Origin: Haliotis cracherodii
Taxonomy: Eukaryota
DNA: 64,000 nucleotides
NCBI RefSeq assembly: GCF_022045235.1
Contig: NW_027266300.1
Coordinates: forward strand, 248,001 to 312,000
Direction of reading: 5' to 3'
In this document: positions 1-64,000 of the stretch, piece after piece
How the letters are laid out: each line of letters opens with the position of its first letter
Position numbering within the stretch: the first letter of the stretch is position 1
Made by a program: the position numbers and the translations under genes
Notes under the pieces: model-generated
What the model was told of the DNA's origin: nothing
The model's database searches: none
Seen by the model: the letters and a program-made list of their open reading frames with translations, nothing else

Positions 1-721
1 ATCAAACTTTGCATTTATATCACTCAATTGGTGAAGTTGCTATTTTGCAATTTTTCAATTATTTTCATCTCAAATTTTCATGTGAACATGTTGGACATAG
101 GCTCACTATGTGAGTGATGTTCATTTCCGAAGCAGAACTCAAAAACTGTTGAATATTTCTCCATGTTACTTTTCATACGTTTAAACTACATACTGAACTG
201 GTGCCTTTTGCTATTTTAGGATTTAATTTTTTTTTCTGTTTTCAGTCTCCACGGAAGCAAATTCGACTTTCAATTTGGGTTGGGGTTCATTTCTTGAACA
301 GAACTGAGAAACTGTGTGATAGTTCTCCACAAAACTTTGCACAAGCATCATCTAGTTTGCATGAAAGAAACCCCACAGAAACACACTTGTTTTACGTTCC
401 ATTTCATATGGATGCGACCATGGTTGATCTTTTGTGGGTAAACAATGTATGCTTCTTCAAGAACATTCAACTCTTGACTCATTACATACAGAATTGCACA
501 TTTACTTGTGGTTATTTTACAGACAGCTGCCGGGGGGATATGTCAATTTTCTGATGACTCTTGTACCATAATGAGGCTGTATTGTCATCAACAGTATTAC
601 TGGGGCAACTTAATGCCTTTATGACTTTCTTCGTTTGTAACAATAAGATAATTTGAATGTGACTTTTACTTAATTTACTTCACTGTCGTGGTGATATCAA
701 TGATTCTATCTTATTGACCAG

Positions 722-3700
722 AATCCTGCAGCAGCTGGACCGGTCATCACCAGTACTCCAGACTCAAGACGTGGCCCCGAACCCTTGCTGCTGGTAGGTC
801 AATGACCCTTGTGTGTCTCCCTGCTGGAGGTCAATGACCCTTGTGTGTCTCCCTGCTGGAGGTCAATGACCCTTGTGTGTCTCCCTGCTGGAGGTCAATG
901 ACACTTGTGTGTCTCCCTGCTGGAGGTCAATGACCCTTGTGTGTCTCCCTGCTGGAGGTCAATGACCCTTGTGTGTCTCCCTGCTGGAGGTCAATGACCC
1001 CTGTGTCTCCCTGCTGGAGGTCAATGACCCTTGTGTGTCTCTCTGCTGTAGTCAGGGTTAAGTAGGTCCCCTGTACCCTCATGGTGGTTCAAGGGTTAAG
1101 TAGGTCCATAAAATACCATGCTTGTCTGTCATGGTGATTCAAGGAAAGAATAGGTCCCCAGTGACCTGTGCTTCTCTTCCTGTGAGGATTTCAGGAACAT
1201 TCCCTATATACCTTTGCTTATATAACCCCAAGGGTGCTAGATGGTTTTGACAACTTTCACACACTCTCATTCTGTGCAGTGACCACAGTGATGGCGTGAG
1301 GTTTATGTCTAAGAGCTTATCGAGTACATACAGACAGACATGATTGATACATTTTGCAGGTGGACCTGTCGGCAGTGGCGCCCCCTAGTGTTGGCGAAGA
1401 CGAACTGCTTCCTCTACGTCTCTCTGGTGATGTTGTCAACAGTGACGAGATTGTGTGTGCCAGCGATGGCAGTCTTGAAGTGGACATTCCTGATGTAAAG
1501 GTATCTCACTGTATCTTCTCTGTGGTGATTGTCTCCACCTGTGATTGTTGTGAGATACAATGAGGGTGGTTGTCTCCACCTGTGATTGTTGTGAGACACA
1601 ATGGGGGTGATTGTCTCCACCTGTGATTGTTGTGAGACACAATAGGGGTGATTGTCTCAACCTGTGATTGTTGTGAGATACAATGAGGGTGATTGTCTCA
1701 ACCTGGGATTGTTGTGAGACACAATAGGGGTGATTGTCTCCATCTGTGATTGTTGTGAGACACAATTGGGGCAATTGTCTCCTCCCTGTGACTGTTGTGA
1801 GACACAATGGGGGTGATTGTCTCCACCTGTGATTGTTGTGAGACACAATAGGGGTGATTGTCTCAACCTGTGATTGTTGTGAGACACAATGGGGGTGATT
1901 GTCTCCTCCATGTGATTGTTGTGAAACACAATGGGGGAGTTGTCTCCTCCCTGTTTTTGTTGTGAGACACATTTTGGGGTGATTGTCTCTTCCCTGTGAT
2001 TGGTGTGAGACACAATGGGGGAGTTGTCTCCTCCCTGTGATTGTTGTGAGACACAACTGTGTGGATTGTTTCCCCTGTGACTGTTGTGAGACACAACTTT
2101 GTCGATTGTCTCCACCTGTGATTGTTGTGAGACACAACTGTGTCGATTATCTCCACCTGTGTGCTGAGAGTAGGCAGACTACATACAACATACATGACGT
2201 CAGATCCGACGTAACGACTGACCGTGGGAACTAGCAAGAGCTGAGGAAAACCCCTAACTATTTATAGTGTTCACAAACACTACACCTGTGATTGTTGCAA
2301 GGGGCAGCTGAGGACCCGTTTGACCAACTCCCCGTTGCGCTCCATTAGTGGACCCTCTCACCCGAGGGATTCTCATACACAGCAGAGATGTATGTATTTG
2401 TTGTATTTATTCCTGTGTTGACAGGCTGCTGATCTTCCTGGAGATGTTCCTGACTCCAGGGAGCCCCATGCCGAAGTAATGCCTTCAGCTTCATCACCCA
2501 CAGAAATGCAGCCCACAACTAAACCTCACACCAAAGCAGAACAAGCTGTCCTGTTGAAGCCAGGCTCAGCCAGACACCAGAACACGAAGACAGGACGACA
2601 GGTTGGTCCGACAGCGAAGAAAAAGAGAATTGTTTCATGCAAGCCAAGTAGCTGTTTGGGGAGGCAACTTTCCCTGGGTACACGGCCATCCAAAGGTGTG
2701 AGTGCTTCCCTTGAACACTCAACAGTTTCAAACACCAAGTCTCCAAAGAGCTGGAGATCTTTCCCTAGGAGCAGCAGTGGGAGTAACATGATGGGCAAAC
2801 CTCATGTAGCTACTGCAAGAGTGGAACACACGCACACCTCTCAGCATCCGCTCTGTTCTCTGGTGGGCGTGGTCAAGAACTGTCAGAGGGCTCGGGCTAA
2901 TGGCAAGGTCAAGGTCATGTCCAAGTCCAGCAAGCTGATGGTGTCAATAGCACAGGCACCTCCAGGTACATATAGACAGGTAGAACCACAGCACCTCCAG
3001 GTACTTATAGACAGGTAGAACCACAGCACCTCCAGGTACATATAGACAGGTAGAACCACAGCACCTCCAGGTACATATAGACAGGTAGAACCACAGCACC
3101 TCCAGGTACATATAGACAGGTAGAACCACAGCACCTCCAGGTACATATAGACAGGTAGAACCACAGCACCTCCAGGTACATATAGACAGGTAGAACCACA
3201 GCACCTCCAGGTATGTAGATAGTAAATTCATAGGCACCTAGACAGTAGATGCAAAGGCATCACCAGATAAGTATAGACAGTACATCCACAGGCACCTTCA
3301 TGTAAGTAGACACTAGATCCACAGGCACCTTCAGTTAAGTAGACACTAGATCCACAGTCATCAGGTAAGTAGACACTAGATCCACAGGCACCTTCAGGTA
3401 AGTAGACAGTAGATCCACAGGCACCTTCAGGTAAGTAGACACTAGATCCACAGGCACCTTCAGATAAGTAGACACTAGATCCACAGTCACCTTCCGGTAA
3501 GTAGACACTAGATCCACAGGCACCTTCAGGTAAGTAGACACTAGATCCACAGTCATCAGGTAAGTAGACACTAGATCCACAGGCACCTTCAGGTAAGTAG
3601 ACAGTAGATCCACAGGCACCTTCAGGTAAGTAGACACTAGATCCACAGGCACCTTCAGGTAAGTAGACACTAGATCCACAGTCACCTTCAGGTAAGTAGA

Positions 3701-4239
3701 CAATAGATCCACAGGCACCTTCAGGTAAGTAGACACTAGATCCACAGTCAACTTCAGGTAAGTAGACACTAGATCCACAGGCACCTTCAGGTAAGTAGAC
3801 ACTAGATCCACAGTCAACTTCAGGTAAGTAGACAATAGATCCACAGGCACCTTCAGGTAAGTAGACACTAGATCCACAGGCACCTTCAGGTAAGTAGACA
3901 CTAGATCCACAGGCACCTTCAGGTAAGTAGACACTAGATCCACAGTCACCTTCAGGTAAGTAGACACTAGATCCACAGGCACCTTCAGGAGAGTAGACAC
4001 TAGATCCACAGGCACCTTCAGGAGAGTAGACACTAGATCCACAGGCACCTTCAGGTAAGTAGACACTAGATCCACAGGCACCACCAGGTACATATAGACA
4101 GGTACAGAGACGACATCATGCTTGTATAATGTGTCCCGACACACTGGTGTTACAGTCCTGAAGGTAACAAGCATGACTCTACTTCTTTCTCACTGCAGAT
4201 GCAATTATGGCCACTGTGAGAAGAGTGACTCAAGTATAG
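722..4239 (+). CDS. 3' part of an unidentified spliced gene (low-complexity S/K/P-rich C-terminus); exons 722-793, 1360-1500, 2425-2965, 4199-4239
   Basis: Four segments with AG/GT boundaries and compatible phases (0,0,1) give one open frame: NPAAAGPVITSTPDSRRGPEPLLL / VDLSAVAPP...IPDVK / AADLPGDVP...SIAQAPP / DAIMATVRRVTQV* (TAG 4237-4239). No domain recognised; the start lies upstream of the window. Confidence 0.65.
788..1047 (+). repeat. 32-bp minisatellite (~8 copies) beginning in the exon end/donor at 793
   Basis: Unit CTGCTGGAGGTCAATGACCCTTGTGTGTCTCC; the first copy reads CTGCTG|GTAGGT. Confidence 0.95.
1522..2160 (+). repeat. 41-bp minisatellite (~15 copies) about 20 nt after the donor at 1500
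   Basis: Unit GTGATTGTCTCCACCTGTGATTGTTGTGAGACACAATGGGG. Confidence 0.95.
2956..3215 (+). repeat. 35-bp minisatellite (8 donor-bearing copies) containing exon end plus 5' splice site
   Basis: Unit GCACCTCCAG|GTACATATAGACAGGTAGAACCACA starting at 2956, 2991, 3026 ... 3201. Confidence 0.95.
3285..4105 (+). repeat. 33-bp minisatellite (~24 copies), most units carrying CAG|GTAAGT
   Basis: Unit CAGGCACCTTCAGGTAAGTAGACACTAGATCCA; related to the exon end CAGGCACCTCCAG. Confidence 0.95.
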
Positions 4240-5123
4240 GATTGTGACAAGACAGACACAAGTATACCTCTGTGACAAGAGAGACACAAGTATACCTCTG
4301 TGACAAGAGAGACACAAGTATAGCGCTGTGACCAGAGTGACTCAAGTATAGCGCTGTGACCAGAGTGACCGAAGTGTAGCTCTGTGCTGAGAGACTCGAG
4401 TGTAGCTCTGACAAGAGAGACTCAAGTGTAGCTCTGTGACAAGAGAGACTCAAATGTAGCTCTGTGACGATAGAGACTCAAGTATATCTCTGTGACGAGA
4501 GAGTGACACAAGTGTAGCTCTGTGACGATAGAGATTCAAGTGTAGCTCTGTGACGATAGAGAGACTCCAGTGTAGCTCTGTGAGAAGAGTGACTCAAGTG
4601 TAGTACTGTGAGAAGAGGGACTCAAGTGTAGCTCTGTGACAAGAGAGACTCCATTGTAGCTCTGTGAGAAGAGTGACTCAAATGTAGCTCTGTGACAAGA
4701 GACTCAAGTGTAGCTCTGTGAGAAGAGTGACTCAAGTGTAGCTCTGTGACAAGAGAGACTCAAGTGTAGGTCTGTGAGAAGAGTGACTCAAGTGTAGCTC
4801 TGTGACAAGAGAGACTCAAGTGTAGGGCTGTGACAACAGAAACTCAAGTGTAGCTCTGTGACAGGAGTGACTCAAGTGTAGCTGACGAGAGAGACTCAAG
4901 TGTAGCTCTGTGACGAGAGAGACTCAAATGTAGCTCTGTGAGAAGAGTGACTGAAGTGTAGCTCTGTGACAAGAGAGACTCAAGTGTAGGGCTGTGTCAA
5001 GAGAGACTCAAGTGTAGCTCTGTGAGAAGAGAGACTCAAGTGTAGCTCTGTGAGAAGAGAGACTCAAGTGTAGCTCTGTGAGAAGAGTGACTCAAGTGTA
5101 GCTCTGTGACGAGTGACTCAAGT
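4215..5123 (+). repeat. ~29-30-bp minisatellite starting inside the last coding exon of gene 1 and running through its 3' UTR
   Basis: Unit approximately CTGTGAGAAGAGTGACTCAAGTGTAGCT; the first copy encodes ...VRRVTQV*. Confidence 0.9.
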
Positions 5124-5834
5124 ACTAGTACATGTAGCAGTGTATGTGTGCTTTAAGTAAACTGTGATTTATGGTTTGGGGCATATTTTTATCATTCACA
5201 CTGTTATGACCTTCCAGTATTAGGAAAGTCACCTCCACAACACCACAAGCTCAGACAAATCTTCGTTTAAGACATTTTATTCAGCTTTTCTCACCACTAT
5301 TGATGCTGGCATAACTCAAGTGTGAGAGATCAGCCGCATTATTTGCTGTACATAATGTGTTGTCAAATTGTTTCTCAACCTTGTCTTCATTTTGTGACAT
5401 TTCATGTGGAGTATTTCAGTACAAGATGCTGACTTATTGATTGTGATTCCAAGACAGGTGCTTGCATAAGGATACATCCTTCCTGGGGGATGTGGTTGCA
5501 TGAAGCTGAAACACGTGGTATCAAGCCTGTGATTGACCAGTCTGATTCAACTAGCTTCCAATGTCATGGTAGAATGAGTATTCATCCTAGTTTCATTGAT
5601 AAATGTGTGTCTTTCATGTGTGAATTTAAAAGCAAAATATTTGGGGCATATATATTCTGCAAGTTGTGAAATCTGTATTGTAAATACTCATGTAATTTTA
5701 TTTATCAGATGCGAGGTTATGTTCACTAGTAGTGCTGTTGATTGTATTTATTCTTTTATTGTATGAATATAAAAAAAATATATGTGATAATGATGTTGAA
5801 ATATGCAAACTAATGAATGTGTAGTTTTGTATGC

Positions 5835-6497
5835 TTAGTGCTGTGATAGTGAGGAGATAGTGTTTCAATAGAGGACACAGAGTTGATGTATTAGTGCTGT
5901 GATAGTGATGGACAGTTATTCAATAGAGGACACAGACATGTGATGTACATTGTATTAGTGCTGTGATAGTGACAGATAGTGTTTCAATAGAGGACACAGA
6001 GTTGATATATTAGTGCTGTGATAGTGATGGAAAGTGTTTCAATAGAGGACACAGAGGTGATATATTAGTGCTGTGATAGTGATGGAAAGTGTTTCAATAG
6101 AGGACACAGAGTTGATATATTAGTGCTGTGATAGTGAGGAGATAGTGTTTCAATAGAGGACACAGAGGTGATGTATTAGTGCTGTGATAGTGAGGAGATA
6201 GTGTTTCAATAGAGGACACAGAGGTGATATATTAGTGCTGTGATAGTGAGGAGATAGTGTTTCAATAGAGGACACAGAGGTGATATATTAGTGCTGTGAT
6301 AGTGAGGAGATAGTGTTTCAATAGAGGACACAGAGGTGATGTATTAGTGCTGTGATAGTGAGGAGATAGTGTTTCAATAGAGGACACAGAGGTGATGTAT
6401 TAGTGCTGTGATAGTGACAGATAGTTATTCAATAGAGGACACAGACATGTGATGTATTAGTGCTGTGATAGTGATGGACAGTTATACAATAGAGGAA
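5835..6497 (+). repeat. 55-56-bp minisatellite (~12 copies)
   Basis: Unit approximately TAGTGCTGTGATAGTGAGGAGATAGTGTTTCAATAGAGGACACAGAGGTGATATAT. Confidence 0.95.
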
Positions 6498-7271
6498 ATA
6501 GACGTGTATAAAAATGACATTTTCAACATCCCCTTTGAAACTTTGAGGCCTGTGATGCTGAAACTTTGCAAGTATTATCCTTGCTAAGGTTTAATTGTTG
6601 AACAGTGCTCATTGCTTCTGCCAAATACTCATATATGTTTGCATAAAATTTATATGCAGAATATATTGTACAAAAATTAAATATGATTATTTTTTTTTTC
6701 TGTTGTTGATGTTGAAAAGGCCTTTGACCTTCCTGTACCCATGTGTAGCACAATGTGAATGTAAGCATTGTGTGGTGTGATATTGATGGTGTGCATGTAA
6801 TAACATGTTAGGTAGCCAGTGTTACAACATTAGGCATGACCGTCAAGGAGTCCTTGCCATAACTGCTTAGAAGTAACCATTTACAGGTGCTTCATTTAAA
6901 TTGTGCAAGAGGAACCACTGAAATGCCCTTTTAGTTTTAACATTGGCCAAATGATAAATGGGCATTTTTTTATTTTGGATTGTGCTAAGACTTATCATTA
7001 GGATATTTCATGCTGCGTTGTCGATACTTCTGTTTGCAGATTCTTGTTTACCCTTTGATTAGCTTCTCAGACTTAGAAGTCATTTGAACTTACGTCCTGG
7101 CCTCGTTGCCAGCATCTAGAAACAGCTTCTCAGAAACCCCGGAAGCTGAAGCTTCACATGCTTGTTCCCACAATGATAACACCTGAAGGTGCTCAACAAG
7201 TTCCAGTCCAGACCCGCTGGGGCTGCCTAGTTATGGCCATTATTCACCTATTTTCACTTCAAATGTGATGA

Positions 7272-7396
7272 AACCCGGATTCGATTCCCCACATGGGCAC
7301 AATGTGTGAAGCCCATTTCTGGTGTTTCCCGCTGTGATATTGCTGTGATATTGCTAAAAGCGGTGTAAAACAAAACCACACTCACTCACTCACTCA
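7272..7396 (+). mobile_element. SINE family A, 5'-truncated copy
   Basis: Matches 46604-46770 (GATTCGATTCC B-box-like motif, AATGTGTGAAGCCCATTTCTGGTG core, (CACT)n tail). Confidence 0.85.
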
Positions 7397-7720
7397 AATG
7401 TGATGAACATTGGTATGTGTGTAGCTTGTAGTGAGGCTCAACAAATGTTCTGTTTGTCCAAGACCTTTGTACTGCGAGTCTGCGAGACATATTGAGAACT
7501 GAAACTTGTGGGCCTCACAGAGCCGTCTGTGTTCCAGTTTCTGCCCTTCATTTGACCCTGCACTTGAATTCTGTCAAATGTAATTCCTGGCACTGTAAAC
7601 ATCGCATGTAGCACAGCACCCATATTGAAAATTTATTAATGACTTTTTTGTTCAAATCGTAAAGAAATTTGGTATGTTCACGTAGCAGTGGACATCAAAA
7701 CATTTTATTTTTTTGCAATA

Positions 7721-7879
7721 CAGTCGAACTTTGTTATCTGGAACGTACTGATATCTTAAGCCTATTCTCCGGTACCAACTGCCTTACTATATGATGTTTA
7801 TGCCTCATTATCTTGAATGTTCGGGTATCTCGAAGTTAAACCTCAGTCCCGTCAGGTTCCGGAGGACGAGGTTTGACTG
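7721..7879. mobile_element. short MITE (Tc1/mariner-pogo type)
   Basis: TA-CAGTCGAACT ... GGTTTGACTG-TA: imperfect terminal inverted repeats with TA target duplication. Confidence 0.7.
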
Positions 7880-8974
7880 TATGTACATTTTTACCTTCAT
7901 TGAATCTTTGTGTTTGGACTATGTTGACATTTTAAACTATGGACTCTACATTCTGGTGAGCTAGTGCTGTGGCACCATGTTTATGACTGTTATGCCCAAT
8001 GTTGTAAATAATTCAGAAATATCCCTGTGAGCTACAGGACATTGTTTCTCTGTTTCCTCTCAAAATGTGAGAACTGTCTCATCCCATAGTGCCACCATTT
8101 GGTCAGATGTTTGATGTGCCAAATTCTAGTGGATGTTCTGTGATATCCCCAGTCCCCTGCTTAGATATATCTGCACTTCTGTTTATATAATTTGAGGACT
8201 GTATATTTTGATGAAATGTATATAAAATTTTAGATCATCAAGGCCTGTAAATCATTTTGAATGTAGAGGTGTCATATTTGATGGCCTTGTGTTGCCATGA
8301 CAATATGTTATGGATTGGTTTTATCAGTATCTTTAGTATCATCAACATAGGGAGAAATGAAAGGTTGGGGAAATGTGGAAGGAGTGGAGACATTCCAACA
8401 TCAGATCCCGACTCGTCGTGGTCCTTCAGGAGTTGTGGCCTCTCGGGACATGGTTGTTTTCAGCTAAACCTGTACCTGCAGTTCACAGTTACGGCAGATG
8501 TGCTGCAGTAGTGGTAATTTTCTGTTGCAAAGTTGGCATGGTTACGAATCAGTCTCCCTGGTTAGTTAGATGTCGTCACCACAAATTTAGTCATCTCCAA
8601 CAATGGACTCACATTACAAGCTCCCTACATAATGAGTTTCCATTACCACCAGAGACCAGGGACAACCCTGCACTAAGCACTGTACTAACTTTGATCCATG
8701 CCGAGGCTGTAGTAAAGACTTGTTTACACTAAACGTGCAGTGTTCTGTTATTTGTAGTAACATGTAAAACTTGACTCTGGCTACTGACGAGAGTGAGAGT
8801 TGGGTTATGCTGACCTATTTCACAGAAACTACCGGTATCGGTCGTCTAGTTGGAGCAAGGCAAGAAAGGTCAAACCATCAGCAGCGAGCTAATGATCTAC
8901 ACACAATGACCTGTTTTTTTCCCTGAGTCTACCACTTTAAAATATTTTTGGACTAGTTCTTTTTAATTGTTATT

Positions 8975-9143
8975 GTTGTAAGAGGCGACTAAAGGGTTGG
9001 GTTCGGTTATCGTATCCAAATTGCGTGGATTGATGCTCATGATGTCAATCACTGGATTGTCTGGTCCAGACTCTATTATTTACAGACCACGGTCATATAG
9101 CTGGAATACTGCTGAGTGAGGCAATTAACAACAAACAAACAAA
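8975..9143 (+). mobile_element. SINE-like family B, partial copy
   Basis: GTAAGAGGCGACTAA ... CACTGGATTGTCTGGTCCAGAC ... GCTGGAATACTGCTGAG ... (AAAC)n tail; same family as 22898-23158 and others. Confidence 0.8.
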
Positions 9144-9392
9144 TTTAGGACAGTGCTAGATTCAAGTGCTAACTCAGCTCTGTCCCCCTTCAGGGTTGTC
9201 TGGAAGCTCTTGTAGAATCTCCATCATGAAGGCAAAACGAGCGAGGCCACGGCAACACAATCAGAGATCAAAACTTTATTTACATACCAACACATGACAA
9301 TATTTTGTATACAACTGAAATAAAATACTCCAGAAAATATATTTGAAAGTTTCCTCCATACACTTCCATGGCTCCTTCCTTCCATTCACGGA

Positions 9393-10140
9393 CACTGTTG
9401 TGCTTCAGTCCACCTATCCCCCCCACACACTGTTGTGCTTCAGTCCACCTATCCCCCCACACACTGTTGTGCTTCAGTCCACCTATCCCCCCACACACTG
9501 TTGTGCTTCAGTCCACCTATCCCCCCACACACTGTTGTGCTTCAGTCCACCTATCCCCCCACACACTGTTGTGCTTCAGTCCACCTATCCCCCCACACAC
9601 TGTTGTGCTTCAGTCCACCTATCCCCCCACACACTGTTGTGCTTCAGTCCACCTATCCCCCCACACACTGTTGTCCCAACCCACAATGTTGTGCTTCAGT
9701 CCACCTATCCCATCCCACACTGTTGTGCTACAGTCCACCTAACCCTGCCCACACTGTTGTGCTTCAGTCAACATATCCCATCCCACAATGTTGTGCTACA
9801 GTCCACCTAACCCTGCCCACACTGTTGTGCTACAGTCCACCTAACCCTACCCACACTGTTGTGCTACAGTCCACCTAACCCTGCCCACACTGTTGTGCTT
9901 CTGTCCACATATCCCCGCCCACACTGTTGTGATAGTCCACCTAACCCCGCCCACACTGTTGTGATAGTCCACCTAACCCCGCCCACACTGTTGTGATAGT
10001 CCACCTAACCCCGCCCACACTGTTGTGATAGTCCACCTAACCCCGCCCACACTGTTGTGATAGTCCACCTAACCCCGCCCACACTGTTGTGATAGTCCAC
10101 CTAACCCCGCCCACACTGTTGTGATAGTCCACCTAACCCC
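9393..10140 (+). repeat. 32-34-bp minisatellite forming most of the SDE2 3' UTR
   Basis: Units CACACTGTTGTGCTTCAGTCCACCTATCCCCCCA grading into CACACTGTTGTGATAGTCCACCTAACCCCGCC; begins about 9 nt after the SDE2 stop. Confidence 0.95.
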
Positions 10141-10148
10141 ATTACTGT

Positions 10149-13100
10149 TCATTTCTTCCTGCCTTTCCCATTCTGTGGCTTGGGGAAGAGGGAGGGGTCA
10201 ATCTGGTCGTGGGTCAGCCCCTTCACAGAGAACAACCTCTCGGCCCTCTGCTGCACTGTCCCGCCACACTTCAGCCCTCGCTGGGTCAGGGCAAACTTGA
10301 GGCGATCCAGCCCAATGTCCTCCAGCTCCCGGGCAGATGAGAACTCTGACAGGTCAACCTGGGGAAGAAATGAGGAATATTAACATTGCCAAAGCTTGAG
10401 CACCTACATCAGAGATTTCATTCAAAATCTTCCCAATCTTTTGAATCCCCAAAACACAAATGCCAATGTTTCTATATTAATAAACTTGCAGACTTCTTAA
10501 AAAAAACCAAGCTATCAACCACATCAGGAAGTACTTTTGAAAGACACTTGACTCTTGGATATTTTACCACTTCATGTTCTTTACAGATTTAAGGAATGAG
10601 GTTTCATAGGGGAAACCAGGGATAAAAATGTATTCAGGTTTTAATAAAAAATATGTGATACTCATGAATTTCATGTTGGTAAACTGATACTTGCCATGTG
10701 GATAAAATCATGATACTCGCCACATTACTAAACGGAAAGAACCATGCTGAAATATCATTTAAAGTACAGAAACTAGAGACTCACTTAGGTGATATTGACT
10801 GTAATTTCAAAGACATCCTGAAAGTTGAGGTTCCTTTGAATTTAAATTCATCCTTGATTCACAAGGAAGCTCTTAAGGCTGATAAATGATATACTTCAAC
10901 TCATACTGTACTTACATCTTCAAGTTTGTCTGTTGAGCTCACAGGAGGAGGCAGAGAAGACAAGAGGGTACTGCTTGCTGCAGTTACCTCCCTTTGATCC
11001 ATCTCTTGGCCTTCCTGCTTGGAGGTAGAGATGGTCTCACTTGACTCAAGGCCTTCCTTGCTGTCTGCACCTGATCTACTGTGACTGGCCGTACTGGGTG
11101 AACACGCATCATGTGTGGACACAACTGTTCCAGGACTGTTGTTGCCAGGTGTGTGGTCATCGGATGACACTTCCGCCCCAGCTCCACCCTCACTGGAGGA
11201 CTGGCTGTCGTCGTCCGAGCTCTCACTGGACAGGTCATCTGGGTCTACACCGAGCCTAGAACAAACATTGTTACCAGGTGCAATCACAGACTGTCTACAA
11301 AATAAAATGAATTATTGATCCAGTGGCACAATCACAACAAGCCTACCACACAACTCCTGATAGGGATACAAGAAGTTATTCCTCAGAACATATGGTGGAG
11401 TTCCCTACATATGTAATACAGTCGTGCATCGTTTATACGGACACTTGCATCATTTCACAATTCGTCCGTATAAACGAATTTCCGTATAATTGAAACCAGC
11501 TTCAATTATGCAACTCATGACAGATGACAGAGCAAACAGATACATCCACTCAATCTTTATTCAAGACATACACGTTTCAAAAAATCTAATAAGTGATAAG
11601 TCATTTGAATTTTCCAGGATTTAGCCACTTCTGTTTGTCTTTTAAATTGTCGATTACATGTACAATAAACAAGCTCGTCTCAAACGTAACTCAGTGTCAC
11701 TTGGTTAATTGACTTCTCACGAATCAAAGGATTACCACCAGCGGAAGGATTACCACCAGCAGAAGTGTATTGTCCGGGTAAGTGAGACAATTTTTTGTGC
11801 ATTTCAGTGTGTTGTGTATGAAAATGACCATCCGGTTCCGGAAACTGAATTTCCGTATATATGAGTAAATTTATATAGTAATTATTTCGTTTTGAATGAA
11901 AAGCGTCCGGGAACCGAGGTTTCCGGATATCTGAAGTCCGTATAATCGGGGCATGACTGTAGTTTCATTTCATTTCAAATTAGTGCAAAAGTTTCTTTTT
12001 CAGTACAAACTTGAAATTCGGTCCTTGAGAACAATTTTGGTCAACTGACTTAGTGGAGTGGAGCCTACAGACAAAGTTTGTTGCAATTTCTTTCAGCCTT
12101 CATGCTGCTTGGAATGGAGTGTTGACAACTGTTGCAAATTCTTCCATAAGGGCTGGCACTTTTTGCATGACATTGCAGCAGTATCGTTTCCCCTCACTGA
12201 AAGATGATGTGCTGTCGGATCAAGGGAATGCATAAAAGATGGCCATGGCTTTGCTTGGTACTGTGCCTGGGTTTGTTGAGACAGTTGAGACAATTCTGGT
12301 TGTCTTTCCTGCATTCCAGTTATCCAGTGATGGAGCTGTGACATGAGCTTTGCAATTTGTAGGAAAGACTATAGCAGTGTTGTTCATGGTTTCATTTGCA
12401 ATGACCTGTGCACAGTTTGCAGAAAGAGAACTCATCTTTAGGATGGCCACCTGACTTGCACAGAGGATCTCGTGGTATTCTCTTGTTCTGATGATGAGTT
12501 GGGTTCTATGAGGAGCTGACGAAAGAAATACTTTCTACATTGAGGAACAGATGATTCTTCACAACTACTGGGAAGTGAACAATCAAACTTGAATGGAGAG
12601 TCCTGATCAAGGACAGATTTATGAAGAATCGATGCTGCCATAAGTAAGGTATGCGTTTCCTCGTCTGGTATTTAGTTACCTCAGACATGGAGAATCTCAC
12701 CCGAGTGCCTTTTGATATCAGAAGACACTCCTGTAAGATTTTATTAAACAGTGTCTTAAATGTAAAAAGTACTGCTAACAGCTTCAGTAGAGAAGCCATT
12801 AGTGATGTCATTTGATTGTAACATCATGGTAACCAATGATGACACAATGGACTGCAAAGCAATGTGATGCAATTCATTGCAGCGATATCTACAATGTAGA
12901 TATCGATTGATCTCACGCAAGCGATATCTCCTGTGGGAGCCTGTTTTGGATGATAAATGATCTTTCCAGCTGTCTTGAAACAAAAAATGTAAACTCTATC
13001 TCGGATACCTTCTTCTTCACTCAAATTAAGAAAGTGTTTGAGGGCTGTATCCTTTAAGTGGGTTCAGTTCACCATCTTCTGGACTCCATGTTGTTCTAAT

Positions 13101-16100
13101 CTGTGAGATATTGCAACAATCACCAGTGACATCTTCCTTTATGAATTGGAGCAATTACTTCTCAGCTCAAGGTTTTTGCAAGATGTGTCTTGTTTACAAA
13201 TTGCTTGGTAACAGCAGAAGAATCTTGTATAGCAATTCCGTTGGTACTTGGCGACTAAATTGCCTTCTGCAAGGTTGACACTCTGATGTCTTCCCCCAGT
13301 GCAACTGTCTTGTCATGTTTGTGGTTGCTGAGTTCAAGTTTCTGGAAGGAGTATTCTGCTTCATTTGTTATGTCAACACAGAGGAGACAGAGAGTGATGA
13401 ACATCTGGACTATTACGCCTTGACCTATTTGATGCAGGAGACAGAGAGTGATGAACATCTGGACTATTACGCCTTGACCTATGTGATGCAGGAGACAGAG
13501 AGTGATAAACATCTGGACTATTACGCCTTGACCTATTTGATGCAGGAGACAGAGAGTGATGAACATCTGGACTATTACGCCTTGACCTATGTGATGCAGG
13601 AGACAGTGAGTGATGAACATCTGGACTATTACGCCTTGACCTATGTGATGCAGGAGACAGAGAGTGATAAACATCTGGACTATTACGCCTTGACCTATGT
13701 GATGCAGGAGACAGAGAGTGATAAACATCTGGACTATTACGCCTTGATCTATTTGATGCAGGAGACAGAGAGTGATAAACATCTGGACTATTACGCCTTG
13801 ACCTATGTGATGCAGGAGACAGAGAGTGATGAACATCTGGACTATTACACCTTGACCTATGTGATGCAGGAGACAGAGAGTGATGAACATCTGGACTATT
13901 ACGCCTTGACCTATGTGATGCAGGAGACAATCCTTCAGTAAATTGCTGATGTCCTGTCAAGTTGATCACATGACTTGTGCCAAGATGCATGATTCTTCTG
14001 TCTTGATTCTTCATCAGGCAGCTCTAGATCTGGGTGGGGAGCATGCACACAGTATTACTTGTAAGAGACATATATGTAAAGGGATAAATACTGATTGCGA
14101 TCATTTTCTGCATTTGCCAAACCAAAATTTTTATGATCTTTCAATTGTTTTTTCCCCACCAAAATAATATTTTAATAAGCGTCCCCTATTTCTAATTTTG
14201 AGAGAACCCCGGGCACTTATTACATCCAATATGGTACTTTCTGGAATTATCACTTTTTGTATGACATTTTATGAAAGAATCAAACCAATCACGATATATT
14301 TCATATTTTCACTTACTTGCCTTTAAAGTTAATCGTCAGAAAAGACACCAGTATCACCAATAAGGATATATACTAATATGAAAAAGTTTCAAACATGGCA
14401 GTCCCAAAATGTTCAAAAGATAATTCAAAGGATATTTCAACACTAGTTCATTCCCTACCTAATTTTAGCTTCAGATACATGTAACAATAAAAGTTATGTT
14501 GTGTAGGGCAAGTATGCCCTTTTTACAAAAACAATTGCAATTCACGTTTTCAGATGCAACTGTTTTGAAAAATGGTAAACAAAAGGACATTTCTTTATCC
14601 CAGTGCTTGACACTCGGACCAATATTGATCTTTTGGACTTCACTGTCAAGTAAAAAACACAACTTTTGCATCACTTTGAAATGACTGAGTCAGTGCGCCC
14701 ACTAATTCACCACATGACCTATAAAGGCGTATCTGAGGCTTCAGGCTTTATGGAGTTTGGGGATGTAAAAGATGTGCATGCTGTGTCATCGCAGAGTGTA
14801 AACACTGGTTTTTATCTTTATAACTCCATCAAAGCAAAAACAAATTGAAGTCAATTCTAATAAATAAATACATCAACGAATCACTAGCAATTTATTCATC
14901 AATAATCTCTGGCAGCCTGGAAAAGGATGAAGGTCTTTCATTATTCCAACATCGAGTGAGTTTTGTAATCGTTGCAGGGAGTCATGAATGACATGAGTCA
15001 GTGTGTGAGTGAGTGAGTGAGTGAGTATGGTTTTACACAGCTTTTAGCAATATTCCAGCAATATCATGACAGGGGACACCAGAAATGGGCTTGACACATT
15101 GTACCCATGTCGGGAATCGAACCAGGGCCTTCAGCAACACTTTAAACCATATAGGCTACCCCACCACCTGAGTCAGTGTGTGAGTCTTCAATAGATAATT
15201 CTTATACCTATAGTAAAAGTTCTGTAATTTCAATAGTTAATCCTTGTCATGTGACGAAACAATTAATTTCAATGCTGACCTGAACATAGAAAACCTACCT
15301 GAAAAGGTTTGAAATCATGTGACTGACAGTGGCCTCGTATACTGACTCGTCATGTGATCACTACTGACCGGTCATGTGATCACTATTGACTTTGTCTGCT
15401 ACAACACAACTTGGTGTCAGCGAATGGCAATACATAATTTGCTGACAGTTTTTAAAAAAAAAAGGTGAAATAAAGTACTTCATAAATGAATTTCGGAATA
15501 ACAAAACAATTGATTACTCTTGGTTAATAATGTGAAAACTAAACCATGGACCCAGTCCCTCAAGGATCTTGCTGCGTCCTTGTTTTTGTATAATGACCTT
15601 GCCAAGAGTAATTATTTTAATGCTATTGTCAAGTCATAAGTCATTGTGCAAGTTGGTCAATGTAGGGGTCGGTTTGGGAGTCAGCCAATAATTACCATCC
15701 TCGTCTCTTTGCCTTGCCAAGTGTCTGACTTGCTGCTCTCCGCTTCCTGCTTACATCTGCGCTGGTGACCGTAGCAACCGGCCCCGTCTTGTCCTGGTCG
15801 AGAGCTGAAGAATGAAATTTGTGAAGATTGACACAATCAGTCTGGGCCACTTACATCATTGTATACAGTGCTGCAGACAGGGAGACACGGCACTACCTTA
15901 GAACAACTTCCCAATGCACACCTGGATTGTGTTGTGAGAACTCACACCTGGATTGTTTTGTACAACAGCACCCTGGGTTCTGTTGTGTGGTTTTAAACTG
16001 CTTTTAACAGTATCCCAGTTACATAACGGTGTCGTCTTAATGTGGGAGGAAAGAGATGCAGGTCTCAGATGTTCATCACTATAGTGAAAGCCACAAGCAC

Positions 16101-18436
16101 AGGTATGGTGCTGACAAACCTAGAAACATAACTGAGGTGAACAGGGATTCAAACCCACTGTCAGAGGTTTCTGGCATGCCCACATGGCCACCTGGTGACA
16201 GTCAAATACACCTCACCTGTCACAGACTACAACTGTCTCAGATCTCACGTGTCTCAGATCTCACCTATCACACATCTCACCTGCCACACATCTCACCTGT
16301 CACACATCTCACCTGACACACATCTCACCTGACACACATCTCACCTATCACACTTAACACCTGACACACATCTCACCTGTCACACATCTCACCTGTCACA
16401 CATATCACCTATCACACATATCACCTGTCACACTTATCACCTGACACACATCTCAGCTGTCACACATCTCACTTGACACACATCTCACCTGTCTGTAATG
16501 CATCGTCCAGGTCATTAGCAACTTTGCTGCGCTGTGCCACATATTTTGGGTCGTCGAAGTTGTGCTGTGGACGCGCTCTCTTCCGTGCCAACCTCTCCTG
16601 GCGCTTCTCTTCCTTCTCTCGCTCCCGATCTGCCTGCTTGCCGAGCCAGTCCTTCAATCTGTGGGTGCGCACAAGTGGCTTACAATTATGGAGTTACATT
16701 TTGGCTGGACTAACGAGTCATGCATACTTCAATTAAATTTGCGTAACAAACTAGACATCAGGTTCATAAACAACATGGATTTCCATAAGCAAATTTTTTT
16801 TCGACCGCAGGATTTGCAAAATATGTGTACCACCTACTGGGTGTCGACAGATGCTTGGCAAATTGTTTCATATTTCTAATCAAGGTGCTCAGGTGAGACC
16901 TGTTTTATTACAACATAGATCTTAATTATCAATCAGATCATCTTGACTGGGCGCCGTCAGTTTCTTTGGAGCAAATGCAAGCGATATGAGAGATGGAATC
17001 TGATTGGTCAATAAGAGTAACATAGAAGGGACATAACTTGTAACAGCCACTGGTGGCACCATGATCGAGCCTGAACACTCCAGTCCAGTTCAGCAAGGGT
17101 GGAAACTGAACTTTTATAGTCAGTTGAAGTCCTTGCCTCCGGAAGATGAGGTATTCATTTGCAGGTGTTCATACAGATGATATGTGAATGTTTATTCTTC
17201 TCTGCCTTGACTTTGTGGTTCAAGTCAGATGGACACTCGAGCCTGCGCAACATACACCTGGCCACTGCATGGTCATGGCGTTACTTTTACAGTTACTCAA
17301 GTGGATATGTGTGTGTATGTAGTAGAGGGCTGGGAAGGGGGATGGGGGTTCGGGGGGGTTTCCAAAGGTTCCAGCAGCTGAGTACATACTTCTTCTCATT
17401 GTTGACATCTCTCATCCGACGCCCACTCAGATCCCTACACGCTTCTCTGCTCGTTGTCTTTTCAATCTGAGCTCCGATTGCTCGCAGCATAGACCCAAAA
17501 CCTGGAACATACAACTGTCATTACTAAAAGATGTATCATTGATCTGGGAGGGAGAAATAATGCAATACCATGACATTGCCAGTTAACATGTATCTCATAA
17601 GAGCGTGATACACACACATCTGCAAAAATAATCAGGTTTATAACAAAACCAGGCAAAGGTTTCTTTAGCATGAAATGAAATGTGATTCAATACATTTTGT
17701 GTATAAAATGACAATAATGGCATTGCCAGTGAAAGAAAACATATGGTTCCTGATGTATATTTACTTATCACTGAGGATCAATCAGAAACTCCATAGTGCA
17801 AGGGTCCTAAATCTAGCCTTTGTATACACTTCAGTAGCCATGTCACAGTTACCTCCCTTCCCTGCCAGCAGTCGCGGGACACAGTGATAAACTTGGCCTT
17901 CAGCCACATCCTCCTGATCCTGCGAGATGCTACCGTTACATGTCACATAGAAACCCGTCTCTTGAAATAACTGCAACATCACAGAAAACACTCATGTTCA
18001 GTAATCATGAAGGCAAAACAAAGATTCAGAGGTCATACTTCTAGATCAATCTGAATGAGAGCAAGTAATTTTGTATTGATTATTTGTGTGTACTTTAATC
18101 ATAAGTAGTTTATTTCACATAAAGTAGATAGTGTAACTAGAAATCAATAGTACTCTGCATCCTATGTAAATGGTAAGTTATTGTTTTTCACTTATCTCCA
18201 TGTTTTGGGTTTTTAGTTGCTTAAGAAATATTCATAGTTTTCTCTCTAATCTCGAGAACAACTGTAAAACATCCCTAAATGCCTGACATGCTACTTGCAA
18301 CACCAAACACGAGGCACATTACGCCTCTACAATGACATCCCAACAATGCATTCATAACGCTCCTTCTGGTCGCCATCTTTACTCGGAATGTACCCTCGTT
18401 ACACTTTGATATACGTAAATGTACTGAGTGTTGCAT
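10149..18436 (-). CDS. SDE2: Replication stress response regulator / splicing factor SDE2; exons 18436-18323, 17970-17853, 17501-17390, 16658-16489, 15804-15696, 11255-10916, 10358-10149
   Basis: Hallmark motif [46 protein letters not shown], a coiled-coil/HNFDDPKY segment, an acidic linker and a C-terminal SAP domain ([36 protein letters not shown]). All junctions are GT-AG and phase-compatible. Exon 1 start and exon 6 donor (alternative near 10988) are less certain. AATAAA on the - strand near 9275-9280. Confidence 0.93.
11419..11959. mobile_element. MITE (pogo/Tigger-like) in SDE2 intron 5
   Basis: TA-CAGTCGTGCATCGTTTATACGGA ... TCCGTATAATCGGGGCATGACTG-TA inverted ends with TA duplication. 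Confidence 0.85.
12000..14030 (-). mobile_element. decayed large DNA-transposon ORF, possibly Academ-like
   Basis: Frameshifted fragments such as [29 protein letters not shown] and [12 protein letters not shown]...LDNWN resemble motifs I recall from large invertebrate transposases. The family call is from memory, not a search; boundaries are approximate. Confidence 0.4.
13377..13929 (+). repeat. 60-bp minisatellite (~9 copies) inside the decayed transposon ORF
   Basis: Unit GAGACAGAGAGTGATGAACATCTGGACTATTACGCCTTGACCTATGTGATGCAG (approximate); explains three overlapping repetitive ORFs. Confidence 0.95.
15006..15167 (-). mobile_element. SINE family A copy
   Basis: Reverse complement of the 46604-46770 element with a (GAGT)n tail. 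Confidence 0.85.
16209..16492 (-). repeat. 16-bp minisatellite containing the SDE2 exon 4 donor
   Basis: - strand unit ACAG|GTGAGATGTGTG; the first copy is the real donor at 16489/16488. Confidence 0.9.
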
Positions 18437-19031
18437 GTTCACAACACTATGTAACCTGGTTCATCGCTATTAGCTGCTATTCCGCAATTTCATGGCTAAA
18501 ATGATTGAGCCAGTACAAAGACTTTTCCCAATAAACGCTGAATTGATGAGGATAAGTCACAGTTCATGGGATACTATCATACGACTATCCTCATAAAACC
18601 GATATTGTGATATATGTTATGACATGTTATTTTCATACAAAGTAGTTTTTGAAAACATTTGAAATCACAGCTACACAAGCCACGAAAGACAGGAATCATA
18701 CATCTTTGCTGGAGAAAATAAGATAAGGTACCTTTGAAAGTAACACATCTTTCACGTCAGATATCTTGTGCAAATGAGAAGAGATCACAAAAGTTTGTCG
18801 TGGAAAGGAATGAATAACTAAGAGTGGCGAAGACATTGTGATGTCGCAGTTGACTTCGACGAGTCGCCTTCTGATCGTCGCAGTAATAAACCGGAAGGAA
18901 GATAAACACAAGTAGAGCCTCGATGTGGAGATGGTAACGTAAGACACGAGTCAATCACTTCCGCTCAAAGTGAGAAGAGCGCGGGGTTCAAAAATGTGAA
19001 CGACATTACACAGATTTTGCTCTTTCTTACG
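18437..19031. promoter_or_regulatory. probable bidirectional promoter region between SDE2 (-) and the ADAM gene (+)
   Basis: Divergent start codons about 600 bp apart; locally CpG-rich. Inferred from arrangement only. Confidence 0.5.
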
Positions 19032-21578
19032 ATGGCGGTTCTTCCGATCTTTTTATTCTTTAACTATGTGATTTGTCTGATTACCTGCACGACCCCGGAC
19101 AAGGAACAGACAAGCAACTCGTGTTTCACTGCAAGAGCGTCTGTAAACATTATGGAACATCGAAAGAAAGCGTTTGATGAGTACCAAGAAGTGGGGAAAG
19201 TGTTGATCAGTGTCATTCCTACAAAATTTGAGGATAGCCACACTTATGTGAGGAAACTATATTTCAGGAGTTTTGGCGAGACGTTTCATCTTATTCTAAG
19301 GAGATATTCAATATTTCACAAAGACATGCAGTTGCTGGCGGGTAGCGAGCAACTAATAGAAGTAAATGCCATGAAGAATGATTACTTGCCGATAATATAT
19401 GTAGGCCTATCTTCACATGCTGACACTTCCCCAGCATATATATCACTTGGAAAACTTGTTGGCAAGGAATTTGAAGTATTCATTCACACAGGAAATATGT
19501 CTTACTCTCTCGAGTGTTATCTTAAAGACAATGACAATATCTTGTATTCTACATATGGATTTATGCAACATACTATGGATAAATGTCGTGTTTATCGATG
19601 GCACAACTCCAAAATGTCCAAGGTTATGAGAGGAATTGACAGTTGTGACTTGAAATCAAGAAAGTTTAAAGATTTTAGGTACAAGACTATGCCAGAAAAC
19701 ACAGAGTATGCCCCTCAAAAGGGTCTGCATGGCGGACAGCCTGAAAGAAGTTCAACACGTCCAACAGGAAACTGTGTAATTAAGCTTGTGGCGGATCACT
19801 TGTACTTCAAACATGTTGGGAAAGGTGACGTCAGAAAAACCATTGCAGAAATGGCTGTGAGTTTGGCTGAGGCTGACATGATATTTCGGCAGACTGACTT
19901 TGATGGTGATGGAGCTGGGGACAATATAGGCTTCAAAGTAGGACATATCACTATTTACAAAGAATACCAGGAGTACAGTTTGAAGGATGAAAATATGGAT
20001 GTGTACACCTACCTGGACAGATTCTCTCAATATGACTTCAGTAATTATTGTTTAGGAGTGGCGTATACTTACAGAGACTTTGAGGATAATATTGTAGGAC
20101 TTGCATGGATTGGTAGTTCCAATGCAAATGCAGCTGCAGGTGGAATATGCCAAAGGAGAATTTGGTATCGACCTGACAATAAATACTATAGCTTTAACAC
20201 AGCACTGGTCACACAGCTTAATCATGGCAATATGATTTCGTCCTACTCAACAGGTTTGATCCTTGCTCATGAATTTGGACATAGTTTTGGCAGCAGCCAT
20301 GATCCTAAAGGAAATTCATCTTGTTCCCCTGGTGGTCATTTTGGCAACTACTTAATGCACCCCTACACAAGTGATGGTAATCTGGCCAACCATCGACGCT
20401 TGTCTTTCTGCAGCATCAACAGCATTTACCCTGTGCTGGTGAAGAAGAGCGTGGGTTGTTTCAAGGTCGATTTGGGTCCAGTTTGTGGCAACTCCCTTGT
20501 AGAGGACTCGGAGGAGTGTGACTGTGGAGTGTCGGATGATGTTTGTCAGGACATTGATCCATGCTGTACTCCCCAGAACCCTTCCATCTTATCTGACACC
20601 CCCTGCAGAGTGCGGAACTCCTTGGGCTATCAGTGTTCCCCCAAGGTCTCCCCCTGCTGCACCGCAAGCTGCAAGTATGTCAGTTCCCAGGGTAGCACTG
20701 TGTGTCAACATGCCACAGAGTGTCAACTGGCCGCCACTTGTCAGCCTGGAAATGGTACCTGCCCGTCCCCGACACATCACCCCGATGGAACGCTGTGCGA
20801 CGCAGGTCGGAGGCTGTGCAGGGGAGGGAGATGCCAGGACAGCGTGTGTGTGTCTCTCGGTCTCCGGGAATGTCAATGTTCCAGAACATTGCGAGATGCA
20901 TGCTTCGTCTGCTGCATCGCAACCAACATCAGCAACTGCGACTGCGCCCCCATCAGCACCTATCAGAGTGACAAAACTCACCTGATTCGGCATAAAGGTG
21001 ATCCGTGTTTTAATTATGAAGGATTCTGTGATGAAGCTGGTCAGTGCATTCTGAGTAGTAGGAGTATCTATGATGACTTGAATAAACTGTTTGGTGAGGA
21101 AACTGTAGTAAATGTTGGCATCTGGTTCCGTAAATATTGGTATTACATAATCTTGGGCATTCTCTTAGCTACAGCTCTTGCAGTCACTGTATCACTGTTT
21201 TTCAAACAGAAACCAGATGAACACACCGAGGCAATGAGAATTGGCAAACTAGCAGCTGCACTGGCTCATGTAGAGCAAATGAAAACCATGTTCGAAGAAA
21301 AGCTGGAGGACTGTGAAGAAGTATTTGAGAGTGTATCTAGTCAGTTGCCATGGCAGCAGATGTCTCTGACGGAGGCTGTTGCCAGGCTGACGGTATTATT
21401 CCCTACAGCCCCACTCTCCCTACTCATCAAGACAGCCAAGTCCAGCTCCTCAGAAGATTTTGCTGTCAAAATGTTGCTTGTGAGGAATTTCCCTGTGCAA
21501 AGGTTTAGTGTAACTTGGCCTTCAGAGGAGGCCAAATCTCTCACATTGATCAGGTCAAAACATGCAGTGTCTGCCTGA
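19032..21578 (+). CDS. ADAM10/ADAM17-like disintegrin and metalloprotease, single coding exon (~848 aa)
   Basis: Signal-like N-terminus, prodomain, reprolysin domain (CVIKLVADHLYF, YRDFEDNIVGLAW, zinc site HEFGHSFGSSHD at 20268-20303, Met-turn NYLMHP), disintegrin (VCGNSLVEDSEECDCG), Cys-rich region, TM helix (YWYYIILGILLATALAVTVSLFF) and cytoplasmic tail. First ATG is 19032; the ORF track starts at a GTG. Confidence 0.92.
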   Translation: MAVLPIFLFFNYVICLITCTTPDKEQTSNSCFTARASVNIMEHRKKAFDEYQEVGKVLISVIPTKFEDSHTYVRKLYFRSFGETFHLILRRYSIFHKDMQLLAGSEQLIEVNAMKNDYLPIIYVGLSSHADTSPAYISLGKLVGKEFEVFIHTGNMSYSLECYLKDNDNILYSTYGFMQHTMDKCRVYRWHNSKMSKVMRGIDSCDLKSRKFKDFRYKTMPENTEYAPQKGLHGGQPERSSTRPTGNCVIKLVADHLYFKHVGKGDVRKTIAEMAVSLAEADMIFRQTDFDGDGAGDNIGFKVGHITIYKEYQEYSLKDENMDVYTYLDRFSQYDFSNYCLGVAYTYRDFEDNIVGLAWIGSSNANAAAGGICQRRIWYRPDNKYYSFNTALVTQLNHGNMISSYSTGLILAHEFGHSFGSSHDPKGNSSCSPGGHFGNYLMHPYTSDGNLANHRRLSFCSINSIYPVLVKKSVGCFKVDLGPVCGNSLVEDSEECDCGVSDDVCQDIDPCCTPQNPSILSDTPCRVRNSLGYQCSPKVSPCCTASCKYVSSQGSTVCQHATECQLAATCQPGNGTCPSPTHHPDGTLCDAGRRLCRGGRCQDSVCVSLGLRECQCSRTLRDACFVCCIATNISNCDCAPISTYQSDKTHLIRHKGDPCFNYEGFCDEAGQCILSSRSIYDDLNKLFGEETVVNVGIWFRKYWYYIILGILLATALAVTVSLFFKQKPDEHTEAMRIGKLAAALAHVEQMKTMFEEKLEDCEEVFESVSSQLPWQQMSLTEAVARLTVLFPTAPLSLLIKTAKSSSSEDFAVKMLLVRNFPVQRFSVTWPSEEAKSLTLIRSKHAVSA

Positions 21579-22071
21579 ACGATTACCTTCTTAAAAGCAA
21601 AACAACACTGTAGTTATCAGGGGTTTCCGAGTAACAATTCAGATTTGGGGCCTGGAGGAGGAAGCAGTGTAAGGAGGGCCCTGATCCAGCATTCTTGGTG
21701 CTACATCAGGGACGTAATGCGAAGATGACTTTGTGCAAGGTCACTCATGAAGACATTACACACTGGAATGGCAAAAATGTGTATAATTTCTGCAGAGCAT
21801 TGGATGGATAAACGCTTGGTTCAGATGATGAGTTAAATGGAATATTGGCATGAATGTGGTTTGTTCCTGTGCTAGCCATGGCTGTGTCTTAGTTTAGAAA
21901 TTTGTTTGGTATTGTGTTGTTTGTTATGTAAATCATAAACTAAATGTCTCAACTCCTTGTATCAGGAATGTCAGTGACATGGTCAAGTCCCCAGTCCCAA
22001 AAGCGCAAGGCTAGACTTCAGTATCCTGGATACATGCTGCCATTTTGATGAGGGATGGGTGCAAGCTCCTG

Positions 22072-22926
22072 GGTTAGGATGACAGTTGAGCCTAGTGATT
22101 CAGTGCGTGACAATCTGCCTCGTTCCATCAAGCCTTCCCTCCCTTCTGATGAGGGATGGGTGCCAGCTCCTGCCTTAGTAGAGTTTTTTTTAAAGTTGGT
22201 CAGCTGACACTTTTAGCCGTTCCACTTAACTGATGCGGGACTTGCCCCCAAAACAAGTCCACGTAATAAAAGCTTTCAAAAGTATTAAAATGTTATTTTG
22301 AGTTAACAAAGTTACTGAATATGTTTGTTGAAATGTGACTGATGCATGTTACTATTATAGAAATCATATTCTTTCATGTTGTCTTTTGTTTTGTTTATGA
22401 GGACCTGAGAAGATTCAGGGCAGAATAGGGAAGGGAGAGTGAACAGGGTGGGAAGGGAGAGTGATTGTTGGGGGGAGTGTGAGGGTGTAGATTGTGATGA
22501 GGATGAGGGCTGATGAGGATAAGGGTGTGGTTGAGGTGTCATGGTAGTGATGGGGGAATATGGTGAGTGGTTAGGATGACAGTTGAGCCTAGTGATTCAG
22601 TGCGTGACAATCTGCCTCGTTCCATCAAGCCTTCCCTCCCTTCTGATGAGGGATGGGTGCAAGCTCCTGTCTTAGTAGAGTTTTTTTTAAAGTTGGTCAG
22701 CTGACACTTTTAGCCGTTCCACTTAATTGATGTGGGACTTGCCCCCAAAACAAGTCCACGTAATAAAAGCTTTCAAAAGTATGAAAATGTTATTTTGAGT
22801 TAACAAAGTTACTGAATATATTTGTTGAAATATGACTGATGCATGTTACTATTATAGAAATCATATTCTTTCATGTTGTCTTTTGTTTTGTTTATGAGGA
22901 CCTGAGAAGATTCAGGGCAGAATAGG
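22072..22926 (+). repeat. local direct duplication (22072-22429 = 22569-22926) incorporating copies of the kelch gene stop/3' UTR
   Basis: About 358-bp near-identical blocks offset by 497 bp; 22483-22645 matches 24537-24699. Confidence 0.9.
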
Positions 22927-23158
22927 TCATCAGCAACCCAGGCTTGCTGTAAAAGGTGACTATGCTTGTCGTAAGAGGCGACTCACAGGATCGTGTGGTC
23001 ATGCTCGTTGACATGGTTGATGCATGTCATTGTATCCATTTGCATGGATCGATGCTCATGAAATCAATCACTGGACTGTCTGGTCCAGACTTGATTATTT
23101 ACAGACCGCCTCCATATAGTTGGATTATTGCTGAGTGCGGCATTAAACAACAAACAAC
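22898..23158 (+). mobile_element. SINE-like family B copy
   Basis: GAAGATTCAGGGCAGAATAGGTCATCAGCAACCC ... CTTGTCGTAAGAGGCGAC ... TCTGGTCCAGAC ... (CAAA)n. Confidence 0.85.
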
Positions 23159-23219
23159 ATTGAGACTGTCAGAATTAGTTGACTTGCATTTAGATACCAT
23201 GGTTTGTTGTTTGATTTCT

Positions 23220-23605
23220 CACACTGAGACACCATGCCAGTGGACACCACACTGAGACACCATGTCAGTGGACACCACACTGAGACACCATGTCAGTGGA
23301 CACCAAACCGAGACACCATGCCAGTGGACACCACACTGAGACACCATGCCAGTGGACACCACACTGAGACACCATGTCAGTGGACACCACATTGAGACAC
23401 CATGCCAGTGGACACCACACTGAGACACCATGTCAGTGGACACCACATTGAGACACCATGTCAGTGGACACCACACTGAGACACCATGTCAGTGGACACC
23501 ACATTGAGACACCATGTCAGTGGACACCACACTGAGACACCATGTCAGTGGACACCACTTTGAGACACCATGTCAGTGGACACCACACTGAGACACCATG
23601 TCAGT
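23220..23605 (+). repeat. 28-bp minisatellite (~14 copies)
   Basis: Unit CACTGAGACACCATGTCAGTGGACACCA. Confidence 0.95.
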
Positions 23606-23957
23606 ACTTGGAACAGTCTGAATGTGGGATTAATGTGTCAGAGACTTCCATGTCTTTCCAATCAATGCAAATTATGAAATGTACTTTGAGAAAAAAAGTC
23701 TAAGGCACTAAAAGTTTTATTTATCATAAAAGGACAATCAAATGATTTAAAAATACATTTCCGTGAATGGCCAAGGTGAAGATGTAGTATTTACACATGG
23801 AGCAAATCAACGAGCAAAACCACTAAAAATACAAATAAACAGTAAAATTATGGATATTACATATATCATCCATGTTTTTAGATTACATACCCAGATCTCT
23901 GTGACCATTACACAGTCAGACAACCTAAAATCATGGACAATAAAACTGTTGGACTAA

Positions 23958-23988
<31 letters not shown>

Positions 23989-24678
23989 TAATTATGAGTG
24001 CCTACATATAAACAGGGTAAATAGCACTGTCCAGAAGGGAGGCCTGTGCACGGGTAACAACTGCAGGACAATAGCCGCTTAAAATCAAATGCACTTGACT
24101 TTAATATCATATGAACTCTGAATTATTTACAGGAATATTCAGCAAGCACATGCATCATGGTTGTAAAACACTGTCTGATTCTGCTGTTGATAAACGTGAA
24201 TTAATTTTTCATATATCAATAATCAGTAGCAGATCTGTATACTGAGTAAGATTCATAATGTACAAATAAAACACAATTCATTCATATTCATTCAAGCATC
24301 ATCAATAAAAGAATGAGTAACACACCATTAAGTGTATAATTGTGTTGGATCTATCTCCATTCAAGCTGGCCGAAAGATCCGTGCTGCCTTGTCACCGTGA
24401 CACACTGCAAGATGGGGGGAAGAGAGAGAATACTCTCCTGCCATGGGGGGGGGGGGGGGGGGGAAGTACCTTGTGACTGGGTGGAGGGGGTTGGGGAAGG
24501 GAGAGGGATTCTTGGGGGGGGGGGGGGGTAGTGTGTGGGTGTAGATTGTGATGAGGATGAGGGCTGATGAGGATAAGGGTGTGGTTGAGGTGTCATGGTA
24601 GTGATGGGGGAATATGGTGAGTGGTTAGGATGACAGTTGAGCCTAGTGATTTAGTGTGTGACAATCTGCCTCGTTCCA

Positions 24679-27600
24679 TCAAGCCTTCCCTCCCTTCTGG
24701 CCCGCCGCCAGCTCCTCCATGACTGGCTTGAAGGGGATGCAGAGGCTGAACAGATCGTTGAAGAATGTGCCGTCGTTGTCTCCTCCCCCGAAGATGATGA
24801 CCTCGTCCTCCTCCTGGTTCTCATGGCTGTACGGCAGACAGATCGAGAGGTGGCCAGCCCTGGCAGTGGGCGCACCGTCAACACGGATACAGCTCCAGCT
24901 CCTCTCCACTGAAAGCAGAAGTCAGCTGATATAAGTGGTTGGACGATACAAAGATGCATCAGTGGATCGCGATATCTTACTAGTTAAAAATATTGATTCA
25001 TACCTTAAATGTTTACTTTATTGCCTGTTACACCAAACACTAATTATTAGTAGAAATTATTAGTGAAAATTAAATATTGTCATCCATTGCCCCATACTTG
25101 ATACTGCCTGTCAGTGTACCAGGTATTTGACTATCCTGAAGATGTAATCATGACACAGCCCCAAACGCTTTTGCATGTGTTGATGTACCAGACACCCCCC
25201 CCTCCCCTTCCTATGTGGTTGGACTGTATTGATGTCTCACCTAGGTTGAAGATGTGGGTGTCGTCCAGTGCGTTGTTGCCGTCATACCCGCCATGGATGA
25301 GGATGCGGTTGTTGCTGAGAGCGCAGGAAGCATGCCAACTGAAACAAGACCATTTGTAAAGCGAGACGATAGATTTGTGGAGACCACATCAATTGAAACC
25401 AAATCCATGACAGAATCTACAAAATGATGAAGCCAGTCATTACCCATGAAGATCCAGGGTAGAATATGTCTTTAGCAAACATGCTTGTCGTAAGAGGCGA
25501 CTCAAGGGATCAGGGGTGGGGTGTCAGGCTTGCAGACTTGGTTTGCTGCACGTCATTGTATCCCAATTTGCATGGATTAATGCTCATGATATCAATCACT
25601 GGATTGCCTGGTCCAGACTTATAGAGCTTGAATATTGCGGTGGCGTTAAAAAATAAACAAACAAAAACTTGTACAGCTTGAATATTGCTGATAGCAGCGT
25701 CAAACAAGAAGCAAACAAACAAGCAAACACAGTGTAACTTCTATTGTATGAGCATAACCAAAACATTTGAAACTGTAGCTTCCGGTCAGGTTCATCCTAT
25801 AGCCTCACCTTCGTGCTTTTGGTGGCATCCCCTTGACCTCTGGCTTGGACCAATCAACAGTACCTGAAAACAAGGTCAAATGTCAGTTTGGGGGGGTCAA
25901 GGCTGTTTTACAGCAGCAGGGGTCACATAGTTTCACAATAAAATATTTCGGATATTATATCAACCGTCCTTCAGCTCAGATCACTGTCACTAGACACCAG
26001 TGGATCACAAGATGGCCTCACCCAAATCAAGGATGTTTAGATCTACTCACCCAAATCAAGGATGTTTAGATCCACTCACCCAAATCAAGGATGTTTAGAT
26101 CTACTCACCCAAATCAAGGATGTTTAGATCCACTCACCCAAATCAAGGATGTTTAGATCCACTCAGCCAAATCAAGGATGTTTAGATCCACTCAGCCAAA
26201 TCAAGGATGTTTAGATCCACTCAGCCAAATCAAGGATGTTTAGATCCACTCAGCCAAATCAAGGATGTTTAGATCCACTCACCCATATCAAGGATGTTTA
26301 GATCCACTCACCCATATCAAAGATTTTCAGATCAACTCACCCATATCCAGAATGTATAAGTCGTTGAAGCAGATCGGGGCGTCCCATCCTCCAAACACAA
26401 CCAACTGGTCCTTGATGAGCGTGGCAGAATGTCTGCAGACAAGATGGGTACACAGGACATCAGGAATGTGGTCACAAAATAATCACTTGAAATTAGAGCC
26501 ATTCTTCAGCATATCAATATTATTTTCCTCCGATAAACAAAAAACAAGTTACCAGACGAGGGAGCAACTGTTTTAGGCTGTAACACCTTACTTTACTGTA
26601 GAACTTGGGAGTATCTTGAACCACCCCTTCCCAATACCTGACTGACGGATGGACGTCTCACTAAGTCACCACTCCAATCCATAAAAGCACCCCCTCACCG
26701 CAAACACTTCATCAACACAACACTGACATGCGTTGTCACGTACCCGGAGCGAGGTGCAGGTTTATCCCCGGTGACGATGGGGCAGTACCAGTTCTCCATG
26801 ACTGGGCTGAAGATGTGGATCTCATTACTGCAACCGTCGGGGTTTGGGTCAGGTCGGGGATACACCCCACCAAATATCCACAGCTCATGGCGATACAGTG
26901 TCGCGCTGTGGTATGATCTCGTTGGGGCTTTGCCGTTAACCTGAGTGAGGAAGAGAAGAGTTACACCGGCGTCTCATCTGGAGACAATGTTAGACTACTC
27001 GTCACACAACATATTGTCAAATACTACACTCAGTAGGGATTGTCCTGGGACAGGTTAGACTGGGTGAGACCTCGGCTCAACGTGTGAATTGTCTGCCTGT
27101 ATAACAGTATCAGTATGATAGGCTGATTGTGTCACGTTTTGTCACCACGGGAACTGTGCACGATTTCTAAGGCTGGCTGATAACGATTATCAAAATGAAA
27201 ATTGTCATTGATTATACTATACCTAACATAAACTTTGTGACATCAAAGTTGTAATGTACCGAAAACAGACCTGTTATTGTCAATTGCCCGAGACAGAAGC
27301 AATCTGCTGATCACAACAAACTGAGTGATGACACTACTTGCTATTCATGTACTATTTTCTTAACTCATACTCTTAGTAAAGCTAAATACTGAAAATAGAA
27401 TTCCTTAATTGAGATTTACGAATTGGTTAACAATTCCCTGAGCAAAGAATCACAAACCATGCCGACATCTGCCTTCAGTCCTGTATGTGATTACAGCTGG
27501 CAACTGCTAAATGATGCTTTGGCATTCATATTCGGAAATGAAGCCATAAAAATACAGTAAAAACTTTTCCATCGATGATTGACAGATATAAGGTGAACAA

Positions 27601-30600
27601 TTATCAATCTCTATAATCTATATAGCCAGCCATAACGATGTCAGAGCTTCGACTGTTAACTTTCTGACATCTTCAGTGGTAAAACTAACAGTTTTAGTCC
27701 ACTAGTCTTTTCAATAACATGACAGCAAACTCCCCAAACTGGCAAATTTCTACTTGTCCTTATGATATCTTGACTAGTGGGCAATTTGGCAAGGACTACA
27801 GGACGAGAGCAAATTTCTAATGCTGATCTTTATAATGCAACATTATCGTCTGTCCCCCCACCCCTCAGTGAAGGCGGAGACATTAACGTCTGTCCCCCCC
27901 ACCCCTCAGTGAAGGCGGAGACATTAACGTCTGTCCCCCCCACCCCTCAGTGAAGGCGGAGACATTATCGTCTGTCCCCCCCACCCCTCAGTGAAGGCGG
28001 AGACATTATCGTCTGTCCCCCCACCCCTCAGTGAAGGCGGAGACATTATCGTCTGTCCCCCCCACCCTTCAGTGAAGGCGGAGACATTATCGTCTGTCCC
28101 CCCCACCCCTCAGTGAAGGCGGAGACATTATCTAAAACTGGACAATCACCTTGATGAGCTGCCACTTCCACTCGTCCACATCCAGCATATGCACGTCATG
28201 GAACCACTTCAGGTTTTTAGATCCCCCGTATACATATATACACCGCGCCGTGGGGTCATAGGTGGCGCTGTGTCCCATGCGGTACTCAGTCTTCTGACCT
28301 TCCACTGTCAACTCTGGCGACCTCCATCGCCTGGTGTCTGCAACCCAACACAAGCTACACAAAACCCGACACAACACAACCTGTCACAACACAACCTGTC
28401 ACGACACAACCCGAAACAACACAACCCAAGCTTAACAAACCGGGCTAAGGGGGTGCTGCAATATTGAAGCATGTTTCAGAAATACCTGGTGACAGTCACC
28501 CATTGAAGCAAGGCTGGCTATGTATACGTAAACTACGGTTGGATGATTGAACATTGTGTAAATTTCATATTTTCATTGAACAAATTTGTGAACAGCAAAA
28601 CAAACACACAAACTCCTATTGCCGCCATGACCATAACATGAGATGCTCAGTAAAACATTGTGCATGAATAGGGAAGTAACTGCGCACTACATTGGATCAC
28701 ATTTTTTAAAGTTTTGTAGAATTTCACTGATGGGGTCATGTGTTTGAGATGCTGAATATCTAAGGATTTTTAAAAACAAAATGAAAATAAAAATAAAAAA
28801 CATGCGGCAGACTTTGATGTGGGCGGTGCCTGAGAACCAAGACTATTAGCTGGTGATGTCAAGAGATAAATGTGGGGGGTCTGCCTTTATCAAGGGGGTG
28901 CAATATCCGTAGCACTGAGTACCTGGGTCGAGCGTCCACACTGCGTCGCGGCTGAGTTGCTGCCGATCACCCTGGCCACCGACCAAGACTGCGCGGTTGT
29001 TGTGGATCATGCACATGGACGATCCCCATCGGCTGCTGGGACTCGGAGCTGAAGACACAACACACACATACAAACAACCTAGCACATTGTGCATACAAAA
29101 CTTACATGCAGAAGTCTCATCCTGATGTCACCTCACGAGAGTTATCACTAGGACGGGGACGGTACACCAACTGTGTGATCCCATACATAGCACCATAGTT
29201 GCATTTGCTCTTATCTGTGGTGAGTAAGCATATTTTCCATCTTTTTAACCTGGACACTGATGGTTTACAGTTGTCAGTGTCCAGTAAGGCACAATGGAAT
29301 ATCGCAATGCTTCAATGTATCACCCCACTCCTAGTGAGTCACAAACTTACCACTGACGAGCAGCTGTAACCCGCGCCATCTTGTCAACCAAGGCATGAAA
29401 CAAGGAATGAATCTTGGCTATATTTGGGGCGGTCGGGTAGCCTCGTTGTCAAAGCGTTCGCTCGTCACGTCTAAGACCTGGGTTCTATTCCTGACATGGT
29501 TACAATGTGTGAAGCCCATTTCTGGTGTCCCCCGCCTTGCTATTACTGGAATATTGCTAAAAGCGGCGTAAAAGCAAACTCACTCACTCACCTATATTGA
29601 ATGTAAAGACCGAGTTGATCTTGTCGCCATAGCAACAGATCTTGTATCTTTGAGTCAATATCTCCAGATAAATCTGTGGCTACATGGGAATTCTCAAAAT
29701 AAAATACCGTAAATCTTCCAAGTCAAAGAGAGCGTGAATTAAATGTGAAAAAATTGAGAGGTCTTTGCGCGCATTAATTAACTTCACATTTATTTCTCCA
29801 AAATGACTACCAACAATAAGACGGCCTCACTGCACACGTTGGATAGTGAATATACCAACTTGAATATAAACACAAACACGGTTTATTTAGCAGCAGTTGT
29901 AACAAGAATATATAAATGTCATTCAAAAAATAGGAATTACACAATGGGTATTCCGGTGAGTTATCACTGCTGGGGTCAAGAGTTCTACCCACTTGCGTCA
30001 AGCTTGTTGACACCTTCTCCGCGTACCAATCAGTGAACTGTTGTTGGTTCCATTGTTTTAGTACCTTTGAACTTCCTCAATGCCAGTCAACAGAGTAAAC
30101 CAATCTCATTACAATCAGATCTTAGTTCTCGCTGCCGCCAAACAAAGATCTGAGGACATCCCATTAGGTCACGTCAGAACGACCGGTCATTAGCCATTCT
30201 AGAATGTTCTTTTGTTCAGGTTTCAAACTTTTAATTGAGAATTTGTCAATATATGTTTTGAAGCGTAGTCGCCAATTTGAAATTAGTGATGTAAAGCATG
30301 AGAAAGCAGCCTTCTGATTGGCTAATGTCGACATCTTGTCAGTCTGATGTGACCTGCAATGGGATGTCCTTGGATCATTGTGTAGTGGTAGCCAGAACTA
30401 AGATCTGATTTTAATGTGATTGCAGAGTAAACATATAAACTGAGTGTTGTTTTTAGGAAAACACTGTTTATTGTTTTGACGGAAGTGCTTTACTCAGTGG
30501 TAATAAGCGGTGCTATTGATATTGAGTTGCTATACTAGGGTTCAGCAGTTGTATAAATTTGGTGACGCAATGATTTCCAGATTTCCAGTACTCGGACGTA

Positions 30601-33600
30601 TCACAGGTAGATGTCTGACCTCCATCATGCCCATGACCATGTTTCTAAACCTGGACACTTTATTCATTCTAGAGCTGAAACTCGTCTAAATGTGAACATA
30701 CCCCTTATTGAGACATCTTTACACCGTGAGAGTCTTGGACCGGTCTTGGGCAGTATGGCAGAATTGTTGACTTGGAGTACAGGTGTTCCTACAGTTTCAG
30801 AATTTTTCTTGCCATATTTCTTTGGAGTTTTGAATTCATTCTTCAGAGCCCTCATCCTGGTGTTAAGTTTCTGTTTGCGTGCGCTGGGAGCCTCCGGAGT
30901 CTCGTCTGTGCTCTCACGGCCGCGCTTCTTCTGTTTCCTTGGCAACGGTGAGGGTGTGGACAGCTGCAACAAGACAGAGAGTCTAGATACATGTATACAA
31001 TGTACTGTCTGAATGTAGGAACATCACCTGCTGACAGCCTACACGTCAAGACAGAGAGTCTAGATACATGTACACAATGTACTGTCTGAATGTAGGAACA
31101 TCACATGCTGACAGCCTACACGTCAAGACAGAGAGTCTAGATACATGTACACAATGTACTGTCTGAATGTAGGAACATCACCTGCTGACAGCCTACACGT
31201 CAAGACAGAGAGTCTAGATACATGTACACAATGTACTGTCTGAATGTAGGAACATCACCTGCTGACAGCCTACACGTCAAGACAGAGAGTCTAGATACAT
31301 GTACACAATGTACTGTCTGGATTTAGGAACATCACCTGCTGACAGCCTACACGTCAAGACAGAGAGTCTAGATACATGTACACAATGTACTGTCTGGATT
31401 TAGGAACATCACCTGCTGACAGCCTACACGTCAAGACAGAGAGTCTAGATACATGTACACAATGTACTGTCTGAATGTAGGAACATCACCTGCCGACAGC
31501 CTACACGTCAAGACAGAGAGTCTAGATACATGTACACAATGTACTGTCTGGATTTAGGAACATCACCTGCTGACAGCCTACACGTCAAGACAGGGTGTCT
31601 AGATACATGTACACAATGTACTGACTGAATGTAGGAACATCACCTGCCGACAGCCTACACGTCAAGACAGAGAGTCTAGATACATGTACACAATGTACTG
31701 TCTGAATGTAGGAACATCACCTGCCGACAGCCTACAGGTCAAGACAGAGAGTCTAGATACATATACACAATGTACTGTCTGGATGTAGGAACATCACCTG
31801 CAGACAGCCTACACGTCAAGACAGAGAGTCTAGATACATGTACACAATGTACTGTCTGAATGTAGGAACATCACCTGCAGACAGCCTACACGTCAAGACA
31901 CAATGGAATGTTCAGCTCATCACTCGGCAGGGATGTGGGTCTGACATGGCATCATGAGCAGCACGGCAAGGGGGACAATGGCTGGCTGAGGGAGATCCAC
32001 ATCAAAATAACAATTCCGGTTTAGATAAGCCTTGAAGTTATTACTAAGCAGCAGTTGGTACCAGCCTCTGGCTTTCTGTTCAACATGTTGTAGAATACGG
32101 ACATAAACCTTGTAGACTCAGCGCAGTGGCTGAAGGAGCAGGCTTATTTTGATTTATCTTGATGTTTGTTTGTTGTTTTATGCCGCACTCAGCATTAATC
32201 AAGCTGTATGACGGTGGTCTGGACCAAACAATCCAGAGACATAATGAACATCAATCCACACAGTTGGGATACAATTACACGCATCAACCAAGTCAGCGAG
32301 TCTGACCACCTGATCCTGTTAGTCGCCTCTTACGGCAAGCATGGGTTGCTGAAGACCTATTCTACCCCGGATCTTCAAACTTAAACCTTTTCCAACATTC
32401 CCCAGACAATGTATTCTTCCCAAACTGTCGCCGTCTGCCAGCTGACCTGTGGTGTGTTTTCGTTTTCCTCCTGTATGTTCTCCTGCTTCTTGACCACTTC
32501 TTCCTCCGTGGTCGGTGTTGCGAGGCTGCTGTCGTAGCTGTGGTCACCCCCCTGCACCTCCACACACAGCTTGGCCAGGGACACAGCGCTGTTGCTGTGT
32601 TCCAGCTTTGCTGTGTCCTTGGTCTTCTCCCACAGAATACATCTGCACAAAACGATGCAATCATAAATTATTATTTTCCAAATGTCATCAAAGCCAAATA
32701 AACTGCAAGTAATTCTTCACCTGACTTAGAAAACTAAATGGTCCACTGAGTTTCCAATTTATGAAAATTAGTGTTGTCACTCCAGGATGTGTCTTGATTT
32801 GTCTGGACCGGCTCTGAGGTTACTCCTGTTACAGCCGAGGGTGACCTGTCTACCACAGATAACGGGGTGGACACAACAAACAGTGAGGAGGCTTCACTAA
32901 TACCCCGACCTTGACTCCAACATGAGATGAAGAACAATACTGATAATGGAGATATACAGATGCCTTAACATTTCAGCCAGTTTCTCTTAAAAAGCACAAT
33001 GACACAATCTAATGTCATCATTTAAAGATGCACTGTCATGGTCATCATAGGTACGGGGTCGAAAAATATCTCTTAATTCAAATCATGAAAAAAAAAGCAA
33101 TATCTTCTCAGAAAATTCACTTGTCGAAGTGAAACTTTGCACTGCACCTCTCCTATTGGTATAGAAACTGTTCCCTCAATTACAAAAGAATCCATGAAGT
33201 AGTTTTCAAGTTATAGGTCGCACAAATGTTGATGTAAAAAAATGAAAAATAGCATATGTTCCTATTACATTTTACAGCAATGTGTCAATAATTTATGTGG
33301 CAGAAGAATGGCCTGCTTCAACTTTCCAAATTTTATTGAACCAAGAAACAACCTGGTTTTGATTGGAGCAACTTGATCTTCATGTCAACCTGACTGGTCT
33401 GATTGTCCCCCCCCCCACTCAGTACATGACCTGATTCTCTCTCCCCACCCCCAACAACTCTGTACATGACCTGATTGTCCCCACCCCATTGTCAATAACC
33501 TAGTGTATAAAGTGTCCCCCACCCCACTCTGTCAATGACCTAGTGTATAAAGTGTCCCCCACCCCACTCTGTCAATGACCTAGTGTATAAAGTGTCCCCC

Positions 33601-36600
33601 ACCCCACTCTGTCAATGACCTAGTGTATAAAGTGTCCCCCAGGCCACTCTATCAATGACCTGGTGTATAAAGTGTCCCCCATCCCACTCTATCAATGACC
33701 TGGTGTATAAAGTGTCCCCCACCCCACTCTGTCAATGACCTGGTGTATAAAGTGTCCCCCACCCCACTCTGTCAATGACCTAGTGTATAAAGTGTCCCCC
33801 ACCCCACTCTGTCAATGACCTAGTGTATAAAGTGTCCCCCACCCCACTCTGTCAATGACCTAGTGTATAAAGTGTCTCCCACCCCACTCTGTCAATGACC
33901 TAGTGTATAAAGTGTCCCCCACCCCACTCTGTCAATGACCTGGTGTACAAAGTGTCCCCCATCCCACTCTGTCAATGACCTGGTGTATAAAGTGTCTCCC
34001 ACCCCACTCTGTCAATGACCTAGTGTATAAAGTGTCCCCCATCCCACTCTGTCAATGACCTGGTGTACAAAGTGTCCCCCATCCCACTCTGTCAATGACC
34101 TAGTGTATAAAGTGTCTCCCACCCCACTCTGTCAATGACCTAGTGTATAAAGTGTCCCCCACCCCACTCTGTCAATGACCTGGTGTACAAAGTGTCCCCC
34201 ATCCCACTCTGTCAATGACCTGGTGTATAAAGTGTCCCCCATCCCACTCTGTCAATGACATAAAGTGTCCCCCACCCCACTCTGTCAATGACCTAGTGTA
34301 TAAAGTGTCCCCCACCCCACTCTGTCAATGACCTAGTGTATAAAGTGTCTCCCACCCCACTCTGTCAATGACCTAGTGTATAAAGTGTCTCCCACCCCAC
34401 TCTGTCAATGACCTAGTGTATAAAGTGTCTCCCACCCCACTCTGTCAATGACCTAGTGTATAAAGTGTCCCCCACCCCACTCTGTCAATGACCTAGTGTA
34501 TAAAGTGTCTCCCACCCCACTCTGTCAATGACCTAGTGTATAAAGTGTCTCCCACCCCACTCTGTCAATGACCTAGTGTATAAAGTGTCCCCCACCCCAC
34601 TCTGTCAATGACCTAGTGTATAAAGTGTCTCCCACCCCACTCTGTCAATGACCTGGTGTATAAAGTGTCCCCCACCCCACTCTGTCAATGACCTGGTGTA
34701 TAAAGTGTCCCCCACCCCACTCTGTCAATGACCTAGTGTATAAAGTGTCCCCCACCCCACTCTATCAATGACCTAGTGTATAAAGTGTCCCCCACCCCAC
34801 TCTATCAATGACCTAGTGTATAAAGTGTCCCCCACCCCACTCTATCAATGACCTAGTGTATAAAGTGTCCCCCACCCCACTCTGTCAATGACCTGGTGTA
34901 TAAAGTGTCCCCCATCCCACTCTGTCAATGACCTAGTGTATAAAGTGTCCCCCATCCCACTGTCAATGACCTAGTGTATAAAGTGTCCCCCACCCCACTC
35001 TGTCAATGACCTAGTGTATAAAGTGTCCCCCACCCCACTCTATCAATGACCTGGTGTATAAAGTGTCCCCCACCCCACAGAAAATCACACTTTGTGCAGA
35101 ACTTGTGCAGAATTTGTCAAATCCACAGCAAAATTTAAAAAGTGAGTCAAAGGCTACATGTTCTAAACGTGTAAATGGATATTTATTTCATTTTATACTT
35201 TTGAATTATTGCTGACCGAAAGTGCACACAGAGCTGCAGGTAATATTTTGAGCAATTGAATTTCTACTCGACGGTTTTTATTTTAATTGGTTTATTCCAT
35301 TTTTCATTGTGTAACCAATATTTTTTCACTCATCTATTCATCACTCAATTGGGTTAATCCCAAAATGAGTAAACATTTTGAGATTTAAAAAATAATATCA
35401 AAAAATGTTTTAGATGTACATAACAATTCTAAATATAGGCTTGGCTCAGAAAGTAACTCGTAATTATGTTTGGGAATTAGCTCCATTGTGCGCATGTTGA
35501 AAAAGCTTCATTGGGTATTTACATGTGAGGTTTTTAATACATTGAAGTTTTTCATTTAATACATACGTTTCTGTACACAAGTTAATTGAAAGTAACTGGG
35601 TTTTGAATATTTTGGGGGGTATTTTATGCAAATACACAGCTTATCTGTAACTCTGTTTACACTAGTGATCTGATTCACTTCAATACACTTTTATTGGCGT
35701 GAGTTTTATATTTATCATAAAAATGTTTGCCACGAGTAAAACAGTGCATAACGAGGAAATTCACAAAAATTGAGCTTAAAATTGCAGAATTGAGTTTGCA
35801 GTTATCAAATTTTGTTGCAGAATTTACACAAATTGACCAGAGAACCTTTTGTATTTGGCTGACTGAAGCAATCTTCTACACCATGTACACCTAGCAAGTT
35901 GAGTTTCTAGGGTCTTGCACTGGACCAAAACAGGTGGAATAAAACACGACCAGCAAACACTTGAATCGATCGGCTACATGGTCGCCCTCGACGTACTGTA
36001 GCATCGCCATCAAACCCAGTATCCCCACGTTACAGACTAGTACTAGGTTCTGTGGTTATACTGCGATGGGTTAATTCAGCACATACCTCGTGTGTTTGTC
36101 TAGTGAACCAAACTGTATCCTGTCATCCCCAAGGGTGATGCTCACATCAAGTGTTGTGCCAGTCTTCTTGGATTCTTTGTTGCTGGGAAACTTTCCCAGT
36201 GAGAAAAGCACCACGGAGTCTGGGAGTGGCACCGGGAGCCTGCTGTAGAAAAACAGACTGCCGTCGGACCTGGAACATCAACACAAACAAGGTCAAGGTC
36301 ATATTTGGTCTTGCTGAAACCAATTTCAGCCAAGGCCACTAGTGCATTTATATTGACTTGTCAGACATGTTGGAGCATCGTTCCGATCCAGCCTGTGATT
36401 GTTCACACGTACGCCGGATCACAGGACATCACATCCCCAAGTTTACTTGTCCCAAACTAGAGGCCCTGATGTTAATTTCAAGGCAGTTTGTAGACACTGC
36501 TGACTCGTAGACACAATTTCCAGTAAATTCAAAGAAAAACCGAGGGTAAATTTCAGACACTTTTTATATTTATAATTAGATCTAGATCTAATATATTATA

Positions 36601-37622
36601 CCCGTGTTATCAGACGCTTTCAAAACATTCATTGTTTTCTCTCTAATCGCACGAATAACTGGAAAGCATTTCATTCACTCACTTATACAAGACAACTTCC
36701 TCTTAAAAACAAGCCACATCTGAGTTTTGATACCCCCTGTTAAAGCACGAGTAATCACGATAAAAATTGTAGTCCGAAAACGTATGATCATGCAACATTA
36801 ACTTAAGTGTTCATTTCATTTATAATTTTTCAAGTCTATTTTGCAATTTTATTTGTTTTGTCTACGAACTGGAAGTTTCTAAAAATCTCCATGGCAACAA
36901 ATTATTTTTTTGATTACAAGTTAACTAGCTAGACCTATGCAGTGTAATTTCAAACCCTGAGTATGAATTCCTAGATCCATATTTCAATACTTTCAATGGG
37001 ATACACCCGACTCGCCTAAAAAAATCGTTTATTGTATTTTAGAATAAGTATGAAACTATCAGAAATACTTAGTAATGCATTTTATACACATAATGTACCT
37101 AAATGTTAGTGTTAGTGTTGTAGTCTCGGTCCCAATAGCGTAACCGACTGGGCTCTGGCTCACCGCCTCAACATGAAGCGCAGCGCGTTTAGCATGGTAT
37201 GGATGATACGTTTTTTTAAATATTATTTCCATAATTGTGTATGAATATACTAGTAATTGTGATCATTAGGCCTAACCTAAGTTGTATTTGCCAAACGCAT
37301 ACCAAAATATTATATATATTTTTTAGGCGAGTCGGGTCAGATTTTTTTAGGCGAGTCGGGTGCAACTCCTTTCAATCCTGGCCTGTTGTTTCCCTTCAAA
37401 TATACTTGGTTAAATTTATTAATGTTTACGAAATAACATTTTTTTTATCGTGTACAAGACTGTCTTGTGTACAGGGTCGCGTCCGTCAACACTGTTCAAC
37501 ACAATTAAATGAATTATTACCCTGGATTTTACAACAAGCAAACGAACTGAACATATTTACCGTGTAAGTTCCACAGGAGGCGACTGAATGTCTGATAACA
37601 GATATAGTTTTAAACCGTTCAT
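24679..37622 (-). CDS. kelch-repeat (beta-propeller) protein, ~562 aa; exons 37622-37561, 36269-36087, 32642-32447, 30963-30702, 29048-28923, 28337-28150, 26940-26744, 26432-26341, 25863-25809, 25338-25241, 24908-24679
   Basis: Six kelch blades (PSSRWGSSMC..VLVGGQG; RMGHSAT..IYVYGGSK; PTRSYHSAT..LWIFGGV; RSGHSAT..LVVFGGWD; RSWHASC..ILIHGGYDG; ARAGHLS..VIIFGGGD) after an N-terminal domain and a basic NLS-like linker (RKQKKRGR). All 10 introns are GT-AG and phase-consistent. RABEPK/KLHDC-like; orthology not determined. Confidence 0.9.
25443..25730 (+). mobile_element. SINE-like family B copy with duplicated tail
   Basis: ACCCATGAAGATCCAGGGTAGAATATGTC ... CTTGTCGTAAGAGGCGAC ...; the tail segment AGCTTGAATATTGC occurs twice. 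Confidence 0.8.
26017..26347 (-). repeat. 29-bp minisatellite (~11 copies) containing the kelch exon 8 end plus donor
   Basis: - strand unit GAT(A/T)TGG|GTGAGTGGATCTAAACATCCTT; four central copies read GG-CTGAGT (GT lost). Confidence 0.93.
27839..28131 (+). repeat. 40-41-bp minisatellite (~7 copies) starting ~18 nt into the intron after kelch exon 6
   Basis: Unit CATTATCGTCTGTCCCCCCACCCCTCAGTGAAGGCGGAGA. Confidence 0.95.
29426..29590 (+). mobile_element. tRNA-derived SINE family A, full length
   Basis: GGGGCGGTCGGGTAGCCTCGTTG (A box-like) ... GGGTTCTATTCC (B box-like), shared core, (CACT)n tail. Confidence 0.88.
30101..30422. mobile_element. MITE with ~75-bp TIRs and a 10-bp target-site duplication (Mutator-like)
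   Basis: CAGAGTAAAC flanks both ends (30091-30100, 30423-30432); CAATCTCATTACAATCAGATCTTAGTTCT... is inverted at the right end. Confidence 0.85.
30970..31900 (+). repeat. 77-bp minisatellite (12 copies) abutting the kelch exon 4 acceptor
   Basis: Unit AAGACAGAGAGTCTAGATACATGTACACAATGTACTGTCTGAATGTAGGAACATCACCTGCTGACAGCCTACACGTC; its last copy supplies the pyrimidine tract of the acceptor at 30964-30965. Confidence 0.95.
32165..32377 (-). mobile_element. SINE-like family B copy
   Basis: Reverse complement of the family B sequence (TTAGTCGCCTCTTACGGCAAGCATGGGTTGCTGAAGACCTATTCTACCCCGGATCTTCA). Confidence 0.85.
33490..35077 (+). repeat. 40-bp minisatellite (~40 copies) in kelch intron 2
   Basis: Unit GTCAATGACCTAGTGTATAAAGTGTCCCCCACCCCACTCT. 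Confidence 0.97.
36995..37372. mobile_element. non-autonomous TIR element (possibly Kolobok-like)
   Basis: CACCCGACTCGCCTAAAAAAATC (~37004-37025) is inverted as GATTTTTTTAGGCGAGTCGGGTG (~37340-37362), with a second partial copy at ~37321-37337. Confidence 0.55.
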
Positions 37623-38108
37623 GTCTTCAGTTTTCTCAACATTCAGGCAGCACTTGATCCTCCCGATTTCATCCGCCGACAACAACCACAATGAAATTTG
37701 GCGCGTGTTTTGGCTTCGGTCTGTTTCCAAAACGAGAGTTATTTCCCTTTGACTAACATTTATAGTCCGTTTCCAAAGAATGGTGTATAGATTTTGTTTT
37801 AGAGTTGCACTTATAAAATGGCCTGGTCAGTTATTATAGACTTAGGGTAGAGGGTGGTAGGGTGGGGATGGGATTGGTCTAAGGACTGTATTATATTTTG
37901 CCGCACCCCAACCCACCATTTTATGTAACATTTTTTCTAAGTCAGTAAGGTATTACGAAAATAGAAATCATATCAATACAAAAACAGAAATTATGTGAAT
38001 ACCAAACTCACAATAGATATGTGTACCCTACTCACACACACGAGTCCCAAAGAGGGACAGGTCAGCCGAAATTGCTTAGGCAGAAGGCGACCTCTTGAAC
38101 ACCTTATG

Positions 38109-38109
38109 C

Positions 38110-38152
<43 letters not shown>

Positions 38153-38166
38153 GGAAGAAGAAGAAG
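38109..38166 (+). repeat. (CAA)n(GAA)n microsatellite
   Basis: About 14 CAA followed by GAA repeats. Confidence 0.95.
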
Positions 38167-39107
38167 TAAGGTATCACCACCATGGCTGGTCTAAGCAGAG
38201 TATTTCTTGATGGGTTCACTTACTTTAATAATCAAACCAGAGGCCAGACCACACACTGGAGATGTTATTGTCTTTTGCAACAATGTAATGAATACTTCAA
38301 AAAGTGTGATATCTGGTATGATTTGATGATTAAAAGTACATAAGAAACCTATCCTGTAAATTCCTTAAAATGTGTTTTTTGGTCTGTTCCACTTTAATGA
38401 AAGTCAAACAGGTAACTATTGCTTGACTAACCAACCTTGACTAGTCCTGGTATAAGCTGTCTGACAAATGGGAGGTTACCGTTTACACGATATACGGCTT
38501 TTCCATTGGACGAGAGGTCGGTCACGTTCATAAGTGCATGAACGACAATTTCGCGGTCATACGTTCTTCAGGAGACCGTGTTCTCGAAATGACGTACACA
38601 CTGATTGACTACTTCCATATTCCTGGGACAACCCTTGGGAATTCCCAAGCACGAATACATACAGAAACGTTTTTTTCGTATCATTTAGACCCTTTAATCT
38701 TGAACTGAACGTTTCAGTATACATTGAGCAATGTCAGAATGTTTGGCTGCATGATCATTTACGGATATCCTCGCTACGACCGAACCTATAGTGACCTAAA
38801 CGAAGAAATGCACATCCAAACTATCGAAGTATCGACTCGATCCGTGTCAAGGCTGACAGTGACAGTCTACAGCAATCTATGAATTTACCTTAATGTCTGA
38901 TTGACACATCTTGAATCACCTTTCAATGATCGGCCAGTTGATCAATGATGACTAAAACATGTAACCGCCACAGGTTCGTTAACAACTTCCGAAATACATT
39001 GTAGATATCTCCTTTTATGAATCACTGATTTGTTTGCGCGTATTTCGATTTAAGAGTGATATTGGATGATAAATACAATCACCCTCGTGTCTTTTGATAT
39101 CAAATAT

Positions 39108-40540
39108 ACTCCTAAAAAAGAAACGCAATACGGATATGTTTGGCCATAAAAGCATAATTAGCGGACCAAGAGGTGCAAAATCAAGAGGTTTAATGTGTTA
39201 TAGTGTCAGTGACAAATTTACTATTCGGAAAAACGCACCCAGTGTATTAACAAAATTAACAAAAATAGTGCAGCAGCACTATGAACATTATTAAAGTGCA
39301 GCATGGGTCAACACGTGATCGGCCAAGGTCGGGACGACCAAGAGTAACCACCCCCGCCCAAGATCGCAACATCCGACTGCGCCACCTACGTGAAAGGACG
39401 GCCACAGCCACCTCAACCGCATCCCAAATACCCGGACTGCGCAGAATCCCCGACCAGACCGTACGAATCCGTTTAAGAGCAGCAGGTCTACGAGCACGAC
39501 TTCCTGTTCGAAGCGTTATATTTAGTCGACAACATCGTCAACAACGACTGCATTGGTGTCGTCAACGCAGGGTATGGCCTCAACTGCGATGGAGAGATGT
39601 CTGGTTCAGCGACGAATCCTCCGTCGAGGGGATAGAAGAGCACGGGTCTACAGACGTCAGAGAGAACGTTACGTCGGAAAACTGCGTACAGGTTTGGTGG
39701 GGGTAGCGTTATGATATGGGCGGGTATCTTTCAGCATGGCAGGACAGGTTTGGTCCATATCCAGGGCAATCTTACGGCTCAACGATACATCAACGACATT
39801 CTCCTACCACACGTCCTCCCAATTGCAGCCAACGGCAACGGTGTATTCCAGCAGGACAACGCTCGACCGCATACAGCACGGATCACAAGAGTCTGTCTAC
39901 ATAATAACAACGTTGATGTTCTCCCCTGGCCCTCCAGATCCCCCAATTTGAACCCGATAGAGCACATATGGGATGAATTGCCGTGATGAGGCACACTGCA
40001 GGGGTCTGGTCATGGGCTCTTGGTCCTAAGCCAAACCACATGACTGTGCTGTTGTCTATATTGAAGGGCATTAAAATAAGCACAGGGTAGAACCGCGCTT
40101 CTTATGACAAGACGAGTAACATGCCCTTGTTTGCACGGTTGGTTGCACATCTGTGTGCATGGAGCGCCAAGTGAGCCATGGCACAAATAGTTGGACATGG
40201 ATAGACGGCTACGCCGACGTCAACCACAACACCAGACGTTGCAGCAGTTGGCATTTCCGTTGCAGCCCGAGTGGGCTACCATTCCCCAGGATGTGATTCG
40301 CATACTCGTCTCTTCCATGTGCAAGAGATGTCAGGCCGCTATCGATTCCAACGGGGGAAATACGCGTTATTAATGATAGCTGACCTTCACCTTGGGACTT
40401 TTCCTATGTACCGATAACTGAGATGACTACAATCACCAAGTGTTCTCTCCACAACGTTTTGGCTCAATACCTGGTACGGCTCCTCGTATGAATGTATTTT
40501 CCAACCTCACACAAATCTGGCTTTGCGTTTCATCTTTTTA
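39108..40540 (+). mobile_element. decayed Tc1-family transposon (DD34E type)
   Basis: DRPRSGRPRVTT, VWFSDES, VMIWAGI, FQQDNARPH, WPSRSPNLNPIEHIWDEL, EWATIPQDVI...GGNTRY*; frameshifts; ends CTCCTAAAAAAGAAACGCA / TGCGTTTC. Confidence 0.92.
39981..40199 (-). mobile_element. ~219-bp insertion in the Tc1 transposase, possibly a LINE (L2/CR1-like) RT fragment
   Basis: Removing it restores W-D-E-L-D-R-R-L-R-R-R. The - strand reads LMPFNIDNSTVMWFG, resembling the LINE RT motif 'WxMxFNxxKxxVMxFG'. Confidence 0.5.
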
Positions 40541-41715
40541 TATCACAAAACACAAGGGTGAGTTTCTACGCCACTCGTGAAACTATCTCCTTTTCCCCAG
40601 TCACGAGATGAGAGAGAAACATGATATTTCACTCTACTCATGGAATATCCTATTTATTATATACTTTTTATGTAGTTGTCTCCTGGAAAATTAAATTATT
40701 TCATTACATATGTGAAACCTTGAAACGTAAATTCTCCCTACCTAACACACGGGAACGGTTCACCACCCCTTGCACTTAGCGACTAAAAAAGTAATTTTGC
40801 GTTTGCAAAATCTTTAAAAAAAAAGATCGTCGGACGTGTGCACCTTCACTTAACATTTCCATTACCTGGACTGTCAACAAGAAAATAGCTTTATGCTGAC
40901 TGGCCGCCAGAATGAACCACTCAGAAACCTTAACACTACATAGTTAAACCAGAGGCCATATTTTATATGGTCTCTGCTAAAACTAATAAACATGAGCTAC
41001 TGTCCGCTAGGTTTGCCATTCTGCCTCCATACCTTATGCCTCGACAACTGCGGCCTTAGCCCCTAGTAACTCCTTAGTGCAGATCTGATTGTCATGGGCC
41101 TCTATTGGTCTCGCCTACAAAAAGTGTTACTGTTCTAACTTTAAAAAAGAAATGTTTCATTCAGGGTTTAATTTCTGGAACGTCTTATACTGGTTATCTA
41201 GAGGCCCACATCTTGTAATTCACAGAGTATCATTGTTTCATTTCTTTGTCACGTGATGTCAGGCAAAGTACAGCGCCACCTAATCTTCCAACACAGTTTT
41301 CCAGCAGCTCCACACTTCACAACTTTTGAGGTGCAATCGAGCGAGCAAAGTTATTTCATCAAAGTTAAAACATTCAAGGCCTCAGAAAAGCTTCCCAAAC
41401 GTTTTAGAATAGACATGTGGAGAACATTTCTTCCTGAGTTGACGCATAGGTGACGAACATGATGTCCGATGCAATTCCATATAAACACTATTAACACCTG
41501 CATGTGATACAGTCGAACTCGTACAACAGACGCTGTTTTCAGCAGAGATTCTCTTATAATTATGAAGGGTTTATTAACTTTTAATTACAATGTTCCACCA
41601 AAATGTTAGAAGTATGCACAACAAACAATCAAATCTGATTAATGACATCCCAGATTTAGTCAGTATTCTGTGAGATATTCAAATAATTATTTATTAAGAA
41701 TGTACAATGTACATG

Positions 41716-43167
41716 CACTCTTAAAAAAAGAAACGCACAGGTAGATTTGTAGTAAATTTATTGTAAGTCGATATATTTAATTTAATATCATAGATACAAA
41801 TATGAAATTTTGGAGCTCGATAGTCACGTGTTGTCATTGTACAGTGGCATTGAAAACTGTTCATTGTCATGTCACATAAGGCCACAAGGTTGCGACGAGC
41901 TCAGTATCTCGTGTGACCGCCCCGGGCAGCAATCACGGCTCTGCATCTCCTCGGCACTGACTGGATAAGTGTACGAATTCTATCCTGCGGAATTCTGCGC
42001 CATTCTTCTTGTAACACGTTGGCCAGTTGTGGGAGTGTCTGCGGCGTGTTCTGACGTTGAAGTACACGTCGATCGAGTTCTTTTCCAGAGGTGTTCGATT
42101 GGAATGAGATGTGGAGATCTCCACTGCCAGTGCAAGACGTTGATGTTGGCATTATGGAGGTAGTATACGGTGACACGAGCTGTGTGCGATGGAGCCTTGT
42201 CCTGTTAAAACAGCTCCCTCTGGCGATCAATGATTAGAAGAAGGTGAGGTTGATTCATGTAGCGATGTGTTGTCAAATTTCCCTGAACCACAACCAAATC
42301 AGATCTCGTGGTGAAGGATATGGCCACCCACACCATGACACTACCGCCACCGAAACTGTCAAATTCACGAACACAATGTGCGGCAAAACGCTTATTTCGA
42401 CGACGATAAACACGTTGTCTTCCATCTCGCCGGTGAAGAAGAAATCGTTGTTCATTGCTAAACCACACTCGTCTCCAGTTTCTCAAATTCCAAGGCTGTA
42501 AGGTATGGCACCAACGCAAGCGTCGCTGTCGATGGATCTGTTGCAAAACAGGGACGATAACTGGTATTCTGGGTCGGATTCCAGCTTCGCGAAGATGGTT
42601 CCTGACAGTCTGGTCCGATATCCTCCCCAAACCAAGGATGCGTCCTGCAGTCTCCGTAGCTGTGGCATTGCGATGACGTAGATGGAACAGTCGAATGTAG
42701 CAATCCTCGGCCGGTTCTCAGACGGTCTGCAGTGGAATTGAACTGTGTGTATCGGTCAAAGAGGCGACAAAGACTGCGATTCCCCTCTTTGGATACGTCC
42801 TATGGCGATGTTCCGATCGGAAGCGGTGAGTCTCGGCATTTTCGAACTTGAAAACTGTTGACAATTGAATGACAAATTATAGGCTAATGCTTGCCTTTTT
42901 ATAGCCACTAACACGAGTAACGACTGCCATAACTTGCACGTGCATTTTGCTTTACTGTTTTCTTCCATGACATTTTTGAACAAGTGTGAAAACAATGCCG
43001 CTTAAGACATTGAAAACCGACAATGGCTGCCTTTTGATGTACCGTTTGTCGAATATCGGGCCACCGACATTTTCCAGTAACATATATCCAAGTAAGATAC
43101 CGGGTTTTTTGTGTAGTCAGATTCAGTAAACTACATACTACCTGTGCGTTTCCTTTTTTGAAGCGTG
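41716..43167 (-). mobile_element. decayed near-full-length Tc1-family transposon with both TIRs
   Basis: TIRs CACTCTTAAAAAAAGAAACGCACAGGTAG / CTACCTGTGCGTTTCCTTTTTTGAAGCGTG-TA; MPRLTASDRNIAIGRIQRGES, RISDQTVRNHLREAG, FGGGSVMVW, EEWRRIPQDRI...GGHTRY*. Confidence 0.93.
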
Positions 43168-43271
43168 TATATAATCGCTTCAAAAGCAACAACATTTTAG
43201 ATAGGTACAAATCACATTTTCCAGCAATTTCCCTGATTTGGTTTATAATAACGTGAGCAATTATTTGTTGC

Positions 43272-43780
43272 GTGTGAAGGCCCCTTTTATGTATAAGTAT
43301 ATGTAGCGTGTGAAGGCCCCTTTAATGTATATGTATATGTAGCTTGTGAAGGCCCCTTTAATGTATATGTATATGTATATGTAGCTTGTGAAGGCAACTT
43401 TAATGTATATGTATATGTAGCTTGTGAAGGCCCTTTAATGTATATGTATATGTAGCGTGTGATGGCCCCTTTAATGTATATGTATATGTAGCGTGTGATG
43501 GCCCCTTTTATGTATATGTATATGTAGCGTGTGAAGGTCCCTTTAATGTATATGTATATGTAGCTTGTGAAGGCCCCTTTAATGTATATGTATATGTAGC
43601 TTGTGAAGGCAACTTTAATGTATATGTATATGTAGCTTGTGAAGGCCCTTTAATGTATATGTATATGTAGCGTGTGATGGCCCCTTTTATGTATATGTAT
43701 ATGTAGCGTGTGATGGCCCCTTTAATGTATATGTGTATGTAGCATGTGAAGGCCCCTTTTATGTATATGTATATGTATAT
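43272..43780 (+). repeat. ~36-bp minisatellite (~14 copies) abutting the third Tc1 relic
   Basis: Unit GTGTGAAGGCCCCTTTAATGTATATGTATATGTAGC. Confidence 0.93.
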
Positions 43781-43781
43781 A

Positions 43782-44830
43782 CAGCGAAAACTGACGGAAG
43801 CTCAACGTGACGACGCAATCGGCCGACTGCAAACAGGAAAATTATCTTCAGTTGTGGCCAGGTATTCCCAAAAAGCACCAAGCACCATTACAAGTGTCCT
43901 TCCCAGATCAGGTCGACCACGTTTAACTAATAGAGCAAAGAGCGGATTCACATGGTCACGTACGTCACTTATAAATACGTGAAAGGCCACCACGGCCACC
44001 TCTACGACTTCGGCAATATCAGGATTTCGAAGGATGTCAGCCCAGACAGTGAGGAACCGTTTACGCGCGGAAGGTATTCGCGCCAGACGACCAGTTCGAG
44101 GTGTCATTTTGACGGACCTTCATCGTCGGCGGCGTCGTGAATGGTGTCAAGGTAACAGGGTATAGCCACAACTGCGATGGAGACAAGTTTGGTTAAGTGA
44201 CGAGTCACGTTTTTATGCTTCGTCGAGCTGATGGTAGACGCCGTGTTTACAGGCGTCGCGGGGAACGCTATGTACGAAACTGCATACAGGAAGTGGACAG
44301 GTTTAGTGGTGGCAGCCATCTCCTACACTGGTAGAACAGACTTAGTGCAAGGTCTGGGGCATTCGACGACACAACGTTACATGGATGAGATTCTTCGGCC
44401 ACACGTCCTTCCCATATGCAACAAGCGATTGTCATTTTCCAACACGACAACGTCCGACCTCACACGACAAGACTGACAACAGCCTTTTCCCGGTCACAAC
44501 ATCCAGGTCCTGCAATGGATTTCCAGGTCTCCAGATTTAAACCCAATCCAGGATGAATTGGACCAACGTCTGCTAGCACGTCAGCAACAACCACAGAACT
44601 TCCGACAGTTGGCACAAGCACTGCAGGCAGAGTGGGTAAACATTCCCCAGGCCAGTCTTCGGGATCTGATTGCTTCCCTGAGATGTCTATGCCTATCATT
44701 TTTGGACACTTATGGTGGCCTCACAGTATATTGAGAACAGATGACCTTCACCTTGAAAACCTACTGTTCCATGTGTATGCCATATGGAACCTGGATCAGT
44801 GCGCCAATTTTGAAGAATCGATTACCATCT
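43782..44830 (+). mobile_element. highly decayed Tc1-family transposon
   Basis: RKLTEAQRDDAIGRLQTG, PRSGRPRLT, SAQTVRNRLRAEG, QRYMDEILRPHVLP, FQHDNVRPH, SPDLNPI; many indels. Confidence 0.88.
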
Positions 44831-45325
44831 GTTGATAATTTGTATGATATATATATAAAGTATACGTGTAAAATCGTGTGTGTGTGTGAACTTTGACTAA
44901 AACTTACGAATTTGAAATAAAAGCTTAAACAAACTTGATAATATATACATAGATCTACTTACATACTACTACACATGTACTTGAGGGATGGTCGCAGATA
45001 AGATTCCGTCCATTTATTCCTTGATTTAATTCTAAAGGAAACTTTGCAGCTAATTATTTTACAAAAACGCATATATCTTAGAAATGACCACACAAACAGT
45101 AAAAAAACTCGAAACATTATCAAAATCACTTCATGTATTTTGAAATGAACTATATATTGCTCTTTCTTCATCGTCCTGACGTACTGCTCCATCAACCTTC
45201 AAGATATGTTTGCGTATAAGCCGGCGGACGATTGGCCTCGTGCAACTCGCTGGGGTGCTTGTTCATCGCAATAGAAGATAAAGTTTTCTGTATCTTGGAG
45301 ACAAGGCGTCGCTGTGACTGATTCA

Positions 45326-48300
45326 ATGGCTTTAAAGATTCATGTTGTTTATTGGTAAGTAATGTTATTCAGTCCCGAAGGCGAATCGGCAAGGTTGCGT
45401 TTCGGAAGCGATCTGGTTATATCTGAATCCAAACTGCCTGGGTCGCGGGGTAGTCTTGACTGAAGGACACAATCGCTGCTCTCCGCTAGGTCACCTGCAT
45501 GTCAACCTCACACAATTAGGCACATAGCCCAGCTTCATTGAAAAATATCACCGTATTTGACAAGCACTTTGGACCTCAGTTTTTACAGTATTAAAAGGTT
45601 TGTAGGACGTGAGACATTTTGGTTTGGTTTGTTGTTTTACGCCGCAATCAGCAGTATTCCAGCTATATGACGGCTGTCTGCAAGTAATCGAGTCTGGACC
45701 AGACAATCCAGTGATTTACATCATGAACATCAATCGACGCAATTGGGATCGATGACATGCATCAGTCAAGTCATCGAGCCTGACCACCCGATCCCGTTAG
45801 TTTCCTTTTACGACAAGCATGGGTTGCTGAAGACCTATTCTAGCCGGGATCTTCACGGGTCACTTCCCAAACAAAATATGATACAGTTCTAGCCAATAAA
45901 GCCAGTTGTGATGATACGGGAGAGGTTAATTTTATAGCATGTATGTCGACTTGTTGGTTTATTTGAAATTTCAAGCCACACAGATACCGAAATGAAACAT
46001 ACAAATCATGTGTGTGAAATGTGGATGCTAATCTTTTCCAGCAATAAAACTTGAAGTCGTTAATTGATGCATCTGACCGTTTCTGGTCATTAGCTGACAT
46101 TATTAAACCATTCATGTGTAATCCGATGTCCTTTTTCCTCAAGGACTAATTTTCTGATTTGCACAGTGTATACAAAAGAAGAACTGTACTCCGGACATCG
46201 TAAATAACAGCATGATATGAAATATGTTCTGAATATGCTTATTCATGAACAATGACGACATCATCTCAGATTATGTAATACCGCTGAATTCCACATTCTA
46301 CATACCACACTCTTGATTGTTTGGAAGCTCATGTTCACTGGAAATATTTGGAATAGTTATATTCTGTATTTTGAATTAACCCAGTTCAGCCATTTAATGG
46401 AATACAATGTACAGCCGTAGCTCTGGTCGCTATCATATATTTTGTGTCCCATGACTCAAATCTATGTACCGTGTTCCACTGACCTCTATAATCTGTTGCA
46501 TGCAGACACAGGTGTCTATGGTCAGTCACATCGTTAACAACGAAGGCTATGAGGGGTATTTAGGTCATAATCAGCTCCCAGCAGCCACTGCCTCAAGCCA
46601 TAGGAGCGGTCGGGTAGCCTAGTGGTTAAAGCGTTAGCTCCTCACGCCGAAGACCCGGGTTCGATTCCCGACATGGGTACAATGTGTGACGCCCATTTCT
46701 GGTGTTCCCCGCCGTGATATTGCTGGAATATTGCTAAAAGCGGCGTAAAACCATACTCACTCACTCACTCAAGCCATATTGTCCACATAACAGATCAGTT
46801 TATGGCCCAGTGACAGGTGCTCCAAATATTGAAGGGGGGAAACAAAAGTCCTGGAATAATTTCAACAAGCAATTTGATATCCCAATCACTTTTGGTAACT
46901 GTTGATGATGTCTCCATTGCAATTTTTACGGATTTTGATTCGTATGCATTATTTGCCTCTCAGGGACAAGCAGTTTTACTTGTGTCTGGTACTATGGATG
47001 AGTGAGTGAGTTCGGTTTTACGCCGCTTTTAGCAATATTCCAGCAATATCACGGCGGGGGAGACCAGAAATGGGCTTCACACATTGTACCCATGTCGTAG
47101 TACGGATGAATTGTTATGTTACATCTTAACAGTACATCAATCATCATCACATGAAGTCACACCAGTCATTGTTACAAGTAAACCACATTCCACAACAGTT
47201 ACTGACACTGGATAAAAAACAGTACATAGAAAAAGACCAAGTAACTCAACTCATCATGATCATAATTACTATTCTTTGAAGGAAAGTAATAAAAAAAAGA
47301 AAGACCAAAACAGTAAAACAAGAGACGAGGAATCTCCGTTATCAATTAGTTCTGGTATTGAAATCTTCTCCAACTACAAGATAATATTTTGAGTATATCT
47401 ATCTGTGGTTGTGACAAAAAGATCTTATCTAGAATGACTTTTTAATCATATGGAGCCCTTAGTATTTTCATTTACATTATTATGACCAAATACCTCATTT
47501 TGCCAAGTGTAAGAAGAATGTGACCTATTATTTGAGTATGTGCATTGGCCAGTGTTGTTGGCAGTTTTGATACTATTTCCACATGTTTACATTTGTGCCA
47601 GAAATTGCTTCCATTTCCTTCGATCTACTTTTTGAATAAAGACCCAGGTTAGAGTAGGTCTTCAGCAACCCATTCCAGCTGTAAAAAGGCGACGAACAGG
47701 ATTGGGTAGTCAGGCTCGCCGATTTGGTTGATGCATGACTTCATATTTCAATTGTGTAGACTAGTTTGATGCTCTTGATGTCAATCACTTGATTATTTGG
47801 CCCAGACTCGATTATTTACAGTCCATGGTCAAAGAGCTGAAATAATGCTGAGTGGGCGTTAAATAATTATGCGTTTGTGAGGCATCACGTATGCGGGGAA
47901 CTTTGATGCTCAGCATAAATGTTTTCTTGTTAATGTTAGTGTACCTGCCGTGATATTGCTGGAATATTGCTAAAAGCGGCGTAAAACCAAACTTACTTAC
48001 TACTCTTGTTAATGTAATTTGCAGCTTAGTTCAGCAAGTCAGTTACCTCCCTTGCCCCCGGAAGATGCATTATTGTTGCCTTGCCTGGAAGAGATTTTGT
48101 TGGTAGAAGAGGCAACAACAAACAACATCTTTAAATCATTTTTTAATATGAAATTTCTTTTATTTCAGTGGTGCCTGAGGATACGCCCCAAAGGTATGTC
48201 GTCAGTCAAACATACTTGATTGATTGAATATCAGTTTTTATTTACTGAAGGCGATTCAGTATGTGACTGGGTTGACCTTGCAGACTGAGCCAGCCCTGTG

Positions 48301-50059
48301 ATTATGAGGCGGCTAGATCGGTTGGGGGGTCTGGCTCTTGGCTCGTGATCTACTTCACTGCTCGTGACCTACTTCACTGCTCGTGACCTACTTCACTGCG
48401 TGTCATCCTCCCCTGATGGTGTGGGATGTCACTGGATTGTCTGGTCCTGACTCCATTATACTACTCAAAGTTTGCTAAGTATCACTACCAGGATCACATT
48501 TGGCATTTGTTGAAATAGCAAAAGTCAATATTGCACTAAGATGGTTAATGAATAAATGAATCCAAACATCTGGCATCAATTCCGTAGTGTATTTGCTGAT
48601 GTGTGGATTGTGACACAGTTTTGAATGATCAAGACGTTACTGTTGTCCGTTGTGTTGATATAAAATCTTGCTTTTCATGTTCCAGTATCATGAAGTGAAG
48701 AGACGTTTAGAGAGAGAGTTTCCTGGCAAGCTGGACATCGTAAGTACCGCCTGTCTACATAAGTAAACATAAATCGTAAATATCTCGTGTCTACGTAAAT
48801 AAATGTAAATTGAGAGTACCTCGTGTGAAACCGTTTCTCTTTGTCAGACTGGCGAAGGGACACCAAGCATGACCGGCTGGTTGGAGGTCCAGATTGTCGG
48901 AGGGAAACTGCTGCACTCTAAGAAGGTGGGTTGTATAAACTGCTGCACTCTAAGAAGGTGGGTTGTATAAACTGCTGCACTCTAAGAAGGTGGGTTGTAT
49001 AAACTGCTGCACTCTAAGAAGGTGGGTTGTATAAACTGCTGCACTCTAAGAAGGTGGGTTGTATAAACTGCTGCACTCTAAGAAGGTGGGTTGTATAAAC
49101 TGCTGCACTCTAAGAAGGTGTGTTGTATAAACTGCTGCACTCTAAGAAGGTGGGTTGTATAAACTGCTGCACACTAAGAAGGTGGGTTGTATAAACTGCT
49201 GCACTCTAAGAAGGTGGGTTGTATAAACTGCTGCACTCTAAGAAGGTGGGTTGTATAAACTGCTGCACTCTAAGAAGGTGGGTTGTATAAACTGCTGCAC
49301 TCTAAGAAGGTGGGTTGTATAAACTGCTGCACTCTAAGAAGGTGGGTTGTATAAACTGCTGCACTCTAAGAAGGTGGGTTGTATACTGTAAACAGGGAAT
49401 TTTTTGCGACCGTTTTATTATTGCGAGTTTTGCGAACAAGACTCAATCGCAAAAATTAAAAACACAAAAATAAGTATAGATAATACATACATTCTTTATT
49501 CATTGCAACAAGTCATCAAATGTTGAAATCATCAACCAGAACACAAATGAATGCGGAATGGTCACACAATACATCACAAATGACAGTGTAAACAGACCAA
49601 TTAGTGTCTTCTTATATAGTTTGCATTCAAACTCACAGTCATGGCACTGAGTTGAGTCAATTATCGTATTTGATAATTGGTTGCAATCCCTTCCGGTCAA
49701 CTTTCCGGCCAACTCAGATTAACTAGCTTCAGAGAGAAGCTGTCTATTGTTTGGTAATCGAGGGGTCATATCAACACGGCAATTCGCAAAAATATCTCGT
49801 CGCAGTTTTGTCTTTAGTGTGGTACTCGCAATATTTTAATGGCGCAGAAATAAAGCTGTTTACAGTAAACTCCTGCACTCTAGGATGTCCAGGAAGCCTT
49901 TGGTTTAAGTGTGAGCTGATCATTATTATTATTATTTATGTTTTTATGCTGAGGTAACATTGATTCATGTTTTGTTTAAAGAATGGGGATGGCTATGTTG
50001 ACTCCGAAGATAAAATGCAGCGGATCATCCTTGGAGTCCGTGCGGCCCTGCAGGGGTAG
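45326..50059 (+). CDS. SELENOW: Selenoprotein W (87 aa; Sec encoded by TGA 48176-48178); exons 45326-45354, 48169-48193, 48686-48739, 48848-48925, 49982-50059
   Basis: Spliced translation [87 protein letters not shown]. CxxU motif, tGwlEV and [11 protein letters not shown] motifs of SelW; all GT-AG junctions in phase; SECIS downstream. Confidence 0.97.
45620..45860 (-). mobile_element. SINE-like family B copy
   Basis: Reverse-complement family B, ending GGATCTTCACGGGTC. Confidence 0.87.
46604..46770 (+). mobile_element. tRNA-derived SINE family A, full length
   Basis: TAGCCTAGTGG A box, GGTTCGATTCC B box, core, (CACT)n tail; TCAAGCCATA occurs on both sides (possible target duplication). Confidence 0.92.
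46998..47096 (-). mobile_element. SINE family A, 3' half
   Basis: GAGTGAGT...TTTTACGCCGCTTTTAGCAATATTCCAGC...CCAGAAATGGGCTTCACACATTGTACCCATG. Confidence 0.85.
47641..47865 (+). mobile_element. SINE-like family B, diverged copy
   Basis: TAGAGTAGGTCTTCAGCAACCCAT ... AAAAGGCGAC ... CCAGACTCGATTATTTACAG. Confidence 0.75.
48905..49385 (+). repeat. 32-bp minisatellite (15 copies) made of the SELENOW exon 4 end plus donor
   Basis: Unit AAACTGCTGCACTCTAAGAAG|GTGGGTTGTAT; the first 21 nt encode KLLHSKK. Confidence 0.97.
49386..49865. mobile_element. MITE with TA target duplication
   Basis: TA-CTGTAAACAGGGAATTTTTTGCG ... CGCAGAAATAAAGCTGTTTACAG-TA. Confidence 0.88.
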
Positions 50060-50386
50060 ACATACAGGTGCACTAACCATGTCCTGATGCTCAAGAGGTG
50101 AGGCTCACCATCTACTTGGACGACATGTTGGTGTGGCTTCATTCCTGCCCAGGCGGTACAGTTATCTCGCCACTGGTGTATAAACCAAATAGTCCCCTGC
50201 ACAGAGTGGGTTAAAGTGGCCTGTCATGTGGTTAGTGCTATATTGAGGAGGAAGGATGTTATATTGAAGAGACATCCATGGATGGACCTTTTGGTCTGAT
50301 GGAGCTGACATCCATTGATGTCCTATATTGGTCTGATGGAACTGACATCCATGGATGTCCCTTACTGGTCTGATGGAACTGATATG

Positions 50387-52028
50387 ACTTTTGAGGCAAT
50401 AACAAGATCAAATTAAGATAAAGAGAATTGGGAACGTGAGAAAAGGTGTGCTCTCCTATCAGGACAATGCACCAGTGCACAAATCAGTCATTGCTATGGC
50501 TACAATCCATGATTCCATCAGGAACAACTCCTGATCTGGGTGTGTCTACCTTCCTCCTGCCTCTGTCCGCCTTCCTCCTGCCTCTGTCCGCCTTCCTCCT
50601 GCCTCTGTCCGCCTTCCTCCTGGCTGTGTCCGACTTCCTTTCGGCTGTGTCCGACTTCCTTCTGGCTGTGTCCGACTTCCTTCTGACTGTGTCTGCCTTC
50701 CTCCTGCCTCTGTCCGCCTTCCTCCTGCCTCTGTCCGCCTTCCTCCTGGCTGTGTCCGACTTCCTTTCGGCTGTGTCCGACTTCCTCCTGGCTGTGTCCG
50801 CCTTCCTCCTGCCTCTGTCCGACTTCCTTCTGGCTGTGTCTGACTTCCTTCTGGCTGTGTCCGACTTCCTTCTGGCTGTGTCCGCCTTCCTCCTGGCTGT
50901 GTCTGACTTCCTCCTGCCTCTGTCCGCCTTCCTCCTGGCTGTGTCTGCCTTCCTCCTGGCTGTGTCCGACTTCCTTCTGGCTGTGTCTGACTTCCTTCTG
51001 GCTGTGTCCGCCTTCCTCCTGGCTCTGTCTGACTTCCTCCTGCCTCTGTCCGCCTTCCTCCTGGCTGTGTCCGACTTCCTCCTGGCTGTGTCTGACTTCC
51101 TCCTGCCTCTGTCCGCCTTCCTCCTGGCTGTGTCTGCCTTCCTCCTGGCTGTGTCTGACTTCCTCCTGCCTCTGTCCGCCTTCCTTCTGGCTGTGTCCGA
51201 CTTACTTCTGGCTGTGTCTGACTTCCTCCTAGCTGTGTCTGACTTCCTCCTGCCTCTGTCCGCCTTCCTCCTGGCTGTGTCCGACTTCCTCCTGGCTGTG
51301 TCCGACTTCCTCCTGGCTGTGTCCGACTTCCTTCTGGCTGTGTCCGCCTTCCTCCTGCCTCTGTCCGCCTTCCTCCTGCCTCTGTCCGACTTCCTTCTGG
51401 CTGTGTCCGCCTTCCTCCTGGCTCTGTCCGCCTTCCTCCTGGCTCTGTCCGACTTCCTCCTGGCTGTGTCCGACTTCCTCCTGGCTGTGTCCGACTTCCT
51501 CCTGGCTGTGTCCGACTTCCTCCTGGCTGTGTCTGACTTCCTCCTGGCTGTGTCTGACTTCCTCCTGGCTGTGTCCGACTTCCTCCTGGCTGTGTCTGAC
51601 GTCCTCCTGGCTGTGTCCGACTTCCTCCTGGCTGTGTCCGCCTTCCTCCTGGCTGTGTCCGACTTCCTCCTGGCTGTGTCCGACTTCCTCCTGGCTGTGT
51701 CCGACTTCCTCCTGGCTGTGTCTGACGTCCTCCTGGCTGTGTCTGACTTCCTCCTGGCTGTGTCTGACTTCCTCCTGGCTGTGTCCGACTTCCCTCTGCT
51801 CTCAAACATAACGAAAGCTCCAGCCGGAACCCATTTTGACTTGAATGATGATATAATAGCTGTTGAGAATGTTTTGGACAGCTAAGATAAGGACTTCTAC
51901 GAAACTGGGATAAAATCCCTCCAACATCATCAGCATACTTGAAGGGGATTATTCTTTAAATATATATCAGTTTAATTTCTTAATGTGAAGTCTATGTGAG
52001 GTTCATAACTTATGATTACTGCTTGTAT
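50387..52028 (+). mobile_element. mariner (DD34D-type) transposase 3' relic interrupted by a minisatellite
   Basis: KGVLSYQDNAPVHKSVIAMATIHD ... PDL[..]LAVSDFPLLSNITKAPAGTHFDLNDDIIAVENVLDS*DKDFYETGIKSLQH matches the mariner C-terminus (HDNAxxH, SPDLAPSDF..F, FY..GI..L). Confidence 0.85.
50536..51795 (+). repeat. 21-bp minisatellite (~60 copies)
   Basis: Unit CTGGCTGTGTCCGACTTCCTC (LAVSDFL) with variants. Confidence 0.97.
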
Positions 52029-52325
52029 AGTGTCATGTCTTTGTAGCTGAACAGAATATTGTAAAGACAAACGTGTGTTTTGGATTTGGGTTCGTTAAGG
52101 TATATTTAACTGTGCCAATGAATTGCAAGGCTCTTTTCAATTGTCATCCGGATCTCAGCCCTGCCCCCATGTTGGACCGATGGGTATTTGATTCATGTCA
52201 CTTCTTTAGTGTGTGCCCTTTGATGCGTGTTATCATTAAACTATAACACATTTATAACATGATTAATAATGTGTAATTTGATTTCTGTTTTCAGGCAAAT
52301 ACTTGGCTGTCATCCATTACGATTT

Positions 52326-52389
52326 TCTTGTGTATGAAAGGTCAAGAATAAAGGACTAAGGTCACAACCTTGACCTGGATGATTCAAGG
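52326..52389 (+). promoter_or_regulatory. SECIS element (type II-like) of SELENOW, in a probable non-coding last exon starting at 52295
   Basis: Helix I CTTG/CAAG; core ATGAA (52334-38) with GGAT (52377-80); helix II AGGTCAAG (52339-46) pairs with CTTGACCT (52369-76); unpaired AAA 11 nt after the core; mini-stem GAC/GTC. Candidate 3' UTR intron 50068-52294 (CAG|GTGCAC ... TTTCTGTTTTCAG); distal AATAAA at 53063-53068. Confidence 0.88.
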
Positions 52390-53082
52390 TCAATCTCCTG
52401 GTGACTTTCAACTTTTTGTTCCCTTGACAACTGTTTGAACTAGTACAATGTAAAACCCTCATAAAGCTGTGAGTTCAGTCTTCATGTGCCTCAGGGAATG
52501 TCTTCCGTATACATGTTGTCGTTGACATTTGATTAATAGTTGACACGTGTGACATTCTTCTCTTTCTTCTGACTTGAGGATGAAAATTGCTGTGCTACAT
52601 CACAACATCTGTATACACAGGGATGTGCCATCTCCACGGAAACGCAGAAAATCACGGTTTTTAAAACAGTGGTCCTCGGGCATATAATCATAAATTAAAA
52701 AAAACATTCCAAAAATTATGATTGAAAACAAGACAACCGCCGCAGGTTGTACTGTTTTTGATCAGAGCTTTCAGCAGCATAGGTTTTCGGACATCAAACG
52801 TTTTCTTTCATGAATATTTGCACTTTAACTAGGGGTGTTGTGTCACATAGAAATTGTAAATACTCCGTCAGATGATGGCTTTTTTTTTTAAGATAAAGAT
52901 AAAGATTAAGATAGCCTATAAGTGAACGAGATGTTTTACAGTTGTTCATGTGATTAACGAGAAAACTATGAATGATTGAGTGTATTACACCACGTCATAT
53001 TGCTTTTTGTTGTATGTGATCTGGTAAAACTCAGTTTGGAAATAACTTTTACTTCCTTCTGTAATAAAATGTTTCACCAGTA

Positions 53083-53238
53083 TTGTCATGTGTTTCTTGT
53101 CGTGTGTTTCTTGTCATGTGTTTCTTGTCGTGTGTTTCTTGTCATGTGTTTCTTGTTTCTTGTCGTGTGTTTCTTGTCATGTGTTTCTTGTCGTGTGTTT
53201 CTTGTCATGTGTTTCTTGTCGTGTGTTTCTTGTCATGT
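53083..53238 (+). repeat. 14-bp tandem repeat at the tail of a SINE B copy
   Basis: Unit TTGTC(A/G)TGTGTTTC. Confidence 0.9.
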
Positions 53239-53447
53239 TTAACGTCGCACTCAGCAATATTCCACCTGTATGACCTGGGTCTATTAACAATCAAGTCTGT
53301 ACCATGAGCATTGATCCACACCATTGGGATACGATGACATGCATCAACCAGGTCAGCAAGCCTGACCACCAGATCTTACGACAAGCATAGTCGTCTTTTA
53401 TGGCAAGCATGGGTTGCTGAAGACCTATTCTGCCCTGGATCTTCACA
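53236..53447 (-). mobile_element. SINE-like family B copy
   Basis: TTTAACGTCGCACTCAGCAATATTCCA ... GCATGGGTTGCTGAAGACCTATTC ... GGATCTTCAC. Confidence 0.82.
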
Positions 53448-53684
53448 GTAATGATTGCTCTGTAGCTCACCTTGTGTAGATATTCACACAGGGAACAAAC
53501 ATCTCATCTCTGCGTCGTGAGAAGTAAGGTAAAGAGTTGATGGAAACATATTTATGATCATCCTGACAGAATCATATCCATAGCAGACGCTTGTAATGGT
53601 GGTGAGTGAGTGAGTTAAATTTAATGTCGCATCTGCATTATTTCAGCCATATGGCGACAAAGTTTTCATGATGGACGTGTAAGC

Positions 53685-54462
53685 CCTCCACCTGCCATGC
53701 ATCTCCTCCACCTGCCATGCTTCTCCTCCACCTGCCATGCATCTCCTCCACCTGTCAGACCTCTCCTCCACCTGCCATGCCTCTCCTTCACCTGCCAGAC
53801 CTCTCCTCCACCTGCCATGCCTCTCCTTCACCTGCCAGACCTCTCCTCCACCTGCCATGCCTCTCCTTCACCTGCCAGACCTCTCCTCCACCTGCCATGC
53901 CTCTCCTTCACCTGCCAGACCTCTCCTCCACCTGCCAGACCTCTCCTCCACCTGCCAGACCTCTCCTCCACCTGTCATACCTCTACTCCACCTGTCATAC
54001 CTCTCCTCCACCTGCCATGCCTCTCCTTCACCTGCCAGACCTCTCCTCCACCTGCCAGACCTCTCCTCCACCTGCCAGACCTCTCCTCCACCTGTCATAC
54101 CTCTACTCCACCTGTCATACCTCTCCTCCACCTGTCATACCTCTACTCCACCTGTCATACCTCTCCTCCACCTGCCATACATCTCCTCCACCTGTCATAC
54201 CTCTCCTCCACCTGTCATACCTCTCCTCCACCTGTCATGCCTCTACTCCACCTGTCATACCTCTACTCCACCTGTCATACCTCTCCTCCACCTGCCAGAC
54301 CTCTACTCCACCTGTCATACCTCTCCTCCACCTGCCATACCTCTCCTCCACCTGCCAGACCTCTCCTCCACCTGTCATGCCTCTACTCCACCTGTCATAC
54401 CTCTCCTCCACCTGCCATACCTCTCCTCCACCTGTCATGCCTCTCCTCCACCTGCCATACCT
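53685..54462 (+). repeat. 20-bp minisatellite (~38 copies)
   Basis: Unit CTCTCCTCCACCTG(C/T)CA(T/G)(A/G)C. Confidence 0.96.
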
Positions 54463-54475
54463 GTTCTCCACGGGA

Positions 54476-54576
54476 GCCCCAGTAGCAACAGCCCAGTAGC
54501 AGCAGCCCCAGTAGCAGCAGCCCCAGTAGCAACAGCCCAGTAGCAGCAGCCCCAGTAGCAGCAGCCCCAGTAGCCC
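54476..54576 (+). repeat. 14-15-bp tandem repeat
   Basis: Unit GCCCCAGTAGCAGCA. Confidence 0.9.
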
Positions 54577-54887
54577 CCAACATGGCCTCGCTGTATCCCA
54601 CCCAACATGACCTCGCTGTGTCACACTGACGTGGGTAGAGGTCCATTGTTCTCCAGAAATATTCTCCACTCTGTACAAATTAGGTCGGGACAAGGAGGCT
54701 AGTCTTCTGAATCATGCACATGACTTTGTTGACACTGGTGTCACGTACATCCCCCGACACCAGTAGAAAGACACCGGCAGCAGGACACAAGGTAGGTGGG
54801 AGTGTTACATGAAGGGAGACAGAATTCTGGTGGAACATACGATAGTTCCTCAAAATGTGGAGGTATGTGGTTCTTCAGAAATACTAG

Positions 54888-55305
54888 GGAAGGAATGAGT
54901 AAAGGAGTGGGTGAAGGAATGAGAAAAGGAGTGGGTGACGGAATGAGTGAAGGAATGGGTGAAGGAATGAGTAAAGGAATGGGTGAAGGAATGAGTAAAG
55001 GAGTGGGTGAAGGAATGAGTAAAGGAATGGGTGAAGGAATGAGTAAAGGAATGGGTGAAGGAATGAGTAAAGGAGTGGGTGAAGGAATGAGTAAAGGAGT
55101 GGGTGAAGGAATGAGTAAAGGAATGGGTGAAGGAATGAGTAAAGGAATGGGTGAAGGAATGAGTAAAGGAGTGGGTGAAGGAATGAGTAAAGGAGTGGGT
55201 GTAGGAATGAGTAAAGGAATGGGTGAAGGAATGAGTAAAGGAGTGGATGAAGGAATGAGTAAAGGAGTGGGTGAAGGAATGAGTAAAGGAATGGGTGAAG
55301 GATGA
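54888..55305 (+). repeat. 24-bp (2x12) purine-rich minisatellite
   Basis: Unit GAAGGAATGAGTAAAGGA(A/G)TGGGT. Confidence 0.96.
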
Positions 55306-55727
55306 TTCAATGAAGGGTGAGTCAGTGAAGGGAGGCGGTTAGGCAGTGATTGAAGGAGGCAGTGAATGAAACATGTTTTCGAATAATATTAGTTTGAAGC
55401 TTATTAGCAACATGAATTAAGAAATGTCAGCCTTACGCAATCGGATAGATAGGTGAGTAACGCCAATGACATCCATTGTTGCCCTGATCTCTTGGAGTCG
55501 AGCAGAATGACACGACTTGAAAAAGTAAAACATGATCTTTACTCATAAATAAAACAGACACTTGACCAAGCAACACGTCAAGGAATACTTAAATACAAGT
55601 GCAATGTCAAAACACTAACATTGTAAACTGTTCAACAATGTTATGACAATAAAATCATAAATCATCTCGACTTCAAGGTGGTGAATCACAATTTGGCCGT
55701 GCATGTTAATCTACGGCGCACAATTTT

Positions 55728-56151
55728 CGTGTTTCTTGGCAGCCTGGGACTCGCACACCTGTTTCTTGGGAGCCTGAGACTCGCACACGTGTTTCTTGGG
55801 AGCCTGAGACTCGCACACGTGTTTCTTGGGAGCCTGAGACTCGCACACCTGTTTCTTGGGAGCCTGAGACTCGCACACCTGTTTCTTGGGAGCCTGAGAC
55901 TCGCACACCTGTTTCTTGGGAGCCTGAGACTCGCATACCTGTTAATTGGGTGCATGAGACTCGCACACGTGTTTCTTGGGGGCCTGAGACTCGCACACCT
56001 GTTTCTTGGGAGCCTGAGACTCGCACACGTGTTTCTTGGGAGCCTGAGACTCGCACACGTGTTTCTTGGGAGCCTGAAACTCGCATACCTGTTTCTTGGG
56101 AGCCTGAGACTCGCACACCTGTTTCTTGGGAGCCTTAGACTCGCACACGTA
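55728..56151 (+). repeat. 30-bp minisatellite (14 copies)
   Basis: Unit GTTTCTTGGGAGCCTGAGACTCGCACAC(C/G)T. Confidence 0.96.
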
Positions 56152-57929
56152 TTTTTTTTCTAACAGTGACATGCACACCATGACCACTGAGGTATCAGGT
56201 GCTCATTAAAACAATTTTGTTCAGCCGTACATTGTTTACCCAATACGCTTTCCTGAAAACCAACGTCTACGCGCCGTGCGTATGCTGCAAACAGGACATT
56301 TTTTAGATGGCAGACCTTTTATTTTTTATCATAACACACAATATCATATCCTTGGAACTACAGCAGGGCAACACTCATGGACTTGCCACGGGCCGAATGT
56401 CCACATGTGACGTCACGTCAACAAGACAACCATATTCAGTTGGTGCATCTACGAAATCTATACCAAACTGCCACATGAACAGCTCGGGCAATTCCTGGGC
56501 TGAGAGCAATCAGTGGCAGAACCGTCCGCAACTGGTCGAGGGAGCACAACGTCCGGTCCCGACGTCCAGCGATACGCCCAATTGTGCTTCCACGTCATCG
56601 TCAGGCACGCCTTGCTTGGTGAAGAAATCATCTGATGTTCAGAAGACAAGACTGGGACAGTATCCTGTTCACAGATTGGTCCAAGTTTTATCTAGACAGC
56701 TCTGATGTTCGTGCAGGGGTCTAGAGGCGTCCACGTTGTAGCAGATATAGCCAACCCATACGTTGCACGTGCTGTAACAGACAGGCAGCATAACATTGCT
56801 GTACTGCCTTGACTGGCTGTTTCTCACGACATCTCCCTTCAAAAAAACATGTATGGGATGAGATAGAGAGAGACACCTACGACAGCACCAGAACCTGCCG
56901 GCATCGCTGATTTAGACCGGATTTTGGTTAACCATCTGGTGTCTTCAATGCCCCGCTGCTGCCTCGCCTGTATCAACGAAAATGGTATTCACTCACTGAG
57001 CTGTGATACCACCTCTCTTTAAAGGCGTGGCGCTCTGTGTCCTGTTACCCAGGTATGGAATTTGACGATGAATTTGTTCTGAAAAAAAACAGTTATCAGA
57101 CGAATGACCAAACATTATGTTGTTATTTTCAATAACATAACATTTACACAGTTACTTTTTCCGTTGGTATAAAAAACAACAACTATAGGTACACTCTGCC
57201 AACCCATCATATAAACCCTTGAAAACCTTGGAAAAAGCAAGCTCGTTGTATTGATTAGATGCGTTTACTGCCAGAAACACCTTCAAAGATGTGTTTCTGA
57301 GATTAGTTCAACGTCCGATAACATTAGGAAACCTGTAATATATATGATTGACTGTACTTGAAAAAAGAATAAAATAACAAGAAAACACATTTCATGCGTG
57401 TTTATTTGACTGCCACATATATATATACATATATATATATATGCGACCCGTGAAGAATAGGTTCCTGTGTGTAGAACCCGGATGGTTTATCAAACTTTGA
57501 CACTGACTCGGTTGTACTACGTTCATTACCTGTTTGTTACTCTGTGGGCAATACCCAGGCCACCTCAATGTACCAGGAATACATAAACGAACTGAAACAT
57601 TACATGTTCTTTTGTTTCAGATGGCTGCCGCCAGAAAGCTGGAGAGTCTGAATGAGAACTTCTTGACCTGTTCCATTTGTACGGAGGGATACAAAGACAC
57701 ACCTTCTGTAAGGGCTGCCTGGGGAAATTCCTGAAGACCAGACAAGACGCCATCAGAGCCAAGTCCATCCCATGTCCCTACTGTCGTCAGATGAGTTCCC
57801 CAGCCTGACAGACCAGTGGAGGAGTGGGTGAAACAGATCAAGCCCAGTTTCCTCATACGGGGACTTCTGGACACTCTAGCCTGTGGGGGAAATACCACTG
57901 ATGGTAAGTTAACGTAATGAAAAAAGGCG

Positions 57930-59450
57930 AAAGATCATCTCAACATTCTTGAAGCTTCTCTTGAATTAAGCCTGGAGAACGGAACATCGGTGGTTCTATC
58001 CCCGGGTACAAGAACTGGTTCCAGAACATCTTGGATGTACTGATTCCCCGTGAGATTGTACTGTATTGCGTACAGGTTCAGCTTGTCTCACGTTCCTCGC
58101 GCGATAACATGCTGAACCTGGACGCCAAATCAGTACTGAGTCTCTGCCATAAGGGGCGCACGTTGGCCTGATGTTCCTGGGTGTATGGGCCGTATTCAGG
58201 TGCCTCCCTGACACAAGCAGAACCTGCTCTCGTCCAACCAATGGATCGTCCTCCAGGTTCTCAGATCCCAAGCCCGAGGTGCTTATCACCATGCCAGATG
58301 GAGCCTCTGATCTGCCGGAAGGGGGCTTTTGATGACACCCTGGGCGCCATTCCTGCTGCTCTGAAGCGGTTCCTGAACATTCAACATACACCGATTGTCA
58401 CTTGATGACACGACACTTTGCAAATGCCTGCCGCTGTACTAATCGAAGCAGTGCCCTGTCTTTCTGATCGTGGAAGGTTCTTCACGGCATTGGTTTGAGC
58501 ATGCTTTCTCACCAATCGTCTGCTTACAGTGTAATGGTGGCCCGGTTGATGCCCCATACCTTTGAAGGAGAAGGCATTCCGAGTATTTGTCATCTTGCGC
58601 CTCTGATATCCTCCTTCGAGACATGTTCACAGGGAATCATGAACCCTTGCCTCTGATATCCTCCTTTGAGACATGTTCACAGGGAATCATGAACCCTTGC
58701 CTCTGATATCCTCCTTCGAGACATGTTCACAGGGAATCATGAACCCTTGCCTCTGATATCCTCCTTCGAGACATGTTCACAGGGAATCATGAACCCTTGC
58801 CTCTGATATCCTCCTTCGAGACATGTTCACAGGGAATCATGAACCCTTGCCTCTGATATCCTCCTTCGAGACATGTTCACAGGGAATCATGAACCCTTGC
58901 CTCTGATATCCTCCTTCGAGACATGTTCACAGGGAATCATGAACCCTTGCCTCTGATATCCTCCTTCGAGACATGTTCACAGGGAATCATGAACCCTTGC
59001 CTCTGATATCCTCCTTCGAGACATGTTCACAGGGAATCATGAACCCTTGCCTCTGATATCCTCCTTCGAGACATGTTCACAGGGAATCATGAACCCTTGC
59101 AAGGCAGAGGATTTAAATACCCACACTTGACGCTTGATGCCTGATGCAATTTGGAGAATGCATGAGTGGCAAGCTGCACGTGCATGCCATGGTGAATTCT
59201 GATGTCACCTTCAAACATGAACGGTCGGATCCGTACTATGGAACTCCATTCTTGTCATAATCCACATTGTCATGATGCCAATACAACCGAAGTTAATGGT
59301 GACATGTTGTAACTCTTTATCTCAGCAGATGCTAAACTTTTGTACAGGTGGATTGTCCCAGGGTAATGTGTCTGTGTGGAGAATGGATATGTTAAACCAC
59401 ACAATGGTCAGAATTTGCACTTTTATTTGATTGACCTCATTACGTTTATA
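57930..59450 (-). mobile_element. decayed Tc1-family element in the TRIM intron
   Basis: MSRRRISEAQ start, VKNLPRS, RALLRLV, RNRFRAAG, NLTGNQYIQDVLEPVLVP fragments; boundaries approximate. Confidence 0.7.
58600..59100 (+). repeat. 50-bp minisatellite (10 copies) containing the Tc1 transposase start codon
   Basis: Unit CTCTGATATCCTCCTTCGAGACATGTTCACAGGGAATCATGAACCCTTGC; the - strand reads ATG TCT CGA AGG AGG ATA TCA GAG. Confidence 0.96.
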
Positions 59451-62400
59451 TGTTCCCAACAAACATTTTGCCATGCCAGCCGTCTCATTAGTGTGTTAAA
59501 CATTGCTCGTTTGATGATATGAAATATTTATCCATTACATGTATTGATACAGACAACCGCTGCCATCCCTGCCAGGACCTGGGAGAAAGTCATCCGGCCG
59601 ACTCCTACTGTGATGTGCCGCTCTGTTAGAGATGTGTGAAGATGCATGCATCTCTTCCTGGTACGTCAAACCACGTGATTGCTGGCCTTGGTGGAACAGT
59701 GAAGGTCACTAGACGACAGAGGTGCACGGAACACAACAAAGTCATGGATTTCTGCTGCAGAGACTGTAATAAAGCAATATGCCCCAAGTGTTGTATCATA
59801 TACCACAGGAAATGCGACTCTGTGGTCACTATTCAGTCCATAATGTCTGAGATGAGAAGTGTTCTTACACACAATAAGGAATTGATTACACAGAGCTTTG
59901 AGGACACGGCCAGATCACTTCAACAACACAAATCACAGATTGATGCAGTCATCCACAACAAAGACAAAATAAAGTCACAGATCCGACAGGCCTCACAGAA
60001 AGCCATGGACGTGGTTAAACAGAAGGAGAAACAGCTGGTGGAGGAGCTGAATGAGATGACAGAGAAGCAGTCTGGACAACTGAGGGGGCGGATAAAGTCA
60101 GGGGAAATAGACGTGCAGATGTATCAACAACACATAGAGTACATCACCCAGGTGTTGAAGTCTGGGAGTGAGACTGACATGTTTGACATTTACCAGATGT
60201 GTCAGTCTGGGGCAATCAAGGAGGCAACAGACAGGGATGTCACTTTCACAGACAGTGTCCCTGATTCAAAACTTATATTTGTAAGTGAAATATATGAGAG
60301 GAAATTACACAAGGATGTACAACTTGGTAGGATTCAACAGAAAGTTTATGACGTCATATATACGGAAATTGGTAAAATCCAGAGTGCACATTTGGCGTCA
60401 TGTGCAGACCGGTGTTACAAAAGACAGTCGGCATCAAGGTTGATGGTGACAGGAAGCAGCCGTATCCATCTGACGTCACAGTCCTGGTTGTGGATGGTGA
60501 GGAGACACTGGTGGTCACTGACTGCAACAATACATGTTTGAAATCCTTCTACACAAAGAATAACATATCACGACACAGTAAACTGGATCTTGCAAGTAAG
60601 CCAAGCTCTGTGACGAGGCTGAGGGACAACCAGGTGGCTGTATCATTCTGGTCACACAATGAGATTGTAATAGTACGGGTGACCCCTGACCTTGTACTAA
60701 GGTCACGTGTCACAACAAAGAAGAAGTACACATGTCTAACAGACTTGAGTCATTCAACATTAGCAGCAGGTTGTTGGGATCCTCCCTGTGTTGATATCCT
60801 TGATATATCGGGGAGAGTAATGAGGTCAGTCAGTACACTCAACACACGGGATAACCTGATATATAATCCTATTTTCCTCTGTGCTACAGACAGGGGCGAC
60901 ATCCTGGTGTCAGATACTGGCTCACAGTCTGTCTACTGCATCACACCGGAGGGAGATGTTGTGTTCACCTACACCCCTGCAGGAGAGAGGAGACTGGACA
61001 GACTACAGAGTATGACAACTACCGACACAGGACACATCCTGGTGGCGGACTTCTGGGCACACAAGGTGGTACTACTGACACAAGCAGGGGAGTTTGTCAG
61101 AGACCTGCTGACGTCACAAAATGGAATAGAAAACCCACACAGCTTGTTTCTCTGTGGACATAAACTGTATGTGTTGGGATAAAATAGAGATGTTGTGAAG
61201 GTATTCATCTGCAATACACCCCAGTGAGACGTCAGTTACACCGAGACAGCAAACCCTCGGACCATGTCTCAGGACCTGTCAGTTTATGTGAAGCTGACAT
61301 CCAAGAAGATTGTGTAACTTGAGGGGTCGAGGAGTGAGCCGAACATCAGAAGACACATTTATGTAGTTTCTTTAACATAATCAACCAATTTCATCACGTG
61401 TATTTGTATATGAGAATGTTAACTTGTATTTCAAATTCCAAAATGTATTCAAAAAATCTTTATGGTCCTGTGATTTATACAGGAATATTCAATATTCAGA
61501 CGTCGTTGGAAAACTAGGCTTCGCTTTCTGGTACATTTTCTGTTTCGAGGTGTGTGTGTTCCTTAACCCATTAATGGTTAACAATGTAGATGTTCCTCAC
61601 TGGATATACACATAAAACTCAAGAAAATGTTCACTGTGTAATTCATTCAACGAGTTGAAGGCGGATATCATTTTCTGCTTGAAGTTCTTACTGTTGTCAG
61701 TTTAGTATCAGTGTGACAGATGCATTGTATCTTGTATTATACATTCATGTACATACAGACTGTATTTCAATTTAAATTATGTAGCAATATTTGTATTAGC
61801 ATTTGATTTACAAATGCAAGTATTTTTAAACTAATGAACGCTTTTTCTATCAACGGGTTTTTACCATTTTGAAACAGATTATACTCAATAGACCAAAGAA
61901 GGTTTGAGGGTTCAATCTATTTTAGTTTAGTATTATTCAGTAGCATTGATGATGGGGATACTGAACCATCCCACTTGGACCAGGTCCAGCTCCTGAAAAT
62001 GCTCAGGTCTTAAGTTTGATTAATTATGTGATGACGATCTAATGATCGTCATATTATCAAGATGACCTATATTGAGGAAATAATTTATTCGTATTCCTTG
62101 GTTTTGGTACGGAATGCGTAGCATGCTTGTCCTATGAAGTTGTTTTTCTCATCTTCATCAGTGCCACAGTCTAGTGAGAATTTGTCTGAATCTCTGTGTT
62201 GTAATTAGTGAGCTCTGACAATACTAAACGAAGCTCTTCCTCAGATATCTTACCATTAGCTTGTGCTGTTGAGATATGATCCTCAATGCTATTTAATTTT
62301 ACTTCAGTCAGCACACAAATACTATCATGTTTTAAGGCTTGCTTTTGCATCCAGGGGGAAATATATTAAGAGCTGTTCCTGCCACTCCAGAGACTCTGGC

Positions 62401-64000
62401 TGCTACTTCCCTTCCAAGTACGACACGCACAGCGATAACAGCTGATTAAAAGCCAACACCGTCTTCACCAAGACCCTACTAGTTACTAAAAGTACAGTGT
62501 CCTTTCCATGAAGAGCAGTCACAGCTCTATGATACTTTATATACAACTCAATTCTCCAGTTGCTCTTTAATTCCACTTATTTGTTGTAATTGAAATTCAT
62601 TTACAGTATCCATCTTTTCAAACACTTCATGGAGTGCAGGATATAAATTCATTATGTATAATATATAAGAGTGTTCAACTGTTCCAATGGCAATTTCTTG
62701 AGACTATGCATCATAGGCAGTTTGGCGGGGTATAGGTTTTAACATGGAGTCTATAAGTTTCATGTATTCCCTCTGTTAAGTTAAGTTGCTCATATCTATT
62801 TAAGTATTCACAGTGCTGCCAATACAAATTATAACAGCGGCTGGGGTATCATTACCATGGCCAGCAGCACAGAGTCAAGTGGTTGTAATTGTGGATGAGG
62901 TGCGGGATACTGCATGCTGACAATTAATGTAACGTAAAACTATACATGGCAGTCTGTGAGTCGAGACTTGACCCTTGGACAGTGGCTAGGCTGGTGGACC
63001 CTCTAGCTTACGTCTCCGAGAGGCTTACTACATGGATATGATGTAGCAGGATACTATCAGAGAATAAACATTGTTGGCCCTCAGACAGACTTGTGTTGCA
63101 GAAATACCCGGTAGAACACGAACTTCTTACTGAGATATATGCATTAAGCTTATTATTATATTATAAGGCATAAATATTTTAGTGAGTCAAATGATCCCTG
63201 CATAAAAAACAAACGTATATGGTAACTCTTGATGATTTCAAATACTGCTACAAATATGTCACTCTTGTTTTTTTTTGTCTCAGTTAAGCCTTAGACCCAG
63301 TCATAACTCGAGATAATCTTCTGGTGGATCCCCAAGCAAGACTTCGATAAAAAGTGTAGAGCCTCCAGCTAAAGATCAAACTTAAGCCAATATTTTTAAT
63401 GTTGGGCGGCTCATCAACATATGGTTTCTTTGGCATTGGAGCAATGAAAACACTTTTTCTGTTGGGATATAAGCCTCCCACTGTTCATTATTTTATCTCA
63501 ATCATGTGTCTTACCCTTTGGCATTACATGTAGTTGACTAACGGTGATATTTAGTAGCCAGTCGATGTTTGCTTCAAGCATAATCCGTTGATAACATCAT
63601 TGAGGGCAAGATTGTACAAGGTGTTATAACTGGGAGTTCAAACCTCAAGATCTTGTAAATCTCCTATATAACTTGCCACACTAGCGGCAGTAAATATAAC
63701 CTCTTCCACTTGTTTATACCATCTTGCAAGTGTAAAGCATATAACATGTCTTGAATTACAGGTCTATGAAATCCTTCAGTGTCTCCAAGATCAGAAAGTG
63801 CAATTGTATTACATTGTTTAAGGTGATGCATTCCAGGACCTGCAGAATCAACCATTATTAATAATATGAAGTGACACGCTCAAATATCCTATATGGACAG
63901 GTTGATGTTTTATATCTAAAACAGAAACTTTGAGTTCTGTATTAATGCCTTTCCTTAACTTCTTATACTGCAAAGATAAGAAAGATTCTGTTCTATCACT

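Follow-up and report, generated by a model that had tools for sequence, protein, structure and literature searches.

The window analysed here is a stretch of 64,000 nucleotides from Haliotis cracherodii (contig NW_027266300.1), and near its start lies a + strand gene whose product is an uncharacterised protein of about 813 amino acids. Its coding exons include 722..793, 1360..1500 and a penultimate exon of 541 nt at 2425..2965, and the coding part of its terminal exon, with the stop, is placed at 4199..4239 by the C-termini of orthologues. The H. cracherodii RefSeq protein P0005 matches the window letter for letter over 722-793, 1360-1500 and 2425-3015, and so includes the whole of the penultimate exon. 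A Pfam search of the protein found no family, and among 1.84 billion representatives it matched two sequences, itself and an uncharacterised protein of Gigantopelta aegis; relatives were found only in Haliotis and Gigantopelta. Atlas matches all score below 0.9 and serve as leads only, and a metagenome scan with the exon end as query gave no matches. The protein (P0002, P0005) is mostly of low complexity, with many S/T-P sites and one KEN motif, from which a function in the cell cycle may be guessed. A K-R-L-N-S-T-T-K segment is duplicated within it, and isoform X3 lacks one copy.

The last intron of this gene, 2966-4198, is 92% minisatellite (1139 of 1233 bases), arranged as about 35 head-to-tail units of 35 and 33 bp. 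Unit 1 (2951-2986) spans the exon-intron boundary at the donor at 2965, and its exon part is the last 15 nt of exon 2425..2965. It is the first of seven units of 35 or 36 bp (2951..3196), each of which contains CAG|GTAC(A/T)T together with a second donor-like site, CAG|GTAGAA, that is present in seven copies, one per full 35-bp unit, and that is absent from the preliminary description of this sequence. That description counted eight CCTCCAG|GTA donors and our unit census agrees (2965, 3000, 3035, 3070, 3105, 3140, 3175 and 3210), the eighth lying in a degenerate 32-bp unit (3197-3228). This unit and the two that follow it (3229-3286) make up a group of three relics of 32, 23 and 35 bp (3197..3286), which are intermediate between both unit types and are also present in relatives (loose ends at 3003 in X1 and X2, two of the runs considered below). 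Behind them are 24 derived units at 3287..4072 (22 of 33 bp and two of 30 bp), matching the earlier estimate, and an exact CAG|GTAAGT is present in 18, the first at 3364 and the last at 4054; the array of perfect donors claimed previously is thus real, and the figure of about 20 given for it is to be replaced by 18. GT is lost in four of the other six and the donor is weakened in two, and there is no copy of CAG|GTAAGT on either strand in the rest of the 64-kb window. A further 35-type unit, placed earlier at about 4075-4105, is found at 4073..4104; it is a near copy of unit 1, and matches 2951-2982 without a difference in runs X1 and X3. The intron closes with a unique segment, 4105..4198, containing a pyrimidine tract and, as an acceptor scan and contigs indicate, the sole good acceptor AG (4197-4198). 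Exact CAG|GTACAT recurs six times in the intron beyond the real donor. Two minus-strand open reading frames (3228-4115 and 3335-4189) overlap the array; a coding repeat on that strand was put aside, since a 33-bp repeat commonly leaves frames open in this way.

The number of perfect copies is no statistical surprise, because the copies descend from one unit and are one amplified event, not 18. A shuffled 33-bp unit contains CAG|GTAAGT in 271 of 2,000,000 trials, and a unit seeded on the real donor needed just two substitutions, at +4 and +5, to reach it. Among the 24 derived units there are five variant events in the 9-nt donor and five in the other 24 nt; variation in the decoy 9-mer is thus no lower than in the remainder of the unit, with no deficit in these small numbers, and a selected U1-binding array is not supported. 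In the window the last 33-bp unit has a perfect donor; in run X1 its GT is lost and in run X2 it reads CAT|GT. The order of units differs among the window, which is a single H. cracherodii sequence, and the relatives in these two runs.

Pairing energies with the 5′ end of U1 are -7.1 kcal/mol for the real donor and -13.7 kcal/mol for the decoys, about twice as strong, in keeping with the prediction that the true donor is the weaker. The real donor is ordinary for the window, where the median of 22 mapped donors is -7.0 kcal/mol. The first perfect decoy lies 399 nt downstream of 2965, and its exon would be at least 940 nt long, versus 541 nt. Masking of the decoys by structure was rejected: fold z-scores are +0.4 to +1.1, and the 18 decoys are predicted to be about as accessible (median 0.035) as the 22 true donors (0.021). 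A decoy acceptor was sought among the 147 YAG trinucleotides of the intron, where only that at 4198 has a good pyrimidine tract; the best YAG in the array has 36% T, whereas 24 true acceptors have a median T content of 50%. Neither AATAAA nor ATTAAA occurs in the intron, which has only the weak variants AGTAAA (3221) and AATAGA (3702 and 3834), and the proposed role in polyadenylation thus finds no support.

Both protein and contig evidence identify the segment as an intron of a + strand gene with 2965 as a used donor and 4199 as its acceptor, as had been predicted. The C-termini of H. rufescens isoform X2, H. asinina and H. rubra have a conserved 13-residue tail that is given only by 2965 joined to 4199. 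We also compared, over 2170-3025, the contigs of four of the 21 listed runs (X1, X2, X3 and X11), which we take to be RNA; they derive not from H. cracherodii but from relatives 96-98% alike (96.3-97.8% over the exon), which may carry fewer or weaker decoys than the window. All four cover the penultimate exon and contain the upstream 1500-2425 junction, a loose end at 2423 carrying the end of exon 1360..1500, and they therefore hold spliced RNA. At the authentic donor, CAG|GTACAT (2963..2971, cut after 2965), three of the four have a loose end that continues as the start of exon 4199, for 73 letters in X11 and for 27 in X1 and X2, the latter falling below the 31-letter bar for bridging; the X3 contig diverges from the reference at 2965 with five unlisted letters.

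The in-frame stop at 3016-3018 and the ending ...QHLQMQLWPL* that use of the second donor (3000) would produce, both given in the preliminary description, are correct as translations. Use of that donor is a different matter: none of the four runs has a loose end with exon-4199 letters at 2979, 3000 or 3014, and no junction from any later 35-bp donor is seen over 2170-3025, in contigs that drop rare forms and give no counts. If k was 31 in the assembly, a path from any of donors 2 to 8 would have cut the donor-1 contig after 20 letters, not 27. Support exists instead for another protein end, read-through to 3016-3018, in RefSeq models and unspliced contigs.

This stop, an in-frame TAG in unit 2 (3016..3018), is where the RefSeq proteins P0001, P0005 and P0006 end; the models concerned are P0005 of H. 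cracherodii and X1 and X3 of H. rufescens, and two H. rufescens transcripts encode an identical read-through protein. Contigs in runs X1, X2 and X3 span the last unit, the spacer and 27 letters of exon 4199, and run X2 has one contig passing from the exon into the array (30 plus 15 letters). The upstream intron is also present in run X1, so that its unspliced pieces may be pre-mRNA or DNA. From the unspliced contigs and the RefSeq models ending at the unit-2 stop, a read-through form is predicted; retention, or use of a donor located beyond the stop, would each yield the same protein. Junction-based NMD follows a 50-55 nt rule; the donors from 3070 onward lie at least 52 nt behind the stop, and transcripts using them would be NMD candidates under the usual rule. 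With full retention of the last intron no exon junction lies behind the stop, and the usual junction-based NMD would not apply. Read depth, which cannot rank parts of the gene, was not used as evidence: the arithmetic for run X2 gives about 12.7 for the junction versus 6 for read-through, the unspliced-to-exon ratios are 0.38, 0.44 and 0.08 in runs X1, X2 and X3, and depth would suggest fewer 35-bp units in the relatives. The same applies to missing cover of the upstream intron, which is fully covered in X1 and has no cover in X2 and X3.

Four genes were mapped in the window: the host gene, SDE2 and a kelch gene, the latter two matching H. cracherodii proteins, and a selenoprotein W-like gene at 48169-50059 (+), in which a TGA lies in frame within a G-A-U-G-Y motif and for which neither the first exon nor a SECIS element was located. 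A single open frame of 890 codons at 18906-21575 (+) has reprolysin (M12B) domains and starts 70 nt from the start codon of SDE2, which is on the other strand, and the segments 39269-39983 (+), 42208-42717 (-) and 59630-61179 (+) comprise Tc1-like transposase pieces and an NHL-repeat open frame.

Tandem Repeats Finder returned 57 rows in the window, corresponding to 36 merged arrays of period at least 10. The 22 arrays inside the chosen spans of the four genes were compared with 22 donors, 24 acceptors and 4 stops, each gene yielding an open frame; the 14 arrays outside these spans were left out. Six of the 22 donors are straddled by arrays (793, 2965, 16489, 26341, 48739 and 48925) versus 1.0-1.2 expected under random placement in this one window, a null that ignores GC content (P 0.00015-0.0004), and without the focal array five remain versus 1.0-1.1 (P 0.001-0.003). 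None of the 24 acceptors in the same spans is straddled (1.1-2.5 expected), and for 10 of the 22 arrays the start coincides with a donor or stop or is at most 25 nt from one (1.8-3.1 expected). The other donor-straddling arrays are 788-1048, 48737-48826 and 48905-49385 on the + strand, with the host gene and selenoprotein W among their genes, and 16208-16494 and 26017-26355 on the - strand, with SDE2 and the kelch gene among theirs. The first, at the donor of exon 722..793, has a 32-bp period and has lost GT in its copies; 48905-49385 contains 14 exact AAG|GTGGGT sites in all. Compared with the true donor, the copies are weaker in two of these five arrays, mostly equal in two and slightly stronger in one, a mix such as drift predicts.

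Other arrays lie close to gene landmarks. A 28-bp array at 4214-5123 (+) begins within the coding part of the host gene's terminal exon and extends into the 3′ UTR, straddling the stop codon; 9392-10140 (-) starts 9 nt behind the SDE2 stop; and 1524-2161 (+), 27840-28132 (-) and 30970-31900 (-) either begin no more than 25 nt from a donor or have their end 7 nt short of an acceptor. The minus strands of 53685-54471 and 55730-56148 repeat the donor-like sequences CAG|GTGGAG and CAG|GTGTGC, with no adjoining exon mapped.

Selection can explain why arrays are tolerated at donors and not at acceptors, provided that the first copy stays in use; it leaves the excess over random unexplained, which suggests a bias in where arrays arise. 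A genome-wide bias of this kind, with abalone minisatellites arising more readily at exon 3′ ends, is in our judgement about as probable as not. A search mostly outside subscription journals found no report of such clustering of minisatellites at donors, be it in molluscs or across whole genomes. If arrays do straddle many abalone donors genome-wide, this would suggest that exon ends and the birth of repeats are linked by mutation, and gene models built from short reads at such sites, the read-through RefSeq models being an example, may be unreliable. We think it unlikely that preferential birth at exon 3′ ends, with up to a quarter of donors trailing arrays, is joined to a role of the perfect U1 array as a dial that sets, by its copy number, how far the last intron is removed and switches the C-terminus; the dial is the weaker part of that combination.

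The explanation that we favor, with a probability of about 0.7, is that a minisatellite spans the real donor of the last intron and that the copied donors are by-products, mostly passed over for the first. The layout of the array, the splicing of 2965 to 4199 and the unspliced intron pieces in contigs are observed directly; the steps behind them would be as follows. A duplication of about 36 bp across the exon end would have seeded the array, and the units at its two ends still match. A variant within the array, free of coding constraint, would then have gained +4A and +5G, reaching the consensus by drift, and would have spread through ordinary minisatellite turnover. Seeding by duplication followed by inner turnover fits the matching end units, the relics between the blocks and the one relic unit that carries the +4/+5 change before the 2-nt loss, and the final unit probably represents the far end of that duplication. 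In its exon half the 33-bp unit would encode A-P-S, which differs from the A-P-P or A-P-Q of the orthologues, and that half is thus derived; the +4/+5 change is proposed to have run toward the consensus. The first donor would win by position, being used first in transcription and giving the shorter exon (541 versus at least 940 nt), by analogy with F7, and the unspliced RNA would most simply represent incomplete removal of the last intron, giving the read-through protein end. Several points count against this explanation: the +4 and +5 changes would both have run toward the consensus, perfect pseudo-sites competed in F7 minigenes and there are 18 perfect sites here, read-through RefSeq models exist, unspliced contigs occur in three of the four runs, and the contigs come from relatives rather than the window's species.

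A possible though doubtful alternative retains the neutral origin and supposes that the array has come to interfere with splicing of the last intron: U1 bound at its many strong sites would compete with the real donor, and copy number would tune the share of retention and read-through. The unspliced contigs agree with it, although a last intron often turns up unspliced where there is no array, and run X1 also holds the upstream intron. Both species in which the array is known have read-through RefSeq models, and the proteins obtained for H. rubra and H. asinina are spliced forms, but these two species are compared by one protein each. The decoys' stronger pairing with U1 also favors hampered removal, as does the retention that a competing cryptic donor can cause in VWF, according to the available text of that report (PMC8706089); against this, the F7 report, as far as its available text goes, describes minigene splicing that is unaffected by copy number (PMC1557585).

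Less probable again is use of the perfect donors at a real rate, with translation ending at 3016-3018, the intron being removed from the 3′ UTR and the transcripts mostly cleared by NMD. The sole finding that keeps this use open at the locus is that perfect sites competed in F7, again in the available text (PMC1557585). It would agree with the lack of any predicted structure hiding the decoys and with the one read-through protein encoded by two H. rufescens transcripts, and the contig comparison over 2170-3025 could not have shown junctions from 33-bp donors. However, the spliced contig of run X11 continues for its 73 letters into exon 4199 without a converging path, the unspliced acceptor contigs already explain a read-through form, and 399 nt separate the first perfect site from 2965.

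Telescripting, the protection by U1 against early polyadenylation, leads one to expect a poly(A) signal near U1 sites, and no canonical one is found in 2966-4198. It is very improbable that selection maintains the array as a device for binding U1 that controls donor choice or blocks early polyadenylation: the 18 perfect sites, the two changes toward the consensus and the block layout common to relatives would accord with such a device, but there is also no decoy acceptor, the donor is not conserved above background, the last decoy is broken or weakened in both informative relatives, and arrays of this kind are common in the window.

The favored reading, a donor-spanning minisatellite with mostly unused copies, places the array in the F7 type, a class already known from human genes: it is a head-to-tail array of minisatellite length, with its first unit across the exon-intron boundary and the donor repeated downstream in the intron, as in F7. 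For the 37-bp VNTR of F7 intron 7, the available text of Borensztajn et al. (2006; PMC1557585) describes use of the most upstream donor, which wins whatever the copy number and even versus sites of consensus value 91; perfect pseudo-sites in minigenes took about 70-90% of splicing. According to the same text F7 has 4-8 identical pseudo-sites, whereas the abalone array fills 92% of its intron with two unit types; copies stronger than the real donor are natural in abalone and were present in F7 only in engineered mutants; and the abalone array, unlike that of F7, is in a last intron and has a stop in unit 2. That text also lists donor-spanning arrays of 10-25 copies in IFI6 (6-16) intron 2, CBS intron 13, LMNB2 and PDGF intron 4 (PMC1557585). 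The first site alone is used in LMNB2 and PDGF, and the first plus two more in IFI6 and CBS, whereas use of second or third sites is not seen in the abalone contigs.

Two other systems are less close. The decoy exons of SF3B1, OGT and ARGLU1, in the accessible portion of Parra et al. (2018; PMC6097662), are conserved cassettes with a U2AF-bound acceptor and a donor; the abalone intron resembles them in having several competing unused sites and in being longer than 1 kb and partly unspliced, but its array has donors only, with no paired cryptic acceptor and donor, and the donor is not conserved, strong conservation being absent from the one unit compared in two relatives. A 27-bp VNTR in intron 3 of an abalone TSSK1-like gene (PMC6905558) is length-variable and, like the focal array, a Haliotis intron array with units of 27-35 bp; in contrast to the focal array, the available part of that report mentions no overlap with a splice site. 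The closest comparison is with F7, and the locus is a natural version of the F7 experiment, with perfect downstream donors set against a weaker first one, at which junction counts would test position versus strength in an invertebrate.
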